Source of the DNA: Candidatus Micrarchaeia archaeon | GTDB taxonomy: Archaea; Micrarchaeota; Micrarchaeia; CAILAH01 | Reading direction: 5' to 3' | Assembly (NCBI GenBank): GCA_038874595.1 | Contig: JAVZCB010000001.1 | Location: 59,609-123,608 of the forward strand | DNA length: 64,000 nucleotides | Notes under the pieces: generated by a model | The model's input: only the letters and a program-made list of their open reading frames with translations | What the model was told of the DNA's origin: nothing | Database searches by the model: none | In this document: piece after piece, positions 1 to 64,000 of the stretch | Position numbering within the stretch: position 1 is the first letter of the stretch | Layout of the letters: each line of letters begins with the position of its first letter | Program-made: the position numbers and the translations under genes

Positions 1-114
1 AGTATTATAAGTGGTGTTTTGAGCGTTATTGATCGGCAATTCTTGTACGCATCCTATAAGGGAGATGCACACAATCAGCGCAATAAAAATAAGGCAAAAG
101 TACCTTCTCATTGT

Positions 115-315
115 TTATGACCTTGCAAGCTTTACATCATCTTCAACAACAGTTTTCCTGCCAGCGTGCCGCGCTAGCTTGATTGCCTTTGTTGCAATCT
201 TGATTGCTTCCTCCTCAAGCACATCTATCATTGCATCAATAGCACCATCGCTTACCCGCTCTGCACCTGCACGTTTCATAAGCCTCTCAATGGGGGCTCT
301 TGGAATATCCGCCAT
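115..315 (-). CDS. Archaeal histone (HMf family)
   Basis: 66 aa; IPRAPIERLMK...AERVS...AKHAGRKTV-like histone fold signature (ARHAGRKTVVEDD). Confidence 0.95.
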   Translation of the reverse strand: MADIPRAPIERLMKRAGAERVSDGAIDAMIDVLEEEAIKIATKAIKLARHAGRKTVVEDDVKLARS

Positions 316-360
316 CCAACCACCTTTAAGGTTTAATAATGTGATAAAACCTTATATAGG

Positions 361-1836
361 TTGATGGCACTCAGGGAAGGTGTAGAGCCTCGCAAATACC
401 AAAAAGAGATAGCAGAGAGCGCCTTACGCCACGGTAACACGCTGGTTGTGCTTCCAACAGGTATGGGCAAGACGCTAATAGCTGTTTTGGTTATTGAAAG
501 GAAGGTGCAGGAAGGTGCTGTGTTGTTTCTTGCACCTACCAAGCCGCTCGTAAGCCAGCACCTGAAAACAATAAGAGACCTGCTCCCCGGCGTTGATGCA
601 ATTGCAATCACCGGTGAGATGGGAAAAAATGCACGGAAGGAGCTCTGGAAATCGCATGATATAATAGTTGCAACACCACAGACTGTTGAGAGCGACCTGG
701 ATATAATTGATAAGGGCAGGTTTTCCCTTCTTGTAATAGATGAGGTTCACAAGGCGATTGGGAAGTACGCATATACAGAGGTTGCGCAGGAGTTCAGGCC
801 ATATGCAATGATTCTTGGGCTGACAGCATCACCCGGCGGTAAAAAGGCAAAGATAGAGGAGATAACAAGCACACTTGGGATAGTCAATGTTGAAAGCAGG
901 GACCATCTTGATGAGGATGTGCGGCCTTACGTTAAAGAGATGGATATTGACTGGATAGAAGTTGATGAGCTTCCTGAATATGTTGAGGCAAAGAAACAGC
1001 TGCGTGCACTCCTTGACTGGTACATAGGCATGGTAAGGCATTATGGGTTTTCAGTGTATGCAAAAAGCAGGAAATCTATGATACTTGCACAACAGTCAAT
1101 CATGAAGAGCAGGCTGAAGAGCAAGTATCATGCGCTGAAGTATTTGAGCGCAGCAATAAACCTTGATTATGCGATTGAGATGCTTGAGACGCAGAGTATG
1201 GATGCATTTTTAACGTATACAGCCAGCCTGGAAAGCAGGGAGACGAAGGGCGCACAGCTGCTTTCCAGGGATGGGCGCTTGCATGATATAATAGCATATG
1301 TGCGGCAGCACAAGGTTATCCACCCAAAGATGCAAAAACTTGTTGAGCTGATTGAGGCCGACAAGAGCGCAAAATACATTGTGTTTTCACAGTATACCGC
1401 ACAGATAGAGTACTTGGAGAGGGCGCTTGCACTGTTTGGGTTCAGGTGCAGGAAGTTTATGGGGCAGCGCCGTGGGTTTACAAGAAAACAGCAGCTTGAG
1501 GCAATTGAGCAGTTCAGGAATGGTGAGTTTGACGTGCTCATTGCAAGCTCAATAGGCGAGGAAGGGCTGGATATCCCTTCAGTGGATTATGTAATATTCT
1601 ACGAGCCAATCCCAAGCGAGATAAGAAGCATACAGCGTAGGGGTCGTGCAGGCAGGGCAAAGAAAGGGTTTGTGCGCGTATTAATTACAAGGGGCACGCG
1701 TGATGAGGCGGCGTATTATGTCTCACAGCGCAAAGAAAAGCGCATGAAGCACATAATCAACAGGATGAAGGCCGGCAATTCAGGTATCCTGCGCGGGCGC
1801 AAGCTGACCGGCACGCTTATGGATTATATGCATTAG
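361..1836 (+). CDS. hef: Hef/FANCM-like SF2 helicase (helicase module only)
   Basis: PRKYQ, LPTGMGKT, DEVH, TASPG, EEGLDIP, QRRGRAGR motifs; ends without the ERCC4 nuclease domain. Confidence 0.9.
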   Translation: MMALREGVEPRKYQKEIAESALRHGNTLVVLPTGMGKTLIAVLVIERKVQEGAVLFLAPTKPLVSQHLKTIRDLLPGVDAIAITGEMGKNARKELWKSHDIIVATPQTVESDLDIIDKGRFSLLVIDEVHKAIGKYAYTEVAQEFRPYAMILGLTASPGGKKAKIEEITSTLGIVNVESRDHLDEDVRPYVKEMDIDWIEVDELPEYVEAKKQLRALLDWYIGMVRHYGFSVYAKSRKSMILAQQSIMKSRLKSKYHALKYLSAAINLDYAIEMLETQSMDAFLTYTASLESRETKGAQLLSRDGRLHDIIAYVRQHKVIHPKMQKLVELIEADKSAKYIVFSQYTAQIEYLERALALFGFRCRKFMGQRRGFTRKQQLEAIEQFRNGEFDVLIASSIGEEGLDIPSVDYVIFYEPIPSEIRSIQRRGRAGRAKKGFVRVLITRGTRDEAAYYVSQRKEKRMKHIINRMKAGNSGILRGRKLTGTLMDYMH

Positions 1837-1876
1837 TCAATCATTCAGGACCAAAACTCTGACACACTATCGCAAC

Positions 1877-2233
1877 TTACAGCAGGAAATCCTTTGATGC
1901 CTTTCCCTTTGGAAAGACAGGGATGCCCTTTGCCCTCACAGGCAATCCGGTTTCTTCGGCAACCGCAGACAATTCGTTTATTGGTATAAGCATATCACAA
2001 TCAAGCAGCTTGTAAGGCCCGGCAGCGGACGGCTCTGCAACCATCCTGAAGACAACACGCTGGTATATCCCGCCCGCCCTTTTCACGCGCAGTATCACCG
2101 ACCCGCCCGCCTTGAAATCAATATGCTTTTGAGATGCCACACAATCACCATTTTTAACCAATACTCTTACCTTCTTTATATCCTGTAAGATAACTAACTT
2201 TGCAGAATTCATTCCTTTTCCTGTGCACAGCAA
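1877..2233 (-). CDS. Hypothetical protein (true start probably near 2140-2161)
   Basis: Co-oriented with and downstream of rnhC; GGTGA SD-like motif before GTG at 2140. Confidence 0.55.
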   Translation of the reverse strand: MLCTGKGMNSAKLVILQDIKKVRVLVKNGDCVASQKHIDFKAGGSVILRVKRAGGIYQRVVFRMVAEPSAAGPYKLLDCDMLIPINELSAVAEETGLPVRAKGIPVFPKGKASKDFLL

Positions 2234-2999
2234 TCTTATCTTTTGTGAGTTTTCTTATGTTTATCTTCTCGGATGTTTCATAGCTCGCCAGCCATTTTTC
2301 ATACTCGCTTTTTGCAATTATGCTCGCTGCTGCAACAGACTCAAACCTTTCTGCCCGTGTTGTGGTAATTATGTTTATGTTTAAATGGGCCTGCTTAAGC
2401 GCCTCCTCAAGTTTTAAATCGTTACGTTTGCTTCCAAACTTATCAATTATCACGGTGCATTTTTCATTTGTATCTATTTTTTCGAGAAGCTTGCTTATTG
2501 CCGAAGCGTGCATTTCAGTGAGCAGGTCGTTGAGGTTGCCGCTGCGGAATTTTTCATTAAAGTCGCGTGGTGATAGCACACGCACAGCATACGGATAAGT
2601 GCGTGCAATTCTTGATACTTCAGCGAGCTGGCCGCGCGATAACTCCTTGCTATCCATAACTCCGCAGAACCTTGCAAGTGCACGGTCTTCAGGTGTCCTG
2701 AGCAGCACAGCAGCTACAACCATTGGTCCCAGCAGCTCTCCCTTCCCAGCCTCATCAGAGCCTATAACCGGCCCGTCAAACCCGTCGCGTGAGGTAATGA
2801 ACTCAATTATCTTATTACGCATTTCCCCCTCTGGCTTTTCAGAGAACACAACTTTGCCACTGTTGTATATCACAACCAGCGCACGCCCAATCTTATACCT
2901 GCCAAATTCATACTCGCTTGCAGTTTTGAGGCGATGGATTTCAGGAAATAATTGTGTAAACTCAGGCAACTGCTCTGGTGAGAGTTGTATTGTATGCAT
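2154..2999 (-). CDS. rnhC: Ribonuclease HIII
   Basis: IGSDEAGKG, GVMDSK, IDKF, VAAASIIA RNase H2/H3 motifs plus N-terminal TBP-like segment (VIYNSGKVVF). Confidence 0.8.
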   Translation of the reverse strand: MHTIQLSPEQLPEFTQLFPEIHRLKTASEYEFGRYKIGRALVVIYNSGKVVFSEKPEGEMRNKIIEFITSRDGFDGPVIGSDEAGKGELLGPMVVAAVLLRTPEDRALARFCGVMDSKELSRGQLAEVSRIARTYPYAVRVLSPRDFNEKFRSGNLNDLLTEMHASAISKLLEKIDTNEKCTVIIDKFGSKRNDLKLEEALKQAHLNINIITTTRAERFESVAAASIIAKSEYEKWLASYETSEKINIRKLTKDKIAVHRKRNEFCKVSYLTGYKEGKSIG

Positions 3000-3050
3000 T
3001 GGTGATACTTCTGCACAAATGATTTAAAGTTATGGCACAAAGAAAAAACG

Positions 3051-3563
3051 ATGGTCCAGTACCCAATCCCATTTGTTGCCGGGATAATAGAGAAGAAGAT
3101 TAATGGCAGGACGCACATCTTGCTGCAGACACGCTGGAAATTCAGTGTTAGCCCAAAATATTCTGGGCTGTATGAGCTGCCAGGCGGTGCGGTTGAAGCC
3201 GGGGAGAACGTGTATGATGCACTTAAGCGTGAGATTAAGGAAGAGACAAACCTTGATGTGAAGCGGTTTATAAACCTCAATGTCACTGATGACATAAGCA
3301 ATATAGATGGTGATTCCGCGTTTGGCTTTATGCCGTTCTGCTGTACCCAGATGACAAAGCCAATTTATTTTGTTGGGTTATTTTTTGTGTGCGAGGCTGA
3401 GGAAGGCCAGTTGGTTGCAGGCAAGGATGAGGCAAAGGACCCTCACTGGGTCAGTTTGGACGATCTTGCTGTAATGCTCAGGAAAGAGCGTAGGAAATTC
3501 TTTACGCCGCACCTTCCAGCGCTTGATATGTACATGCAGTTGCGTGGTGGCAGCATGCAATAA
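3051..3563 (+). CDS. NUDIX hydrolase
   Basis: Nudix box PGGAVEAGENVYDALKREIKEETNL. Confidence 0.92.
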   Translation: MVQYPIPFVAGIIEKKINGRTHILLQTRWKFSVSPKYSGLYELPGGAVEAGENVYDALKREIKEETNLDVKRFINLNVTDDISNIDGDSAFGFMPFCCTQMTKPIYFVGLFFVCEAEEGQLVAGKDEAKDPHWVSLDDLAVMLRKERRKFFTPHLPALDMYMQLRGGSMQ

Positions 3564-3588
3564 ACATTACCTTGCGGGAAGTTAGCGG

Positions 3589-4539
3589 CTATTTTTGCAG
3601 GATACCGCTTGTGGAGATTTCTAGTATGAGGTATATTATGTAGAACAGCAGGAGGTATAACCCTTCCTGGCGTGTAAGTATCCTTCCGGAGCGCAGGAAG
3701 TAAATGAGCAGTGCACCCGCAAAGAACATCATCCCGCCAGTAACGTATATGTAGGTGGGATTAAAATTAATTGGGTGTATCAGTGCAACTATACCTAACA
3801 GTATCGTTGCGTCTATTATTACGTTGCCCAGTATATCCCCGAGTGCAAGCTCACTATGGTTTGATGTTACTGCTTTGATTGAGAACACGAGTTCAGGCAT
3901 GCATGTACCAATTGCAACAAGCGTGAGTGCTATCAGGAAAGGTGGCACACCTATCTCGGTTGCAAAGCTAACACTGAACTTGACAGTGTAGTATGCTCCA
4001 CCAATCAGTGCGATAATGGTTACCACCAACAGCACCAGATTGGCAATCCAGCTAAGGTTTTCAGCATGGTTAAATTTCCTGCTGAATCTTTTCCTTTGCA
4101 TCAGGAGTGTTGTAAAGAACAGCAAACCGCTTATGATTAGTATAAGGCCGTCAAAGCGCGTTATGTTTCCATCAAAGCCCAAGAGCAAAGGAACAAGGAG
4201 CAGTATGAGATAGAAGAAGTTGCTTTTCAGAATTTCACTTTTTACAGTTATCCCATTTTTTGAGAATAATGCAACTACCCCAAACACCATTGCCAGGTCT
4301 GCAACGTTTGAGCCAAGAAGTGTGCCGAGCCCAAATTCGGGTGTGCCTTCAAGCGCGGAAACTATAGATACCATAGCTTCAGGAAAGCAGGACATTACAG
4401 CAATAAAGAAAAAGCTTACTATGAACTCTGAGATATGGAATATCCGTGCAAGGCGGGATGCATAGGTTATTGCATACTCTGCGCTTTTAATTAATACAAG
4501 TATTGATACGAGAAGCAGAGTAAGGCTTACCAGCACCAT
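3589..4539 (-). CDS. Sodium:calcium antiporter (CaCA/YrbG family)
   Basis: About 10 TM segments; two alpha repeats (SCFPE...GSNV; GTCMPE...GNVI). Confidence 0.88.
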   Translation of the reverse strand: MVLVSLTLLLVSILVLIKSAEYAITYASRLARIFHISEFIVSFFFIAVMSCFPEAMVSIVSALEGTPEFGLGTLLGSNVADLAMVFGVVALFSKNGITVKSEILKSNFFYLILLLVPLLLGFDGNITRFDGLILIISGLLFFTTLLMQRKRFSRKFNHAENLSWIANLVLLVVTIIALIGGAYYTVKFSVSFATEIGVPPFLIALTLVAIGTCMPELVFSIKAVTSNHSELALGDILGNVIIDATILLGIVALIHPINFNPTYIYVTGGMMFFAGALLIYFLRSGRILTRQEGLYLLLFYIIYLILEISTSGILQK

Positions 4540-4604
4540 ATGCCATTATTACAGATAATCATTTATAAAATGTGCCTCTTTGATGAGATATATTTCTGTT
4601 AGTA

Positions 4605-6119
4605 TTACAGGAATGCCTCCACATCCTCTTTTCTCTGGGATTGCCTTTTCTCATACTCTCGTGCCAGCGATTCAAGGTCGATGCCATTTGCCTGGAACTC
4701 ATACTTTCTTTTTCGTACTCTCACAAATATAGGTTGTACAACCGCTTCACCAACGACGAGCGCCTCACCGGTTTTCAGTGTTGTGATGCTACTGAGCATA
4801 TAATTATCAATGCCCTCACAGCTTTCACCTATATGCTTGATATCGTAGGGGTTGGTCACACGAAGTATGATGTGTGTGTTGCACTGTGACAGTGCAGTTG
4901 TGCTAAGCCTTACAGGGCGCTGTGTTATCAGGCAGAGCGATGCGCCGAACTTCCTGCCTTCGCGTGCAATCCGTTCTATCTCATGTTTTGATAACATTTC
5001 CTCGCGTTTTACGCCTTCAGCTGCAAAGTTGTGCGCCTCTTCCACAACAAGCAAAAAAGGAGGTATCTTCCCTTTTTTGATAGCATTGAATAATCTGCGT
5101 GCAAAGTATGCCACAATTAGCTGTTTTTTCTTTTCACTATCTATTTCCTTGAAAGAGATTATGCTTATGTGCCCGGGCTTTACAAGAGTGGTCACCGTTG
5201 GGTCATCAACCTTTCCGAAAAGCTTCATCTTATGCAGGGAATCAAGATGGTCAAGAAGCGCGTCTCGTGTAGATATAGCTTTCTTATCATCAATCCCGGA
5301 GATGTCTATCATCAAGTCCTTGATTGTGAAGAACTTATGCTCAAGCATGGCTTTGCGCTTATGCTCATAAAATGTTGTGTTGAGCATTCTCTTTTGCGGC
5401 CCGCTCAGCTGGTGGAAGAAGGGAAACATCTCAGGCTGAGCATTTTTCGTGCTTATCCGTATTTTTGATGCATCGTAGATAGTGATACGGTCAGAAAACG
5501 CTGCACCCTTCATATTAGCATACTCACCGTGCATATCAAGAACTACAACACCTATCCGCCCATCCTCCGGCTTTCGCTCGAGCAGCTCCTCAAGCAGGAC
5601 ACTCATAAGGTATGATTTACCCGCACCAGACATTGCCAGGATTGCTACATGTTTCTGGAACAGCTTTGATAAGCCGAGCCGTACATCAACATCGTGATTG
5701 AGCAGTTTCCCTATGTTAAGCCCATTTTGCTTAAACCCGAGGTATTTCTCAAGCATGTGCTCATCAACAGTGAGCACTTCCGAGCCGGGTGCTGGCGGGA
5801 ATGAGCACCTGTGCAGCAAGTTCCCATCAAAAATCCCAATGATTCTGCACTCCGCAATCGTATAACTCCATTCGCTTACAGGAAAATGTGATGACATCAT
5901 CCCAGCACGCTCATACTCAGCAACGCTTTCAGCACGCTCAAAGTACCTATTTGAGCGGAATATGTCATTTACAACAGCTACAAGCGTTCCAGCCTCGTGG
6001 TGCATCTCAACAAATTGGCCTTTCCTGACGAGCCCAATCGCATCGTCGCTAATCACAAACGCAAATTTTGCAGTGTTCGGCGAGTCTATTAATGAGATTA
6101 CTGTCCCGAGCTTTACCAT
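4605..6119 (-). CDS. herA: HerA-family ATPase/helicase
   Basis: N-terminal HAS barrel, HVAILAMSGAGKS, DMHGEY, EEAHNF, REGRKFG, TQRP motifs. Confidence 0.88.
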   Translation of the reverse strand: MVKLGTVISLIDSPNTAKFAFVISDDAIGLVRKGQFVEMHHEAGTLVAVVNDIFRSNRYFERAESVAEYERAGMMSSHFPVSEWSYTIAECRIIGIFDGNLLHRCSFPPAPGSEVLTVDEHMLEKYLGFKQNGLNIGKLLNHDVDVRLGLSKLFQKHVAILAMSGAGKSYLMSVLLEELLERKPEDGRIGVVVLDMHGEYANMKGAAFSDRITIYDASKIRISTKNAQPEMFPFFHQLSGPQKRMLNTTFYEHKRKAMLEHKFFTIKDLMIDISGIDDKKAISTRDALLDHLDSLHKMKLFGKVDDPTVTTLVKPGHISIISFKEIDSEKKKQLIVAYFARRLFNAIKKGKIPPFLLVVEEAHNFAAEGVKREEMLSKHEIERIAREGRKFGASLCLITQRPVRLSTTALSQCNTHIILRVTNPYDIKHIGESCEGIDNYMLSSITTLKTGEALVVGEAVVQPIFVRVRKRKYEFQANGIDLESLAREYEKRQSQRKEDVEAFL

Positions 6120-6195
6120 ACTACTAAATATGCCTATGATGTATTAAAAGCAAACGCCAGCAGTTTTCCTGTTATTTTTTGGAGAACAAGAAACA

Positions 6196-6339
6196 CGGGC
6201 CCGATGGGAAATTCAGCATTACAGAATTTTTTCTGTTTCGGTAGTGCATTTGAACCCATACTCCAGGGTAACCTCTGTTCTCCACGTTTGGAGCGGGCAT
6301 TCGAAGCCCTGTAGGCTATCCAGGCTACCTCACGGGCCC
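6196..6339 (-). tRNA. tRNA-Arg(TCG) with two BHB introns (37/38: 6270-6300; 59/60: 6210-6248)
   Basis: GGGCCCG acceptor stem, D arm AGGT/GCCT, CAGGG-CTTCGA^A-CCCTG, ATGGG-TTCAAA^T-CCCAT; both inserts form bulge-helix-bulge motifs. Confidence 0.92.
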
Positions 6340-6477
6340 GAGCATCTTATCCCAAGGCAATAATATAAATTAAATGCTTTACGGGATAGCTTGCTTTTTT
6401 GCAGCTGCATACGCCTGGAAGTAGTTTGATGCTTTTCCACGTGCATAAACCAATATAAAGTTATCCGGGCTGAATAT

Positions 6478-6548
6478 CTGTGGATGTGGGCGTGCATCTC
6501 TTTAGAGAGGTGCCTGCTTTATTAAGCAGATGCCTGAACTTAAGGTGA
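6478..6548 (+). promoter_or_regulatory. Candidate eL15 ribosomal-protein leader (3-way junction)
   Basis: GGGCGT/ATGCCT closes hairpins GCATCTCT/AGAGGTGC and CTGCTT/AAGCAG; lies between TATA (6452-6460) and SD AGGTGA of rpl15e. Confidence 0.55.
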
Positions 6549-6552
6549 TATA

Positions 6553-7074
6553 ATGGGTTACTACAAATACCTAACGGAGACTTTTGTAAAGGAATGGAAA
6601 GAGAAATCCCCTGAGTACAGGGAACGGCTCGTTGCATGGAGAAAAGAGCCGCCGATTGTGCGTGTTGAGCGGCCGCTGAACATTTCACGTGCGCGTATTC
6701 TTGGCTATAAGGCAAAGAAGGGGTTTGTTGTTGTCCGTGTCAGGATTGCAAAGGGCAACAGGAAGATTTCACGGCCGGTGAGGGGCAGGAAACCATCCCG
6801 TTCCGGGAGGTTCTTCTCTGCACAATTATCTGACCAGGCAATAGCCGAGCAGAGGGCAAACCGCAAGTACAGGAACCTTGAAGTGCTTAATTCATACTGG
6901 GTTGGTGATGATGGCACAAGCAAGTATTATGAAGTAATTCTTGTCGACCCGGCAAGGAAAGAGGTTGAGGTGCTTGCCAAGAACCGTAATGGGCGCGCGT
7001 TCAGGGGCTTAACAAGCGCAGGCAGAAAAGCGCGCGGGCTCAGGTTCAAGGGAAAAAGAAGGCCTAAACAATGA
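6553..7074 (+). CDS. rpl15e: 50S ribosomal protein L15e
   Basis: ARILGYKAKKGFVVVRVR, NLEVLNSYWVG, YYEVILVDP, GRAFRGLTSAG. Confidence 0.97.
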   Translation: MGYYKYLTETFVKEWKEKSPEYRERLVAWRKEPPIVRVERPLNISRARILGYKAKKGFVVVRVRIAKGNRKISRPVRGRKPSRSGRFFSAQLSDQAIAEQRANRKYRNLEVLNSYWVGDDGTSKYYEVILVDPARKEVEVLAKNRNGRAFRGLTSAGRKARGLRFKGKRRPKQ

Positions 7075-7574
7075 GCCGGTACTTTGACCTTCACGTGCGG
7101 TTTGACTGGAAGAATTTTTCATCTGAGGGCTACTGTAAGGTATTTTGCCCAAACATAATTGCTGGCGGCAACAGGTACGACCCTGCGCGCATCAACATTG
7201 CAGTTGTTTCAGACTCTGGCAGGCCACTTCCGCCCAAATATGACCTTGTGAGTTTCAAGGGGTTTGCAGTAAACGTTGACCATCTTGCATTAGTGCGTGA
7301 GAAAAAGCGGGCCGTGGAAGTTTGCATTGCAGAGGTTAAGCAGGCACTTCTTAGTGGCCGCATACACCAGGCAAGGTTTTTCTGTGATGCGCTGCGCTCG
7401 TACAAGGTCCCGTTTGTGTTCACATCAGGTGCATCAACCGTTTATGAAGCCAAATCACCAAAAGAGATGGCTTTTATAGGTGAGTTGCTTGGTTTTACTC
7501 AACGTGAGGTGCTTCTTTCAATCAGCGATACCGCAGTGGAGATTTTGAATGAGAAGGGATATGACTATGCATAG
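7071..7574 (+). CDS. rnp3: RNase P protein Rpp30 (divergent)
   Basis: YFDLHV start, FTSGA...KSP motif; canonical position after rpl15e. Confidence 0.75.
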   Translation: MSRYFDLHVRFDWKNFSSEGYCKVFCPNIIAGGNRYDPARINIAVVSDSGRPLPPKYDLVSFKGFAVNVDHLALVREKKRAVEVCIAEVKQALLSGRIHQARFFCDALRSYKVPFVFTSGASTVYEAKSPKEMAFIGELLGFTQREVLLSISDTAVEILNEKGYDYA

Positions 7575-7601
7575 CTTGCGCAGGCCCAGAGGTGTTATGC
7601 G

Positions 7602-7907
7602 ATGGGTGTAAAAAAGAGCTTGAGGACAGCGTTCCGTTATATCCGGTTCGTGTTTGTTTCTGCAACACCTGTTGCTGCAAAAGATATGGAGGAGCATTTA
7701 AGGCAACACCTGCATAAAATGCTAGGCCTGCTCAACTCGCCAAAGATAAAGCTGTTTTCAACAGGCAAGGAAAACGAGTATGTGCTGCGCTGCGATTCTG
7801 CATCCTTTGCTAAGGTCCGGCAGGCACTTTTGTTTTTTTATGGCAAGGATTACAGGATAAAACTTCTCAAAAGCTCCGGCACAATAAAATCTCTTGGCGC
7901 TGGGTAA
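7602..7907 (+). CDS. rnp2: RNase P protein Pop5/Rpp14
   Basis: RYIRF, VLRC, SSGTIKSL motifs; conserved rpl15e-rpp30-pop5 synteny. Confidence 0.8.
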   Translation: MGVKKSLRTAFRYIRFVFVSATPVAAKDMEEHLRQHLHKMLGLLNSPKIKLFSTGKENEYVLRCDSASFAKVRQALLFFYGKDYRIKLLKSSGTIKSLGAG

Positions 7908-7916
7908 TGCCAAAAC

Positions 7917-9077
7917 CTATTTTTGCTTTTTGAGTGCGCGGTCTATTTTTTCAAATATTTCTTCGGCACCAATGCCGCGGAGCACTGCTTCCTGGACACC
8001 TATCCTTATACCACTCGGGGCAATGACGCTCGTATCCCATGGCAGTGAGTTTTTGTTCACTATAATGTTATTTTTCTCTAGCTTGTCAGCAACGGCGGCA
8101 CCGCCCCCAATCGCTGATACGTCCACGACGACTTGGTGTGTATAAGTGTATTCCTTACCGTCATAACCGCACACGTTATAGCCCGATTCGGCCATCATTT
8201 TTGCGAGCTTTTGTGCGGTCCCGATTACCCTCTTCCCGTAATCCCTATGTGCAGTATCATACGCAATTGCAGTGGCAAGCAGCGCAGGTATCCTGTGCAG
8301 GTGGTGGTTACTCAGTATGCCTGGGAACAATGCCGTATCTATCCCCTTTTCAAACTGCATCTCCTCTTTTATCAGGATTATGCCGCCCTGCGGTCCAGGA
8401 AATGTTTTGTGTGTTGATGCAGTTATTATATCCGCACCATCACTGAAAGGCGCCTGGAATTCCCCTCCATAAATCAGCCCGAACACGTGTGCAGCATCGT
8501 ATACGATCACAAGCTCTGGGAACTCGTTACGTATTTCACGCACCGGTTCCGGGTGCAGGAACATGCTCTTTCCAAGGACAATAAAATCCGGGTTTGTGTC
8601 GCGTATTATTCGTATTGACCTGTCCACATCCGTTTTGAATGGGTTATCCTCATCAACCACAAAATTGTGCACTTCCTTCTTGCAGATTTTGCTTATTGTT
8701 CCCATCCTGTTGTGTGTGATATGCCCACCTGATGGGAGCGAGTTGCTCACTATTTTACCTGTAATGTGCGGGAGCCCGCTGAACACTGCCAGGTTTGCGA
8801 TCGCACCACTTATCGGCCGCACGTCCGCATAATGGCATTTAAAATGCTCCCTAAAATGCTGCTCGCACGCAGATTCAAGCTCGTCAATGAACTTCGTCCC
8901 ATTGTAATATCTTTGGTATGGCTTGCCCTCAGCATACCTATGCATGAAATCATTACAGTAAAATTCACGTGGCACTTCAGGAAACATAATATTCTCGGAA
9001 GCAATCAAGTTTAGTGTTGAATTCCGCCACGTTTCATTCTCATCCACAACCCTGCGGATATCCTCAATGCTCTTCAT
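7917..9077 (-). CDS. glyA: Serine hydroxymethyltransferase
   Basis: LIASEN, YAEG, DAAH, STHKTFPGPQGG (PLP Lys), SGIRIG; start set at ATG 9077. Confidence 0.95.
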   Translation of the reverse strand: MKSIEDIRRVVDENETWRNSTLNLIASENIMFPEVPREFYCNDFMHRYAEGKPYQRYYNGTKFIDELESACEQHFREHFKCHYADVRPISGAIANLAVFSGLPHITGKIVSNSLPSGGHITHNRMGTISKICKKEVHNFVVDEDNPFKTDVDRSIRIIRDTNPDFIVLGKSMFLHPEPVREIRNEFPELVIVYDAAHVFGLIYGGEFQAPFSDGADIITASTHKTFPGPQGGIILIKEEMQFEKGIDTALFPGILSNHHLHRIPALLATAIAYDTAHRDYGKRVIGTAQKLAKMMAESGYNVCGYDGKEYTYTHQVVVDVSAIGGGAAVADKLEKNNIIVNKNSLPWDTSVIAPSGIRIGVQEAVLRGIGAEEIFEKIDRALKKQK

Positions 9078-9108
9078 ACTCGTGCACCCGTATAATTTTT
9101 GGCAGCAC

Positions 9109-10554
9109 TTAGCCACGCCTCCACAGGCTTACGCCACCAACATCCTCCACAATTATTTTTGCGTCTGCAAGCGCGCTGCGTATCTTATCAGCATCAGCAT
9201 ATCTTTTTTCTTTTCTTAAAGACTCCCTAATTGCAAGCAGTTTTTCAACAGCTACAAACAGCCCATCCCCCATCGGGATTCCGTGTTCCATGCAGATACG
9301 TTCAAGCCGCATTTCGTATTCCTTGTCACCTTTTAGTGCAACCGGAATGCCAAGTATATCAAGAAGCCCGATCAGCTCATCAACAGCTTTCCTGAGGCTC
9401 TCAGGGTAAACATCTTTGTTGCTTATGCTCTTATTGATTATTTTTATTATCTCATTGATTGCGACAAGCGCATTTGCGGTATTGAAATCCTGCCCCATTG
9501 CAGCATGGAATACTCTTTTTTGTGTTTCAACCTCATCTTCAATTGACCTGTCAATCCCACTTGACCTTTCAATCGCAACACGCGCAAACTCAATAGCATT
9601 CATCATTTTCTCGATATGCCTTTTTGTCTCTTCAAGCCCTTCAAACGAAAAATCAATCGGGCTCCTGTAATGCCGTGTAAGCAAGTACCACCTGATTACT
9701 TCAGGCCGATATTTTGCAAGGACTTCCTCAGCGGTAATGAAATTGTTAAGGCTCTTGCTCATCTTTTCCCCGTTTATTGTGAGGAATCCTGTATGCATCC
9801 AATAGTTTACGAATTTTTGGCCGGTGGCAGCCTCGCTCTGCGCAATCTCATTTTCGTGATGCGGGAAGATAAGGTCCCTCCCGCCCCCATGTATATCAAT
9901 AGTCCCTCCAATGTATTTTGATGATATTGCGGAGCACTCAATATGCCAGCCAGGCCTTCCACGCCCCCACGGCGAATCGAACACTACTTCATTCTCCTTG
10001 CTTGATTTCCACAGCGCAAAATCCAGGGGGTTGCGCTTTTTCTCACCCGGCTCGACGCGCGCACCGCACATAAGCTCATCAATCTTTTGCTTTGATAACT
10101 TCCCATAATCCTTGAACTTGAGCACTGAGAAGTAAACATCCCCTGATGACTCGTATGCATACCCATTTGCAATTATCTTCTCTATTAAGGATATAATTGC
10201 AGGGATATTCTCAGATACTTTCTCAAGCAACGTTGGCCTCTTTATGTTGAGCGCATCCATAATTTCAAGAGCCTGTTTCATGTTCTCCTCAGTCAGCTTT
10301 AATGGGTGTACACCTTTCTCAGCGGCACGCTGAAATACCTTGTCCTCAACATCAGTGATGTTTTGGACGTACAGCACCTCAAACCCCAGGCTCTCAAAAT
10401 ACCTTCTCACAACATCAAAAAAGATATATGTCCTGAGATGGCCTACGTGCATCTTATCGTAAGGTGTCAGGCCACACACGTACATGCGTACCTGCCCCTC
10501 TTTTACAGGGACAAATTCGCGCTCGCAAGCCTCAAAAGAATCATAGATAATCAT
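9109..10554 (-). CDS. cysS: Cysteine--tRNA ligase
   Basis: YVCGLT, HVGH, GRPGWHIECS, DLIFPHHENE, KMSKS. Confidence 0.97.
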   Translation of the reverse strand: MIIYDSFEACEREFVPVKEGQVRMYVCGLTPYDKMHVGHLRTYIFFDVVRRYFESLGFEVLYVQNITDVEDKVFQRAAEKGVHPLKLTEENMKQALEIMDALNIKRPTLLEKVSENIPAIISLIEKIIANGYAYESSGDVYFSVLKFKDYGKLSKQKIDELMCGARVEPGEKKRNPLDFALWKSSKENEVVFDSPWGRGRPGWHIECSAISSKYIGGTIDIHGGGRDLIFPHHENEIAQSEAATGQKFVNYWMHTGFLTINGEKMSKSLNNFITAEEVLAKYRPEVIRWYLLTRHYRSPIDFSFEGLEETKRHIEKMMNAIEFARVAIERSSGIDRSIEDEVETQKRVFHAAMGQDFNTANALVAINEIIKIINKSISNKDVYPESLRKAVDELIGLLDILGIPVALKGDKEYEMRLERICMEHGIPMGDGLFVAVEKLLAIRESLRKEKRYADADKIRSALADAKIIVEDVGGVSLWRRG

Positions 10555-11458
10555 TGCTTCCTTCCCTCTCTTGCTTAGATGCCTTAATTTGGGAAGGATT
10601 CTTTATAATCGTATTTAGCAACGAGAGTATTGATGATATGGTGTACCCAAAAGAAAGCAGTACTGCAACAACACCGCACAGGAGCGCATACATGCGCGCG
10701 CCCATCTTCTTTGCAATCTCACGCATCTTGCGCATCATAGATTTTCTCTGTTGCAGTGTGCCATCTCTCATATTCATTACTTCCTCAACAGTTATGCTCT
10801 CACCCAACTGGTTCAGCGCCTCAATGATTGAATAAAGGACACCAAGGTCTTTCTCCTCAAGCAGCATCCTCTTCAGCTTTTCCCTGCCGAGCATTAATTT
10901 CCTTGAGCCAATAGTGCTTGCTATCCTGGACCTCACCGCAGGGTCCTTGCTGTCAAGCAAGTGCACGATTGTGCTTTCATACTTTGCAGGAGATTTGATT
11001 ACAGCCTCAAGTGCAGCCATTCTTTTCTCCATTGCAATATGCTTATCATCAACCGCCTGGACAAGCTCGCCCATTACAAGTTCTTTCCTTTCAAGAAACG
11101 CAAACACGCCAACAAGCTGTGAGCGTGTCCAAGAATCGCTTTTTCTGAACGCCTCTTTCATTATATGTATACCCTCATCACCTATCAGCGGCATTACCAT
11201 AAGTGCCTCCATTTTGAGTGGCTGGTCACTCTTCGAGATGAGAAGCGTCTTAAAAACTTCCTTCCCCTGCCCTTTGCGGAGCAGGTCCATCCACATCTCT
11301 CCCCTTAAATCACTTGGTGCATTCCTTAGCTCGTTAAGGATATCCCTAACATCAGCTTTCCTTGAGTGCGCCTCCGCACCAAAATCCTTGAGAGTACTTT
11401 GTGCTGTCCTCGAATAACTGGAATTATAGCTGATCCTCTCCTGCATCCTTTGCTCCAC
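10541..11458 (-). CDS. HEAT-repeat protein with C-terminal TM helix
   Basis: Repeated helical units (LLDSKDPAVRSRIASTIG); hydrophobic C-terminal segment. Confidence 0.65.
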   Translation of the reverse strand: MEQRMQERISYNSSYSRTAQSTLKDFGAEAHSRKADVRDILNELRNAPSDLRGEMWMDLLRKGQGKEVFKTLLISKSDQPLKMEALMVMPLIGDEGIHIMKEAFRKSDSWTRSQLVGVFAFLERKELVMGELVQAVDDKHIAMEKRMAALEAVIKSPAKYESTIVHLLDSKDPAVRSRIASTIGSRKLMLGREKLKRMLLEEKDLGVLYSIIEALNQLGESITVEEVMNMRDGTLQQRKSMMRKMREIAKKMGARMYALLCGVVAVLLSFGYTISSILSLLNTIIKNPSQIKASKQEREGSNDYL

Positions 11459-11489
11459 TCCACCGGTATATAGCGTTTTTTAAGAAAAT

Positions 11490-13097
11490 TTAAAAACATT
11501 TAAATATGCCAACTTCCAATATTGCAACCGGGTGCTCAAGCCCAAACCTCTCCAGTATCTCAGGGTGTACTTCTCCAATAATCGCACCGTCGTTTTTAAC
11601 CTTAACCTTTGCACACCTGCCCTCAATCATGAAAGGCATGCTTATAGGCTCTGCTTCATATCCCATCCCAAACCTGTCAAGCAGGAGCTTGAACATCCCG
11701 CTTATTGATTCCAGCCCAGCCTCCTCCCCATATATTGCTGCACACAGATGCCAGTCTGTTTTCCCATCAGCGTGTACAACTTCGCCAATCTCAAACAGCT
11801 TAAGAGGGAGTTTGTATTTTTTATTCTGGGCAATGGTCCTGAGCATGCTTGGCATTAGCGATGTCCTTAACATTGTATTATCAGCAGTAAGAGGGTTTGC
11901 AATTTTGACGCACGGCGTATCCAAATCAAGATTTAACTTGCCGTATTCCTCTCGCTCGTTGCTGAGCACAAACGTGTTGATTTCAGAGTATCCCATACTG
12001 AGCATCAACTCTCTGAGCGGCTTGCGCACGCCCTGTGCATCCTTTCCTACAGTGAACAGCTCCGGCTTCTCCGGCTCAAAATTATTATAGCCGTATGCAA
12101 TTGCAACATCCTCTGCAATATCACTGTTCCCGAATATATCAACCCTCCACGGCGGGTAGTATGCAACAGTGCGGCCGCGCTCATCAACAACATCAATGCC
12201 TGTCTTGTGCAGCAGTGCAGCAATCTCACTTTTGCTGAACTTTGACCCTAGGAGGTTATTTACGAAATCACATGAGAATTCAATGGTTTTTCTTTGCAAG
12301 TTTGGGGTGCGCACAGATTCTTTTTCATATCTGATCTCAACATCCTCAATTTTTCCGCCGCGCATGCATAGCGCCATTGCAATTATGCACGCAGTGTTCT
12401 CAACACTCTTCTTATCAGTCCCAGTAATATCAACAAAGATATTGCGCGTCTCACTGCGCACCTTTGTGCGCTCAGAATTCAATATGGGCGGGAATGACAT
12501 CACGCCTTTATCATCCGCAACAATTGGGTATTCGCGCTGTATGATGTGCGCAAACTCCCTTCCTTTCTCAGTCCTGAGCAGCACCTCTTTAGCGCTCATC
12601 TCCTCAGACTCAAACAACGGTATAAACTTCTCATTACCAGTGCCAGCATAGTATCTTATCTTTGTGCCAGCAACTGTATCAAGGTCGTGCATCCCGATTG
12701 CAATTTTCTTCCGCTTTCTTCCGAACGTATCATGAATTTTCTCCTGGAACTGCATAATCCCCTCAACGGCGGCATCACTCATCTGGACATCTTTAGCAAC
12801 AATGGCCGCAATGTACGGCCTGCTCGCAACCTTCCCCACCTCAACCACAAATTTTGAGTGAGGTATTTTTTCAGGGATTTTAGGGCGCTTGCCAGTAAAA
12901 CACAGCAGTGAGTATGCAATCCCCTCAACAGCCAGGTAATCAGGCCTGTTTGGTGTCACTTCAATCAGCAGTGTGTCCCCCTCCCTGCCGTCAAGAGGCG
13001 CACCAATGCTGTCCAGCAGCGATGGGATTTCCTCCTCGCTGATTTCTTTATTGCACAATTCCATAAGGTCATTAACATTTGCCCTGAGCACTGCCAT
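11490..13097 (-). CDS. pheT: Phenylalanine--tRNA ligase beta subunit
   Basis: NRPDYL, SFPPILNS, R-x-D-I...D-I-A-E-D motif, LFEIGEV, GEVHP. Confidence 0.95.
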   Translation of the reverse strand: MAVLRANVNDLMELCNKEISEEEIPSLLDSIGAPLDGREGDTLLIEVTPNRPDYLAVEGIAYSLLCFTGKRPKIPEKIPHSKFVVEVGKVASRPYIAAIVAKDVQMSDAAVEGIMQFQEKIHDTFGRKRKKIAIGMHDLDTVAGTKIRYYAGTGNEKFIPLFESEEMSAKEVLLRTEKGREFAHIIQREYPIVADDKGVMSFPPILNSERTKVRSETRNIFVDITGTDKKSVENTACIIAMALCMRGGKIEDVEIRYEKESVRTPNLQRKTIEFSCDFVNNLLGSKFSKSEIAALLHKTGIDVVDERGRTVAYYPPWRVDIFGNSDIAEDVAIAYGYNNFEPEKPELFTVGKDAQGVRKPLRELMLSMGYSEINTFVLSNEREEYGKLNLDLDTPCVKIANPLTADNTMLRTSLMPSMLRTIAQNKKYKLPLKLFEIGEVVHADGKTDWHLCAAIYGEEAGLESISGMFKLLLDRFGMGYEAEPISMPFMIEGRCAKVKVKNDGAIIGEVHPEILERFGLEHPVAILEVGIFKCF

Positions 13098-13105
13098 AAC
13101 ATCAC

Positions 13106-14542
13106 CTACTCAAACAGCCACCTGAGTTTCCCTTCCTTGTACTTCTCAAGCTCGCGCAAGTCGTTCCTGTAGAACGCTCTGATATCCTCAATACCAAGCA
13201 TTATCATGAGCGGCCTCTCAAGGCTGAGCCCCCACGCAAGTACGGGGTAATGGCCGAACAATGGATAGCACACCTCCTCTCTGAATATTCCGGCACCACC
13301 GAGCTCAACCCATATCTTCTTCTCTTTGAAATATGCGTGTATTTCAAGGCTCGGCTCGGTGTATGGGAAATAACTGGGCTTGAATATGACCTTCTCAAAT
13401 CCAAGCTTTCGGTAGAACTCCCCAAGAACCCATAGGAGGTTCCTGAAATTTGCCTTATCCCACGCAATTATACCCTCAACTTGGTGAAACTCTGCAAGGT
13501 GCTTGTAATCTATCGCTTCATTCCTGAATATCCTGCCGATTGCAAAGAATTTCCCCTGTGGTATTTCAAGCTCGCTGAGCTTCCTCGATGAAACCGCAGT
13601 TGTGTGTGTTCTTAAGATTGCTTTCTCTGCCTCATCAAGGCTCCAGTGGCCACCCCATTTTTCAAGATGCACCTGCTTCACTTTGTTTATTGGCGCATTT
13701 TTCTCCAGCTTGATTTTGGCAGGGCCTTTCAAGTAGAACGTATCCGCAAGCTCGCGTGCAGGATGGTCCTGTGGCTGGAATAATGCATCAAAGTTCCAGA
13801 ACGCACTCTCCACAAGGCCGCCTTCCATCTCCTCAAACCCCATCTCAGTAAAAATCTCACTCACGCGTTTCCTGAACTTGCGCAGGATATTCTCCCGGCC
13901 GTAACCTGGCATTTCACCAGGTGCTGCAACGTTATACGTTTTGAATGCCTTCCCTTTCCACCTGCCACTAATAATATCTTCGTGTGTCAGCTTATCTATC
14001 ATGTCCACCTGCTTGGTTTCCTTCTCGGCATCGAGCAGTTTCCTGCCTGTGTGTGTAATCCTCACAATAACATCCTTAACTCGCTTTTGTACCAGCAAGC
14101 CCCTTCTGATAAGCTCTTCATCACTCTCTTTTCCCTTAAGCTTGCTGCGCAGCGGATATCCCTTTTCAAGCATCTCACTGCCTTTATCAGTAATCTTCGC
14201 TTTCCCTTCGCTTATGCTCACAAAGCCTTTCTTAATCGCCCAGCTGAGCCCTATCCGTCTTTCCATATCTGTGAGTGTATCGAGGCTGCATCCGCCTTTC
14301 TGTGCAGCTTTCCTGGCAACATTTTCCTCTGGCAATCCATTTTCAGCACAGGCCTTTCCCTCCTCGCTCAGCTCATACTCAACTGACTCTATAGTTTTTG
14401 ATTCTATTGCACCAATCTCTTTAAGCGATTCTATTGCACTGAATATTCCTGAGATGTCAAGCCCCTTCTTTTGTGCAATCTCTGACGCTGCTGCATCTTT
14501 TGCAGCTGCCGCCTCTAAAACAGCCCTTTCATAATTATTCAT
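13106..14542 (-). CDS. pheS: Phenylalanine--tRNA ligase alpha subunit
   Basis: WNFDALFQPQDHPAR, LRTHTT, EFHQVEG, YFPYTEPS. Confidence 0.97.
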   Translation of the reverse strand: MNNYERAVLEAAAAKDAAASEIAQKKGLDISGIFSAIESLKEIGAIESKTIESVEYELSEEGKACAENGLPEENVARKAAQKGGCSLDTLTDMERRIGLSWAIKKGFVSISEGKAKITDKGSEMLEKGYPLRSKLKGKESDEELIRRGLLVQKRVKDVIVRITHTGRKLLDAEKETKQVDMIDKLTHEDIISGRWKGKAFKTYNVAAPGEMPGYGRENILRKFRKRVSEIFTEMGFEEMEGGLVESAFWNFDALFQPQDHPARELADTFYLKGPAKIKLEKNAPINKVKQVHLEKWGGHWSLDEAEKAILRTHTTAVSSRKLSELEIPQGKFFAIGRIFRNEAIDYKHLAEFHQVEGIIAWDKANFRNLLWVLGEFYRKLGFEKVIFKPSYFPYTEPSLEIHAYFKEKKIWVELGGAGIFREEVCYPLFGHYPVLAWGLSLERPLMIMLGIEDIRAFYRNDLRELEKYKEGKLRWLFE

Positions 14543-15341
14543 TGCCCCCCACCTTCGCCTTCAAGATGAAATATGTAGCTACAATGAGCAATACCATTAT
14601 CATAGTGTATATGCCCTCTTGTGACGCAATAAACCCATAGAACGTATCCTTGATTGTTGCAAAGTATTTTTCAACTTCATCACGCAATGATTCCTCATAT
14701 ACATACACAAACCTGAAGTCCTGCAGTATCGTCTTTCCTTTCCAGAAGAATTCTTTATCATTCTTGTTCAGGACGTTAATGTTTTGGGCCAGTGGATCAA
14801 CTGCCTTTACCTGGACGTTTTCAGGCAGTATTATGTACAGGTAATCAGTCTCTTCAAGCACGATATCCCCTCGGCTGTTCGTGCTAAATGATAACCCATC
14901 TTTTATGATTGAGAGCTCGTATGTGCGCGCCTTCACTTGCTTTTTCTCAAACAGCCCTTTTGTGTCATACTCAATCTGAAGCACACCTTCATAGCTTGGA
15001 TTAATAAGGCTGAGCTTTTGAAGAGGCTGTGGGATTACCCTAAGATTGCTGATTGGAGCCTTATTGGGATTAATGTGATACCTTATCTTATCTATGCCTG
15101 TCCTAGTCTTCCAGCTAGTGATATCGTTTGTGATTGCTATGTTGCTGTTATATATTTCAGCTGAGGATTCACCATCAATCTTTATTGATATCTTTTCAAT
15201 AATGTGCGCATTTCCTTCCTGGTCAGCGTAAATCCGCACGTTAGTGTTATCATAAGTGAATACTGCACCGACGATTCCACCGAATACAGCCACTAAGCAT
15301 AGTAATAAAAACAATTTACGCATAATATAGTTAAACAACAA
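14535..15341 (-). CDS. Hypothetical secreted/membrane-anchored protein
   Basis: N-terminal signal peptide and C-terminal TM helix; overlaps pheS start. Confidence 0.7.
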   Translation of the reverse strand: MLFNYIMRKLFLLLCLVAVFGGIVGAVFTYDNTNVRIYADQEGNAHIIEKISIKIDGESSAEIYNSNIAITNDITSWKTRTGIDKIRYHINPNKAPISNLRVIPQPLQKLSLINPSYEGVLQIEYDTKGLFEKKQVKARTYELSIIKDGLSFSTNSRGDIVLEETDYLYIILPENVQVKAVDPLAQNINVLNKNDKEFFWKGKTILQDFRFVYVYEESLRDEVEKYFATIKDTFYGFIASQEGIYTMIMVLLIVATYFILKAKVGGNE

Positions 15342-15352
15342 TACATTTAAAA

Positions 15353-15988
15353 GTGGTAATTATGAACCTATTATTCCTTGGAGAAGCCGGTGTTGTGGCG
15401 TCTTTCCCTAACGGGAAGGTTGCAATAGACCCAGTGTCAGCACAGGTACCGCGCGACCGCATAATTGAGGAGTGCAGGGACCTCAAGCTTATACTGATTA
15501 CGCATGAGCACAAAGAGCATTTTGATAGGGAGCTTGTTGAGGCACTTTTTGAAAAGTACAGGCCGTATGTTATAGGCCCGAGGCACGTGCTTGATAACCT
15601 CAGCGTGCATTCAACATATAAGAGCGATGTGGTGGTTGGGGATACGTTTGAGCTTAATGGGTTTGAGGTTAGGGTGATGCAAGTGTTCCACCCGCAGGCA
15701 AAGTATGCGGTCTCATATTTTGTCAAGTCTGGTGGTGCAACCCTTTACCATGCTGGCGATACGTACGAGACAGACCAGCTTTACAAGATTAAGGCAGATG
15801 TGGGCATTCTGCCAATCAAAGGTATGGAAACGATGGATGCCGCGCGTGTGGCGCGCATGTCCCAGCGCCTGCAATTCGGCAAGATATTCCCGGTTTACTG
15901 GGGTGACAGCAAGAACCTCGTTGAGTTCCTTATGGTTGCAAAAGAGAAAGGCCTCAGGCCACGGCTCGGCGATTGGGTCTCTGTGTAA
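15353..15988 (+). CDS. Metallo-beta-lactamase-fold hydrolase
   Basis: IDP, THEHKEH (HxHxDH variant), YHAGDT. Confidence 0.8.
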   Translation: MVIMNLLFLGEAGVVASFPNGKVAIDPVSAQVPRDRIIEECRDLKLILITHEHKEHFDRELVEALFEKYRPYVIGPRHVLDNLSVHSTYKSDVVVGDTFELNGFEVRVMQVFHPQAKYAVSYFVKSGGATLYHAGDTYETDQLYKIKADVGILPIKGMETMDAARVARMSQRLQFGKIFPVYWGDSKNLVEFLMVAKEKGLRPRLGDWVSV

Positions 15989-15998
15989 AGGCGGTCTT

Positions 15999-17381
15999 AT
16001 GGCCAGTAATAAATTACCGCTTGCCTTTTTGTTTTTGTTAATTTATGTCTCTTTCATTTTTGCGTCTTCTTCAGTCGAGGTTGTTATGTATCCTGACTCA
16101 AACTCATACGTACTGCGTACATATTCATTCTCCGTGCCCGGGCCGTTTACGCTAAACCCAGAGGAGATAAAAGGCATATCCCCCCAGGCAATCTCAGTGT
16201 TCGGTGATGGTGCAGATGCCTATTTCATCTCACAATACTTAGTGAACAGCACACGGCAGGAGCGCAAGTCTCTTGCAGAGATTATTAATGAGAGTATAGG
16301 CAGGCAGGTTGCAATAAAAACAAAGTCGGGTGCATCTTACAACTCAACCCTGCTCTGGTATGACAGCAGTTATATAGGTGTTTCCGGGAAGGACAGCTTG
16401 CAGGTAATATCTCTTGATGATGTTGCAGAGATATCCCTCCCGGCAACAAGCACTACTAAAAGCGTGAATTACAGCGAGAGCAAGTTATCAGTATTTGGTG
16501 CGGCCATAAAGCCCAACAGTGCGCTCACGTTCGGGTACGTAAAGCGCGACCTGTCTTGGGGCATTGATTATGACCTGGTAGTATCAGGTGACAGGGGCAA
16601 GCTTGTGCAGTATGCAACAATAACAAACAGCGGTGATGAGGCATATTCTGATGCTGCATTAACGCTTTCAATGCTGGACGTGAATTTTGTAGGTGTGAGG
16701 CCGTCGTATTACTATAACTATTACGCAGCCAAATCGAATATAATGTATGAGGCAGCGCCTGGGTACGGCCAGCCCGCATCGTCTAAACCAGAGTTTGAAT
16801 CTTCACTGAAAGGTGGTATGTGGTCGTATACACCATCCACACCCATAACTTTGTGTGCGCACAGTTCTCACAAGATGGTTATTTTTAAAGATGATGCAGT
16901 TTACACGAAGAAACAGGTATGGGATATAAGGCGCGGCAGTACGGTTTACCGCGTTTATGAGCTTAACAACTCGCGCAAGGAGGTCCTGCCATCCGGCACC
17001 GTGCACGTGTTTGATGGCGGCACGTTCGTTGGTGAGGATACAATTGAAATGCTCGGCAGCGGGAGCTCGAAAGAGCTTTACGTCTCCAATGTCCCGCACA
17101 TTGAAGTTGAGCGTACAATCATTTCTGATTCCGTAACCGGCAACTCGATAACGAGCTTCACGCATACAGTTAAGGTGCGGCTTAAACTGAAAAACCGCAG
17201 CGATTCAACAGAATCTGTTGAGGTGCGTGAGGACTTGTCAGGGTATAGCAATTTCAGGTATGTTTCATATTCGGTGCAGCCGTTCAAGGTCGATGGTGGG
17301 AAGGCGTACTGGAACGTGCCGGTGGGTGCGGGTGCAGAGCAGGTTGTTGAGTATGTTTACACATACTCAAGCACTTACTGA
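15999..17381 (+). CDS. DUF4139-like secreted protein
   Basis: Signal peptide after ATG 15999; W-x-I-D-Y-D-L, A-T-I-T-N-S-G, LPSGTVHVF...FVGED pattern. Confidence 0.7.
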   Translation: MASNKLPLAFLFLLIYVSFIFASSSVEVVMYPDSNSYVLRTYSFSVPGPFTLNPEEIKGISPQAISVFGDGADAYFISQYLVNSTRQERKSLAEIINESIGRQVAIKTKSGASYNSTLLWYDSSYIGVSGKDSLQVISLDDVAEISLPATSTTKSVNYSESKLSVFGAAIKPNSALTFGYVKRDLSWGIDYDLVVSGDRGKLVQYATITNSGDEAYSDAALTLSMLDVNFVGVRPSYYYNYYAAKSNIMYEAAPGYGQPASSKPEFESSLKGGMWSYTPSTPITLCAHSSHKMVIFKDDAVYTKKQVWDIRRGSTVYRVYELNNSRKEVLPSGTVHVFDGGTFVGEDTIEMLGSGSSKELYVSNVPHIEVERTIISDSVTGNSITSFTHTVKVRLKLKNRSDSTESVEVREDLSGYSNFRYVSYSVQPFKVDGGKAYWNVPVGAGAEQVVEYVYTYSSTY

Positions 17382-17405
17382 TAATGCTAAATAAAAGGTG
17401 GATAA

Positions 17406-17837
17406 ATGGGCGACTCTGAGATGATTTACCTGGAAAAGAAGGTTGTGTGCAAGAAGTGTGGGCATATGCACGAGTTTAATATACGCACAAACCTCTCAGT
17501 AACCAACTTCACGTTTAATGCAACGTGTGTTGAATGCGGCGGTCGTATCGTGATTGACCTTGATTCAATATTCAAGGGTGGGAAAGCGCCTGAGCAGATA
17601 AGCTCAATACACGACCCATACCTTAATGTGGACGCTTCGGCAACTTCCAGTAGCACGACATCCAACCTGCCGCTTGACCTTGATGCCGTTGATGGCATTG
17701 ATGAAAGCACATCATCTGAATCTTCAGGCACGTCTTCCTCGCAGGAAGGGCAGGGAGACGGGTCTATCTTTGATAGCAATACTGAGCCGATGCCGGATGT
17801 GTCATCTTTCTTTGATGACATTGAGGAAAACAAGTAA
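17406..17837 (+). CDS. Zn-ribbon protein with acidic low-complexity tail
   Basis: CKKC...CVEC; Ser/Asp-rich C-terminus; SD AGGTGG. Confidence 0.7.
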   Translation: MGDSEMIYLEKKVVCKKCGHMHEFNIRTNLSVTNFTFNATCVECGGRIVIDLDSIFKGGKAPEQISSIHDPYLNVDASATSSSTTSNLPLDLDAVDGIDESTSSESSGTSSSQEGQGDGSIFDSNTEPMPDVSSFFDDIEENK

Positions 17838-17935
17838 TTTGGCTGCGCATGAAAACGAAAAGAAACCTATGTTTTTCCTTGCTTTTTGTTATATAATATA
17901 AAAACAGAAAAATAGATATTATGAATAAAAAAATT

Positions 17936-19912
17936 TTAGATGAGGCCGAGTGATGCGGCCATCAAGGCACCCGCAAACACCAGTGATACTGTGTTGAGCA
18001 CCTTGATTAAGGCGTTCAGTGCGGGCCCTGCAGTATCCTTTAACGGGTCACCTACAGTGTCACCGACAACAGCCGCTTTGTGCGTGTCGCTTCCTTTACC
18101 GCCAAGGTTACCTGCTTCAATATACTTCTTTGCGTTGTCCCACGCCGCTCCGGATGTGCACATAAACAGCGCCATCAGGAAACCGCTGGCGATTGCGCCC
18201 GCAAGCAGCCCGGCAAGTGCGGCAGTCCCAAACAGGTACCCAACCACTATTGGTGCGAACACAGCAATTATGCCAGGGAGCGCAAGCTCCTTAAGTGCGG
18301 TTGCCGTACTTATATCCACACACTTTGCGTAGTCGGCTTTTGCCTTACCGGTCATCAGGCCCTTTATCTCCCTGAACTGCCTTCTCACTTCCTCAACTAT
18401 CTCAAACGCCGCCCTGCCCACAGCGAGCATTAGCAGGCTTGAGAATATGAAAGGAAGCAGTGCACCTATAAATAACCCAACCACAACAGGTGTTGAAAGC
18501 AGGTCCACGGATGCAAGCTTGCTTTCAGCTGCAAAGGCCGCAAACAGTGCAAGCGCGCCAAGCGCTGCACCGCCGATTGCAAACCCTTTGGTTGTTGCCT
18601 TGGTGGTATTGCCCACCGCATCAAGCTCATCGGTCACTTTTCTGACCTTTTCAGGCAGGCCTGACATCTCCGCAATCCCGCCTGCATTATCAGTTATCGG
18701 GCCGTACGAGTCAACCGCAATCACTATTCCGCTCAATGAGAGCATTGCCGCTGCTGCAAGCGCAACACCGTAAATGCCGCCAAGCTTGAACGAGACGATA
18801 ATTGCAGCAACTACAAGCACTGCGGGCAAGAGTGTTGATTCCATCCCGACCGCAAGCCCGGTAATCAGGTTTGTCCCGGCACCTGTCTTAGCCGCCTCTG
18901 CAATCTTCCTGACAGGCCTGAACTGTGTCCCTGTGTAATATTCGGTTATCAGGAACAGCAGGAATGTCACGATTGCACCAATAGCCACAACATAGAAGTA
19001 GTTGGTAATGCCACCAAAGTATAGCAGTGTGCCGATGAGCATTACCGCAGATGCCACGAACAACCCTGTATAGAAAGAGAACATAATGTTTCTTGTCCAG
19101 AGCCTCACAAACAGTGACCCGATAATGCTTGCCAGCACACCAAGTGCGGCAATGCCGAGCGGCATTACAACCTCGTTTGCAAGGTGGCCAAGAAGCATTG
19201 CAGCAATTACGGTTACCACGAATGACTCAAACACATCAGCCGCCATACCCGCGCAGTCGCCAACATTATCACCGACGTTATCTGCAATCACTGCAGGGTT
19301 TCTTGGGTCATCCTCAGGGATTCCTTTCTCCACTTTTCCTACAAGGTCTGCACCCACATCGGCAGCTTTTGTATATATACCGCCACCGACCCTTGCGAAC
19401 AGTGATATCAAAGATGCACCAAACCCGAACCCTACAAGCGGTGCAAGCTCGCCGTTAAAGTATATGTAAAGCGCGCTTATCCCGATAAGGCCGAGCCCTA
19501 CAAGTGCCATCCCTGTGACGGCACCGCCTCTGAACGCCATCGAGAGTGCGGCTTTCAATCCATTGCTGGCTGCTTGGGCAACCCTGACGTTACCCCTCAC
19601 AGCGGTCTGCATGCCGATATAACCGGCAAGTGCAGATGATATTACACCAACAATGAACGCAATCGCAGTTGGCATGCCGACAAATGCATATATGGCCGCC
19701 GCAAGCAGTATCACGATGGGAAGCAGTGTCTTATACTGCCTCATCAGGTACGCATTTGCACCTTCCTCAATCGCCTTCGCAATACTCTGCATTTTCTCGT
19801 TGCCCTTGGGAGACCTCAATATACTAAATACAAGGGCGCCCGAGTAAATGATGGCCAATATGCCTACTGCCAGCGCAAAATAAACCTCGCTAACTCCAAA
19901 TATCATAGGCAT
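17936..19912 (-). CDS. hppA: Membrane-bound H+-translocating pyrophosphatase (K+-independent type)
   Basis: GGGIYTKAADVGADLVGKVE, DNVGDNVGD, GNTTKA, GDTVGDPLKD. Confidence 0.95.
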   Translation of the reverse strand: MPMIFGVSEVYFALAVGILAIIYSGALVFSILRSPKGNEKMQSIAKAIEEGANAYLMRQYKTLLPIVILLAAAIYAFVGMPTAIAFIVGVISSALAGYIGMQTAVRGNVRVAQAASNGLKAALSMAFRGGAVTGMALVGLGLIGISALYIYFNGELAPLVGFGFGASLISLFARVGGGIYTKAADVGADLVGKVEKGIPEDDPRNPAVIADNVGDNVGDCAGMAADVFESFVVTVIAAMLLGHLANEVVMPLGIAALGVLASIIGSLFVRLWTRNIMFSFYTGLFVASAVMLIGTLLYFGGITNYFYVVAIGAIVTFLLFLITEYYTGTQFRPVRKIAEAAKTGAGTNLITGLAVGMESTLLPAVLVVAAIIVSFKLGGIYGVALAAAAMLSLSGIVIAVDSYGPITDNAGGIAEMSGLPEKVRKVTDELDAVGNTTKATTKGFAIGGAALGALALFAAFAAESKLASVDLLSTPVVVGLFIGALLPFIFSSLLMLAVGRAAFEIVEEVRRQFREIKGLMTGKAKADYAKCVDISTATALKELALPGIIAVFAPIVVGYLFGTAALAGLLAGAIASGFLMALFMCTSGAAWDNAKKYIEAGNLGGKGSDTHKAAVVGDTVGDPLKDTAGPALNALIKVLNTVSLVFAGALMAASLGLI

Positions 19913-19986
19913 TTACACCCCACTATGTGAACTTTAAAAACAGCGATATTTTTAAGCTTATATGGAGTTTTTCGTCTGATATGTTG

Positions 19987-20628
19987 CTATCCAAACAGGA
20001 ATATGGGCCCAAGATATATCAGGAGTGCTACTGCAAATGCCACTGCCCATATTATCCAGTTCCACCATAGTACTTTACTACCATCAAGCGGAAATATAGG
20101 TATCAGGTTGAACAATGCAAGTATACCGTTGATGCTATAGCCGATAAGTGCAATCTCGCTCAGGATTGATTTAGGGCCAAACGTTGCCACAAGGATTGGG
20201 AGCATTGCAATGAATGCAAGCGCAAGCACCATATTAGTAACCGGTCCTGCAAGTGATATCAGGCCGTTCTGTTTTCGTGTAATGTGCGGTGCGTATATGT
20301 ACACAGCACCGGGTGCCGCCAGCACAAACCCGAACACAGAAAACACAAGCGCCATCAGTAGCCCAAGCGGCCAAATCCTGAACGCCGCATAAGCACCGTA
20401 ATGCTGTGCAACAATCTTGTGCGCCATCTCGTGCAGTATGAACGCTGACCCCACAGTTATTATCATTATGCCCATCTGTTTTGCAAGGCCTACAACCGAG
20501 AACTTTGCAAGATTGGAAATACCGGTGAATGCAATCACAAGCGCTATTGATATTGCTATTGTTGCAATTGCAATATCATTGATTTCAACCCAATCAATTG
20601 AAAACTTCTTCATTGTTACACACTTCAA
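19987..20628 (-). CDS. Site-2 protease (M50)
   Basis: HEMAH, AGP, FNLIPIFPLDG. Confidence 0.92.
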   Translation of the reverse strand: MKCVTMKKFSIDWVEINDIAIATIAISIALVIAFTGISNLAKFSVVGLAKQMGIMIITVGSAFILHEMAHKIVAQHYGAYAAFRIWPLGLLMALVFSVFGFVLAAPGAVYIYAPHITRKQNGLISLAGPVTNMVLALAFIAMLPILVATFGPKSILSEIALIGYSINGILALFNLIPIFPLDGSKVLWWNWIIWAVAFAVALLIYLGPIFLFG

Positions 20629-20634
20629 GTTATT

Positions 20635-21036
20635 TTAGCGTATTTCAATTACCTGCTCTTCATCGTTTACCTTAACCTTGGCACGTGAGAACGTCCCAGC
20701 ATATGATGCAATCTTACACTTGATTTCCCTGTTGTTTTCAGCGAGCACCCTGATTTCCTGGCCGAGCCGCCCGTCCTCAAGCGCCTCACCGCGCAGCCAA
20801 CCACTCATCGTATCGCTTACTATTGTGACCGCATCGCCTTTCTTTACACCACGCGCGTGCGGGTACCAAAACGGTGATAGCAAAGTTATCCCGAGTGCAA
20901 GCGCGAGCATCTTCAGCAAAAGCATCAGGTCCGCCTCAGGCCACAGCGCAAACACTACCAGCGCAACCGAAAAAGAAACAAGAAATGTCCCAATGATCAC
21001 CCTAATGTTAAAGTTCATCTCTTTATCACCATGCAT
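20635..21036 (-). CDS. Hypothetical membrane protein (2 TM plus small beta domain)
   Basis: Two hydrophobic helices, then GEALEDGRLGQEIRV; in operon with cdc48. Confidence 0.65.
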   Translation of the reverse strand: MHGDKEMNFNIRVIIGTFLVSFSVALVVFALWPEADLMLLLKMLALALGITLLSPFWYPHARGVKKGDAVTIVSDTMSGWLRGEALEDGRLGQEIRVLAENNREIKCKIASYAGTFSRAKVKVNDEEQVIEIR

Positions 21037-21051
21037 CCAATCCGTATGCCA

Positions 21052-23205
21052 TTATCTGTATATCACATTCTCCATCTCTTTGAACTTCTGTATCCTGCCC
21101 AGGTCGGTCTTTGTGGTTGATGGCTTGACATTCTGCAGTGCTTTCTGGAAATCCTCCATCTTAATCTTATCATCAACCCTGCCTTCCCTAATGAGAATCA
21201 TCCCAGCTTCCCTACATACACCTTCAATGTCCGCACCCGAGTACCCATCAGTCATCGCAGCGAGCTCTTTAAGATTGACGTTCTTGGCAAGCGGCATGTT
21301 GCGTGTGTGCACCTTAAATATAGCTTCCCTGGTATTTTCATCTGGCATGTCTATATTCACAACATAATCAAACCTGCCTGCACGGACAAGTGCCGGGTCT
21401 AGGATATCTGGCCTGTTAGTGGCCGCTAAAACCACCAGGCCTTTGGTATTGGTTATACCGTCCATCTCAGTAAGCAGCGTGTTTACTATCCTTTCAGTGA
21501 CTTTTGTCCCTTCATCCTGGCCTCCTCGTACTGGGGCAATCGCATCTATCTCATCAATGAACACTATGCACGGCGATGCGAGCTTTGCCTTCCTGAATAT
21601 CTCACGCACAATCTTCTCACTCTCACCAACCCATTTGCTAAGCACTTCCGGGCCCTTGATTGAGATAAAGTTTGCCTTGCTCTCTGTAGCAACAGCTTTT
21701 GCGAGCAGTGTCTTACCGGTCCCGGGTGGGCCTACTAGCAGTATGCCTTTTGTTGGGCGTATGCCAATCTTCTCGAAGTATTCAGGGTGGTTGAGAGGCA
21801 GCTCAACACCTTCTTTGAGTATTTTCTTGGCGTTCTCAAGCCCACCAATATCCTCCCATCGCACATTTGGCACTTCGGTGAACACTTCCCTCAGTGCAGA
21901 CGGCTGGATCTCCTTCATCGCCTCCAGAAAGTCATCTTGTGTGACCTCTATCTTATCAAGCACATCTGAAGGTATCGTACCCTCTAAATCAAGCTCTGGC
22001 AGTATCCTCCTGAGCGCGCGCATCGCAGCCTCCTTGCTCAGTGATGCGATATCGGCACCCGTATACCCGTATGTGATATCTGCAAGTTTTTTCAGGTCCA
22101 CGTTTTTTGCGAGTGGCATATGCCTGGCGTGAATCTCAAGTATCTCTTCACGCGCGTTCCTGTCAGGGACACCAATCTCAATCTCCCTGTCAAACCTGCC
22201 AGGCCGTCTCAACGCCTGGTCTATTGAGTTAGGCCTATTGGTTGCACCTATCACAATAACCTGGCCCCTGCTTGCGAGCCCGTCCATTAATGTCAGCAGC
22301 TGGCTTACCATTCTCCTCTCAACCTCGCCAGTTGCCTCCTCCCGCTTGGGCGCGATTGCATCCAGCTCATCCATAAATATAATGCTCGGCGCATTCTCTT
22401 CTGCTTCCTTGAACAGTTTTCTCAATCTTTCTTCACTCTCACCCACATATTTACTGACCAGCTCAGGACCGCCAACGTAGTAGAAGTTGGCCTCGCTCTC
22501 TGACGCGACCGCTTTTGCGAGCAGTGTCTTACCGGTCCCTGGCGGGCCGTACATAAGCACACCTTTCGGCGGGTCAATCCCAAGCCGCTGGAACAGCTCA
22601 GGATGCCTGAGCGGAAGCTCAACCATCTCCCTGATTTTCTGGATTTCTTCTTTCAGCCCGCCAATATCTTCATAAGATATTGTGGGTATCCTGCCCATAT
22701 CCTTTGTTGGCTCATTCTTAAGCGACAGGTCTGTATCATTCCCAATCAACACAATCCCTGTCGGGAAAGTCTGAGTAACCACAAGCGGGTATGGTGTGCC
22801 GAACACTGCAATGTATATCACATCACCGCGTGTAAGCGCCCTGCCGACCAGCCGCCTTTGCAGTATCTTGTCAAACCCGGTTGGGAATTGCATCGGCTGT
22901 TTAGGGGTCAGCGTAATCTTCTTCGCCTCTTTCACATCCGCTTTTTTCACAACTATCTTATCGCCTATGGCAACACCAGCGTTCTGCCTGAGGTACCCAT
23001 CCATCCTTATTACACCGTACCCCTCATCACGTGGGTGCGCCTGCCATACAATTGCTGCAGTGCTGCGTTTTCCCTTTAGTTCAACAACATCACCGGTTGT
23101 AACATCCAGCTCCTTCCTTGCAGCACTATCAATCCTCACAATGCCCCTGCCCACATCGTGTTGTAAAGCTTCTGCAACCTTGAGTTCCAGTTCTTTCACA
23201 GTCAC
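21052..23205 (-). CDS. cdc48: CDC48/VCP AAA+ ATPase
   Basis: N-domain plus two [11 protein letters not shown] modules with Walker B and RPGRFD/RAGRFD; GTG start at 23205 after SD. Confidence 0.96.
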
Positions 23206-23350
23206 AAAATACACCTTCCACAATAAGCGCTTTTGCCGCGTTAGGATATAAAGCAAATAATAATTATAAAATATGCCTTTATGAATTTCCGTTAGTGCCA
23301 AATCGCAAGGTTTTTTAATGTAAGTATTGCCCTAATAGGTAGGTGTTTGC

Positions 23351-24244
23351 ATGCCAAAAGGAAAATGTGATGATATAGCTGTTTATGAAGAGCTTCGTGC
23401 CTCAATGGCACCGGAAGACCTCGTGCTTTATGATACGGTTGCATTGGGCGTGTTTACAGAGGCATACCGCGCACTCAAGAAAGCACTTCACGAAGAAAGC
23501 ATGAATGTTACAGCAGAGAATGCGGAAGAGTTTGCTGAGAAAGCACTGTATATACAGGAAGCACTCAAAGAGTATGAGCGCCTGCTGTTTTCGCTTGATT
23601 CAAGCATCAAGCCGAATGTATCAAAGTTTGTTGAGCTTGAAAACGACGATGTGCTGGATAATGCGTTCTCAAATTTCCTGAAGATGCATCTCACGTTTAC
23701 GCATAAGGAGCTGATGGATTACTTTGAGGAGAGGTATTCAGAGAAGACGCTGCTTAAGTACGTTGGCAATGTCCCAATATACAAGAAGAGGATGCTCTTT
23801 GAGAAGAAGGATATTGAATCCAGGCTTGAAGGGCTCATAAGCGACGGCATAATCCTTGAGAGCCATGGCAGGGATGCAAAAGCAAAGAAAGGCACAAAGG
23901 ACAAATTTATCTCAATGCCCGCTGTGTATGCAATATTCACTGGCCCGTGGAACCCTCTCATTGTTTATCCAGAGGTAGAGTATGTCGCAACCGAATCCGC
24001 ACGTGTGCTCCGCGAGCTCATGATAATGGAAGAGGCCGAGACGAGCCAGGCAGGGAAGATGCTCAAGCTGCTGTTCAAGAACGGTTCGGCTGAAGGGTTT
24101 ATACAGAACCTTGCAGGGCTTCTCGTAATGTATTACGAGCAGATGAATGAGCCAAAGCCAGAGTTCATATTTGAGACCGCGGACGGCCCGACGATTGCAA
24201 TCTCTTTCCAAGAGGGCGCGTTTTACGAAGCTGTGACAGTATAA
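23351..24244 (+). CDS. Hypothetical protein
   Basis: 297-aa ORF with AGGTG SD and host-like codon usage. Confidence 0.7.
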   Translation: MPKGKCDDIAVYEELRASMAPEDLVLYDTVALGVFTEAYRALKKALHEESMNVTAENAEEFAEKALYIQEALKEYERLLFSLDSSIKPNVSKFVELENDDVLDNAFSNFLKMHLTFTHKELMDYFEERYSEKTLLKYVGNVPIYKKRMLFEKKDIESRLEGLISDGIILESHGRDAKAKKGTKDKFISMPAVYAIFTGPWNPLIVYPEVEYVATESARVLRELMIMEEAETSQAGKMLKLLFKNGSAEGFIQNLAGLLVMYYEQMNEPKPEFIFETADGPTIAISFQEGAFYEAVTV

Positions 24245-24292
24245 GTGTTTCATTATTTTTTGCTTAAATTTTTTGCTGCCTAATTATACATC

Positions 24293-24556
24293 ATGCCAAA
24301 GCCAGTTGATTATGAATCTGCAATAAATAGGTGCCTTGACGAGTTTAATGCCAATGCAGATGGTGTGGCAGTAAGACTCATCTCAGTTAATAATAGTGAT
24401 TTTGATGTTGAAGTTATAAGCCAGGATTTAGATGCAGTTGTTTTCAGCTCTGCGGATGACCTCGCAGCCAAATTCAGGAAGATAGGCCTGCGCGGTGATA
24501 TGACCTGGTTTACAAAAACCGACCTTGATAAGATGCTTATCAGGTTTAAGCTGTGA
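24293..24556 (+). CDS. Hypothetical protein
   Basis: 87-aa ORF filling the intergenic gap after a TATA-like element. Confidence 0.6.
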   Translation: MPKPVDYESAINRCLDEFNANADGVAVRLISVNNSDFDVEVISQDLDAVVFSSADDLAAKFRKIGLRGDMTWFTKTDLDKMLIRFKL

Positions 24557-24583
24557 TTGCTCTACACTAAACAACCTAACATA

Positions 24584-25615
24584 TCAGATAAGCTCTGCCC
24601 TTTTCTTTCCTATAACATACATATTTTCATATCGTATTCCTTTCTTGCCGTACTGCCCTGGCTCAATAGTAATCACAGCATTCTCTTTTAATGTGTCTTT
24701 TGATTTTGCGTGGAAGTATGGGAACTCGTGCACTTCAAGCCCAATCCCGTGGCCGATACCGTGCGGAAATTCGTTAAGACCGTTCCTCTTAATTATTACG
24801 TTCACTTCATCCACAAAATCGCATATTTTTTTGCCAGCGTATGCAATATCAGCAACTTCGAGGGAGGTGTGCTTTAATTTCTCATATACCCCCCTCATAT
24901 CACCCAACTCGCCAATGCATCGTGTAACATCTGAGTTGTAATTTTTGTACTGCACTCCCATATCCACCAATACGTAATCCTCAATCCTCTCATCCCCGGC
25001 AGCAGTGTAATGCGGGTACCGTGCATTTTTCGAATTTGCAACTATTGTATCAAACGCTTCCCTACATCCCTGTTTTGCAATCTCTACAAGAATATCTCTC
25101 TTTAGCTCACTTTCACTTTTTTCCGTTATGTTCTTCATCGCTCTCATCCTGTTTATTATCCCAATTGCTTTTTTGTTTGCAATTCTCATTAGCTCAATCT
25201 CGTTTTTCTCCTTAACTTCCCGTACGTAAAGAAGCTCTTTTGAAACCGGCTTCATCTCTCTTGAGTGGATTTTTCTGTAAACCGCGTAGGGTATTGCGCT
25301 CACATCAAGAGCACATTTTGCCTTGCCACAAGCCTTATGTAATGCCTCTTTTGCAGTATTGTTTTTATCGCAAATAACAACATCCGCAACATTCCCGTAG
25401 CAATCCTTTACAAGTGACTCGTTTAACCTGTTTGAGATTAGTGTAATTCTGCCATCCTTGTGAAGCACCAGTATCGAATGGTCCAAATCCATCCCGGCAA
25501 AATAATAGAAGTTCGGTGAGTATGCACCCCACCGCGGTATCACAACAGTTGAACCCAGCGCGTCCACAGCCCGTGCTACTCTTTTTTTAATACGCTTAAA
25601 ATCAATCGATTTCAT
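24584..25615 (-). CDS. Xaa-Pro aminopeptidase (M24)
   Basis: DMG...SDVTR, HGIGHGIGLEVHE, TIEPGQY, GIRYE. Confidence 0.93.
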   Translation of the reverse strand: MKSIDFKRIKKRVARAVDALGSTVVIPRWGAYSPNFYYFAGMDLDHSILVLHKDGRITLISNRLNESLVKDCYGNVADVVICDKNNTAKEALHKACGKAKCALDVSAIPYAVYRKIHSREMKPVSKELLYVREVKEKNEIELMRIANKKAIGIINRMRAMKNITEKSESELKRDILVEIAKQGCREAFDTIVANSKNARYPHYTAAGDERIEDYVLVDMGVQYKNYNSDVTRCIGELGDMRGVYEKLKHTSLEVADIAYAGKKICDFVDEVNVIIKRNGLNEFPHGIGHGIGLEVHEFPYFHAKSKDTLKENAVITIEPGQYGKKGIRYENMYVIGKKRAELI

Positions 25616-28600
25616 TTCTCAATTACCTTTGTTTCTTCTGTTGCCATCATCGGCTTGTTGAGCTGTAAGCTTACAACTTGCGATACGCCATGCACTTTGC
25701 TGACGCCCATCACGGCGTCCGCAGCGGATAAAGTTACATCGTTGTGAGACACCACAATAAACTGCGTCTTTTGTGAAAGCTTTTTCACAAGGTCAGATAC
25801 AAGCTTGCTCCTTATCTTGTCAAGTGCAGACTCAATCTCATCCAGGATGTAAAATGCGGATGGATGGTACATATGTATGGCAAACACAAGAAGTATGGCT
25901 ATTACCGACTTTTCACCGCCAGACAGGCCCTCAAGCCGTTCCTGCCGCCCATCCTCGCGTATAATCTTTACATCAAGCCCGCCTTCAAACGGGTCTTTCT
26001 GGTCCTGCAATGCAAGAGATGCCTTGCCGGAAGCAAACGTCTGCGAGAATAACATCTGGAAGTTTTGGTTAACCCTCTCAAACGCTTCCATAAACACAGT
26101 TATCTTGCGCTTGTCAACCTCATTAATCATCTGTATTACTGCATCCCTCTCCTTCTCTAACAAAGTTAGCTTTTCATTCATCTCATCGGCTTCTTTCTTG
26201 CGCTCATCATACATTGCAGGCGCGTTGAGGTTCACATTTACAATAGCAGCAAGCGCCGCCTCCTTCTCTTTAAGCTCACCCTTCATCCTGTTCAGGTTGC
26301 CTTCTATGAGCTCAAACTCCTCATTGGTGGCCTCCGCTTTCAGGTCTACGAGCCGCTGCTCAAGCACGGCTTTTCGCATCTCCGTCTTTGCAATCTCCTG
26401 CAGCATTTTCTCCTTTTCACTGAAAATGCCACCCTTCTCCTCTGCAAGCAAATCTGCCTCCTTTTGGATAGCATCGCGCTTCTGTACCAGCTCCTTTATA
26501 TCCTCGCTTGCCTTCTCCATCTGCCGTTTTTTCTTTTCCATTTCCTTTTCAATATTGGCAATCTTTTCCTCAAGTGCTGTTATATCGGAATCGTTGCCCG
26601 TTATTAGCTCTTCAACTTCACCGGCCTGTGCGTTTATATCTTCAATGTTCTTCTTCAGCATTGCAACTTCGGTGGAGCTGCCTTTGAACTCTGCTTCGAG
26701 CATTGCAATCTCATCCTGCAGGACGCTTATCTTCTCTTCGTTACCCTCCTCTTTTTTGTAAAGCACCGAATCAATCTCGCTTTTCCTCTGGCGCATCGCA
26801 GCCAGCCGCTCCTTTGCGCGCGCGACCTGCCCCATCATTTTTTCAATCTCAGCAGCGTTCTCCCTCTTTGCACGCTCAAGCTGGGCAATCTCTTCCTTTA
26901 ACAGCTTAATCTTTGCCCTGCATTCCTCTGCCTCACTGGCATTCTTAGTAAGTGCCTGCGCATCCACCTGTAATGATTTGATAAGGACCTCAATCTCAGC
27001 CCTCTCCCTCCTAATACGTGATGACTCATCCCTTAGTTGGAATAATGAGCTCACAAGCCCTTCCTTCTCCTCCTGCAGCTTTGCAATCCTCTCTTCAAGC
27101 TCGGCCGCTTTCTTTCTCTCTGCAAGCTTCATCCCTGAAACGAAATAACCACCTGTGACTGCGCTTGATTTCTCAATCACGTCACCAGCAAGTGTCACGA
27201 GCCTGGCCTTTCCAATCAGCCCGACATCCTTAGCGCTCTCTATATCACTAACTAGCACTGTATCCCCAAATACGTATGTCATTGGCCCTGCAAACTTTGG
27301 GTCATACTCAATGAAATCAATGAGCCTCCCAAGAACACCAGGATAATTAAGCTGGGACTTTTGCAATTCAACATTCATCTTAAGCGGGAGGAACGTTGCC
27401 CGCCCCGTCTTGCGCGCGCGCAGGTGCTCAATGACTTCTTTGCTCGTCTCAACATCCTCAACCACGATATAATTCAGCCTGCCGCCAGCGGATGCCTCAA
27501 TCGCAACAGCGTATTTTGAGTCAAAGTTGCAGAGCTCCTGCACTGTCCCATAAATCCCTTTCACAGCACCTTTTTCCTGAAGGTCCTTGATGAAGCTGAT
27601 GACATTTTCGGTATGTGACATCCCGCTTATTGCCCTGTACCGCGAGTATTCCTCCTTGAGCTTGAGCAGTGTCTTGTCAGCCTCAGCACTCTGCTCGTTT
27701 ATCTTGCGCTCCTTTACAAAAAGGTCTTCAACCTCCTTTTTCTTTTTCTCAAGCTCCTTCTCGGCTTCGCGTATCCTACGCTCGATCTCTCGCAGCTCCG
27801 CAGAGACCCCCTTCTCAGCAATCTGGGTAAGCTTTTCAATCTCTTCACTTTTCGATGCAAGCTTAATCTCAGCCTGTAAAGCAGCCCCTTCGTATCCCCT
27901 GAGCATTTCCTCTTTTGAATATATGTCATCCTCAAGCGCCTTTATCTCCTCACCGAGTTTCTGTGATTCATTAACAAGCGTTGAATCGCGCTTCTTCGCC
28001 ATATCCGCCTTCCTTTTCAGCTCAGCAAGCTCGTTTTTAGCAATTAGGAGGCGCTGCTCCTTCTCGGAGAGTGCCGTGCCGAAGGATGCAATTCGTGATT
28101 CAAGCTCGGATTTCTTCCTGTGCAGCTCTTCAAGCCTTTTGGCAAGCTCACTCTTCTTTGCGAGCAAGTTTTCCTTCTTTTCTGTGGAAACCGCAAGCTC
28201 AGTCCTGAGCGCCTCATACTCCCGGAATGCCTTGTTATCAGTGCTGCACCTGTTAATCTCCTCTGACAGTTCCTTGATTGCCTGTGATTTCTCGCGGATT
28301 TTTTCATCTATGAGAGCAATCCTACTGTCAATCTCACCTGCTTTTGCCTTCTTGATTGCATATTCCTTTGTAACTTCCTCATATTCCTCTTCAATCCTTC
28401 GAATCTCCCAGTAGATAACGCTATTCTTCAGATTTGTTACCTCTCTCTTCAGTGCAATATACTTTAATGCAACCTCCCTGTCTTTCTCAAGCTCTTTCAA
28501 ATACCCTTCTTTTTCCTTTAGAACAAGCCGTGTCTCATTAATCCTCTGCTGGACAGTTTCCAGCTCTTTCATCGCCTCGTTTTTCTTTGCATCAAACTCT

Positions 28601-29070
28601 GCAACACCTGCTATGTCATCTATTATCTTCCTCTTCTCGATTGCATTCATTTCAATTAGTTTCTGGACCTCCCCCTGGCCGATTACGTTATGTGCACCAT
28701 TTTCTATGTTGTATTTCTTTAACAGCTCAACCACAGCACCCCTCGTTGCATTTTTTCCGTTTAGCTTGTACCCGCTCTTACCGTCCCGTGTAATTCTTCT
28801 TGCAACTGTAATCTCACCATCTGGTGTGGTAATCTCAAGGCTTACCTCTGCGTGCTCTGCGTTATGGTTTATAAGGTCCTTGATGCTTTTAGCGCGCAGT
28901 GCAGAGAATTTCATCTCACCTATGGCAAACCTGATTGCATCGCACACGTTGCTTTTTCCGCTTCCGTTAGGGCCCATAAACGCCTGAAACCCATTAATCA
29001 GGTTAATATCAACCTTCTTGAAGGATTTGAAATTCCTACATCTCAGCTTGCTTATAAAAGCCCCGCTCAC
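25612..29070 (-). CDS. smc: Chromosome segregation protein SMC
   Basis: FKSF, GPNGSGKSN, hinge GRATFLPL, LSGGE, LDEIESALD; long coiled coils; GTG start at 29070. Confidence 0.96.
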   Translation of the reverse strand: MSGAFISKLRCRNFKSFKKVDINLINGFQAFMGPNGSGKSNVCDAIRFAIGEMKFSALRAKSIKDLINHNAEHAEVSLEITTPDGEITVARRITRDGKSGYKLNGKNATRGAVVELLKKYNIENGAHNVIGQGEVQKLIEMNAIEKRKIIDDIAGVAEFDAKKNEAMKELETVQQRINETRLVLKEKEGYLKELEKDREVALKYIALKREVTNLKNSVIYWEIRRIEEEYEEVTKEYAIKKAKAGEIDSRIALIDEKIREKSQAIKELSEEINRCSTDNKAFREYEALRTELAVSTEKKENLLAKKSELAKRLEELHRKKSELESRIASFGTALSEKEQRLLIAKNELAELKRKADMAKKRDSTLVNESQKLGEEIKALEDDIYSKEEMLRGYEGAALQAEIKLASKSEEIEKLTQIAEKGVSAELREIERRIREAEKELEKKKKEVEDLFVKERKINEQSAEADKTLLKLKEEYSRYRAISGMSHTENVISFIKDLQEKGAVKGIYGTVQELCNFDSKYAVAIEASAGGRLNYIVVEDVETSKEVIEHLRARKTGRATFLPLKMNVELQKSQLNYPGVLGRLIDFIEYDPKFAGPMTYVFGDTVLVSDIESAKDVGLIGKARLVTLAGDVIEKSSAVTGGYFVSGMKLAERKKAAELEERIAKLQEEKEGLVSSLFQLRDESSRIRRERAEIEVLIKSLQVDAQALTKNASEAEECRAKIKLLKEEIAQLERAKRENAAEIEKMMGQVARAKERLAAMRQRKSEIDSVLYKKEEGNEEKISVLQDEIAMLEAEFKGSSTEVAMLKKNIEDINAQAGEVEELITGNDSDITALEEKIANIEKEMEKKKRQMEKASEDIKELVQKRDAIQKEADLLAEEKGGIFSEKEKMLQEIAKTEMRKAVLEQRLVDLKAEATNEEFELIEGNLNRMKGELKEKEAALAAIVNVNLNAPAMYDERKKEADEMNEKLTLLEKERDAVIQMINEVDKRKITVFMEAFERVNQNFQMLFSQTFASGKASLALQDQKDPFEGGLDVKIIREDGRQERLEGLSGGEKSVIAILLVFAIHMYHPSAFYILDEIESALDKIRSKLVSDLVKKLSQKTQFIVVSHNDVTLSAADAVMGVSKVHGVSQVVSLQLNKPMMATEETKVIEK

Positions 29071-29123
29071 GTTAGAGTTTAAGGTAATAATAGTTATAAA
29101 TATCGCATCTAAATGCAAATGCC

Positions 29124-29411
29124 TTATACCTCAAATACCTCATCAGCTTCAACTCTGAGCCATTGCCCCCCTATATTTATGTAGAGCGCATCTGTTGGTG
29201 AATCGTACACCACCATATCCGGCCTAGCATCCTCCAATGGGAGGTCAATGGCAATCCTGATACGCGCGGCCATCCATGAGAACCTGTCCCTGAACGGGTT
29301 AAGCTCAATGATGGGTGAAGTCTTTTTCTCGCTTTTTTCCTTTTTGCACCACTCTATAACCTCTCGTATCTCTGCACGCGGTGCCATACCATCACCTATA
29401 ACAAATGCCAT
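29124..29411 (-). CDS. Hypothetical protein
   Basis: Co-oriented upstream of smc; probable start ATG 29387 after AGGTGA. Confidence 0.6.
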   Translation of the reverse strand: MAFVIGDGMAPRAEIREVIEWCKKEKSEKKTSPIIELNPFRDRFSWMAARIRIAIDLPLEDARPDMVVYDSPTDALYINIGGQWLRVEADEVFEV

Positions 29412-30133
29412 TTCAGCATCCCATAAACAGCACGCTGCATTTCAATAGGGCTGTTAAACCCAAGTTCTTTGCACGATTGGAGCATAAGAGGATGTGGTGC
29501 AAAATGCGAAACGGTTATTGAATAATTTTCGAACCTGGATAGCACCTGCGTGCTGCCCGCAGTACGCATTTTCCCACCATAGATGGCACTTGCACCAACT
29601 GACACTGTAGGTACGATTGCATTATCATTATGATGGTGCTGGAATGAGAATTCTATATCGTGCCCTTCAATCTTCCTGTCTTTTATGTTCATCCCATCAA
29701 CGTGCCCTTTAAATGATATCGTAAATATAGAATTCGCCTCAGAAACCTTGAGTTCTCCTTTACCGAGTTTTATGAGAAAGTAGTGGTCAAGCTTTTCTGG
29801 TTCTGATGGCTTCTTGGTTGCGGCTTTGCAAAGCAGTATAACTGTGCTGTTTTTCAGCCCGAGTGCGCGCGTTGACCCTGCAGACCAGTCAAGCCGCATC
29901 TCCTGCGAATCAATCCGTATCCCTTGGTAGTACCTTGTAGGCTTTGGCAGTGCAACACGCGGCTCCAGGTAGATGAGCGGCTCAATGAATGGGAAATCAA
30001 CCTGTGAAAAAAGAAGGCGCGGCTCTGTCTCACCGTTACTAATGTTCATAAGGCGTTGGACATCCTCAAGCATATATTTGCCTATTGCGCTTGAATATCC
30101 AGGACTGCTAATCTTATTGCAGACATCGCACAT
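29396..30133 (-). CDS. Hypothetical protein (N-terminal CxxC)
   Basis: 245-aa ORF; TTTAAA box about 25 nt upstream. Confidence 0.65.
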   Translation of the reverse strand: MCDVCNKISSPGYSSAIGKYMLEDVQRLMNISNGETEPRLLFSQVDFPFIEPLIYLEPRVALPKPTRYYQGIRIDSQEMRLDWSAGSTRALGLKNSTVILLCKAATKKPSEPEKLDHYFLIKLGKGELKVSEANSIFTISFKGHVDGMNIKDRKIEGHDIEFSFQHHHNDNAIVPTVSVGASAIYGGKMRTAGSTQVLSRFENYSITVSHFAPHPLMLQSCKELGFNSPIEMQRAVYGMLKWHLL

Positions 30134-30177
30134 AACAGGACCAATGCATAAATAAGGGGTTTAAAGCTTAAAAAGTA

Positions 30178-30286
30178 GGGAGCGGCACGCCCGCGTGTGT
30201 GTGGGGGTGTTGTGTGGGCATGCCGTGTAGCCTCCGAGTTTCACGCCACCGTGGAGGTGTTGTGAATATGATATGTGCACTCCTTC
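30178..30286 (-). ncRNA. Candidate structured 3'-UTR RNA with C/A-rich anti-SD-like motifs
   Basis: Hairpins CCTCC/GGAGG and CGGCATGCCC/GGGCGTGCCG; ACAACACC(T/C)CCAC twice; T-run follows. Confidence 0.35.
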
Positions 30287-30736
30287 TTATTTCACGAAGT
30301 AGTACACCTTCCTGCCCGCCTGTCTTTTATCCAGGTATCCGAGCGAGAACAGCCTGTGCAGGCGTGAGCTTGCACCGTTTGTCCCTTTGTAATTGAAGTG
30401 CTTTTGCACTTCTTCAGCAGTAACCATTCTCATTTTCTTTACATATGCAAGCAATTCTGAATCAACTTCCCCTAGCAGGCATTTCTCCTTTTTCCTGCTT
30501 TTTTCAAGCTCTTTCTCAAGGCTCTCAACCTGCATCTCAAGCTTCTCTATCTTGCTTATTGCGGTTGCGATGAGGCTGTTAGTCCTCTCGCGCTCCTCCT
30601 TTAGTGAATATACGAGCTGTGCAAGAAACACCGGGTCGGAGATCTTGCTTGAAGCCATCATTTCCTCAGGGCTTGCGTTCGCTACCGCGGCTTCAAACTT
30701 ATAATCTTTTGTTGCTAATTCTTTCTGTTCAGTCAT
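30287..30736 (-). CDS. Coiled-coil plus winged-HTH DNA-binding protein
   Basis: Heptad region, then VTAEEVQKHF...ASSRLHRLFSLGYLDKRQAGRKVYY wHTH. Confidence 0.8.
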   Translation of the reverse strand: MTEQKELATKDYKFEAAVANASPEEMMASSKISDPVFLAQLVYSLKEERERTNSLIATAISKIEKLEMQVESLEKELEKSRKKEKCLLGEVDSELLAYVKKMRMVTAEEVQKHFNYKGTNGASSRLHRLFSLGYLDKRQAGRKVYYFVK

Positions 30737-30750
30737 TGCCCCCGACCCAC

Positions 30751-30800
30751 TCAGGACACCATCATGAATCTGTCATGATGATGTCATGATGGTATCATTA
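30751..30800. repeat. Five TCA(T/G)(G/T)A units at exact 11-bp period
   Basis: TCAGGA 30751, TCATGA 30762/30773/30784, TCATTA 30795. Confidence 0.8.
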
Positions 30801-30833
30801 CAACGCAAATGCTTATAAATCTATTGTGATATC

Positions 30834-31397
30834 ATGGCAGAACAAAATCCGCGCCTGAAGGATGACCTCCGTAAGATGTATCTCCACGTCAAGACGAGAA
30901 ACATACGCGGGCTCCGCGATGTGTCAAATGTATTCACACAGGACCTTCTTATCTTCCAGGACCCTTTTTATCTTGACCTGGCCCTCTGCTCAATGGTTCT
31001 TGCAAAGATGATTGAGAAGCCAAGGTTTTGGAGATATGAGCAGTGGAAAAATATCCTGTTTTCAATTGAAGATACTCTGAGGCAGGCAGTCTCGCTTGCA
31101 GAGCGAAATGATTCCAAAGGCATTAGCAGGCTTATCAGGCAAGTGCTTCAGAAACTAGGCAATGTGGAGAAGAAAGACAGGAGGTATGTTGACACAACTA
31201 TAATGTCTGCACGCGTGAAAATAGGCTCTACGCTTTACGGACAGGGCCTATCCCTTGGTAAGGCGTCATCATTATGCGGTGCACCCCGTGATGATATTCT
31301 CCGTTATTCTGGAAAAACGCTCATCTCAGACAGGTTTGGTAAAACATTTTCAATAAAGGAGAGGTTGGCAAATGTCGCAGGAATATTCAGAGATTAA
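30834..31397 (+). CDS. Helical protein with C-terminal UPF0175-like HTH (putative antitoxin)
   Basis: LYGQGLSLGKASSLCG matches the UPF0175 pattern; overlaps the PIN gene. Confidence 0.6.
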   Translation: MAEQNPRLKDDLRKMYLHVKTRNIRGLRDVSNVFTQDLLIFQDPFYLDLALCSMVLAKMIEKPRFWRYEQWKNILFSIEDTLRQAVSLAERNDSKGISRLIRQVLQKLGNVEKKDRRYVDTTIMSARVKIGSTLYGQGLSLGKASSLCGAPRDDILRYSGKTLISDRFGKTFSIKERLANVAGIFRD

Positions 31398-32085
31398 TAG
31401 GAATTCAGTTGTATGCGATTCAAGCTCGCTAATCTCGCTTGCAGAGAGCTGCCAGCTTGATGTGCTATCTTTCCTTAAGCAGCATATGTATGGGGATTTC
31501 ATATACCCGCGCACGGTACGGATTGAATCTATGGAGCGGCCGCTCGGGATGCGTGAGCATGCGCTCCGTGCCTTTCGGCTTATGGATTACGAAAAGAGCG
31601 GTGCAATAAAATTTGTTGATTATGACGTCAGCAGGAAGATGCGCGAGATTATGGACATAGCAAATTCAATTTTCTCAGTTGCAGGCAGGCCTATCCAGCT
31701 TGTTGATGACGGTGAGGCCGCCCAGGTTGCGCTTGCAATTGAATTTGGGATAAATACAATACTTATAGATGAGCGGACTACTCGCACTTTGATTGAGGCA
31801 CCGTTCAGGCACAAGGAGCATCTTGAGCGCGAGTTCCGAAAGCCGGTTAGGATGAACGATGCGTTAATGGACGAGTTCAACAGCCTTACCCGCGGTCTTA
31901 AAATCATTAGGAGTTCGGAGATAATACTGCTTGCATATAAGTACGGCTATTTTGACCATTATGGCGAGCTTAAATCGAAAGCGCTTGAGGGCGCGCTTTA
32001 CGGTGTAAAGCTATGCGGGTGCAGCATCAGTTTTGAGGAGATAGATGAGATTATGCGTGAGTTGAATGCAAGACAGCTCTTCTGA
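31372..32085 (+). CDS. PIN-domain protein (DUF3368/COG2405-like)
   Basis: VVCDSSSLI, DDGEAAQVALA, ILIDER acidic motifs. Confidence 0.8.
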   Translation: MSQEYSEINRNSVVCDSSSLISLAESCQLDVLSFLKQHMYGDFIYPRTVRIESMERPLGMREHALRAFRLMDYEKSGAIKFVDYDVSRKMREIMDIANSIFSVAGRPIQLVDDGEAAQVALAIEFGINTILIDERTTRTLIEAPFRHKEHLEREFRKPVRMNDALMDEFNSLTRGLKIIRSSEIILLAYKYGYFDHYGELKSKALEGALYGVKLCGCSISFEEIDEIMRELNARQLF

Positions 32086-32776
32086 TACCGCACACACAGA
32101 ATCGCAGGCAACGCTTGCTGAATCTGCATTTCCTGATACGCCTATAGTATATGCGGATACGCGCGAGGACAGGGCAGTCATAGAATCCCTTGAAGGGCGC
32201 GGCTGCAGGGTTATTGTGAAGCAGCTGGAGATAGGGGATTACATCGTCTCAGACCGCACCGTTATTGAGCGTAAGACACGTGATGATTTTGAAAGCTCTA
32301 TTGTGGATGGGCGGCTTTTTGAGCAGGCATCGCGCATCACGCAGGCGTATGAGAAAGTTGTATATGTAATTGAGGGCCAGGCGTTTAATGAGCGTGTAAA
32401 CCGCAAGGCACTTATGGCAGCAATCTCTTCATTGATACTCAACAACAACATCTCAATTTTCTTCACACGCGACCCCGGCGCCACAGCTGAGCTAATCTGT
32501 GCGCTGGCATCAAAAGAGCAGCTTGAGTCAAGGCGCGTTATACTTCTCAAAAAGCCTAAGAAACACAATGACCTGAATCTATCCGTGTTATATATAGCGT
32601 CAGCAATCCCGATGATAGGCGAGAAGACAGCAGAAAACCTGCTTATACACTTCGGCTCGCTGCAAAACCTTTTCAACGCGACCGAGCAGCAGCTCGCTGA
32701 AGTGAAAGGTATTGGAAAAAAGCGCGCACGCGAGATTGCAAAAATAATGCGGGCAAAATATATCCCCCGCTCATAA
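32066..32776 (+). CDS. xpf: ERCC4/XPF nuclease with HhH2 domain
   Basis: DTRE, GDY, IERKT..DF, GRLFEQ, tandem HhH (IGEKTA, VKGIGKKRA). Confidence 0.92.
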   Translation: MQDSSSDTAHTESQATLAESAFPDTPIVYADTREDRAVIESLEGRGCRVIVKQLEIGDYIVSDRTVIERKTRDDFESSIVDGRLFEQASRITQAYEKVVYVIEGQAFNERVNRKALMAAISSLILNNNISIFFTRDPGATAELICALASKEQLESRRVILLKKPKKHNDLNLSVLYIASAIPMIGEKTAENLLIHFGSLQNLFNATEQQLAEVKGIGKKRAREIAKIMRAKYIPRS

Positions 32777-32791
32777 ATATCTTTTTAGCAA

Positions 32792-33043
32792 CTATCCAAG
32801 GCGGTCAACTGCAACCACATCTATGCTGCTTACATTTGGGAATCCCTGCAGCTTCTCTTCTAGAGGTGTGCTCCCGTCTTTCTCCTCTGCATAAAATAGT
32901 GCTTTTATTGCAAGCGCGCCAAACGCCAGCTCTTCCTTGCCAATCTGTACTGGCCTAAGCTCCTGCTTTATCTTTGCAATCAGCTCATCGACTTTTTCCT
33001 GCTCATCAGGGAAAATTCTTATCAACACTGCAACTTGTGCCAT
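32792..33043 (-). CDS. ef1b: Elongation factor 1-beta
   Basis: MAQVAVLIRIFP...EELAFG...LEEKL. Confidence 0.8.
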   Translation of the reverse strand: MAQVAVLIRIFPDEQEKVDELIAKIKQELRPVQIGKEELAFGALAIKALFYAEEKDGSTPLEEKLQGFPNVSSIDVVAVDRLG

Positions 33044-33075
33044 TCATTTCACCTTTCCATATTTTTCATAGGTCA

Positions 33076-33681
33076 TTATTTATAAAACTCAAACTCCTCC
33101 TCATCTTCCTCAGGCTGCCATCTTGTCCGTAAAACAGACCCCTTCTCAAACATCTTGGCGTATGCCCACCCAAACACGAGCCCGCCCAGATGTGCTGCGC
33201 TCGCAACCCCTGAGTATGGGTTGAATGTCCCGAGAAACTCAAGGATTACCCATACAATTGCAGCACTGCTCATCCGCATCGGGATAAACCAAAGATATAC
33301 TACAAGGTCAGGGGTGAGCACCGCGAGCGCCCCGAGTATTGCGTATATTGCACCGCTCGCTCCAAGTGCCGGTATTGGGGGTGCAATCCCAATAGCGATT
33401 GTGATGTAATACAACAGCGACCCAATTATTCCGCCTGCAAAGAAAACCATTATGAATTTGTCTGTTCCAATCCGGCTTTCAAGAATTGGGCCGAACATAA
33501 ACAGCGCGAGCATATTAAAGAAGATGTGAGTCAGGTCAGCATGCAGGAATATAGAAGTGAAGAATCTCCACGGCTGTGTGAGAGCAACCGCAGGGTCAAA
33601 TATGAACATTTCTGTAAACCCAGGTATCACTTCGAGGAAAAACGCAAGAAACATCAACCCTATAAGGTAGAATGAAATCAT
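33076..33681 (-). CDS. Rhomboid intramembrane protease
   Basis: PWR..TSIFLH, HIFFNM, GASGA, AHLGG. Confidence 0.95.
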   Translation of the reverse strand: MISFYLIGLMFLAFFLEVIPGFTEMFIFDPAVALTQPWRFFTSIFLHADLTHIFFNMLALFMFGPILESRIGTDKFIMVFFAGGIIGSLLYYITIAIGIAPPIPALGASGAIYAILGALAVLTPDLVVYLWFIPMRMSSAAIVWVILEFLGTFNPYSGVASAAHLGGLVFGWAYAKMFEKGSVLRTRWQPEEDEEEFEFYK

Positions 33682-33784
33682 CAGTAGTATTCAGCAGCAT
33701 AAAACTTAAATTAAGTAGCAGCATTAATCCTATAGGTCTTGTAAACTTCGGTTTATACAGACCTACAAGCCAGAAGGCTTGCAC

Positions 33785-33948
33785 GGGCCCGTAGCTCAGC
33801 CTGGATAGAGCGGCAGCCTTCTAGTCCTTTTTCTTTCTTGCAGGCAAGAAAGAAAACCGGCACTAAAAGAAAGAAATGGAGGCGTGTCCAGTAATGCGCT
33901 TCAGGATAAGTAAGCTGAGGGTCGTGGGTTCAAATCCCATCGGGCCCG
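33785..33948 (+). tRNA. tRNA-Arg(TCT) with 89-nt intron (33824-33912)
   Basis: GGGCCCG acceptor, GCTC/GAGC D arm, CAGC-CTTCTA^A-GCTG, GTGGG-TTCAAAT-CCCAT; relaxed BHB. Confidence 0.93.
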
Positions 33949-33966
33949 CTTTAATTTTTCAAACGG

Positions 33967-34878
33967 CTATTCTATCTTGGGTTTGGTTACAATTTCCATA
34001 TTTCCTTCATAGGTGATAATGCAGTCTTTTTCCAGTCTCATTTTGAAAAGTACTTTTCCATTATCTCCCTTAAGGTATCTTAGGTTAGGATCTGTTTCAT
34101 CGTGTACAATTTTTACATCGTTGTTCTGTGTTGAATATGGATGTATCCGCTGGTAACTTCTCTTATCATTATCATACCTGCGTATAATTACGGCTATCGG
34201 CGTTGTTATGATTATCCATCCATTATGAATTTCATAATTGGTTTTTTTGACGTACTCCTCATCGAGTAGGTTGGAATAAAATAAAGTCCCTGAGGTTGGT
34301 ATTGCAGTATCATTTTTAATTATGCTGTTAATTGAAAGGAACCCAACAACACCTTTTTCTGTAATAAATAGTATCCCATTAAACAGATTATCTCTATAAT
34401 CAATAGTTGCCGCAACTATCTTATCTTGGAGGGTATCATACTTATCACCAAGGTTTGTGATTCTGCTAAAACTGATTGTGCTAGAATCAACATCTAGGTA
34501 GTTACCCATAAGTGCTATCTTGTTATATCCAGGCAACGGGATAACATCCCCGTTTTCTGTAACGGCAATTGATATATCATTATGGCAGGATAATCCAACG
34601 GCTTTTTTAATATTTAGGTATGGTTGAAATGATTCTTTGCTGAGTAATTCCTTAGTTTCACCACTCTCCAATTTTTCAAAAAACGAGTAAATTATAGAAC
34701 TACTTTTAAAATCATATCCGCAACGTGCACTATACGTCCCGTAATCAATCTCAGAAACTAAAGGTTCCTTTTGCTTAAATCCATTTGAAGACCCAGACAT
34801 TAAGAGCGCGGCAGCAACCGCGCCACAGACCCATTTCTTAATATTACTAATTTTTTTACTTGGCATAAGGAAACACAA
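33967..34878 (-). CDS. Hypothetical AT-rich, probably secreted protein
   Basis: Signal-like N-terminus (KKWVCGAVAAALL); composition differs from core genes. Confidence 0.65.
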   Translation of the reverse strand: MCFLMPSKKISNIKKWVCGAVAAALLMSGSSNGFKQKEPLVSEIDYGTYSARCGYDFKSSSIIYSFFEKLESGETKELLSKESFQPYLNIKKAVGLSCHNDISIAVTENGDVIPLPGYNKIALMGNYLDVDSSTISFSRITNLGDKYDTLQDKIVAATIDYRDNLFNGILFITEKGVVGFLSINSIIKNDTAIPTSGTLFYSNLLDEEYVKKTNYEIHNGWIIITTPIAVIIRRYDNDKRSYQRIHPYSTQNNDVKIVHDETDPNLRYLKGDNGKVLFKMRLEKDCIITYEGNMEIVTKPKIE

Positions 34879-34957
34879 ATATTTGAACCAAATACCCCTT
34901 TATAAACGTTTTTAAAAAATTTAAAAAAAGGACCAAACTACTCTCTATAAATGATTC

Positions 34958-35881
34958 TTATTTTGACTTCTCATCTTTTTTGTAAATGATTTTTATTTTG
35001 TTTTCTTTCACGCACTTCTCAATACCACCATAATCTTCTATTGCATTGGCGATCTCCCGCGTTTTAATCTCTAATTCATCATTTCTATATGATGTGTCTA
35101 GTTTGTATGATTTATCTTTTTTGTTATATTCATATACATTAACACTTGTATAGATAGCATCCTCCCAATTTTTCGATTTAGGGTCAGTTAAAGTTTTGTA
35201 AACATCTTCCTTCTTCAAATCTGAATTAAATGACACTTTAAATACAATAACCTTATCCCCTAATTTTAGTACTCCAGTTGCATTAGTTTTGCCTTTTAAT
35301 CCGGATGCTTTCTCAATCTCCTCTACTGCCTTTTCAGCTGCCATCTCCAATCTTTTTTCAGCAGTTTTTTTATCATTTTTCTCTAAATCTTCTTTGATTT
35401 TTTTCAAATCTTCAACCTGCGCCAATACCTCTTCATCAGAGCGGATGGGTTTACCTATAACAAGTTCAGGCTGGAATGAGATTTCGCGTTTTGTCTTACC
35501 TTTTTCTTTTTTGTCAGTTTTTTTCATTTCGGTGGGAGGCGTGAACACCAATTCGGTACGCTCAGCAATCTTCGCCTTGCCGGACTCGATCAGCCTGTAA
35601 TTTTGAATATCTTCCTTGGCAAGGAAAAGCCGGCCTTCCTTATTCATGTTTTGCTCGTTAGTCAGGCAGCTGTACAGCCATCTCAATTTTTCGTTTGATT
35701 TTATTTGCTTATCATCTTGTAAGCTAATGCTCTTAACAAGCAGCTTAATCTCTTCATTGGTCAAGTTTTTGAGTATCCACTCACGCGTGTTTTTTGTGAG
35801 CTGCTCATCCATCCATTTCTTTTCCTTTTCAAGCTCATCCTTTTTCTTTACAGCAACATTATTTGCCATTTTTATCCCCAT
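34958..35881 (-). CDS. Hypothetical Lys/Glu-rich protein
   Basis: 307-aa ORF, AT-rich. Confidence 0.65.
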   Translation of the reverse strand: MGIKMANNVAVKKKDELEKEKKWMDEQLTKNTREWILKNLTNEEIKLLVKSISLQDDKQIKSNEKLRWLYSCLTNEQNMNKEGRLFLAKEDIQNYRLIESGKAKIAERTELVFTPPTEMKKTDKKEKGKTKREISFQPELVIGKPIRSDEEVLAQVEDLKKIKEDLEKNDKKTAEKRLEMAAEKAVEEIEKASGLKGKTNATGVLKLGDKVIVFKVSFNSDLKKEDVYKTLTDPKSKNWEDAIYTSVNVYEYNKKDKSYKLDTSYRNDELEIKTREIANAIEDYGGIEKCVKENKIKIIYKKDEKSK

Positions 35882-35970
35882 ATACCAATCTGCCGCAACG
35901 TATTAATACCTTTCTGTGTGTGTCGTGCAAGCTGTCAGCTATTTTTATTTATAAATGGTGATATACACAT

Positions 35971-36660
35971 ATGGCAAAGATAGACGCAATCCTGTTTGAC
36001 ATGGATAATACATTGCTTGATTTTATGTATTACAAGCGCGAGACTGCAAAAGCTGTTGCAAAAGCAATGATTAAGCACGGTCTGCCGGCCACCGAGAAAG
36101 AGGTTATCGACAGGATATTCCAGATATACAAAGAAAAAGGCATAGAGTACCAGAAGACGTGCTATGATATTGTTTTTCCGTATAATCTTGAGATTAATCT
36201 GGCAGAGAAGATACAGCACGCAGGCATAGTTGCATACCAGAAGAGAAAGTTTGAGGCCCTGTACCCATACCCAGGTGTCAAGGAAACGCTTTCAAAACTT
36301 AAAAGGAAAGGTCTTAAGCTTGGCTTGGTATCAGATGCGCCACGAAACAAGGTATGGGACAGGCTTATCATAGCAGGGCTTGAGGATTTCTTTGATGTTG
36401 TCGTTTCACATTCTGATACGTTACAGTTCAAGCCGCACCCGTCTTCGTTCCAGCTTGCTCTGAAAAAGCTTGGCCTGCCTCCAGTGCACGTGCTTTTTGT
36501 GGGCGATGACCCGTCACGTGACATAAAAGGTGCAATGTCGCTCGGTATGAAAACTGCACTTGCAAAGTACGGTGAGACGTGGAAACAGCACCAGCGCCAA
36601 GATATAATCCCCGATTATACTTTAGACAAGTTCGAAGACCTGCTTGATATTTTACGTTAA
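35971..36660 (+). CDS. HAD-superfamily hydrolase (subfamily IA)
   Basis: FDMDNTL, KPHP, VGDD..RDI.GA. Confidence 0.93.
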   Translation: MAKIDAILFDMDNTLLDFMYYKRETAKAVAKAMIKHGLPATEKEVIDRIFQIYKEKGIEYQKTCYDIVFPYNLEINLAEKIQHAGIVAYQKRKFEALYPYPGVKETLSKLKRKGLKLGLVSDAPRNKVWDRLIIAGLEDFFDVVVSHSDTLQFKPHPSSFQLALKKLGLPPVHVLFVGDDPSRDIKGAMSLGMKTALAKYGETWKQHQRQDIIPDYTLDKFEDLLDILR

Positions 36661-36751
36661 GTAAACTACAATTTCATATTTTAGAGCATTGTGGATATCC
36701 TCTTTTGATATTTACGTTAAAGTGTGCTCGTTTAAATCCTAAAGTTTAGAA

Positions 36752-38599
36752 TTATCTTTTAATAGATATATAGAATACCCATATACCGGTTATAACAAAT
36801 ATCAGGCCATGCATAAGCAGTACTTGTAAGTAGATTGGAGCAGGTGAGTTATAAATAATTGCAGATTGCATTGCCGTCATGGCCTGCGTTAGCGGTGATG
36901 CCAGGCCGATAGCCGCAACCTGTGATGGCATAAACTCAAACGGGAATAGCAAGCCGCTCAGGAATAGCAGAGGGAGACCTACCACAAGTGATGCGAGGAA
37001 CGCTGTGGCCTCAGAATCCGAATAAAGCGCAATGATAATCCCGATAGCGTTGAATATGAATACAGTAAGTGCCAGCACCTCCAGCAGGAACACGCTGACC
37101 TGGATATCAGAGAGCGGGAATGCACCGAACACAACGGATGCAAGCAGGAGCAGCACGATTGCACTCGGCAGCATCACGACAGTATAGCTGGCTACCTTGT
37201 ACAGGATAAACTCAATAGGGTGCACCTGTGCAAGGCGTATTCTTGCAAACGTCCCGTAATATTTCTCTTTTACGAGCGATGTCGATGATAGGAACAGCGC
37301 AATGAACATCAGCACCAGCGGCAGCATGCTCGGGAGCAGGAAATCAAAGAAAGGCCTCTCACCCAGAAGATGATGTGATGAAAGCACTATTGGGGAGATA
37401 ACCGTGGACGGTTCACGGGATGTTATCTTATATATTTGTATGCGGCTCTTTCCAATAATCTCCTCAAATTCATACGTCTTGTTTATTATCAGGTCAAGCG
37501 AGTAATCAATTTCCTGGATGGTTTCCAGCGCAGATGCGCGGTTTTCCTCAAGCTCCGCCACAAACCGCGACATTGCACCAAGCTTTGCGTAAGCGTCCGC
37601 GGAGCTGTTTTTTGCAGATGCAATATTAGTTTTGAATTCCTGTATTGTGAGGTTTGCGGTGCGGAGGCCTGCACGCGCTTCGCGTATCTTCATTAGCCGT
37701 GATTCAACCGCCACGTGCGCCGGTGATACGGTCGAATTGAGCGAATCAAGCGTTACACACAACGGTGCTGACATTGGGTTTGAGCAGTCTATACTACCCC
37801 TGGCCGCGCTGATTGCATCAGTTATGTTTGACAGTGAGCCGTTTACGGCCACAAGGTCAGATTCGGTCTGGGCTAGTGCCTCTTCGTACGATGCAAAATC
37901 AGATTCGATTTTTGTGAGGTTTTCTTCCGCATAGCTCAATTTATTATATGTGGTATTCAGAGTAGCATTGGCAAGCAAAAGATTACCCTTTACTAAATTA
38001 ATATCAAGCGAATTCAATGAATCCGCAGTGGATTTGAGTTGTCCTTTCATTTGTATTGCGCGCGTGCGCGTGGTGCGCGTCTCTTCCAGCAGTTGCACAA
38101 GCTTGGCATCAGCATCATTAAGCTGTGACCATACCTCTAATATGAACTGCCTCCCAACCTCCTGGCCGGTCTGCTGCACAGCAGCTGCCATAAGAGACTG
38201 CAATGAGGGTGACACCTGGAACCTTGAATTATCAAGGAATATCTTTACAACCTGTGCCTGCCCGTTCACGATACCGTTCTCAAACCCTTTTGGGAGCACA
38301 AACGCTGCAGCGAGCCTGCCCGCTTTAACCTCATTGTATAGTGTTTCGCTGCACCGCGCACCTTTGTATTCAACGAGCTCAGTCGCATTAGCCAGCCCGG
38401 ATACGAACAGCCTCGAAAAATTGCTTCCATCTTCATCACAGTAGCCCATCCGTGTCTTTTTAAGCTCAACAGATGTGCCGCTGAAAACAAAGCTTAGTAT
38501 GATGATTACAAGTGCTGGCACTGCAAGCATAAGCAGCAGTGTGCGGCCGTCACGTGTAAACTGCCGCCAGTCCTTTGCAATCTCACTTTGGAGTTTCAT
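36752..38599 (-). CDS. ABC-2 type permease with long extracellular coiled coil
   Basis: N-terminal TM, about 250-aa helical insert, C-terminal TMs with FLSGLLFP...PLT. Confidence 0.85.
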   Translation of the reverse strand: MKLQSEIAKDWRQFTRDGRTLLLMLAVPALVIIILSFVFSGTSVELKKTRMGYCDEDGSNFSRLFVSGLANATELVEYKGARCSETLYNEVKAGRLAAAFVLPKGFENGIVNGQAQVVKIFLDNSRFQVSPSLQSLMAAAVQQTGQEVGRQFILEVWSQLNDADAKLVQLLEETRTTRTRAIQMKGQLKSTADSLNSLDINLVKGNLLLANATLNTTYNKLSYAEENLTKIESDFASYEEALAQTESDLVAVNGSLSNITDAISAARGSIDCSNPMSAPLCVTLDSLNSTVSPAHVAVESRLMKIREARAGLRTANLTIQEFKTNIASAKNSSADAYAKLGAMSRFVAELEENRASALETIQEIDYSLDLIINKTYEFEEIIGKSRIQIYKITSREPSTVISPIVLSSHHLLGERPFFDFLLPSMLPLVLMFIALFLSSTSLVKEKYYGTFARIRLAQVHPIEFILYKVASYTVVMLPSAIVLLLLASVVFGAFPLSDIQVSVFLLEVLALTVFIFNAIGIIIALYSDSEATAFLASLVVGLPLLFLSGLLFPFEFMPSQVAAIGLASPLTQAMTAMQSAIIYNSPAPIYLQVLLMHGLIFVITGIWVFYISIKR

Positions 38600-39551
38600 T
38601 AGCTGCACCCTCACGAAGTTTTGCACCCGTCAGTTTCAGGAACACATCCTCAAGCGACGGCCGTGATATTGAAAATTCAACAATCTTCTCTTCGTGCTTT
38701 GCAAATATTTTGGTTATATCCTGCACCAGTGCTGAAATATCATCAGATTCAACAATAACTCCGTGCTCAGTAGGCGTGATTAGCGAGATGCCTTTAACCT
38801 TACGCAGTTTTTCAAGTATTGCATCATACCTCCCAGGGATTGATTTTATCCTTGCGATCTCCCTGCCAGCCATTTTCTTGAGCGTTGCAGGCGTCCCGTC
38901 AGCAACCACCTTCCCGGAATTCATAAGCACAATGCGCGTGCACAACGCCTCCGCTTCCTCAAGGTAATGCGTTGTTAAAAGCACGGTTGCATTGGTATCA
39001 CGCGCCACTTCACGGACGGCTTGCCACATGCTATTCCTGACTGCTGGGTCCAGCCCAGTGGTCGGCTCATCTAAAATGATAATCTTTGGGTTATGCATAA
39101 GCGCACACGCCAGGTTTAGCCTGCGTTTCATGCCTCCTGAGAGGCTTGCTGCAGGCACATCTTTCTTATCAGCAAGGTTCAGCTTGCGCAACAATTTATC
39201 CGCGCGCGTATCTGCCTCTCTACCCGAGATGCCATAAAGTGAGCCAAAGTAAAGCAGGTTTTCTTTACACGTGAGTAACGGGTAGATTGCATTATCCTGG
39301 GGTGCTACACCAATCAGCTTACGGTTTGATTTTGAGATGTTTTCCTCAAATATTGTTAATTCACCGGCGGTTGGCTCCTCAACACCTGCAATTATATTGA
39401 TGAACGTGCTCTTGCCGGCACCGTTCGGCCCTAGCAGGCCTATTATCTCGCCTTCATAAATATCAAGTGAGAACTCCTCAAGCGCAGTTTTATCAGGGTA
39501 TTTCTTAGTGAGATTTTTCGCGCTTATCACGGTCGCCATACATCTAAACAT
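38583..39551 (-). CDS. ABC transporter ATP-binding protein
   Basis: GPNGAGKS, LSGGMKRR, LDEPTTGLD, TTHY. Confidence 0.95.
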   Translation of the reverse strand: MFRCMATVISAKNLTKKYPDKTALEEFSLDIYEGEIIGLLGPNGAGKSTFINIIAGVEEPTAGELTIFEENISKSNRKLIGVAPQDNAIYPLLTCKENLLYFGSLYGISGREADTRADKLLRKLNLADKKDVPAASLSGGMKRRLNLACALMHNPKIIILDEPTTGLDPAVRNSMWQAVREVARDTNATVLLTTHYLEEAEALCTRIVLMNSGKVVADGTPATLKKMAGREIARIKSIPGRYDAILEKLRKVKGISLITPTEHGVIVESDDISALVQDITKIFAKHEEKIVEFSISRPSLEDVFLKLTGAKLREGAANETPK

Positions 39552-39603
39552 CCCAACAATCTTTTATAAATTCAACAGTATGGATTACCAATTACCCACT
39601 GCA

Positions 39604-40095
39604 TTAATTCATAATGAGTATGAAGTAATTCAGGATACCTGCAAAACTCACCCATAAGAGGTATGGCACCTGTAAGAGAGCGGCTATCCTGTTTATTTGA
39701 TAGAACCTGAAAATCATATACACTATTGATATCCAGAGCAGCAGTATTACAATTAACCCATATAACGGCGACTGCAACCCAAAGAAAGCAAACGACCATA
39801 ATACGTTAAGTGCAAGCTGGACCGCAAATACTGCCAGTGCAGGAATTCTCTCCTTATGCCCAGAAGTATAAATAAGATATAGCGAGACACCCATCAATGC
39901 ATAAAGTGTTATCCAGACAGGTGAGAACAGCCAGTTGGGTGGCCTGAACTCCGGCTTTTCAAGCTGTTCGTACCAGCTTTCGATGTTAGGTATAGTAAAC
40001 AAGGAACCAATAACACCAGCCAGTTCACAGGTAAGGATGGCAATGATGAGCATTCCTGCTTTTTTAATTATTTGGCTTTCAGGTGTTCTTTTCAT
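39604..40095 (-). CDS. tspO: TspO/MBR family protein
   Basis: WYEQLEKP..PPNWLF.PVW, QLALN.LWS..FF, PYLLWVSFA. Confidence 0.95.
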   Translation of the reverse strand: MKRTPESQIIKKAGMLIIAILTCELAGVIGSLFTIPNIESWYEQLEKPEFRPPNWLFSPVWITLYALMGVSLYLIYTSGHKERIPALAVFAVQLALNVLWSFAFFGLQSPLYGLIVILLLWISIVYMIFRFYQINRIAALLQVPYLLWVSFAGILNYFILIMN

Positions 40096-40098
40096 GTG

Positions 40099-40268
40099 TG
40101 GAAAACATCAGCACTTAAGCATAAAAATACTACTTCCTAATGTAAATTTGGCATTCTGTAGTATAAATCTAAGTTGTATTAATTTACGATTTTTTCATAA
40201 GAAAACATTACACTGATTTTTTGTGAGATGGAAAACATCAGCACTTAAGCATAAAAATACTACTTCCT
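40099..40268. repeat. 40-bp perfect direct repeat (40099-40138 and 40229-40268)
   Basis: TGGAAAACATCAGCACTTAAGCATAAAAATACTACTTCCT twice, 130 bp apart. Confidence 0.9.
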
Positions 40269-40314
40269 TTAATGTAATCTGCCATTAATTTTAATGATGG
40301 TGGGGTGGCCCATT

Positions 40315-40590
40315 ATGGCAAAAAAATCATCAGATGAAAACGAACGCAAAATCTCCCAAATTGTTGAGTTTATGGATATGCTGATGGGTGATAATACTAT
40401 CCCCCGAAACATCAAGAAAGCAATAAGCGATGCAAAGGATAAGCTGCTCGCACCCGGGGACCCGGTTTTTCGTGCAAGCTCTGCAGTGTATACGCTTGAG
40501 AATGTAAGTGAGGATATAAACCTGCCGATGCACGCACGCACACAAATATGGAACATAGTCAGCACCCTTGAGACGATAAAGGAGAAGTGA
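40315..40590 (+). CDS. UPF0147 family protein
   Basis: D.TIPRNI, ED.NLPMHARTQIWNIVS.LE. Confidence 0.88.
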   Translation: MAKKSSDENERKISQIVEFMDMLMGDNTIPRNIKKAISDAKDKLLAPGDPVFRASSAVYTLENVSEDINLPMHARTQIWNIVSTLETIKEK

Positions 40591-42116
40591 GTGTGATGCT
40601 CCAGAGGTTTGCCGATGAGGGCTTCCTCGTGGAATCGGGTGTTGACCGCCTGCTTGCAGAATGCGGTCTCCAGGCAGATGCAATAATTGAGTTTGCAAAA
40701 CAGCGTGATGAGTTTATAATCTCGCATTCCTTGATTGAGGATTATCTCAGGCAGAAGCATGAGCAGGAGAAAGCCTCTTTGCAAGAGCCTATCGAACCTG
40801 AAACGCAGGCGTGCATTGAGAAAGTTGTTGAGGTGAAGGTTGAGCGCCCAGTTTTCCGTGCACTGGCATCAGAGTATCCATCACGTATTGAGCACATTGC
40901 CAGGTATGATGTGAGCGGCAAGTCCACTTGTGAGGGCACAGTTGATGATTTTGTATCGCTTTTCAAGGATAGGCACAAGAGGATATCTGCACTCTTGCAC
41001 GCACAGCCGTCACAGTATCCAGTGACCACATTAAACGGTGCAAAGAAGGGTGAGAAGTGCAGGTTTATTGGGATGGTGCGCTCAAAAACGGTAACAAAGA
41101 ATGGGCACCTGATAATTGAGATTGAGGATGAGCAGGGTGTGATGAAAGGGTTCATAAACAGCTCAAAGAAGGAGCTGATGGCCCTCTCAGGGCAGGTGCT
41201 TTTGGATGAGGTGCTCGCATTTGACGGTAATTACAAAGACCCTTTCTTCTTTATTGATGCAATTACGTGGCCGGATATCCCGGTAAGCAAACCAAAACGC
41301 CTGATTGAGGAGGACCTTTCAATAGCTTTCTTATCCGATTTGCACGTTGGCAGCAAACTTTTTCTGGAAGACCAGTTTAAGCATATGCTTAACTGGCTGA
41401 AGGGCAACTGCGGGGATGCGCGTGAGCGCGAGATTGCTTCCTCTGTAAAATACCTGTTTATAGCAGGTGATATGGTTGACGGTATAGGGATATACCCCAA
41501 CCAGGAGAAGGAGCTTGCAATACAGGACATTTATGAGCAGTACAATACGTTGTTCAATTATCTTGAGCAGGTCCCGGAATACATTGACATCATAATGATA
41601 CCAGGTAATCACGATGCGGTCAGGAGAGGTGACCCGCAACCGCGTATCCCGGATGAGTTCATTAGGAACAAGCGCTCAAACTATCATTTTGGCTCATCAC
41701 CATCCTGGTTTAAGGTTGAAGGGCTAAACTGCCTGCTTTATCACGGCAATTCGCTTGATTCAATGATTGCAAACATAGCGGGGCTTTCATACAACGAGCC
41801 AGAGAAGGCGCAGGTTGAATACTTGAAAAGGAGGCACTTGTCACCGATATATGGCTCTAACCACATAATCCCAGAGAAGGAGGATTATATGGTGATTGAG
41901 GACGTCCCGGATATTGTACATATGGGGCACGTGCATAAGAACGGTTATGTTGAGTACCGCAACGTGCTGTGTATTAACGCAGGCACGTGGCAGTCGCGTA
42001 CCGAGTACCAGCGTATGCAGGGGCACATACCTACACCTGCAATTCTTCCGATATATAATATGAAACGCGGCTCGATTCGCCAGGTTGATTTCAATGGTGG
42101 TACCGTTGAGTGCTGA
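40587..42116 (+). CDS. polB: DNA polymerase D small subunit DP1
   Basis: OB fold plus SDLHVGS, AGD.VDG.GIYP.Q, PGNHD, HMGHVH. Confidence 0.95.
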   Translation: MSVMLQRFADEGFLVESGVDRLLAECGLQADAIIEFAKQRDEFIISHSLIEDYLRQKHEQEKASLQEPIEPETQACIEKVVEVKVERPVFRALASEYPSRIEHIARYDVSGKSTCEGTVDDFVSLFKDRHKRISALLHAQPSQYPVTTLNGAKKGEKCRFIGMVRSKTVTKNGHLIIEIEDEQGVMKGFINSSKKELMALSGQVLLDEVLAFDGNYKDPFFFIDAITWPDIPVSKPKRLIEEDLSIAFLSDLHVGSKLFLEDQFKHMLNWLKGNCGDAREREIASSVKYLFIAGDMVDGIGIYPNQEKELAIQDIYEQYNTLFNYLEQVPEYIDIIMIPGNHDAVRRGDPQPRIPDEFIRNKRSNYHFGSSPSWFKVEGLNCLLYHGNSLDSMIANIAGLSYNEPEKAQVEYLKRRHLSPIYGSNHIIPEKEDYMVIEDVPDIVHMGHVHKNGYVEYRNVLCINAGTWQSRTEYQRMQGHIPTPAILPIYNMKRGSIRQVDFNGGTVEC

Positions 42117-45100
42117 TAACTCAAGAACACACACAGATAACAACGCACAGCAGCAGGCAACAGCCATTATTCATAATGATATCAAGGCATATTTCAAGCG
42201 TATCGAGGAGGGGGCACAGGAAGCGCTCAGGATTGCAAACGAGGCGCGCAGGAAAGGCTACGATTTCGTTGACCATGTTGAGATAACGCTTGCACCTGAT
42301 GTTGCAGGCCGTGTTGAGGGTATTGTTGGGCCGAAAGGCATTTCTGAGGTTATCAGGGAGCTGGTCGCACAGAAGAAGACGCGCGATGAGGTTGCGTTTG
42401 AGATTGCGCGCCGTATCACCACCAATGAATTTGCGACCGGCCTCAACACTGAGCAGCGGCTCGGGCAGGCAGTACGTACCGGCCTTGCGGTGCTTACCGA
42501 AGGTGTGCTGGTAGCACCTACTGAAGGTATATCCGCAGTTAAGATTGAGAAGAACCCTGACGGCTCAAACTACTTAGCGATTTATTTCTCCGGCCCGATT
42601 AGGTCGGCAGGAGGTACCGCAGCAGCATTGGCTGTCCTGCTGGGTGATTACGTCCGCCGGTTTGCTGATATTGGCGATTTTATACCTACAGAAACAGAAC
42701 TGCTCCGCTATGTTGAGGAAGTGAATTTATATGATGCAAGGTGTGCCAGGCTGCAGTACAAGCCGCCAGATGAGGATATAAAATGGGTATTCAAGAATTG
42801 CAAGGTATGCATTGCAGGTGAGCCTACACACGATATTGAGGTTAGCGTGTACAGGAACCTTGAGCGCATGAAGACCAATAGGGTACGCAGCGGTGTTGCG
42901 CTCGTGAGCTGTGAAGGGATTGCACAGAAAGCGCGTAAAGTCCTCAAATACGCAAAGAAGTACGGGCTTGACTGGGGCTGGCTTGAGAAGCTTGTCAAGG
43001 AGAAAAAGAAAGAGGATAAGGTTGAAATCAAGCCGAACGATACGTTCTTGGAAGGGCTTGTTGCAGGCAGGCCGGTCTTTTCGTACCCATCAGCAAAAGG
43101 CGGGTTTAGGCTAAGGTATGGGCGCACGCGGTTTACAGGTATTGCTGCAAAAGCGATACACCCTGCTACTATGGTGCTGCTTGATTATTTCCCTGCGTTG
43201 GGAACACAGCTTAAGATAGAACGCCCAGGTAAAGGCACGGTAATAACACCGTGCGATACAATAATGGGCCCAATCGTTAGGCTCAAGAATGGTGATGTTG
43301 TATATGTTTCATCCTCAGATGAGGCAAAACTGCTTTATGAAGATGTTGAAAAAATCCTATTTCTAGGCGACATGCTTATATCCTATAATGATTTTTCAAA
43401 AGCGAACCACGTGCTTTTACCATCACCGTTCGTTGAGGAGATATGGGACATGCTCGCTGCAGAAAAGTCAGCAAGCCAGGGTGAGCAAATCGTACGGCCC
43501 AGGACGGCGCGTGAGGCGTTTGATTTATCACGGAAGACATCGCTCCCATTATACCCGGCATACCTATACTTTTGGAGTGATATCTCAAAAGAAGAGCTGT
43601 TGACACTTGTTAACGCAATCACATCTGCTGGCAAAGTTGAGCTTGATTGGTTTGATGTAAAATCGCTTACAATCAATGATATGAGCGCAAAGCCCGTGCT
43701 TGAATCGCTCGGTGTGCCTCACAAGCTTAGGGATGGCGCAATAATAGTTGAAGGTGATCATGCATATTCACTTCTTGCCACACTCGGTATGCTTGGAAGC
43801 AGTTCAAACGCTAAAATATCCAGGGAAGTTATCGATTCTGCTGTTTCAAACGCCAATACTGATGACGTGTGCTCCATACTCACAATAGCATCAGGTGTTG
43901 AGATACGCAGGAAATCCACATATTATATAGGGTCCAGGATGGGCCGGCCTGAGAAGGCAGATGACCGCTCAATGGCAGGTTCTGTCCACGGCCTGTTCCC
44001 GATAGGAACGCTCGGTGGCAAACTCCGTAGTGTCTCAACAGCGATAAAGAGCAATTATGCATCCTCACTTAATGTTGACCTTGTAGAGCTGCACTGCCAC
44101 AAATGCAACGCAGTATCTTTTTATCCTGTATGCATTTCATGCGGTGCGCGCATCGAGTATGATATCTCAGCAGTTAAGCATAGTGTCAGGCCGATTGATT
44201 TCAAGTCGCTTTACGAGCGTGCAGTAAAACGATGCGATTGTTCACCTGAAGGGTTCCGTCTCATCGTGGGGCTTACAAGCAGCACAAAGTTCCCTGAAGC
44301 GCTCGAGAAAGGGCTTCTCCGTGCAAAACACGGCGTTTACGTGTTCAAGGATGGCACGTGCAGGTTTGATTCAACTGACCTGCCGGCAACGCATTTCAGG
44401 CCGCGTGAGATAGGTACCTCAATTGAAAAGCTGCGCGAGCTTGGCTATCTATATGATGCTTCCGGCGCCCCGCTCGAATCCGAGGACCAGGTTGTTGAGC
44501 TGTTACCGCAGGATATAATATTATCAGAGAACTCTGCTGACTTTTTTTTGCGGCTCTCTCATTTCATTGATGACCTGCTCATACACCTATATGGCATGAA
44601 GCCTTTTTACAATGCAGACTCAAAGGAGGACCTTATAGGCCATTTGTTTATCACACTCTCACCGCATACATCTGCAGGTGTGGTAAGCCGCCTCATCGGT
44701 TTTATTAAGGGCCGTGTCGGCATATCACATCCATATGTGATTTGTGCGCGCAGGAGAAATGCGGATGGTGATGAGGATACCGCGATACTTTTGATGGATG
44801 CATTCCTTAATTTCTCAAAGCTATACCTTCCAGAGACACGCGGCTCAACCATGGATGCGCCTATCGTTCTTACAACGGTTGTTGACCCTGCCGAGGTTGA
44901 TGATGAAGTGCATGCAATGGAGGTTGTCAAATCTTATGGGCTCGAATTTTACAAGGCCGCTGAAGAGTACAAGCCGCCAAGCGCAATCAAGCCAGAGCTT
45001 GTTGAGGACAGGCTCGGGAAAGAAAGCGCGTTTTACTCTCTGGGGTATACGCACGAAGTCACGGATATAAATGATTCTCCAGTCCGTTCCGAGTACGTGC

Positions 45101-45507
45101 TATTAAAATCAATGAAGGATAAGCTTGATAAGCAGTTCTCACTATACAGCAGGCTGCGCGCAGTTGATGCAGTCGATGCGGCCACGCGGTTGCTATCATC
45201 GCATTTCATCCCAGACATCTATGGGAACCTACGCTCATTTTCCAGGCAGACGTTCCGCTGTGGCGGCTGCAACAACATTTATAGGAGAGTACCATTATGC
45301 GGTAAATGCGAGAAGTGCGGCGGCAAGCTTCTCCTAACAATCAACAAGGGTGGGATTGAGAAATACATCAAGCTCGCCAAGTATCTCATAACCAAGTACG
45401 ATCTTCCTGAGTATACGATGCAGCGGTTGGAGCGCGTAGAGAAGGAAATCTCATCGATATTTGAGGATGAAAAAAAGAAGCAGTCATCTTTGGCGCAGTT
45501 CTTGTGA
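42085..45507 (+). CDS. polC: DNA polymerase D large subunit DP2
   Basis: GPIRSAGGT, GGFRLRYGR, RRN.DGDED catalytic motif, C-terminal Zn finger and PIP box QSSLAQFL; no intein seen. Confidence 0.97.
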   Translation: MISMVVPLSADNSRTHTDNNAQQQATAIIHNDIKAYFKRIEEGAQEALRIANEARRKGYDFVDHVEITLAPDVAGRVEGIVGPKGISEVIRELVAQKKTRDEVAFEIARRITTNEFATGLNTEQRLGQAVRTGLAVLTEGVLVAPTEGISAVKIEKNPDGSNYLAIYFSGPIRSAGGTAAALAVLLGDYVRRFADIGDFIPTETELLRYVEEVNLYDARCARLQYKPPDEDIKWVFKNCKVCIAGEPTHDIEVSVYRNLERMKTNRVRSGVALVSCEGIAQKARKVLKYAKKYGLDWGWLEKLVKEKKKEDKVEIKPNDTFLEGLVAGRPVFSYPSAKGGFRLRYGRTRFTGIAAKAIHPATMVLLDYFPALGTQLKIERPGKGTVITPCDTIMGPIVRLKNGDVVYVSSSDEAKLLYEDVEKILFLGDMLISYNDFSKANHVLLPSPFVEEIWDMLAAEKSASQGEQIVRPRTAREAFDLSRKTSLPLYPAYLYFWSDISKEELLTLVNAITSAGKVELDWFDVKSLTINDMSAKPVLESLGVPHKLRDGAIIVEGDHAYSLLATLGMLGSSSNAKISREVIDSAVSNANTDDVCSILTIASGVEIRRKSTYYIGSRMGRPEKADDRSMAGSVHGLFPIGTLGGKLRSVSTAIKSNYASSLNVDLVELHCHKCNAVSFYPVCISCGARIEYDISAVKHSVRPIDFKSLYERAVKRCDCSPEGFRLIVGLTSSTKFPEALEKGLLRAKHGVYVFKDGTCRFDSTDLPATHFRPREIGTSIEKLRELGYLYDASGAPLESEDQVVELLPQDIILSENSADFFLRLSHFIDDLLIHLYGMKPFYNADSKEDLIGHLFITLSPHTSAGVVSRLIGFIKGRVGISHPYVICARRRNADGDEDTAILLMDAFLNFSKLYLPETRGSTMDAPIVLTTVVDPAEVDDEVHAMEVVKSYGLEFYKAAEEYKPPSAIKPELVEDRLGKESAFYSLGYTHEVTDINDSPVRSEYVLLKSMKDKLDKQFSLYSRLRAVDAVDAATRLLSSHFIPDIYGNLRSFSRQTFRCGGCNNIYRRVPLCGKCEKCGGKLLLTINKGGIEKYIKLAKYLITKYDLPEYTMQRLERVEKEISSIFEDEKKKQSSLAQFL
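45304..45507 (+). repeat. polC 3' end, copy 1 of direct repeat (with 50711-50914)
   Basis: 204-nt alignment by eye, about 27 mismatches, nearly all synonymous. Confidence 0.9.
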
Positions 45508-45743
45508 ATGAAGATGAGACTATATTTATGTGGTTTTTATATCTGCTCTCAGAATAGTATTTTATCTATGTATATAGTACGCCTTTTCTAATAAATAAGG
45601 TTGAGAAGGAGATACTTGTTTTCTTAATAACTGCTTTTTATAGTATTTTATTGCAACATTATTGTAACAGTTTATGAAAGTAGAAATTAATTAAGGCTGT
45701 AGATATTTGTATTTAATATATTTTCCAGTGATTTATTCTTGGT

Positions 45744-46730
45744 GTGATAATGGATTTTTTTGAAGGAGTTCTTGTTATTATAAGTGCATTAATATTTGCT
45801 GCGTTTTCGGCAGCTGTTGGTTATTATTATGGGGTGCAAACAGAACGCAAACGTAAAGAATATGAGTCAAATTCAGCATTAATTCATATCAATCAGCAGT
45901 TAGCTGAGATTAAGATTAAGTTTGAAGAGATTGAGAAAGCCCGTAAAGATCGTGAGAAATTAGTGTCTGATATGAATGCAGAACGCATTGAATTTATGGA
46001 TATCCTTAGAAAGGACGCAAGTAAAAAGGAAGAAGATAGACTTAAACAAGTTCAAGAAATTATAGATAATATGGGTAAAATAGAAAGAATTCTTGTTGGT
46101 ACTTATTCAAGAGGTAAGTCGGGTGAAGAACTTTTGAAAGAATCACTAAAAGATTTCATAAAAATACGCCTGGTAGAATGTAATGTATCCGTTGGCAATA
46201 ATCTTACTGTCGAATATGGCTGGAAACTTAATGATGGTAAGTATATCCCTATAGATTCCAAATATCCAGATATATTTGGTCAAATTAGGAAATTAGATGA
46301 AACCAACGATGCGAACGCTCGTAAAAAACTTAAGGAAATGATTAAGCGAACTTTAGAAAGAAATATAGATGATATCACAAAATATCAGAATCAAACAAAA
46401 ACTACAGATTACTGTATTCTTTCAGTTCCAGATTCAATAATTGAGCTTTTACCAGAAATATGTCATTATGGTTTATCAAAAAGAGTTTTTGTCGTAGGAT
46501 ACTCAAATACAGCTATAATTGCGTTCCTTATCGCACAACAGTATAATAAAAGTTTGGAAGAACGTGATGTAAAGGAATTAAGCCAGATTATCGAGAGTCT
46601 CTCTATGATATTGGATAAGATTTCTGAGAACGTTAGTACTATCGAACGTGGGATTAAAATGGTCAAAAATGCCAGTGAAGATATTCAAGCTGAGGTGGTA
46701 AAGGGCAAACAAAAGATTAAGTTGTATTAA
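45744..46730 (+). CDS. rmuC: Membrane-anchored RmuC-family nuclease
   Basis: N-terminal TM, coiled coil, RGKSGE..L, PIDSKYP, TTDYCIL. Confidence 0.8.
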   Translation: MIMDFFEGVLVIISALIFAAFSAAVGYYYGVQTERKRKEYESNSALIHINQQLAEIKIKFEEIEKARKDREKLVSDMNAERIEFMDILRKDASKKEEDRLKQVQEIIDNMGKIERILVGTYSRGKSGEELLKESLKDFIKIRLVECNVSVGNNLTVEYGWKLNDGKYIPIDSKYPDIFGQIRKLDETNDANARKKLKEMIKRTLERNIDDITKYQNQTKTTDYCILSVPDSIIELLPEICHYGLSKRVFVVGYSNTAIIAFLIAQQYNKSLEERDVKELSQIIESLSMILDKISENVSTIERGIKMVKNASEDIQAEVVKGKQKIKLY

Positions 46731-46836
46731 TGTTTTGGTTATTGAAAACTCTATACTTAAACTGGCTATTTCGGAAACCGAAAACTTATTATTTAGTTAA
46801 TCTCTAAGTAAATTCATCTCTAAATGGGAGGATGAT

Positions 46837-47349
46837 TTGTTGGGTCCTGGTGTGAGGTTAAGTATACTTCAAAAGAAGTCCGGAGAATGGTTTGATATGG
46901 AATCACATAGTGAAATAAGAGGTAATATTGTTGCAGTAAACGTCAGCGATTCCTGTTCAGGTGATTGGACTTTAAACTTAAAAATTTCTGAAGATTTGAG
47001 AAAATGTGAAGTTGCGGCTGTAACTTCTTCAGGAACAACAATTCTTCATGACCAAGTCAAGCATAAAACGATGGTTTTGAAGGCGAAAGATGAGAATGAA
47101 TTTTATAGCCTATTGGGATTGGCATACATACAAGAAGATCGCCTTAGGATGAAAAGAGTGAGTTCTAGGACTAAAGTTCCGGTAGAAATATCTAATCGAT
47201 TTGAGCTTGTGACAATGAGTAGCCTGGGCAAATTCGGACCAATGCGCGACAAGATTGCAGCAATAGTAAATAAAGAAGATTATGAGAGAATCGCATTGTT
47301 ATTTTATTTACAGAAAATTGCCCCAATTTTGGACAAATTTAAAATTTAG
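46837..47349 (+). CDS. Hypothetical protein
   Basis: 170 aa, TTG start after GGAGGATGA SD. Confidence 0.6.
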   Translation: MLGPGVRLSILQKKSGEWFDMESHSEIRGNIVAVNVSDSCSGDWTLNLKISEDLRKCEVAAVTSSGTTILHDQVKHKTMVLKAKDENEFYSLLGLAYIQEDRLRMKRVSSRTKVPVEISNRFELVTMSSLGKFGPMRDKIAAIVNKEDYERIALLFYLQKIAPILDKFKI

Positions 47350-47362
47350 AGGAGGTGAAATA

Positions 47363-47437
47363 ATGGCACGAAGAGTATCTTTCACAAGAAGCAATGGGAG
47401 CAGAGTTTGCTTCTATTCCACACGTAAGAGGCCTTGA
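47363..47437 (+). CDS. 24-aa basic micropeptide MARRVSFTRSNGSRVCFYSTRKRP
   Basis: Perfect SD GGAGGTGA 5 nt upstream; not in the ORF track. Confidence 0.5.
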   Translation: MARRVSFTRSNGSRVCFYSTRKRP

Positions 47438-47482
47438 ACTGAGAAGAACGTCTTAATAATGGAACCTAGCAATTGTCACATA

Positions 47483-48232
47483 TTATTTCTTTTGGTTTTG
47501 GAAAAACATTTTATTAAGAAAAGGTGATAGTAAGACTGGATCAAAAACTCTTTTCATTATGACTCTTGAATCAAGTTTTGTTTTCTTAGATGCAATCTCC
47601 ATTATTGAAAAAATTTTTAAAAGGGTATCCAACCCCTCTTTTTCACAAAGGCTTTTAGCTTTGTTTAAAATTACAATATGTTGTTCTTTTGGTAAGTCAA
47701 ACCTTAGTAGGTCAAACATTGAAATCTTAAGTGTTTCAAAATCTTTATTATTGAATTTTTCTCTAAATTTGTAAACTTCGTCATCTTTTAATTTATTTAC
47801 ATAAGTATAAATTTTGTTTGAAAGTTGATTTGATTCGATTTTTCTTATCTTCGATTTCTTTGATAAAATTATTTTAGGTATTTGATTGTTAAGTATAGCG
47901 TATTTTAATTGATTTTTTTCATTTGCATTAAGTTTTTTGGAGTTTGGTGCAAGATAAGATAGTACAGGCAGTAATTTTGAAATAGGTAGTCTAATTTTTG
48001 AAATATCCTCTTTTGTGAATGCACTTCTTAACCAATAACCTCTAAGAAGTAGCGCTCTACTCACATAAATTTTTTTATTTTGAATATTCCAATACGTTTT
48101 TTGTGAAACCATTTTATGCTCAACTAAGAAATCCCCCAGTATCCATAATTTTTGTATTTTTTTATGAGGATCAATCTCTCTTTTGTATTCACTAGTCATT
48201 TTTTGAAGGGTAATTAAGATATAATCATTCAT
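47483..48232 (-). CDS. Hypothetical basic protein (weak resemblance to DUF1016 N-terminal helices)
   Basis: ATG 48232 overlaps the GHKL stop; LWILGDFL...SRALLLRGYW. Confidence 0.6.
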   Translation of the reverse strand: MNDYILITLQKMTSEYKREIDPHKKIQKLWILGDFLVEHKMVSQKTYWNIQNKKIYVSRALLLRGYWLRSAFTKEDISKIRLPISKLLPVLSYLAPNSKKLNANEKNQLKYAILNNQIPKIILSKKSKIRKIESNQLSNKIYTYVNKLKDDEVYKFREKFNNKDFETLKISMFDLLRFDLPKEQHIVILNKAKSLCEKEGLDTLLKIFSIMEIASKKTKLDSRVIMKRVFDPVLLSPFLNKMFFQNQKK

Positions 48233-50048
48233 CTTCTTCAACCTCTGCAACTTTCTTTTTAATTTCTTCACGTTTGTCCCAGAGCATTTTCTCAACTTTT
48301 GCAATTGTTTCAACTATCTTAACGTTTTTGTCCTTGCTATCTACTTCAATACCTTTCCTCTTGTAATATAGGTCAAGAAACCACGGTGTGGTAACGAATG
48401 CCAAATATGAGATAAATCTTTTTGTTATTTTCTTTTTCTTAGGAGTATTTAATCTCTCTAAATAAAAAGGATGTATTGAATTAATAACAATTATTTTATC
48501 TCCCCACATATCTGAAGGAGGCATTTTTTCACCAAGTGGGTGAAAATCAAATTGTAAGCCTCGTTGCTTTATTTGTTTGTAATTTATTTTGTTACCATCA
48601 TCAGATGAAGGTACTTCCCCCTTACTTTCTCCGATATTTGATCCTATCTGACCAGAGGTAGCATTTTCATTTATTTCACGTGATAAACCAGTTCTTATTT
48701 TACCTGTGCCTTTGTAGTCTTTGTTACCGAGTATAAAACCAGCACCTATGTCAGCGATTCCACTAAGCAAACCTTTGTCTGATTTTATTTCACGTGTCCT
48801 TGCAAAGATATCGGTATCCATCTCCTTCGAAACATCACTAAAAATATCTGATAGAAGATCCGACAATGATTTTTCGTGTTCTTTTATTTTATTTTTGTCA
48901 ATCTCATCAAATTTTTGTTTTACAACAGCAGTGATTTTTGCAAGTTCTGAATAGATGTAATCACGTTCATCGGAGGGAGTAATATCTGACCTTGTAATGT
49001 CTATTTCAATTTTTTTCGTAATATCAAACCGTCCAATAATTTCTGGTCTTTCCCATACTGTATTGTCAATGTTATTCTCGTTACAATAATCCTTAAAACT
49101 CTCAAGTCTTGGTATCTCCCTTATGGTTGTACCTAATCTGCTGATACGTGGTAAGTATTCTTTAATCACGGGATTTTGATTAAGATATGTCGGTTCAATA
49201 ATTTTGAAATAATACGTGGCAATACTTTTGTTGTTTTTGTCTTTAATTTCACCAGAAATGACCTCCCCAGGTATAGTGTTATAATCCAAAGGAGATATTT
49301 TGATTATTTGTGGTTTGCATACACTGCGCTTTTTGGTCCATCTATAAATATATATCTCAACAAGATTGCTACGTATAAACTCTTCGAAATGAATTGGGAT
49401 TGTGGTAATTAATTTTTCAGAGATGTAATCAAAAGAACTCCTTCTCTGTTCCTTTTTTGTAATTCCCTCAACAAATACATCTGTCCCATGAGTTCTTGTT
49501 ATCCTATAATATTGGAATGCTCGTAAATCGAAAATGGAACCGAATACAGGCATCTGAACTTTCTCTTTTTCTTCATTTAGGTTCCCATAAATTTCATTTC
49601 TTTCAAAGGATAGTAAATTTGTCTTTGGAGATTCATCTATACTTGTTGAATAAATTTTGATTGTGTCAAACCACCCTCTGAAAGATTGAATACCATATCC
49701 AAATTGACCAGGTGTCCAAGCGTAAGCTTTTTTCTTTGAATTGAAAGTTTTTGTAGGTAATTCGCTAAGTTCTTTTCTGGTCATCCCAGCACAATTATCT
49801 TGTATGATAAATCTCTTCCTTGTGGTATCAATATGAACAAGAATTTTTCTTGGCAATATTTCTTTACCGTATTTTTTTTCCAGCTCAATCGCACTATCAA
49901 TGGAGTTCTGTATATATTCATAAAGAACTGCTTCAGGTTGGTGGTACAGTGCAGCGATTCTTTGAATGATCTCCATTATTTGTTCATCTTTTGGATTATC
50001 TAGAATTCTTAACTTCATATTTTCGGCCTCATAAATTAAATTGTTCAA
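48225..50048 (-). CDS. GHKL (MORC/Hsp90-like) ATPase
   Basis: EYIQNSIDS (N box), DNCAGM (G1), GQFGYG (G2), HGT (G3), C-terminal INSIHPFY. Confidence 0.85.
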   Translation of the reverse strand: MNNLIYEAENMKLRILDNPKDEQIMEIIQRIAALYHQPEAVLYEYIQNSIDSAIELEKKYGKEILPRKILVHIDTTRKRFIIQDNCAGMTRKELSELPTKTFNSKKKAYAWTPGQFGYGIQSFRGWFDTIKIYSTSIDESPKTNLLSFERNEIYGNLNEEKEKVQMPVFGSIFDLRAFQYYRITRTHGTDVFVEGITKKEQRRSSFDYISEKLITTIPIHFEEFIRSNLVEIYIYRWTKKRSVCKPQIIKISPLDYNTIPGEVISGEIKDKNNKSIATYYFKIIEPTYLNQNPVIKEYLPRISRLGTTIREIPRLESFKDYCNENNIDNTVWERPEIIGRFDITKKIEIDITRSDITPSDERDYIYSELAKITAVVKQKFDEIDKNKIKEHEKSLSDLLSDIFSDVSKEMDTDIFARTREIKSDKGLLSGIADIGAGFILGNKDYKGTGKIRTGLSREINENATSGQIGSNIGESKGEVPSSDDGNKINYKQIKQRGLQFDFHPLGEKMPPSDMWGDKIIVINSIHPFYLERLNTPKKKKITKRFISYLAFVTTPWFLDLYYKRKGIEVDSKDKNVKIVETIAKVEKMLWDKREEIKKKVAEVEEDE

Positions 50049-50262
50049 GTGTGGATTTTTTGAAAAGTGATTTTACACGTTTTGTTTCCTTTTCAATTGC
50101 AGTAAATATTACATTCACTTCTTCATCAGAATACTCATAAGTAGAGATATTTGAACAATTTTCTAATAATTTGAGAGTATATAAAGTTTTCCTAGTTCTA
50201 GCCTCAGTGATACGTCTGAATTTCTCATTTTTTGTCTCTCCCGCAACAGATATTTTTACCAT
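50029..50262 (-). CDS. Small helical protein leading the GHKL operon
   Basis: KFRRITEARTRKTL..LKLLENCSN..YEYSDEEV..IF.AIEKE; ATG at 50262. Confidence 0.7.
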   Translation of the reverse strand: MVKISVAGETKNEKFRRITEARTRKTLYTLKLLENCSNISTYEYSDEEVNVIFTAIEKETKRVKSLFKKSTLEQFNL

Positions 50263-50589
50263 ATAATCATCTAATACTATTAGTATTGATAAAAGCAAAT
50301 ATAAAAACTTTTTCATTTTATGTTGTATATATTGCGGCTCTTAAATATCCAAGCGTTCCGTTGTATGAGGCATCTAAATTTTCATACCCGCTCTTAAGTT
50401 ATGATTGGAGGTGGTCAAGGTGATGCAAAAATACATATCTATCTTAAATTTTAGGCTCAGATGATTATCTTTAATCTCTGGACATTCTATTGTAAGTAAT
50501 AATTTCAATGATAAGATATCTCCGACTATTGAAAAAGAGTGATCTTTACTCAGCTTCATTAAGTTATTTTTATTCTTTATTTATACCTA

Positions 50590-50670
50590 CTACTGGAAGA
50601 ACCACTGCTTTACTGCTTCTGTTGTGATGCAATAGAAAAACAAAATTTCGAATACGATGGCGATGCCAAG
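50590..50670 (-). pseudogene. Diverged 3' fragment of mgtA
   Basis: Encodes LGIAIVFEILFFYCITTEAVKQWFFQ*, versus LDIAIVFGIVFLYCITTEIVKQWFFQ at 53149-53226. Confidence 0.85.
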
Positions 50671-50710
50671 ACATATTTTGGTGTATCTTTTCCCTTACGG
50701 CAAATGTAAG

Positions 50711-50914
50711 AAATGCGAGAAGTGCGGCGGCAAGCTTCTCTTAACAATCAACAAGGGCGGGATTGAGAAATACATCAAGCTGGCCAAATACCTGATTACA
50801 AAATATGGACTTCCAGAATATACGATGCAAAGGTTAGAGAGAGTTGAGAAGGAAATCTCATCGATATTTGAGGATGAAAAAAAGAAGCAGTCCTCACTGG
50901 CACAGTTCCTCTAA
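50711..50914 (+). pseudogene. Duplicated 3' end of polC (DP2 C-terminal 67 aa)
   Basis: Translation identical to the DP2 C-terminus except D->G; lies within ORF 50657-50914. Confidence 0.9.
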
Positions 50915-50959
50915 TACTATTTTAAGCTTAGAGTACCTAATTATAGATGAGCTGATTTT

Positions 50960-51526
50960 ATGGGAAAAAGGAGTGGAAAGAAGGGTAATGAATACTCTGA
51001 TGCCGTATTCGTGGGTGTCGGAGGCTGCGGGATCAATACGGTCTCAAGGCTGTCAGAGCTGGGAATAACCGGCTCAAAGTTCGTACTTGTGAATAAGAAG
51101 GGCGATAACCATCCCTCATCAGTGAAGGGCGCGTCCGAATTGATCGTTGACATGCCGTTATCAACGCGCATGCCGCTCCCAGACAAGGAACTTGGCGCTT
51201 TCAAGAGCCAGCTCTCCGAGGAGCTCAAAGGCGCCGGGAAGGCATACATATTCGCAGGGCTTGGCGGCTCAACAGGTACCTCCCTTGCGCCGATTGCCGC
51301 GCAAACAGCCAGGGAAATGGGCGTGGAGCCGGTCATAATAGTCACTCTTCCGTTTGAGGTTGAGAGGAATAGGTGTGAGATTGCCAGGAATACGCTCCCC
51401 GCGCTCAGGGATATCCCCGGCCAGCTAATAGTCCGCGACAACAACGATTTGGTGAAGGAGTGTCCTAACCTATCGATGAAAGAGGCATTCAAGAAATTCG
51501 ATGAGAAGCTCATAGGACAGCTCTGA
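50960..51526 (+). CDS. FtsZ/tubulin-like protein, GTPase domain only
   Basis: GVGGCGIN, AGLGGSTGT, VTLPFEVE, DNNDL, EAFKKFD; ends before the T7 loop. Confidence 0.8.
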   Translation: MGKRSGKKGNEYSDAVFVGVGGCGINTVSRLSELGITGSKFVLVNKKGDNHPSSVKGASELIVDMPLSTRMPLPDKELGAFKSQLSEELKGAGKAYIFAGLGGSTGTSLAPIAAQTAREMGVEPVIIVTLPFEVERNRCEIARNTLPALRDIPGQLIVRDNNDLVKECPNLSMKEAFKKFDEKLIGQL

Positions 51527-51673
51527 TTAATTTCCTTTTATTTTAGGGTTTCTATGATATTTGTTTATGCAGTTATGTGTGGCACAAAAGACAGACAATT
51601 AAGTAATCTTAAAATCCAAGGTAAGGCGTTTTGTAATATTTTATATATTTATATCTTCACTAATGATAGGATC

Positions 51674-52285
51674 ATGGATAAAAAAACTGTCTTTGAAATT
51701 GTTAAAAAATTACAATTTGACACTAAAAAAATTATTTACAAAAAAGGTAATACCTCTGTATATATTATAAGACCATCTAAATTATCTAAGCGATTTAATG
51801 AGTATGATGTGCATAAGAATTTCCAGATATTCCTTAGGATTGGTGAACGTGAATTTAGGCCAAATCATCTTAGGGTGATGATTGATCTTAACCTAAGGAT
51901 TCGCAGCCGCCCTGAACTGAAGAAAAAGCTACTCCTAGCGTTTGACAATATATTCTATGGAGCAGATCCAGAAAAGGAACTGAAAGCTCTGTCCCGACAG
52001 AAGTTTGAGCATTTTCTAAATGATTTGATAGTTATTGGTACACTTGCCCAATTATTTGTGATTGAGCAGGAATATTGTTATCACAGAAAAAGTAATTTTG
52101 ATCCACCAACTCTCTTTTTTCAGGGCTGGGTTAGGGAATTTCTAGATAATCCTAAGGAAATAGATAATTTGTGCATGAGCGTTTGTAAAGGCCTACCTCC
52201 ATTACAAAAATATGTATCTCGTGAAAATAAGAAAAGCAAAAACTATTCAAAGAAACTTAAGCCCCTTTGGTATCTTAAATCTTAA
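51674..52285 (+). CDS. Hypothetical protein, putative restriction endonuclease
   Basis: Convergent with the MTase with overlapping stops; no clear PD-(D/E)xK or HNH motif. Confidence 0.5.
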   Translation: MDKKTVFEIVKKLQFDTKKIIYKKGNTSVYIIRPSKLSKRFNEYDVHKNFQIFLRIGEREFRPNHLRVMIDLNLRIRSRPELKKKLLLAFDNIFYGADPEKELKALSRQKFEHFLNDLIVIGTLAQLFVIEQEYCYHRKSNFDPPTLFFQGWVREFLDNPKEIDNLCMSVCKGLPPLQKYVSRENKKSKNYSKKLKPLWYLKS

Positions 52286-53055
52286 TTCTCGGACCATGCT
52301 TCAACAAGTTGCTTCTGAACTGCACCTAGGCGTTTTTTGGCAATTTCAATGTATTTTTCTTCTTTGTCTATACCTATTGAATTCCTATTAAGCATCTTTG
52401 CCGCTACCGATGTTGTTCCTGAGCCAACAAATGGATCTAGGACAGTATCACCTTCATTTGAAGTTGCAAGTATGATCCTCTTCAATAACTCTAGGGGTTT
52501 TTGGGTTGGATGAATACCATATTTTTTTTCACTCTTTGGTGTTAAAGGTATTTCCCACACATTACGCATTTGCTTGCCTTTATTTATAGATTTCATCAGT
52601 TCATAATTAAATACCCATTTCTTGTTGCTATGATTCTTTGTTGCCCAGATAAGATGTTCTGTGGATTCAGTAAACATGCGACACGTTATGTTTGGCTGGG
52701 CATTTGGCTTGAACCATACGATTGAATTGTTAATCTTTGCCTCATATATATGCTGAAGGATAAAACCAATCTGATAAATGTTATGGAACGAGCCACATAC
52801 CCAAAAGCTCCCACCATGCTTCAAAACTCTCATACATTCCTTTATCCACTTCTGATTGAACTTAAAGAATTCGTCTTTCTCAAATATGTCCCATTCTTCT
52901 GTAAGCGTTATGTGTTTGCTATATGCCCATCCCAGACCCTTCTTTTTCGCTAATCCATAAGGCGGGTCAGCAAATATCAGGTCAACTGATTCATCAGGCA
53001 TTTTCTTTAGCTCCTCAATTGCATCACCAATAATCAGCTGGTGAGTGGTCTTCAT
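52282..53055 (-). CDS. Beta-class N6-adenine/N4-cytosine DNA methyltransferase (DpnA/CcrM-like)
   Basis: DPPY precedes HPTQKP and DPFVGSGTT; GKQMRNVW. Confidence 0.92.
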   Translation of the reverse strand: MKTTHQLIIGDAIEELKKMPDESVDLIFADPPYGLAKKKGLGWAYSKHITLTEEWDIFEKDEFFKFNQKWIKECMRVLKHGGSFWVCGSFHNIYQIGFILQHIYEAKINNSIVWFKPNAQPNITCRMFTESTEHLIWATKNHSNKKWVFNYELMKSINKGKQMRNVWEIPLTPKSEKKYGIHPTQKPLELLKRIILATSNEGDTVLDPFVGSGTTSVAAKMLNRNSIGIDKEEKYIEIAKKRLGAVQKQLVEAWSEN

Positions 53056-53118
53056 AAATTCATTTCACGTAGATTGTTTAAAAACATTATTACAGAGATA
53101 TTCCAGTTATTTTAAATA

Positions 53119-55716
53119 CTAATAGCTATTCTCAAACTCCTTATAATGCTGGAAGAACCACTGCTTTACTATTTCTGTTGTGATGCAGTACAGGAACACG
53201 ATCCCGAACACGATTGCAATATCAAGCGCGGATGGAACTGCAAAATTGAAATATTGGCCCACCGCGGGAAGTGAGACCACCGCAACCGCAGCGGCTGTGA
53301 TAAACAGCGAAGATGTGATTAGCAGCCTGCTTGGTATGCTTGCAAAGAACGGCCCGCGCGTTCTCACTATGAATGTTATGAATATCTCGGATAGCAGCGA
53401 TTCAAGGAACCAGAGCGTTCGCAGCAGTGCCGCCCCTACGCCTAACACGTAATAGAATACTAATATGGTGAGCAGGTCAAACAGTGAGCTTAACACACCG
53501 AAGAATACCATGAAATGCGAGATCATCTTGACATTCCATTTCTTAGGTGTCTTGATAGATTTCTCATCCACGTTATCTGTTGATATTGCGAGCATTGGGA
53601 AATCGCTGAGGAAGTTGTTCAATAATATCTGTACCGGAAGAAGCGGTATAAATGGAAGAAACAGCGGTGATATAATTACAGTGCCCATATTACCGTAATT
53701 TGCGCTTATTGTGTTGAGTATATATTTTGTAATATTAGCGAACGTTTTCCTGCCCTCACGCACACCATCTGCGATTACCCTGAGGCTCTTATGTGTCAGG
53801 ACAACATCCGCTGCCTCTTTTGCAACGTCCTGTGCGGTATTTACTGAAATCCCCACATCAGCAAGCCGGAGAGCTGGTGCATCATTAATACCATCACCCA
53901 TAAACCCGACGATGTGGCCGTTTGCACGGACAGCTTCAAGGATTCTTACTTTTTGTGCAGGTGTAACACGCGCAAACACATTGTATTTCTCAACAACCTC
54001 GTGTAATTTTTTATCATCTATATTATCAATCTCCTTGCCGGTGATTACGCGTTTTCCCTTAATCTCGAGCTTTACATCCTTACATAATCTCTTTGTAACA
54101 TCCGGGTCATCACCGGTTAAAAGCATCAGTGATATGTCCAATTCCTTAAACTGCTTGATTGATTCAATAGCAGTTCTCTTAGGCTCGCTCTTAAAGAGCA
54201 TAAACCCTTCCAACGTTAGCTCGCGCTCATCTGCAACAGAGTAATCATTCTTTTGTGGGACGGCTCGTGAAGCCACTGCGAGTACAGAGTATCCTTCCTT
54301 TGCAAACCCCCGCACAATCTCATTTATCTTTTTCCTAACACTATCAATCTCAGTTTTCTTGCCGTTGATGTTGGCATAAGCACATACAGAGAGCACAGAT
54401 TCTGCCTCACCTTTTGTTATAAGCACAATCTCCTGTCGTGATTTTCGCTTGCTTGTTTTCTGTGATATTTTAAACACTTCGCTCATCCGTTTCCTTTCAT
54501 AATCGAACGCAATATCATCAATGTTTGCATACCCATCCGGCTTTTGGATATGATGAAGGTTCGCATATCTGATTATTGCAGTATCATATACATTTCCAGA
54601 AATGTGTTTGCCGTGCGTATGCGCATGACTGCACAGCAACCCATATTTCAGGACACCCCAATCATCATTACCTAACGGTGCAACAGTTTTCTCAAGCATA
54701 AGTTCCGGCTCGGTAAGCGTACCGGTCTTATCCATTAGCAGCACGTCCATGAGCCCAACATCTTCGATTGTGGCGAGCTTTTTAACCACGACTTTCTTCT
54801 CAGCCATCTTAAGTGCACCTGCAGACAACGTGATGGTAGTGATTGCAGGAAGCATCTCAGGTGCAATGCCAACAGCCACTGCAAGTGCAAACAATAAAGA
54901 TTCAAGGATACCCCTGCCAAGATATGAGTTTACAGCAAACACAAATATTGTCATTATTACAATGACCTGGAGTGTGAACGTACTGAACTTCCTGATATTA
55001 ACCTGGAAATCAGATTCAGGTATCTTTGCTGAGTATAGTGTAGCGGTCCTGCCAAAATGCGTAGATTGACCCGTGGCAACCACTATACCTTTTGCAGTAC
55101 CGTAAGTTACAGTGGTCCCCATAAGTGCATAATTCTTAAGCTCATATGCTGCCGGCCGTGCAAGCTTAATAGGCGCCGTACTTTTCTCAACCTCGCGCGA
55201 CTCACCAGTTATTGCAGATTCATTCGTACGGAAATCTTCACATCTGACCAAACGCATATCCGCAGGCACAACGTTCCCGATCTCAAGCAGGACCACATCA
55301 CCGGGTACAAGGTCCTCCGCATTGATTTCTTCCTGCCGTCCATCACGTATTACAACAGCCTTATTTGAAAGATACCTCTTGAGCTGGCGTAGCGAGTTTT
55401 CTGAACGGTACTCTTGATAGAACCCGAGCAGTGCACTTAACAGCAGTATCGCTATAATCGTGAGCCCCTCTGTTGTATCCCCAATGTATAAAGCTATGAC
55501 TGAGGCAAAAATTAGTATGAATATGAAAGCGTTATTAAACTGCGAAAGCAGTATCTCAAGCCATGAACGCCTGTCCCTCTCTGGGATTGAGTTCCTTCCG
55601 TAAACCATTCTCCTGCGTGCAACTTCATGTGCGCTTAGCCCTTTCTCAGGATCAACCTTAAGTGCAGCTGCAACTTGATAGCTTTCCAATCGCCAATATT
55701 CACTATTGTTATTCAC
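53119..55716 (-). CDS. mgtA: Mg2+-translocating P-type ATPase
   Basis: TGES, PEMLP, DKTGTLT, GDGINDAPAL, ANYGNM, QILLNN; GTG start at 55716. Confidence 0.9.
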   Translation of the reverse strand: MNNNSEYWRLESYQVAAALKVDPEKGLSAHEVARRRMVYGRNSIPERDRRSWLEILLSQFNNAFIFILIFASVIALYIGDTTEGLTIIAILLLSALLGFYQEYRSENSLRQLKRYLSNKAVVIRDGRQEEINAEDLVPGDVVLLEIGNVVPADMRLVRCEDFRTNESAITGESREVEKSTAPIKLARPAAYELKNYALMGTTVTYGTAKGIVVATGQSTHFGRTATLYSAKIPESDFQVNIRKFSTFTLQVIVIMTIFVFAVNSYLGRGILESLLFALAVAVGIAPEMLPAITTITLSAGALKMAEKKVVVKKLATIEDVGLMDVLLMDKTGTLTEPELMLEKTVAPLGNDDWGVLKYGLLCSHAHTHGKHISGNVYDTAIIRYANLHHIQKPDGYANIDDIAFDYERKRMSEVFKISQKTSKRKSRQEIVLITKGEAESVLSVCAYANINGKKTEIDSVRKKINEIVRGFAKEGYSVLAVASRAVPQKNDYSVADERELTLEGFMLFKSEPKRTAIESIKQFKELDISLMLLTGDDPDVTKRLCKDVKLEIKGKRVITGKEIDNIDDKKLHEVVEKYNVFARVTPAQKVRILEAVRANGHIVGFMGDGINDAPALRLADVGISVNTAQDVAKEAADVVLTHKSLRVIADGVREGRKTFANITKYILNTISANYGNMGTVIISPLFLPFIPLLPVQILLNNFLSDFPMLAISTDNVDEKSIKTPKKWNVKMISHFMVFFGVLSSLFDLLTILVFYYVLGVGAALLRTLWFLESLLSEIFITFIVRTRGPFFASIPSRLLITSSLFITAAAVAVVSLPAVGQYFNFAVPSALDIAIVFGIVFLYCITTEIVKQWFFQHYKEFENSY

Positions 55717-55889
55717 AGGACCACATAAATACTTCTGCCAAATACTTAAAAAGGCATTATGTTGTACATGCACGCGCAGGATGAGGGTGCCTGGTAGCAC
55801 GGTGGTAGCAGAATTTTAAATCCGGCAAGTGCGCAACTGGAAACCTTCATACAGAGCGCTTTTATAACTCAGGTTGTAGAATATCTACC

Positions 55890-56873
55890 ATGGATCAACT
55901 TGTTCCCATAAAGATATCCTCGCTCAGGCACGGCCAGCAGGTTTCAGGCATATTTGCAGTAAAGATACGCAAAGCGCTCGGTACGTATACGAAAGGCCAC
56001 CGGCTTGACCTGATACTTACGGATTCAAGTGGAGGAAGTATCCAATTTACGCTATGGGGCGGCTCTGGCGAAGATGCGCGTGCGCAGCTGCAGGCGCTGC
56101 TTGACTCGATACCTGAGGATGCAGTACTGCACATAACCGGCAAGGTTGACGATTATAACGGTGAATTGTACATAGCTGCAAATTCTATTGATTCAGTGCG
56201 CGTGCTTAATGAAGGTGAGTTTCCGGCCGATGCGTTCATCCCGCCAGCACGGCGTGACATAAATGAGATGCGCACCGAGCTTGAAACCGCAATAAAATCA
56301 ATCCGAAACACGCACATCACATCAGTGCTCTTGCACATATTCACTAATGAATTTAAGGAGAAATTCTTGGTGCATCCCGCTGCGGTACAACATCATCATA
56401 ACCGTACAGGCGGGCTTGCAGAGCATACCCTTGAGGTTGTGCATATATGTGAGGAGCTGTGTAGGATTTATCCATCTCTTGACCGTGATCTTCTCATTGC
56501 GGGTGCATTGCTCCATGATATAGGCAAGACTAAGGAGATCACTGTAAGCCGCCGGATAAAGGCAGATTCGCAGAGCCAGCTGGTTGGGCATCTCATGTAT
56601 ACGGCACTTATGCTTTCGCAGGCGTTTGATGCATGTAATACACCAGAGCCGTTACGCTCCAAGCTGCTGCACCTCTCATTAAGCCACCACGGGAAAAATG
56701 ATTACGGCTCACCTAAAGAGCCGATGTTTCCTGAAGCGGCAGCATTGCATTACGCTGATGAGACCAGCGCAATCGTGGCGGAAATGCTTGATTTTGTCAG
56801 TGAGTACCGGGATATCACACTTGATGACACAATGTACTCCCGCACGCTGAGGAGAAACATCTATCTCAGGTAG
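55890..56873 (+). CDS. yhaM: OB-fold plus HD-domain 3'-5' exoribonuclease (YhaM/Cbf1)
   Basis: LTDSSG OB fold, PAA..HH...GGL.EH, LLHDIGK, SHHG, YAD. Confidence 0.88.
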   Translation: MDQLVPIKISSLRHGQQVSGIFAVKIRKALGTYTKGHRLDLILTDSSGGSIQFTLWGGSGEDARAQLQALLDSIPEDAVLHITGKVDDYNGELYIAANSIDSVRVLNEGEFPADAFIPPARRDINEMRTELETAIKSIRNTHITSVLLHIFTNEFKEKFLVHPAAVQHHHNRTGGLAEHTLEVVHICEELCRIYPSLDRDLLIAGALLHDIGKTKEITVSRRIKADSQSQLVGHLMYTALMLSQAFDACNTPEPLRSKLLHLSLSHHGKNDYGSPKEPMFPEAAALHYADETSAIVAEMLDFVSEYRDITLDDTMYSRTLRRNIYLR

Positions 56874-56925
56874 CCTCAGAGAAGCGTACATATTATGCTT
56901 TTATATGTTGGCTGCCTACTATAAA

Positions 56926-56983
56926 ATGGCGATGAAGCTCGCCGGCACAAAAGCGAACCGCCAAAGTTGGCTGATAGCTTCTG
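56926..56983 (+). promoter_or_regulatory. Fluoride (crcB) riboswitch
   Basis: GGCGATGAAGCTCGCC...AACCGCC-AAAGT-TGGCTGATAGCTTCT; P1 GGCGA/TCGCC, pseudoknot GAAGC/GCTTC, conserved GAUG and CUGAU. Confidence 0.85.
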
Positions 56984-57004
56984 GTTTTACACGAAGGTGG
57001 TTTT

Positions 57005-57157
57005 ATGGTGTACTTTTGCCCATATTGTAACATGAGTAACGGGCTAACCTCGGTTCTCACTGAGGATGCACAGTCAGGTGAGCTGGTATGCAAGTACGAT
57101 TCACAGCACAGGTTCACAGTCGGGCGTGACGGGTTCCTAAAAGTGGTTAACAAGTAG
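57005..57157 (+). CDS. 50-aa Zn-ribbon protein (CPYC...C-x5-H)
   Basis: MVYFCPYCNMSNGLTSVLTEDAQSGELVCKYDSQHRFTVGRDGFLKVVNK; SD GAAGGTGG; missed by the ORF track. Confidence 0.75.
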   Translation: MVYFCPYCNMSNGLTSVLTEDAQSGELVCKYDSQHRFTVGRDGFLKVVNK

Positions 57158-57210
57158 TTTGTGTATCCTGTCCAGCACAGTAAAATCAATATACAGTCTG
57201 GTGGTGCAGT

Positions 57211-58962
57211 TTGGTGATGGACGCTGGAAGATTTGAATCACTTGGTAGTGAGATTCTCAGCGTTATCGATACGCTTAAGCAGTATAGCGGGGCACCTGAG
57301 AAACGGCTTGGCCAGATTGCCGAAAACATCAGGTGTGGCTCGTTTACACTTGCAGTTGCTGGGCAATTCAAGCGTGGCAAGACGACACTCATAAACGCGC
57401 TTTTAGGTATGGGCTTGTTGCCTACGGGAGTGGTGCCGCTTACATCGATAGTGACCTATGTCCGGTATTCCCCGGAAATTAAGGCGCGTGTGAAGTTGGC
57501 TGGTGGTGAGGAGAAAGCAATTGCTATCGATGAGATAAGCCAATATGTAACAGAGAAGCATAATCCCAAGAATATCAAAGGCGTTCAGGAAGTTGATGTT
57601 TGGGTGCCCTCAGCATTCCTTAGGAATGGTGTGGTGATTGTAGACACACCGGGTATTGGGTCAACGCACGCGCATAACACAGAGGTGACGCGCCGGTTTC
57701 TTCCTGAAGCAGATGCGGTTATATTTGTGCTTTCAGGAGACCCGCCAATAACCGAATCCGAGTGCAGGTTTCTTGAGGAGAGTGCAAAGTATGCATCAAA
57801 ATTCTTTTTTGTGCTGAACAAAATTGATTATTACGAGGAGCACGAGGTTGCAGAACTTGCAGAGTTTAATCGTGGCGTGCTTGCATCCAGGCTTGGTGTG
57901 AGGCAGGATGATGTGCGCTTGTACCCACTGTCAGCAAAACGCTCACTTGGCAGGAAGCTAGCTGGTTTAACTCATGAAAATGACGGACTTACAGAGTTTG
58001 AGAATGCACTTGCGGAATATATTTCTTCAAACAAGGGCGTGCTCATACTGCAGTCTGCCATGTCAAAGTTGAGATATTTTACGGATGAGCTTATAAACCA
58101 GCGCCAGATAGAAAGAAGCAGTCTTTCAGCATCAGCGGCACAGTTAGAGGAGCGTGTTAAAAAATTTGATGCTGAGCTGAAACGTATCCTGTCCAAGAAG
58201 GAATACATGGGTGATTTTGTCGCAGTTGAGCAAAAGAAGATAATGTCTATTATTGATGATGATATTAATGAACTGAAACGCGCTGTAACAGCATCACTTG
58301 AGCAGCAGATAGTTGAGTTTGCTCAATCCCTCAAGACCACTGACAATTATAAGTATGCAGTTGAAGTTGAGGAATATTCCAACGACCATATCTTGGATGT
58401 GCTGGAGCCGTGGCGCACAAAAGAGGAGGAGAAGGTTGCCGGGATTTATGCTGAGAAGATGAATAAATATTCTGGAGAGATAAACGCAATAATTGAGGAA
58501 GTTGAGAAGACTGCATCTGGCCTGTTTGATGTTAAGATAGAAAGCAGGAAAACAGAGGAGAAGTTTACGCTCGAAAGTGCGTTTTATTTCAAGCTTGGGA
58601 GGATTGAGGAGGGTACCGGGCTGTCAATGCTTGAGATGGTGCTTCCGCACCCATTATTCAGGAAAAAGCTTCTTGCCAACCTGCCTGATTATATACGTGA
58701 AGACCTTGACAGAAACTGTGGCAGGGTACGGTATGACTTTTATGAGCGCATACAAAAGAGCTCGCTTGTGTTTATTGAGATGCTTGATGATAAAGTGGAT
58801 GCGGCAATTAATGGTATACGCAGTGCTAGTGAGAATGCACTCAAGCTGCGCGCGCAGGGAAACGAGAAGGTACGCGAGCGCATAGCCCAGCTTGATACAG
58901 AGTTAAGCCACCTGCGCAGGTTGCAGGACCGTCTTGCATCAATCAATCCGCACGTAGTGTGA
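57211..58962 (+). CDS. Dynamin-like GTPase (bacterial DLP family)
   Basis: G1 GQFKRGKT, G2 VPLT, G3 DTPG, G4 NKID, long helical stalk. Confidence 0.9.
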   Translation: MVMDAGRFESLGSEILSVIDTLKQYSGAPEKRLGQIAENIRCGSFTLAVAGQFKRGKTTLINALLGMGLLPTGVVPLTSIVTYVRYSPEIKARVKLAGGEEKAIAIDEISQYVTEKHNPKNIKGVQEVDVWVPSAFLRNGVVIVDTPGIGSTHAHNTEVTRRFLPEADAVIFVLSGDPPITESECRFLEESAKYASKFFFVLNKIDYYEEHEVAELAEFNRGVLASRLGVRQDDVRLYPLSAKRSLGRKLAGLTHENDGLTEFENALAEYISSNKGVLILQSAMSKLRYFTDELINQRQIERSSLSASAAQLEERVKKFDAELKRILSKKEYMGDFVAVEQKKIMSIIDDDINELKRAVTASLEQQIVEFAQSLKTTDNYKYAVEVEEYSNDHILDVLEPWRTKEEEKVAGIYAEKMNKYSGEINAIIEEVEKTASGLFDVKIESRKTEEKFTLESAFYFKLGRIEEGTGLSMLEMVLPHPLFRKKLLANLPDYIREDLDRNCGRVRYDFYERIQKSSLVFIEMLDDKVDAAINGIRSASENALKLRAQGNEKVRERIAQLDTELSHLRRLQDRLASINPHVV

Positions 58963-58967
58963 TATGA

Positions 58968-59177
58968 ATGGGTGATGCTTTATTGCCATTATTTCCAATC
59001 GCAATAATTTTTCTTGTCCTGCTTGGTGTAATGGTATTTTTGCGCACATATATCCATTTTCCAAGGATGGCGTGGCCAGAAAGAGTTATGCTCGCGTTCA
59101 GGAACGCTTTCTATATGGTACTCTTGATAATCATCCTGTGTATCATTTTTCTTATTTTGGTCCCTTACCTGGTTTAG
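58968..59177 (+). CDS. Small 2-TM membrane protein
   Basis: 69 aa, two hydrophobic helices, 5 nt after the dynamin stop. Confidence 0.65.
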   Translation: MGDALLPLFPIAIIFLVLLGVMVFLRTYIHFPRMAWPERVMLAFRNAFYMVLLIIILCIIFLILVPYLV

Positions 59178-59451
59178 GGCATTTCTTATTATAACCTAGC
59201 GCTTCAAGTATAGCATATACGCGCTTGTTCCTTATTTCATAAAATACTCGCCGCCCCATTCTTTTAGATGATATAACACCAAGCCTCTCAAGCTTTTTGA
59301 GCTGTAATGAAACAGTAGGTTGGGCCTTTTTAACCTGTGGGAATATCTTACATACGCATAGTTTTCCGTTGAGTAGCAGCTCTACTATTCTGAACCGCGT
59401 ATCATCGGCAAGTGCCTTAACGAGCTTGATAGCATCTTCTCTTGTGCGCAT
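59152..59451 (-). CDS. arsR: ArsR/SmtB transcriptional regulator
   Basis: KALADDTRFRI, LCVC, QPTVS.QLKKL. Confidence 0.9.
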   Translation of the reverse strand: MRTREDAIKLVKALADDTRFRIVELLLNGKLCVCKIFPQVKKAQPTVSLQLKKLERLGVISSKRMGRRVFYEIRNKRVYAILEALGYNKKCPKPGKGPK

Positions 59452-59511
59452 ATGACATATTTATGTTTGTAAATATATAAATGTTTGTGTGCAAATATAT
59501 ACTGTGATATT

Positions 59512-59754
59512 ATGAAAATTCAAGTGCTTGGTGGCGGATGCCCAAAGTGTAAGATGGTTGAGGAAAATGTGCACAAGGCACTCAGCCAGCTAGGTATCGA
59601 GGCTGACATAGTTAAGGTTAAGGATATAAACGAGATTGTTGGGTTTGGGGTGATGTCCACACCAGCTCTTGCGATCAACGGGAAGGTTAAGGTGGCAGGC
59701 AGGATACCTGATGTTAATGAGATTATGAAATGGATTAAAGAGGCAAACGAATAG
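59512..59754 (+). CDS. Small redox-active disulfide (thioredoxin-fold) protein
   Basis: IQVLGGGCPKC, GVMSTPAL.ING. Confidence 0.9.
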   Translation: MKIQVLGGGCPKCKMVEENVHKALSQLGIEADIVKVKDINEIVGFGVMSTPALAINGKVKVAGRIPDVNEIMKWIKEANE

Positions 59755-59793
59755 CCTACCGGTTTCTGGTGGCCAACCTGGTTTGAGTATAAA

Positions 59794-60921
59794 GTGGTAT
59801 TTATGGAGAAAGAAGATTATGTACAGCTTGCAGTAATCGTTGGCGTGTTCCTTCTGTTTTACCTGCTTCCGCCAGATGCGGATTGGCTCAACAAATCAGT
59901 TCAGAGCGGTTTGGTGTTGCTTAGTGAATACGCAAAACAGCACGTCCTTACCTGCCTTGTCCCAGCACTTTTTATTGCTGGTGCGATTTCCGTGTTCATA
60001 AAAAAAGATAAAATCCTGAAATATCTTGGTGCGGAAGCAAACCTGGCTTTCTCATATCTGATTGCATCTGTTACAGGCGCAATACTTGCAGTATGCTCGT
60101 GCACAATATTACCATTGTTTGCCGGGATACGGAAGAGAGGCGCCGGGCTGGGCCCCGCAGTTACGTTCTTGTTTGCTGGTCCGGCAATCAATATTGCAGC
60201 CATCTTTCTCACATTTTCAGTGCTCGGGGTATGGATTGGCCTTGGGCGTGCGGTCGCATCAATAGTGCTTTCCATAATCATAGGGCTAACGATGGCGGTT
60301 CTGTTTAAAGAGGAAACAGAGAAGGGGAAACTCTTTATTGAGGAGAACGAGGAGGCAAGGGTTTCTGATAAAGTGCTTTTGCTATTCTTTGGTTTTTTGG
60401 TAGGTATACTGGTTGTGAACGGATTACAAATGGAGCAACTCACAAAATATCTGATTATTGGCCTGTTCACGCTTGCAGTTGTAGTGCTGGTCTTACTTAA
60501 ATTCAGGGATAATACTCGTGCCAAATGGCTTAGCGAAACATGGTCATTCTCAAAATCAATACTCCCGATGCTTTTTATAGGGGTATTTATTGCAGGGTTT
60601 ATAATGCCTTTAATCCCAGAACAGCTGGTAGTGCAGCTTGTTGGCAAGAACTCCATTGAAGGCAACCTGGTCGCATCTGTGTTTGGTGCAGTGATGTATT
60701 TCTCAACACTTACAGAAATACCTATATTACAGGTGCTTATTGCAAAAGGTATGAATACCGGGCCGGCACTTGCACTACTGCTTGCAGGCCCTTCTTTGAG
60801 CTTGCCAAATATGTTAGTTATAAGGGGAATTCTTGGGACAAGAAAGGCCCTCGCATATATCGTGCTTGTTGTGGTATACTCTACAATTGCAGGGTATATG
60901 TTTGGTGCACTGATGGCTTAA
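59794..60921 (+). CDS. arsP: ArsP/DUF318 permease
   Basis: HVLTCLVPA, AVCSCTILP, GPAIN, YFSTLTE, AGPSLSLP. Confidence 0.85.
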   Translation: MVFMEKEDYVQLAVIVGVFLLFYLLPPDADWLNKSVQSGLVLLSEYAKQHVLTCLVPALFIAGAISVFIKKDKILKYLGAEANLAFSYLIASVTGAILAVCSCTILPLFAGIRKRGAGLGPAVTFLFAGPAINIAAIFLTFSVLGVWIGLGRAVASIVLSIIIGLTMAVLFKEETEKGKLFIEENEEARVSDKVLLLFFGFLVGILVVNGLQMEQLTKYLIIGLFTLAVVVLVLLKFRDNTRAKWLSETWSFSKSILPMLFIGVFIAGFIMPLIPEQLVVQLVGKNSIEGNLVASVFGAVMYFSTLTEIPILQVLIAKGMNTGPALALLLAGPSLSLPNMLVIRGILGTRKALAYIVLVVVYSTIAGYMFGALMA

Positions 60922-60987
60922 TCGTAAAGCAGTTGGTATTTTTGTACCAACAGTGGGTATATACAAAAAATGAATCGCTTTTGTATT

Positions 60988-61830
60988 TTATATGCCGCCA
61001 AGGATGTATGCAACTATGCCTAGCATCAGTGAATATAATGAAATCTTCCTACCAATCTCCTGTTTTTCCCTGCTACCGTAAGATAGATATGCTGCATAAA
61101 AAAGCCCAATAACAGAGCCGAGTGCCGGGATTACGTATGCATAGTTATTTTTTAATGGTGGAACTGCAAAGAAGAGGTAAAGCGCAATCGCAGATGCTAT
61201 TATTATAAGAAATACCGATAGGTGCAATGACGCCTGCGTGCCGATGAGCACCGGCAATGTTTTTGAGTGCCTGGCTTTTATGTCACCTTCAATATCCTGC
61301 ACAGTTTTTTGTAGTTCTCTCCCGAGCCCAGATAGGAATGAAGTTGCACATATCATTAATGTGAGCTGTGAAACAGTACCCGCAAGTGCAACCTCGGTGA
61401 AAATGAACACTATTGCCATTGATGATGCGATGATTACGTTTCCCACGAGTGCAGTATCCTTGAGCTTCCAGTCATATAACACCGAAAGTGCCGCAAAGGC
61501 CACGGCTATAGCAAACGCAGGGATGCCAAGGGGATAAGCGCACGCAATACCCACCAGCAAAAGCAGTATGGCTATCCTTAACGCATCCCCTTTGCTAATC
61601 TCATCCCTTACAATCGGCCTATCTTTCTTGTTTATTTTATCGCTTTCAGCATCAAAGTAATCATTGAGTGCAAACGCACCTGCTGAAATAAGAAACGGGC
61701 ACAGGAAAAGCAATGCTAACTGGGCGGGTGTGGCGTTAAGATCCAGAAGAAGGATTGCTACAACCACACCGAGCATGAGCATTATTGAGTGCTCAATCCT
61801 TACCAGTTCAGTAATTGCTTTCAATCGCAT
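60988..61830 (-). CDS. UbiA prenyltransferase (probable DGGGP synthase)
   Basis: NDYFDAESDKINK.DRP, GRELQKTVQDIEGD. Confidence 0.85.
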   Translation of the reverse strand: MRLKAITELVRIEHSIMLMLGVVVAILLLDLNATPAQLALLFLCPFLISAGAFALNDYFDAESDKINKKDRPIVRDEISKGDALRIAILLLLVGIACAYPLGIPAFAIAVAFAALSVLYDWKLKDTALVGNVIIASSMAIVFIFTEVALAGTVSQLTLMICATSFLSGLGRELQKTVQDIEGDIKARHSKTLPVLIGTQASLHLSVFLIIIASAIALYLFFAVPPLKNNYAYVIPALGSVIGLFYAAYLSYGSREKQEIGRKISLYSLMLGIVAYILGGI

Positions 61831-61908
61831 ATATAGTAATACCTCATAACAAATAAGTGTATTAACATTTATATGCAGTTTATGATACTTTACAGCTAAA
61901 GAGGCGTT

Positions 61909-62358
61909 ATGAAAGCAAATCTTTTTTGTTTATCCTACTCGTTAGTGGTTTGGTATGGAAGTGATTGCAAATCATGTAATATTGCGTGCTGCAGGAGTGC
62001 CGGCTGGGAAGTATCATATGAGAATGGATACTCAAAATGCTCCGGATATGGCACTGAGAGCCAGGATAAGTATTATTCCCGTGTAAGCTCAGACTGTTAT
62101 TACAAGGCATTAAATTGCATTTGGGCCTACACGTGTGCAACAAAGCATATACAATGCATAAGCAAGTGCGATGGGGAGATTGGCAGTGGAGTTGCAAGCT
62201 GTTATGATGCATTCGATAGTGATACCGACCAGTGTGTAGCATCATCAAGGTCCAATAGCAACACGCCTTCCGGCAGTGGCGGCTGCTGTGCTGGTTTTAT
62301 AGGGCTGGTGATGATCCCATTGCGGTTCCTTACCGGAATGAAGCTTTCAAGAAGATAA
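61909..62358 (+). CDS. Cys-rich putative surface protein with C-terminal GGCC-TM-basic tail
   Basis: Many Cys; ends GSGGCCAGFIGLVMIPL...KLSRR. Confidence 0.55.
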   Translation: MKANLFCLSYSLVVWYGSDCKSCNIACCRSAGWEVSYENGYSKCSGYGTESQDKYYSRVSSDCYYKALNCIWAYTCATKHIQCISKCDGEIGSGVASCYDAFDSDTDQCVASSRSNSNTPSGSGGCCAGFIGLVMIPLRFLTGMKLSRR

Positions 62359-62434
62359 CAAATGCCTTTTCCCTTTTTAATTATATTTATAAAATATCTC
62401 CAGTTCAAAATAATCCATTATCAGGTGATGTTTA

Positions 62435-62602
62435 ATGGCAAAGTTTCCGGAAGCTGAAGCTGCACTCTCAAGTGTAAAAGTATGCAAAAAATGTAAAGCG
62501 CGCAACCCCAAGTCTGCAATCAAGTGCAGGAAATGCGGGTATAAGGCGCTCAGGCCAAAGAAGAAAGGTAAGGCCGCAAAAGGCGGTGGTGCAGCAAAGT
62601 AA
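62435..62602 (+). CDS. rpl40e: 50S ribosomal protein L40e
   Basis: MAKFPEA...[24 protein letters not shown]; 55 aa, below the ORF-track cutoff. Confidence 0.95.
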
Positions 62603-62644
62603 AGCACCTGCCAATCTTTTTAATTTATTCATTTTTATCATATG

Positions 62645-62787
62645 GGTTTTGCGATAGCAAAACTGCCTGGGTTTGTAAAGAGGCGGATGCGCCCTTACAC
62701 AGGGTGGTGGTCAGATCACGGGGGCACCTGTGTTGTGATAACACACAAAGTTGTAAAGCAATTCAAGCCCCCGCTCGTGTTCCACTC
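62645..62787 (+). ncRNA. Unassigned GC-rich structured region abutting tRNA-Leu
   Basis: Three stem systems incl. CGGGGGC/GCCCCCG and CCTG-TGTAA-GGCG/CGCC-TTACA-CAGG. Confidence 0.35.
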
Positions 62788-62988
62788 GCAGGGGTGGCGG
62801 AGCCCGGCCAAACGCGCAGGACTTAAGGCACTGATGGGGAACCAGCGGTTCCCCTCGTGTGGTCTACACCCCTCCTTTACGGAGGGCGTGTGGCACATAA
62901 CGTCTTAAGTTATGACCTCTGAAAAGAGGGATGATATAAGAAATCCTGTGGCCTAGCGCCTACGTGAGTTCAAATCTCACCCCCTGCA
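62788..62988 (+). tRNA. tRNA-Leu(TAA) with 115-nt intron (62828-62942)
   Basis: GCAGGGG/CCCCTGC acceptor, CAGGA-CTTAAG^A-TCCTG, long variable arm, GTGAG-TTCAAAT-CTCAC; CTTA/TAAG central helix. Confidence 0.93.
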
Positions 62989-63079
62989 CTAAAACCACAT
63001 CTCTAAGCACAAGCCTATTCCGCATTATCACGCCGAATTTGGCGCGAACCACAATAAGTAGTTCACAGCATTTTGATTT

Positions 63080-63613
63080 ATGCATCTCTAGTACTATGAT
63101 TATGGTAGAGTGCGCAAGGAAGCTGAATATCAGGACCCTGTTTCTAGAAAAACCGCCTCTTACCAGCACACCGAAAATGCCGACTGCTGCGGTAATTCAT
63201 GGGCGATTATTGCGACTATTGTGGCAATGCCCAATGCTGTACTTACAAAAAAGTTGCTGCAAGCACAAGGCCTCTAAGAAAATTATGCAATCCCCACTTA
63301 CCAGGATCGCGAAGGAGAATGAACATCGCATTTAAATCTATGTCAATGGAAGTAAGATTCAAGAAGATGAAAAGTATGAAATCCGCAAGCGTCAGTGTAA
63401 ATGCCTGCCCAGCATTGATTTTTTCAAGCGATTCGGGTAACAGATGAAAGAATTCGGCTCCAAGCAGGCTGCCGGCAGCGAACGCCATCAGTACATTTGC
63501 GATTTTGTTGAGGTCATGCCGGCTGAGCTACAGCGAGAATATGCCAACGAGGCCGAGCAGGGAATCAGCAATGGCCGAGACGGTTATCTATAAAAATGCA
63601 TCTGCTGTGCCAT
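63080..63613 (-). pseudogene. ZIP-family metal transporter pseudogene
   Basis: AFAAGSLLG..FFHLLPE, LHNFL.GL, HELPQ/GIFGVLVRGGFS in different frames; in-frame TAG stops. Confidence 0.8.
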
Positions 63614-63637
63614 CTAATAAAACCAAGTATGTTTAAA

Positions 63638-64000
63638 TCATTTGCCCATGAGCTTTCTCGCATTTTTGTTAAACATTTTCCCGGTTTTTCTTACCATTTC
63701 CAGCAATCCGCTATCGCTCGCTCTTTCTCTGCTCTCATACAGCTTGTTCTTTTCCGCATGGACGTATATCATTGTTGTCTGCAGGGTGGTATGGCGTGCA
63801 AATTGGGAGCCAGTATGACATTCCAGTCATTTCTGCGGCAGAAGTTGGTAATGGCGTAATGCCTTAGGGAATGCGGCGAAAGCCGGTACAGCGGCTTTGG
63901 TTTTCTATCTGCGCCATAGCCGTAAACCTCATTCAGCTTCGCTTTCTTGATATATCCGTGGAAAGGAGAGCTTGCTGTTTCGCTTGTGATATGCGGCTCG
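63638..64000 (-). pseudogene. Tyrosine recombinase/integrase C-terminus, frameshifted (5' part outside window)
   Basis: SPHSLRH in one frame and FARHTTLQTTMIYVH in another; shift near 63810. Confidence 0.8.

Follow-up and report, generated by a model that had tools for sequence, protein, structure and literature searches.

How did two blocks of cargo genes come to stand one behind the other between polC and mgtA, separated by displaced ends of both flanking genes? The window, which is the whole analyzed stretch of 64,000 nucleotides, belongs to a metagenome-assembled genome (MAG) of a hot-spring archaeon of the Micrarchaeota (DPANN), which has a size of 0.92 Mb and is 93.5% complete. It contains 7.6 kb of cargo between an intact polC on the left and an intact mgtA on the right, two convergent core genes. 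The polC gene (42085-45507, plus strand) encodes DP2, the large subunit of PolD, and the DP1 gene is located upstream of it (40587-42116). The Pfam domains PolC_DP2_N, PolC_DP2_central and PolC_DP2_cat (E 9e-103 to 1.7e-118) are those of the archaeal family-D polymerase large subunit, and an assignment to bacterial PolC was rejected. The mgtA gene (53119-55800, minus strand) encodes a Mg2+-translocating P-type ATPase (TIGR01524, 696.5 bits with a cut-off of 610.75).

Downstream of polC, the order was found to be cassette A (45508-50587), a remnant of mgtA on the opposite strand, a short filler, a remnant of polC, cassette B (50915-53118) and finally mgtA. The remnant of mgtA lies in the orientation of the intact mgtA and that of polC in the orientation of the intact polC. 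Every cargo block is bordered by a polC 3' end at its left and by an mgtA 3' end at its right. This stacked layout had been described in an earlier sequence-only reading, and it was recovered by repeat search and alignment. The GC content is 0.29-0.35 in cassette A, 0.49 in gene B1 and 0.35-0.37 in genes B2 and B3 of cassette B, compared to 0.43-0.52 in the flanks.

The displaced polC 3' end (50711-50914, plus strand) reaches up to its own stop codon, exactly where the homology ends, and is identical to the end of the intact gene (45304-45507, plus strand) in 177 of 204 nucleotides. The repeat search aligned 45304-45501 with 50711-50908 (198 nt, 88%). Aligned through the stop codons, the two copies differ at 27 of 204 nucleotides, one of which lies within the stop codon (TGA/TAA), and at one amino acid in 67 codons, so that the earlier count of about 27 differences and one residue was accurate. 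The residue is a D in the intact gene and a G in the remnant, and G is also the state found in two other species of the genus (G001 and G002). The longest exact identity between the copies is 47 nt (45440-45486).

The displaced mgtA 3' end has a length of 83 nt (50588-50670, minus strand) and matches a segment of the intact gene (53144-53226, minus strand) in 66 of 83 nucleotides (80% in the repeat search). Five of its 26-27 residues differ, and its stop codon lies nine codons earlier than that of the intact gene. Both copies share the derived motif KQWFFQ, which reads KHWFFS in the relatives. In a search of all 0.92 Mb of the genome, the only matches of the junction stretch were to itself and to the two gene ends (E 2e-67 and 1.6e-14), and these matches are beyond chance. 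Among 91 repeat pairs detected in the genome at E <= 1e-8, the five other dispersed or adjacent pairs that were inspected contained no further displaced gene ends; they were paralogues or intergenic repeats.

The two remnants are separated by a 40-nt filler (50671-50710), which represents an illegitimate joint. It showed no similarity above shuffled controls to the continuation of polC or mgtA, and no match to it was found elsewhere in the genome or in the intervals of the relatives. Since the filler has no identifiable source, no microhomology can be assigned at the joint. The intergenic flanks of cassettes A and B showed no similarity to each other.

To judge the junction as a piece of DNA, the probable source run (X1) and a run from another study (X2) were examined as assembled contigs (Logan contigs, word size 31). 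In X1, a contig of 321 nt covers 50420-50740 with 0 differences; it runs from the end of cassette A through the mgtA remnant and the filler and reaches 30 nt into the polC remnant. X2 contains one junction contig, in which 4 substitutions and 2 indels fall within 50649-50701, corresponding to six differing places in about 116 nt; its span of about 50618-50733 was judged by the distances to the contig ends. The junction is real DNA and does not result from a chimeric assembly of two strains, one with A only and the other with B only, the alternative that the sequence-only reading had raised against itself.

The X2 contigs also differ from the window in other respects. One of them joins position 51551 directly to 53120 (side of 68 letters), and it lacks exactly B2 and B3, with B1 adjoining mgtA; the B2-B3 pair is absent from the main contigs of this run. 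Compared to the window, the flanking genes in X2 show an identity of about 99.5-99.9%. In the tail of the polC remnant, 7 of 20 nucleotides are changed, 6 of these changes being synonymous. The junction and the remnant tail have diverged in X2 while the flanks are near-identical, as if the back-to-back gene ends and the slots on their two sides exchanged independently of the flanks.

The differences between the two polC copies were found to be mainly synonymous. The Nei-Gojobori proportions were pS 0.54 vs. pN 0.022, and the binomial probability of one or no replacement among 26 changes is approximately 1e-16. The polC remnant thus carries the signature of coding selection and evolved within a working gene. 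The sequence-only reading had placed this selection in another lineage; the coding signature stands, but the divergence of 13% is not uniform along the repeat. In codons 1-23 and 46-60, the copies differ at 2 of 38 codons, compared to 18 (G001) and 16 (G002) of 38 against the other species (Fisher p 5e-5 and 3e-4). In codons 24-45 and 61-68, they differ at 22 of 30 codons, similar to the 17 and 18 of 30 observed between species, and the differences in these divergent blocks are purely synonymous. The clustering was supported by a permutation test (p ~0.0005). The polC remnant is therefore a mosaic of near-identical blocks and of blocks as divergent as those between species. In the mgtA remnant, a 45-nt block with 2 differences adjoins a 38-nt block with 15, and the mosaic pattern extends over the 204 nt at the end of polC as well as the 83 nt of the mgtA remnant.

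The interval was compared to that of five related loci carrying polC and mgtA on the same contig, all of which differ from the window in content. The interval is empty in G002 (309 bp), contains one HAD-like gene in each of two loci (L038 and L039), endonuclease V in G007, and endonuclease V together with three other genes in G008. Since it is empty or holds other genes in these loci, the polC-mgtA interval is a variable hotspot of gene exchange. An interval with cassette A only or cassette B only was found in none of 8 family genomes, 80 metagenome loci and 9 genome loci. The cassettes are therefore not demonstrated alleles, and of the earlier proposal of allelic cargo from related strains, the variable content was confirmed while the A-only and B-only forms were not found. 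A second polC end was detected neither in the 80 metagenome loci nor in seven loci of relatives. Either the additive process is rare, or the window shows a one-off accident.

Cassette A begins with A1 (45744-46730, plus strand), which encodes an RmuC-like protein of 328 aa (Pfam RmuC, E 6.6e-17; GC 0.32) and is present in two genomes among the 151 of the class, one of them being the window genome. A2 (46837-47349, plus strand) is an ORF of 170 aa without assigned function and without a Pfam, NCBIfam, PADLOC or PHROGs match. The three genes A5, A4 and A3 form a module on the minus strand. A4 (48225-50048, 607 aa) encodes a GHKL ATPase (HATPase_c_3, Pfam PF13589, E 3.7e-07), for which four homologues besides itself were found among 5.8 billion proteins, with identities of 39-53%; one of them is named Candidatus Micrarchaeota. 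The first gene of the module, A5 (50029-50316, 95 aa), has homologues in L118 (53%) and L120 (39%), in both cases located just upstream of an A4 homologue. The partner protein A3 (47483-48313, 276 aa) gave no family or fold lead, and its homologues in L118 (47%) and L119 (40%) are the immediate downstream neighbours of A4 homologues. A6 (50374-50559, minus strand, 61 aa) comes from the ORF list only, gave no family match in the Pfam, NCBIfam, PADLOC and PHROGs searches and may not be a gene.

In cassette B, B1 (50960-51526, plus strand) encodes a protein of 188 aa with an FtsZ/tubulin-like GTPase domain (Pfam Tubulin, E 1.3e-16) and has a host-like GC content. It scored 86 bits against TIGR00065, under the cut-off of 295, and shares 30-35% identity with three other FtsZ-like genes of the genome. 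B3 (52282-53055, minus strand) encodes a CcrM-like N6/N4 DNA methyltransferase (Pfam N6_N4_Mtase PF01555, E 4.4e-60; PADLOC MTase_II, E 5.9e-89). Its partner B2 (51554-52285, plus strand), with a probable true start at 51674 (203 aa), has 730 homologues of about 70% identity, and a B2-type gene adjoins B3-type methyltransferases in two of three close loci. No family match was obtained for B2 in the Pfam, NCBIfam, PADLOC and PHROGs searches. Its AlphaFold model, although confident (pLDDT 89.6), gave no clear fold match (best E 0.32 with Foldseek, best Z 5.7 with VIA). Of a type II restriction-modification system, the DNA methyltransferase is present in the form of B3; B2 is a candidate for the restriction enzyme, as yet unproven.

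B3 was the sole protein of the island recognized by PADLOC. A defence role is only partly supported, by the restriction-modification-like pair and by the three-gene GHKL module, which is of the kind found in defence-island contexts. The earlier designation as a defence cassette is thus right only in part, the third cargo item being the FtsZ-like B1 with its host-like GC content.

No integrase or resolvase domain was detected in the ORFs of the island scanned at E <= 1, in agreement with the earlier statement that the island has no integrase, and there were neither transposase or phage-family matches nor a recognizable mobile element in it. The whole genome (93.5% complete) gave no match to PF00589 or PF00239, while 14 of 14 control genomes were positive for PF00589 and 12 of 14 for PF00239. 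RadA is encoded in the genome (318 bits).

The reading that we prefer, with a probability of roughly 0.6, is an integrase-free, homology-anchored and additive import of a relative's interval, followed by patchy gene conversion. The whole interval of a relative, together with the ends of both flanking genes, would have been added beside the resident version, which was not replaced. One homologous exchange inside a flanking gene, catalysed by the RadA machinery of the cell itself, would be required for this, together with a single illegitimate joint, represented by the mgtA remnant, the filler and the polC remnant. Two routes would lead to exactly the same product, in which the intact genes stay functional and one set of gene ends is moved to the middle. 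By homology-facilitated illegitimate recombination (HFIR), a linear fragment would have its homologous anchor in polC (in the mirror-image case, in mgtA), and its second end would be joined illegitimately slightly inside the 3' end of the resident gene. Alternatively, a circularized donor segment would be integrated by a Campbell-type single crossover. Short gene-conversion tracts between the direct repeats may later have homogenized parts of them, and the contents of the two slots might then have changed independently of each other, as when the restriction-modification-like pair is gained or lost. The X2 contig without B2 and B3 and the GC contrasts are counted in favour of such an independent turnover of cargo parts.

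Homology-driven addition as the mechanism is what we infer from the anatomy of the locus. The order of events, the cassette that arrived second, the choice between the two routes and the gene conversion we likewise infer. Since no donor arrangement with A alone or B alone was found, it is the remnants only that speak for the import of a relative's interval.

An in-situ tandem duplication, starting approximately 240 nt before the stop of polC and ending 83 nt before that of mgtA, would have produced two identical slots; homologous exchanges with relatives would later have given one slot a new cargo and brought the divergent patches into the copies of the gene ends. A single illegitimate joint would suffice for it, and the near-identity of 38 of the 68 polC codons (2 differ, compared to 16-18 in the other species of the genus) and the KQWFFQ motif of remnant and own mgtA fit a local origin of the copies. 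However, to swap the slot-1 cargo, a crossover within the 83 nt of the mgtA remnant, or one replacing the remnant, would be necessary, and the species-level, purely synonymous divergence of 22 of 30 codons calls for foreign DNA in any case. There is also no trace of duplicated cargo, the intergenic flanks of A and B being dissimilar, and we regard this origin as unlikely. A site-specific integrative element, consisting of cassette A and the junction, could instead have targeted the polC 3' end and brought a replacement end, as e14 does at icd, with its integrase lost or acting in trans and with the mgtA piece left by an earlier imprecise excision. The direct repeats of the polC 3' end do bracket a low-GC block and contain the 47 nt of exact identity, and an intact functional gene with a displaced 3' pseudogene at the far end is also the arrangement of icd and icdC (PMC13626634). 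Against this speak the lack of a tyrosine or serine recombinase in the island and the assembled genome, the lack of transposase and phage-family matches in the island, and the fact that A4 and A1 have no relatives among 2.9 million viral contigs. In addition, the A5-A4-A3 module occurs elsewhere without these polC and mgtA ends, and a mirror-image end of the other flank is unexpected for an attachment site, which makes such an element rather improbable.

The assembly itself offers a further explanation. The X1 contigs break at the 47-nt identical block and leave it unbridged, and for this reason the linkage of intact polC to cassette A, and not to B, is given by the MAG contig alone. A path swap at this block gives exactly a B-only chromosome (polC, cassette B, mgtA) and a separate circle of 5.4 kb with cassette A and the junction, which, as a circle or as a minority form, would have been threaded into the contig. 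In X2, cassette A is found only on short separate contigs, and polC, B1 and mgtA are found on longer ones, as would be expected in this case. However, ordinary reads are longer than 47 nt, as are the larger word sizes used by MAG assemblers, and the block is traversed by the contig of 225 kb. A circle of these genes alone would have no recognizable replication gene, and the junction of two gene ends would still exist and need the same recombinational origin. Of the explanations considered, a mis-resolved assembly appears to be the least probable.

Beyond the origin by homology-anchored import, it is conceivable, if doubtful, that the back-to-back gene ends act as a heritable divider that turns a hotspot with one slot into an array, in which each slot, bordered by a polC and an mgtA 3' end, could capture or swap the interval of any relative by plain double crossover. 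The hint at this comes from X2, with its diverged junction between near-identical flanks and with cassette A and the B2-B3 pair missing from the main contigs. If true, this would be an integron-like but recombinase-free cassette array, built from the ends of housekeeping genes in an archaeon without integrase.

Hotspots of transfer between core genes that lack mobile elements were described by Oliveira et al. (2017; PMC5635113), and core defence hotspots of Pseudomonas by Johnson et al. (2023; PMC10250203). They resemble the present locus in the varied and partly defence-related cargo at one core-gene pair, in the lack of integrase and transposase, and in homologous recombination of the flanking genes as the proposed driver. 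The models given there are double crossovers that replace the cargo without a scar, whereas the exchange was additive here and left both gene ends back to back, and the host in this case is a DPANN archaeon whose genome measures 0.9 Mb.

Displaced 3' ends were also described for the T6SS effector-immunity arrays of Vibrio cholerae, with displacement of the HFIR type (Kirchberger et al., 2017; PMC5361080), and the rhs loci, with displacement through a circular intermediate (Jackson et al., 2009; PMC2935791). In both, an intact gene is followed by acquired genes and then by its own displaced 3' end, which diverged under coding constraint elsewhere, and the mechanism proposed is either HFIR or a single crossover with a circular intermediate. 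Their cargo consists of variable toxin tips and cognate immunity genes, in contrast to the conserved PolD DP2 and MgtA ends with unrelated cargo found here, where the ends of both flanking genes were kept. Prophage e14 in icd of E. coli K-12 leaves the 3' pseudogene icdC (PMC13626634, citing Hill et al., 1989). The copy on the element completes the gene, the original 3' end becomes a pseudogene at the other end, and the differences are mostly silent, all similar to polC; however, e14 has its own site-specific recombination system, whereas in the present case no recombinase could be detected and the joint contains part of the opposite flanking gene. HFIR occurs in transformable bacteria and in conjugation (PMC3240628), and experimental evidence for it is known only from bacteria. 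There, too, one homologous anchor and one illegitimate joint integrate foreign DNA without a dedicated recombinase, while for the present, uncultured archaeon the process is deduced from its scar, in which a 40-nt filler stands in place of an identified microhomology. The locus is thus a variant of the known scars with displaced gene ends, and most likely the scar of ordinary recombination.

Both ends of the flanking genes were found a second time, back to back, at the seam between cassette A (45508-50587) and cassette B (50915-53118). The repeat search of the window matched 45304-45501 to 50711-50908 (198 nt, 88% identity) and 50588-50670 to 53144-53226 (83 nt, 80% identity). In the alignment, which was carried to the stop codons (45304-45507 and 50711-50914), 177 of 204 nucleotides of the polC pair were identical. 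Search and alignment thus confirm the gene-end repeats of polC and mgtA described in the sequence-only reading. Across 67 codons, the polC pair differs in a single amino acid, which is D in the intact gene and G in the displaced copy, and its homology stops precisely at both stop codons (TGA and TAA). Between the mgtA remnant and the intact end, 66 of 83 nucleotides are identical. The remnant is open over 26-27 codons with 5 replacements, reaches a stop 9 codons ahead of that of the intact gene and shows no similarity to the intact gene past this point.

The two remnants are separated by 40 nucleotides (50671-50710), for which no match above shuffled sequence was found in the continuations of polC and mgtA. 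A source of this filler and of the intergenic flanks was sought by similarity and found nowhere. Compared with the whole genome, the junction stretch matched only itself and the two gene ends, and a search for further displaced gene ends in the genome yielded none.

An open reading frame of 85 amino acids (50657-50914, + strand) starts with an ATG within the mgtA remnant and continues in frame across the filler into the polC remnant. It retains a cysteine-rich motif and the C-terminal QSSLAQFL, which may resemble a PCNA-binding PIP box. If expressed, the product would be a free-standing C-terminal peptide of DP2.

The flanking genes themselves could be assigned clearly. The gene termed polC (42085-45507, + strand) codes for DP2, the large subunit of the family-D DNA polymerase of archaea, with matches to three Pfam domains of the PolC_DP2 type (E 1e-103 to 1e-118), and the gene of the small subunit DP1 is located directly upstream. 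The convergent mgtA (53119-55800, - strand) codes for a Mg2+-translocating P-type ATPase (696.5 bits, NCBIfam equivalog cut-off 610.75). The genome containing the window has a size of 0.92 Mb in 7 contigs and is 93.5% complete; the nearest named DP1 homologues (83% and 65-66%) were found in Candidatus Micrarchaeota/Micrarchaeia MAGs. The region upstream of the DP1 gene contains two identical 40-nt stretches in direct orientation (40099-40138 and 40229-40268, 130 nt apart).

The polC pair has 26 coding differences, and those of only one codon alter the protein, giving a pS of 0.54 and a pN of 0.022 (Nei-Gojobori). Decay of a duplicated polC end in place was rejected, since mostly replacements would be expected in that case (p about 1e-16, binomial). 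The differences form clusters along the repeat (p about 0.0005 by permutation). Between the copies, only 2 of the 38 codons at 1-23 and 46-60 are different; for the two other species of the genus, the counts at these codons are 18 and 16 of 38 (Fisher p 5e-5 and 3e-4). Codons 24-45 and 61-68 show 22 differing positions out of 30, the values between species being 17 and 18 of 30. Likewise, a block of 45 nt with 2 differences adjoins one of 38 nt with 15 differences in the mgtA remnant. The 45-nt block shares the derived motif KQWFFQ with the intact mgtA of the same genome, and all five relatives carry KHWFFS.

Because both remnants are mosaic in divergence, with near-identical and species-level blocks alternating, the proposal that the polC copy simply stems from another lineage about 13% away could not be maintained. 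Judged by their sequences, both remnants were formerly parts of working genes. The mosaic may have arisen either from a foreign end of species-level divergence, parts of which were later made uniform with the resident copy through short tracts of conversion, or from near-identical copies that later received foreign patches. Either reading would require DNA of another lineage and repeated homologous exchange within a few hundred bases.

The public sequencing runs that contain the stretch are labelled as hot-springs metagenomes. The evidence from them consists of Logan contigs, each with a single depth figure that is unusable as copy number. Run X1, which contains 0.98 of the sampled words, is probably the source, and run X2 (0.56 of the words) belongs to a different study. 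In X1, a contig of 321 nt spans 50420-50740 with 0 differences and leads from the final part of cassette A across the mgtA remnant and filler into the first 30 nt of the polC remnant. With respect to the 31-letter boundary rule, its first boundary is well above and its second one letter short. The junction contig of X2 covers about 50618-50733, as calculated from the distances to the contig ends, and differs from the window between 50649 and 50701 by 4 substitutions and 2 indels of one base each; a diverged form of the junction therefore exists in an independent sample. The sequence-only reading had named the absence of reads across 50670-50711 as the observation that would speak for a chimeric assembly; here, this interval was found to be spanned by the X1 contig and by the X2 variant, both of them assembled contigs. 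A chimera of A-only and B-only strains could not produce the joint, because the end of cassette A would there abut the intact mgtA.

The depths per contig in X1 were 9.25 for polC, 5.5 and 6.6 for cassette A, 8.21 for the junction, 8.15 for cassette B and 9.2 for mgtA. In X2, pieces of cassette A had depths of about 3 and the flanks of 10-12, again per contig and not as copy number. The lower depth of cassette A could be due to GC bias (0.31 versus 0.47) or to a subpopulation without this cassette.

Two further contigs of X2 touch polC sequence. One joins 44927 to 45315 within the gene (387 nt skipped, side of 35 letters), the two sides having only a 7-nt word in common; it probably represents another organism or a graph artefact. 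The other covers the tail of the polC remnant at 50883-50902, where 7 of 20 nucleotides differ (6 synonymous, 1 K to R), and is apparently a third polC-tail allele joined to the B1 side.

The GC content of cassette A (0.29-0.35) is lower than that of the flanks (0.43-0.52). A1 codes for an RmuC-like protein found in 2 of 151 genomes of the class, its own included, and A2 is an ORF of 170 amino acids of unknown function. The genes A5-A4-A3 (47483-50316, - strand) code for a small protein (95 aa), a GHKL ATPase and a partner protein of 276 aa. This unit is conserved in two other DPANN MAGs and partly in a third, with partners of 250-276 aa. The homologues of A5, A4 and A3 are 53, 50 and 47% identical in locus L118 (9743-12506), those of A4 and A3 44% and 40% in L119 (1422-3963), and those of A5 and A4 39% and 26% in L120. 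Their neighbours are Dam-type methyltransferases, an AAA_5 ATPase, a DndB-like protein, an EVE/PD-(D/E)XK nuclease, DUF3800 and a transposase. Since this neighbourhood resembles a defence island, A5-A4-A3 is a candidate defence system by association. PADLOC gave no match for this module and nothing for 8 of the 9 cargo proteins, PHROGs gave one weak, coiled-coil-like match among them (A1), and the atlas search with A3 provided no usable lead. Functions of the cargo were assigned from domains and neighbouring genes.

In cassette B, B1 codes for an FtsZ-like GTPase-domain protein with a host-like GC content of 0.49. A remnant of the host ftsZ was rejected as its origin, the identity to the three FtsZ-like genes of the genome being only 30-35%. 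B2 and B3 form a low-GC pair, B3 being a CcrM-like methyltransferase. For B2 (51674-52285, + strand; 203 aa), 730 homologues with about 70% identity were found in DPANN and other lineages, and it adjoins methyltransferases of the B3 type in two of three close loci. Its AlphaFold model is confident (pLDDT 89.6) but has no convincing match among solved structures, and B2 may be a restriction enzyme of undescribed fold. A contig of X2 joins 51551 straight to 53120 (side of 68 letters) and lacks exactly B2-B3, B1 being kept beside the mgtA stop. Therefore, B2-B3 is a unit that was gained or lost separately.

For comparison, the analysis covered 80 metagenome loci retrieved with the C-terminus of DP2 and 8 further genomes of the family. 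Convergent polC and mgtA were present on one contig in five loci, all of them unlike the window. The interval measures 309 bp in G002, with no ORF of at least 70 aa; 1316 bp in the metagenome locus L038, with one ORF of HAD type as read from its DVDNT motif; 835 bp in L039, with an ORF of the same kind; 968 bp in G007, with endonuclease V; and 4743 bp in G008, with endonuclease V, LemA, a GIDE-like protein and an unknown protein of 853 aa. The polC-mgtA interval is a hotspot. In G001 the contig ends about 107 nt past polC, and in G006 the two genes are on separate contigs. In G003, which belongs to another genus, polC is directly followed by an HD-OB gene with no mgtA between them (contig C1, 2069-2139). 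In the window, the HD-OB gene lies beyond mgtA, which may thus itself stem from an older insertion here.

A second polC or mgtA end was detected in none of the 7 loci of relatives and none of the 80 metagenome loci. A search with the cargo DNA against five relatives returned the polC end only, and none of the cargo proteins was present in the relatives' or metagenome loci. The scan of genome contigs gave no match with A4 alone and 9 loci with the A4 alignment, none of them between polC and mgtA; relatives of A4 and A1 were absent from the viral contig collection. The DP2 gene of the sister species (G001, contig C56, about 868-1406) contains about 537 extra nt, flanked by one match that runs up to residue 893 and another that begins at residue 885; this stretch may be an intein or insertion.

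The product consists of an intact gene, acquired DNA and a joint at which the end of the far flank meets a displaced copy of the end of the near flank. Both gene ends at the seam constrain the mechanism, which would combine one homologous exchange with one illegitimate joint. The best explanation, with a probability of roughly 0.6, is the additive import of a relative's interval, anchored by homology and independent of an integrase. A linear donor fragment would carry a polC end, cassette A and the first 83 nt of an mgtA end. Its anchor crossover could lie anywhere in polC, and an illegitimate joint would connect its far end to the resident polC about 200-240 nt ahead of the stop, so that the gene end is duplicated and the resident end is pushed downstream together with B. 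The mirror route with the anchor in mgtA would be equally possible. Such a process would be homology-facilitated illegitimate recombination, which has also been proposed to explain T6SS immunity arrays (PMC5361080). Alternatively, a circularised donor segment could enter by a single crossover, a route proposed for rhs tips (PMC2935791).

In-situ tandem duplication followed by exchanges seems unlikely; under either mosaic reading, the exchanges would have to bring in DNA of another lineage. An integrase-dependent element of the e14/icd kind (PMC13626634), its integrase being lost or acting in trans, is given slightly less credence. Integrase, resolvase and transposase domains were absent from the island ORFs down to E <= 1, and tyrosine (PF00589, not even XerA-like) and serine (PF00239) recombinases had 0 matches in the whole 93.5% complete genome, the searches being positive in 14 of 14 and 12 of 14 control genomes, respectively. 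RadA is present (318 bits). The least probable of these alternatives is an episome or a mis-threaded assembly, composed of a B-only chromosome and a circle of 5.4 kb. A path swap at the 47-nt identical block in the polC repeat (45440-45486) would give exactly these two molecules, but the 225-kb MAG contig runs directly through this block.

A double crossover in the flanking genes accounts for the replacement of cargo, not for its accumulation. By keeping both flanking gene ends at the seam of two cargo blocks, the locus represents a rare fossil of an additive event and extends displaced-gene-end scars to DPANN archaea. DPANN archaea have minimal genomes, and no site-specific recombinase is detectable in this one; gene gain may therefore proceed mainly through the recombination machinery of the cell itself. 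The locus, being a single case, leaves the field unchanged and offers a concrete construct of these gene ends.

That hotspots free of mobile elements are diversified by recombination in the core genes beside them is established (PMC5635113). Defence hotspots of this kind were described in a study of core hotspots in Pseudomonas, which calls their construction an open question (PMC10250203). A keyword search of open-access text, which leaves absence unproven, retrieved no description of a two-sided scar of this type at a hotspot between core genes. Classic examples of displaced 3' ends are the rhs, CDI and T6SS loci and icd/e14. Particular to the locus described here are the ends of both flanking housekeeping genes kept back to back, the mosaic remnants, the DPANN archaeal host with no detectable integrase and the recurrence of this junction, in diverged form, in a second hot-spring data set.

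What the first reader, a model, noticed from the sequence alone, without database searches (positions are those of the whole stretch)
56926..59177. Fluoride riboswitch controlling a Zn-ribbon microprotein, a dynamin-like GTPase and a 2-TM protein, with no fluoride exporter nearby
Seen: a near-consensus crcB aptamer at 56926-56983. AACCGCC (56956-62) and CTTC (56978-81) can alternatively pair with the SD region GAAGGTGGTT (56993-57002), which fits a translational ON switch. Downstream are an unannotated 50-aa CxxC...C-x5-H protein, a dynamin-like GTPase and a small membrane protein. Established: fluoride riboswitches usually drive Fluc/CLC-F exporters or fluoride-sensitive enzymes, and bacterial DLPs remodel or repair membranes. 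Inference: a fluoride-responsive membrane-remodelling module in a DPANN-like archaeon, possibly an undescribed fluoride response. It sits beside mgtA and an ArsR/ArsP operon in a toxic-ion cluster.
Basis: partly seen in the sequence, partly recalled or inferred. Interest (0 to 1): 0.85.

Follow-up and report, generated by a model that had tools for sequence, protein, structure and literature searches.

The report
Fluoride riboswitch driving a dynamin-like operon
A genuine fluoride-sensing RNA switch in a tiny Micrarchaeota genome heads an operon for a zinc-binding microprotein, a dynamin-like membrane GTPase and a small membrane protein, and relatives of this GTPase sit behind fluoride switches in many other microbes, pointing to an undescribed membrane-based response to fluoride.

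Summary
Rfam RF01734 matches 56919-56990 at 41.2 bits (cut-off 34). P1, P2 and the pseudoknot are supported by covariation. The three ORFs are real.

The interpretation gained support after first looking wrong. The dynamin-like protein (DLP) occurs in only 4 of 401 sampled Micrarchaeia genomes. Three of those four carry it in a fluoride-riboswitch operon.

Of 80 metagenomic loci retrieved by DLP homology alone, 45 have a gathering-level RF01734 hit upstream on the same strand, 34 within 400 nt. The DLP is the first ORF after 33 of 62 riboswitches. Neighbours are known fluoride-regulon genes: enolase, USP, CPA2 antiporter, HAD, CrcB.

The 50-aa C2CH microprotein is a Micrarchaeota-specific family with no Pfam domain. 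It lies directly behind a fluoride riboswitch in 7 of the 30 best loci.

No CrcB or CLC was found in this genome, which is 93.5% complete.

Five literature searches found no paper linking fluoride riboswitches to dynamins. Baker 2012 and its supplements could not be read.

What the DLP does is inferred. Co-transcription in this genome is unproven.

The parts
56900..56908 (+). Putative archaeal TATA-like box (TTTTATATG), about 20-28 nt upstream of P1
   Evidence: Read from the sequence. An A/T-rich box sits at the same distance in all 15 Micrarchaeial riboswitch loci printed. Inferred, not tested.
56919..56990 (+). Fluoride riboswitch aptamer (crcB motif, RF01734). P1 56928-31/56940-43; pseudoknot 56934-39/56976-81; P2 56960-63/56968-71. 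A short extra hairpin lies in the P1-P2 linker.
   Evidence: 41.2 bits against gathering score 34, E 5.5e-8. Pair counts and covariation on 14 relatives.
56993..57002 (+). Shine-Dalgarno region (GAAGGUGGUU) of the microprotein gene; proposed target of the anti-SD CUUC (56978-81)
   Evidence: Sequence. The minimum-energy fold pairs CUUC with GAAG. In about half of the 14 relatives the SD pairs with the aptamer's 3' tail (my reading of the folds). Inference.
57005..57157 (+). 50-aa C2CH zinc-ribbon-like microprotein (C5, C8, C29, H35)
   Evidence: Translation. The four ligands are invariant in 34 homologs. AlphaFold2 pLDDT 87.6. Family of 40 database proteins with no Pfam domain. Directly behind RF01734 in 7 of 30 loci.
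57217..58962 (+). Dynamin-like GTPase, 581 aa from the ATG (the ORF opens at TTG 57211). G1 GQFKRGKT, G3 DTPG, G4 NKID; helical stalk; conserved FYFKL tip motif. Residue numbers in this report follow the 583-aa translation from the TTG.
   Evidence: The database protein at 100% identity is 581 aa. The clade is linked to RF01734 in 45 of 80 loci.
58968..59177 (+). 69-aa protein with two hydrophobic segments; starts 5 nt after the DLP stop codon
   Evidence: Translation. Homologs lie in the four other archaeal-clade DLP loci: directly after the gene in L057 and L058, upstream of it in L060 and L061. A similar 65-82-aa family occurs in 7 bacterial-type DLP loci, once with its own riboswitch in L073.
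53119..55800 (-). Context: Mg2+-translocating P-type ATPase (mgtA)
   Evidence: TIGR01524, 696.5 bits against cut-off 610.75. On the opposite strand, so not under the riboswitch.
59152..59451 (-). Context: ArsR/SmtB regulator, convergent with the operon and overlapping its end by 26 nt
   Evidence: NF033788, 77.3 bits against cut-off 55. 44% identical to the ArsR inside G013's riboswitch operon.
59794..60921 (+). Context: permease of the SaoE / SO_0444 type
   Evidence: E 1e-34, below the curated cut-offs. 39% identical to the permease in G013's riboswitch operon. Relatives are found in 4 of 83 DLP loci.

Best explanation
The aptamer at 56919-56990 is a functional fluoride riboswitch of the translational ON type, transcribed from an archaeal promoter just upstream.

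Proposed switch. Without fluoride, the 3' strand of the pseudoknot (AGCUUC) is free, and its CUUC pairs with the purine-rich Shine-Dalgarno region 12 nt downstream. With fluoride, the pseudoknot closes, the Shine-Dalgarno region is released and the 50-aa zinc-ribbon microprotein is translated.

Proposed operon. The dynamin-like GTPase lies 59 nt further on. The 2-TM protein follows 5 nt after its stop. Both most likely ride on the same transcript.

Wider setting. The three genes belong to a pool of fluoride-regulon genes that Micrarchaeia shuffle behind this riboswitch:
- the microprotein;
- a roughly 290-aa protein with squalene-cyclase-like repeats;
- the DLP;
- the 2-TM protein;
- a CPA2 antiporter;
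- rarely CrcB.

The DLP belongs to a clade of about 585 aa, marked by GQFKRGK(T/S) and (L/I/M)ESxFYFKL. Members of this clade are frequent direct targets of fluoride riboswitches in metagenomic loci, where they sit in fluoride islands. Named relatives of this DLP come from several bacterial phyla and from Methanocella.

Most likely function (inferred). The DLP is a fluoride-induced membrane-maintenance or remodelling GTPase, with the 2-TM protein as its membrane partner.

Shown: the aptamer, its structure, the gene families and the conserved linkage. Inferred: the switching mechanism, co-transcription in this genome, and what the proteins do.
For: Aptamer: 41.2 bits against 34; 96.4% paired, pseudoknot 100% paired, 6 pairs with double changes.

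Layout: in 15 of 15 Micrarchaeial examples a TATA-like box precedes P1, and the SD and start codon follow the aptamer within about 10-30 nt. CUUC pairs with GAAG in the minimum-energy fold.

Microprotein linkage:
- 99 of 401 class genomes encode a homolog.
- 7 of the 30 best loci have RF01734 directly upstream, across 3 families.
- Of 9 gathering-level riboswitch genomes among the 151 sampled, the first gene is the microprotein in 4, CPA2 in 2, the repeat protein in 1, crcB in 1, and unclear in 1.

DLP linkage:
- The DLP is in 4 of 401 class genomes. G000, G154 and G264 have RF01734 at the head of the operon (46.1 and 45.8 bits in the latter two).
- L060, with a DLP 53% identical, reads riboswitch, microprotein (52% identical), repeat protein, DLP.
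- Of 80 metagenomic loci chosen only by DLP homology, 45 have a gathering-level RF01734 hit upstream on the same strand, 34 within 400 nt.
- The DLP is the first ORF after 33 of 62 riboswitches.
- Neighbours by number of loci: USP 18, MFS 16, enolase 14, CPA 14, HAD 6, CrcB 4.
- On the tree, G000's DLP sits in a 5-row clade with L057, L058, L060 and L061 (support 100), and riboswitch-linked rows occur in most subclades.

DLP identity.

No CrcB or CLC was found in G000. None was found in the other riboswitch-bearing Micrarchaeia checked except G076.
Against: - No expression data exist. No RNA-holding run was listed.
- The 59-nt spacer before the DLP holds an A/T-rich stretch (AAAATCAATATAC, 57182-57194) about 25 nt before the ATG. 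This could be an internal archaeal promoter, so fluoride control of the DLP in this genome is not shown.
- 35 of 80 DLP loci have no gathering-level RF01734 hit upstream. Twenty of those were screened only with my own model, and some are cut short upstream. Two subclades (9 and 8 rows) mostly lack one.
- The two same-genus genomes (81% and 64% complete) yielded neither the DLP nor the microprotein.
- Most microprotein homologs (23 of the 30 best loci, and five Fermentimicrarchaeum-type loci) have no gathering-level RF01734 hit; one of them (L032) has a sub-threshold match at 30.8 bits. The five Fermentimicrarchaeum-type loci have their own promoter-like box instead.
- In the folds, the SD is sequestered by different partners in different relatives. 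The anti-SD model is therefore plausible but not uniform.
- Nothing computed here says what a DLP would do against fluoride.
Confidence: 0.7

Rival explanations
1. The DLP is a fluoride-sensitive target, not a protective effector. Metal-fluoride complexes mimic the gamma-phosphate in GTPases (established biochemistry, recalled). The cell may simply make more of an inhibited enzyme, as is proposed for enolase and pyrophosphatase.
For: Enolase, a classic inhibited target, is the neighbour in 14 DLP loci and is itself riboswitch-driven in L119 and L123. The review passages read describe compensatory over-expression of inhibited enzymes. All GTPase motifs are intact.
Against: In many loci the DLP appears to be expressed only through the riboswitch: transcription terminators follow the aptamer in the bacterial-type loci inspected. 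A housekeeping enzyme needing top-up would be expected to have a constitutive copy. The DLP is absent from most relatives (4 of 401), so it is not an essential target.
Confidence: 0.15
2. In this genome only the microprotein is fluoride-controlled. The DLP and 2-TM pair has its own promoter, and its position is a remnant of an ancestral riboswitch, microprotein, repeat-protein, DLP operon like that of L060, from which the repeat-protein gene was lost.
For: An A/T-rich box lies in the 59-nt spacer. The riboswitch plus microprotein unit is monocistronic in G043, G048 and G328. G000 has no repeat-protein homolog.
Against: No T-run terminator follows the microprotein stop codon. In L057, L058 and L060 the DLP is tightly packed in the riboswitch operon, with overlapping or short spacers. 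The linkage of this DLP clade to RF01734 is general.
Confidence: 0.2
3. The 50-codon ORF is only a leader ORF whose translation matters and whose product does not.
For: It is short, comes first after the switch, and is sometimes the only gene under control.
Against: Four metal ligands and G43 are invariant across 34 homologs that average 33-54% identity to it. The fold is predicted with confidence (pLDDT 87.6). The family also occurs without any riboswitch, with its own promoter-like box, and in 2-5 copies per genome in one family.
Confidence: 0.05

Closest known systems
Fluoride riboswitch (crcB motif, Rfam RF01734), translationally acting members
   Same: Full-length match above the gathering score. 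P1, P2 and the pseudoknot are kept. It lies in the 5' leader of a gene, and archaeal occurrence is already known (Weinberg 2010, PMC2864571, passages read).
   Different: The genes it drives are not in the lists I could read. Those lists name Fluc/CrcB, CLC-F, Na+/H+ antiporters, pyrophosphatase, HAD, enolase, formate hydrogen lyase, mutS and K+/Cl- transport (passages read). The Micrarchaeial aptamers carry an extra short hairpin in the P1-P2 linker. Some carry inserts of about 50 nt.
IniA of mycobacteria (PDB 6j72/6j73) and BDLP of Nostoc (2j68/2j69)
   Same: Same overall build: an N-terminal dynamin-type GTPase followed by a long helical stalk, and about 600 aa. Sequence E 8.4e-18 and 1.4e-22. 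Fold E 6e-22 and 2.2e-24, TM about 0.44-0.50. IniA is, like this protein, a stress-induced DLP (entry title 'Isoniazid inducible gene protein IniA').
   Different: Only 16-19% identical in the structural alignments. The inducer here would be fluoride, acting through an RNA switch. The clade has its own tip motif, FYFKL. The membrane paddle is not confidently modelled (residues 448-470, pLDDT below 50).
DynA (NCBIfam NF052648) and LeoA (NF041922) bacterial dynamins
   Same: Best NCBIfam hits, E 2.3e-19 and 3.9e-7.
   Different: Far below the curated cut-offs: 68.8 against 1600 and 29.5 against 325. This is a single-module DLP of 581 aa, whereas the DynA profile has 1187 positions.
Small zinc-ribbon proteins (for example the 61-residue protein of PDB 2jny)
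   Same: Two metal knuckles (CPxC and C-x5-H) on short beta-hairpins in about 50 aa. VIA Z 3.3 to 2jny and Z 4.1 to the Rieske cluster-binding subdomain.
   Different: No match is strong enough to show kinship: all Z below 5, and no Foldseek E at or below 0.001. No Pfam family. No NCBIfam hit.

Membership tests
Fluoride riboswitch (RF01734) | Covariance-model score at or above Rfam's gathering score over the full model | tested here: met
   41.2 bits against 34, model positions 1-64 of 64, E 5.5e-8.
Fluoride riboswitch (RF01734) | P1 and P2 helices plus a pseudoknot between the P1 loop and the 3' tail, kept through compensatory change | tested here: met
   14 pairs, 96.4% paired, pseudoknot 100% paired, 6 pairs with changes on both sides. 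0 of 500 shuffles reached the observed value on four of five measures. Slid registers gave 34-61% paired.
Fluoride riboswitch (RF01734) | Sits in the 5' leader of a gene, with an expression platform overlapping the aptamer's 3' end | tested here: met
   SD 3 nt and ATG 14 nt after the aptamer end. Same layout in 15 of 15 relatives. CUUC pairs with GAAG in the fold.
Fluoride riboswitch (RF01734) | Binds fluoride and changes gene expression | not testable with these tools
   Needs in-line probing and a reporter assay.
Dynamin-like proteins (BDLP / IniA type) | Dynamin-type GTPase domain with G1-G4 motifs | tested here: met
   GQFKRGKT (51-58), T78, DTPG (145-148) and NKID (203-206) are read. These positions are invariant or nearly invariant in 20 orthologs. 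Precomputed Pfam PF00350 on the identical database protein.
Dynamin-like proteins (BDLP / IniA type) | Long helical stalk (neck and trunk) folding back on the GTPase domain | tested here: met
   AlphaFold2 helices 260-305, 309-373, 379-439, 480-548 and 551-577. Foldseek: 2j69 E 2.2e-24, 6j72 E 6e-22.
Dynamin-like proteins (BDLP / IniA type) | Membrane-binding tip or paddle | tested here: inconclusive
   The tip loop 448-470 has pLDDT below 50. It carries the clade-invariant FYFKL. No lipid binding can be computed.
DynA (NF052648) and LeoA (NF041922) equivalogs | Score above NCBI's curated cut-off | tested here: not met
   68.8 against 1600, and 29.5 against 325.
Zinc-ribbon microproteins | Four conserved metal ligands in two knuckles | tested here: met
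   C5, C8, C29 and H35 are invariant in 34 sequences.
Zinc-ribbon microproteins | Fold match to a solved zinc ribbon | tested here: inconclusive
   Best VIA Z is 4.1 (Rieske subdomain); 2jny scores Z 3.3. No Foldseek E at or below 0.001.
Fluoride exporters (Fluc/CrcB, CLC-F), somewhere in the genome | A CrcB (TIGR00494) or CLC (NF003640) homolog is present | tested here: not met
   0 matches in G000. The controls rang in 11 and 12 of 14 known genomes. The genome is 93.5% complete, so absence is not proven.

The most novel reading that the evidence does not exclude
A clade of roughly 585-aa dynamin-like GTPases is a dedicated effector of fluoride resistance, often with a small 2-TM partner and, in Micrarchaeota, a zinc-ribbon microprotein. 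It would act at the membrane, for example by sealing, remodelling or shedding membrane under HF/F- stress. In organisms such as this one, where no Fluc or CLC-F was found, it would be the main or only fluoride defence. Fluoride would then be the first defined physiological inducer of a prokaryotic dynamin clade, delivered through an RNA sensor.
Probability: 0.3. Interest if true: 0.9.

Novelty: new variant of a known kind. Interest (0 to 1): 0.8.

Why it matters
The physiological roles of prokaryotic dynamin-like proteins are largely open. A riboswitch names the inducing signal without ambiguity. If this clade really answers to fluoride, its function becomes testable with a cheap, specific inducer.

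For fluoride biology, the finding adds a membrane GTPase, a 2-TM protein, a squalene-cyclase-repeat protein and a zinc-ribbon microprotein to a regulon so far described as exporters, antiporters and inhibited enzymes (passages read).

It also raises the question of how cells in which no Fluc or CLC-F was found cope with fluoride. CrcB was found in only 6 of 401 sampled Micrarchaeia genomes.

The same loci offer many natural 'fluoride islands' with 2-4 riboswitches each, suitable for comparative work.

Tried and rejected
1. My first reading was that the DLP is a one-off insertion and the association is not conserved. This rested on 60 relatives with no DLP and on monocistronic riboswitch plus microprotein units. 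I rejected it after the 401-genome search, the Rfam scan and the metagenome loci.

2. The search for related loci with the single DLP protein in metagenome contigs found no relative. It was repeated with the 20-row alignment.

3. Complex prediction with the DLP alignment and the 2-TM alignment gave 'no answer', score 0.00. This is no evidence either way.

4. The look-up of sequencing runs listed no RNA holder.

5. The microprotein fold search gave nothing clear. Foldseek against pdb had no E at or below 0.001. VIA wide had a best Z of 4.1. The ESM Atlas gave only generic small zinc-binding or 'insertion element' clusters at 0.92-0.93.

6. NCBIfam found no family for the microprotein or the 2-TM protein.

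7. Literature searches:
- 'fluoride riboswitch' with 'dynamin': 0 papers.
- 'riboswitch', 'fluoride' and 'dynamin-like': 0 papers.
- 'riboswitch', 'fluoride' and 'dynamin': 0 papers.
- 'crcB' with 'dynamin': 7 papers, all on eukaryotic cell biology by title.
- 'fluoride riboswitch' with 'GTPase': 8 papers, none relevant by title or abstract.
- Broader searches gave the review PMC11139923 (passages read), PMC7266159 (passages) and PMC2864571 (passages). None mentions a dynamin or a zinc-ribbon microprotein.
Its gene tables may already list a dynamin-family GTPase, and I could not check.

9. The weak second RF01734 hit in the genome (21 bits, contig C3) is a decayed aptamer lacking the pseudoknot 3' strand, beside what looks like a tRNA gene. 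It is not a second switch.

10. A motif scan of the six frames for CLC signatures found nothing.

11. Small ORFs between riboswitch and DLP in 10 bacterial-type loci: only terminator hairpins with T runs, no microprotein.


Full report
**What is in the window.** Rfam's covariance model for the fluoride riboswitch (RF01734) matches 56919-56990 on the + strand over its whole length. The score is 41.2 bits against a gathering score of 34 (E 5.5e-8). It is the only gathering-level match in the 917,795-base, 7-contig genome, which is 93.5% complete.

Downstream lie three ORFs:
- a 50-aa ORF at 57005-57157;
- a 583-aa ORF at 57211-58962, of which the database copy is 581 aa and so starts at the ATG at 57217;
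- a 69-aa ORF at 58968-59177, starting 5 nt after the previous stop.

I aligned 14 Micrarchaeia aptamers and counted pairs for P1, the pseudoknot and P2.
- 96.4% of cells pair.
- The pseudoknot pairs in every sequence.
- Six of 14 pairs show changes on both sides.
- No shuffle of 500 reached the observed values on four of five measures; 55 of 500 did on the fifth.
- Slid registers fall to 34-61% paired.

**What the proteins are.** The long protein is a dynamin-like GTPase.
- By sequence it matches BDLP (2j68, E 1.4e-22), IniA (6j72, E 8.4e-18) and the Campylobacter DLP pair.
- Its G1, G3 and G4 motifs are intact.
- The AlphaFold2 model (pLDDT 78.8) shows a GTPase domain, a long helical stalk and a poorly modelled tip at 448-470.
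- Foldseek ranks BDLP and IniA first, at E 2e-24 and 6e-22.
- It fails the curated cut-offs of the DynA and LeoA models by a wide margin. It is therefore a dynamin-like protein but not one of those families.

The 50-aa protein has no NCBIfam or Pfam family.
- C5, C8, C29 and H35 are invariant in 34 homologs.
- The predicted fold is confident (pLDDT 87.6).
- It matches no solved structure clearly: best Z is 4.1, to a Rieske cluster-binding subdomain, and Z is 3.3 to a small zinc-ribbon protein.
- The gene caller behind the database recorded only a 41-aa version that starts after the CPxC motif (P0163). The conservation of that motif shows the 50-aa reading is the right one.

The 69-aa protein has two hydrophobic segments and no family.

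**Lineage.** Relatives of the microprotein in named records are Micrarchaeota MAGs. The closest DLP and microprotein homologs are labelled Bilamarchaeaceae, Bilamarchaeum or Micrarchaeota. A tRNA with a 91-nt intron lies in the window. The genome is small. 'DPANN-like archaeon' is right.

**A false start.**
- Among 60 relatives, six had the riboswitch, but none of those six had the DLP behind it. No relative had a clear DLP homolog, only a weak GTPase-domain match in G011.
- In two genomes of another family the riboswitch drove a 47-aa homolog of the microprotein as a single gene, with a convergent neighbour.
- At that point the microprotein looked like the real target and the DLP like a passenger.

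**The microprotein is a recurrent target.**
- A profile of the family finds it in 99 of 401 sampled genomes of the class, often in 2-5 copies in one family.
- Of the 30 best-scoring loci, seven have a gathering-level RF01734 hit directly upstream. They come from three families and six genera. One more (G078) has a sub-threshold variant with a roughly 50-nt insert.
- Of nine gathering-level riboswitch genomes among the 151 sampled, the first gene is the microprotein in four, a CPA2 antiporter in two, a roughly 290-aa squalene-cyclase-repeat protein in one, crcB in one, and unclear in one.
- In G280 the order is riboswitch, microprotein, CPA2 antiporter.
- Against this, most homologs have no gathering-level riboswitch. 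Five Fermentimicrarchaeum-type loci instead have their own TATA-like box.

**The DLP association is conserved after all.**
- The DLP is rare in the class: 4 of 401 genomes.
- Three of the four (G000, G154, G264, in three different families) have RF01734 at the head of the operon. In G154 and G264 the order is riboswitch (46.1 and 45.8 bits), repeat protein, DLP, 2-TM homolog.
- The fourth (G317, 30% identical) has none.
- A metagenomic contig with a DLP 53% identical (L060) reads riboswitch, microprotein (52% identical), repeat protein, DLP, with the 2-TM gene divergent upstream.

I then retrieved loci from metagenomes by DLP homology alone. 548 relatives were found and the best 80 kept, at 29-53% identity.
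- A model built from the Micrarchaeial aptamers found a same-strand hit within 400 nt upstream of the DLP in 36 loci, and further upstream in 12.
- Rfam's own model at its gathering score confirmed 34 of the 36 and 11 of the 12. That makes 45 of 80.
- Sixty of the 80 loci were put to Rfam. Of 12 loci negative with my model, 11 stayed negative, and one had a riboswitch downstream of the DLP.
- The DLP is the first ORF after 33 of 62 gathering-level riboswitches in these loci.
- In the 10 bacterial-type gaps I printed, most show a hairpin with a T run after the aptamer. This indicates transcriptional control there.

Neighbours in these loci are the known fluoride regulon (names and my reading):
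- universal stress protein, 18 loci;
- an MFS transporter, 16;
- enolase, 14;
- CPA antiporter, 14;
- the repeat protein, 11;
- HAD, 6;
- a roughly 240-aa family I read as DUF190-like (recalled, no family hit), 6;
- CrcB, 4.

Several loci hold 3-4 riboswitches. Some loci are near-duplicates, so the counts are not fully independent.

On a FastTree phylogeny, G000's DLP sits in a 5-row clade with L057, L058, L060 and L061 (support 100). That clade is sister to L062 plus L068. Riboswitch-linked rows occur in most subclades, while two subclades of 9 and 8 rows mostly lack one.

**The 2-TM protein.**
- Homologs occur in all four other archaeal-clade DLP loci.
- A family of 65-82 aa with the same TM, short conserved loop, TM layout occurs in seven bacterial-type loci, once with its own riboswitch in L073.
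- Only 7 of 71 loci with room have a small TM ORF right after the DLP. It is therefore an accessory part, not a constant one.

**How the switch probably works.**
- All 15 Micrarchaeial examples have an A/T-rich box about 20-35 nt before P1, an SD within a few nt after the aptamer, and a start codon about 10-30 nt after it. There is no room for a terminator.
- In this sequence the minimum-energy fold, which ignores the pseudoknot and so approximates the ligand-free state, pairs CUUC (56978-81, the 3' strand of the pseudoknot) with the GAAG of the SD.
- By my reading of the folds, about half of the 14 relatives likewise pair the aptamer's 3' tail with the SD. The others sequester the SD with other partners.
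- Fluoride-driven closure of the pseudoknot would free the SD. This is inference.

**No exporter.** G000 gave no CrcB and no CLC, and no CPA2 or repeat-protein homolog.
- CrcB was found in 6 of 401 class genomes, none of them a riboswitch plus microprotein or riboswitch plus DLP genome.
- CLC was found in 0 of 10 other riboswitch-bearing genomes checked.
- These genomes are 81-98% complete, so absence is not proven.

**What it does.** Nothing computed here shows function.
- The best-supported reading is that this DLP clade is a dedicated member of the fluoride response acting at the membrane.
- A rival is that it is a fluoride-inhibited GTPase made in excess.
- In this genome a promoter in the 59-nt spacer cannot be excluded.

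**Novelty.** Five searches combining fluoride, riboswitch or crcB with dynamin or GTPase found nothing relevant. The passages I read from a 2024 review, a 2020 review and the 2010 discovery paper do not list a dynamin or a zinc-ribbon microprotein. The 2012 paper that defined the regulon, and all supplements, could not be read. Prior tabulation cannot be ruled out.

**Verdict.** The finding is real, and its boldest part, a fluoride-linked dynamin module, is supported by conserved linkage well beyond this genome. Mechanism and physiology remain to be tested.

Noticed in passing
window 33785-33948 (+): tRNA gene with a 91-nt intron (RF00005, 46.4 bits), typical of archaea.
   Followed up: no
G000 contig C3:149254-149302 (-), locus L002 (outside the window): Decayed fluoride aptamer (21.3 bits). 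P1 and P2 are recognisable, but the 3' pseudoknot strand is missing. It lies beside what looks like a tRNA gene on the other strand. The same-genus genome G002 has an intact aptamer (39.5 bits) followed only by a 17-codon ORF.
   Followed up: partly
L032/L056 (G078) and L055 (G114): Fluoride aptamers with inserts of about 50 nt, in the P2 loop or in the P1-P2 linker, score 30-35 bits. In G078 two of them flank the microprotein gene: switch, microprotein, switch, next gene. In G114 the variant precedes a CPA2 antiporter whose frame is broken.
   Followed up: partly
alignment A4 (14 Micrarchaeia aptamers), window 56944-56955: A short extra hairpin (3-4 bp, loop of 4-6 nt) sits in the P1-P2 linker of the Micrarchaeial aptamers and seems to covary (TGCC/GGCA, GGC/GCC, AGC/GCT). 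It was not counted formally because the alignment register differs for the window's row.
   Followed up: no
L012 (G013) 3485-7213; L057, L058, L060, L061: A 287-307-aa protein with weak squalene/hopene-cyclase repeat hits is another riboswitch-driven gene. It comes first after the switch in G013, G154 and G264, and occurs in 11 of 83 DLP loci. In G013 the same operon continues with ArsR, a thioredoxin-like protein, a permease 39% identical to window 59794-60921, and a CPA-like protein.
   Followed up: partly
L010 (G043) 2082-3362 (-): Enolase, the classic fluoride-inhibited enzyme, ends just upstream of the riboswitch plus microprotein unit on the same strand.
   Followed up: no
L119, L123, L134, L068: Metagenomic 'fluoride islands' with 3-4 gathering-level fluoride riboswitches within 7.6 kb. 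Each precedes a different gene: DLP, a NuoH/formate-hydrogenlyase-like subunit, a HEAT-repeat protein, enolase, CPA or MFS.
   Followed up: partly
window 57032-57157: The public gene call for the microprotein is a 41-aa version that starts at the internal ATG and omits the conserved CPxC knuckle (P0163).
   Followed up: yes
window 52282-53055 (-) and 60988-61830 (-): A CcrM-like adenine DNA methyltransferase (E 3e-76, below cut-off) and a UbiA-type prenyltransferase of the archaeal lipid pathway type (E 1e-64, below cut-off).
   Followed up: no
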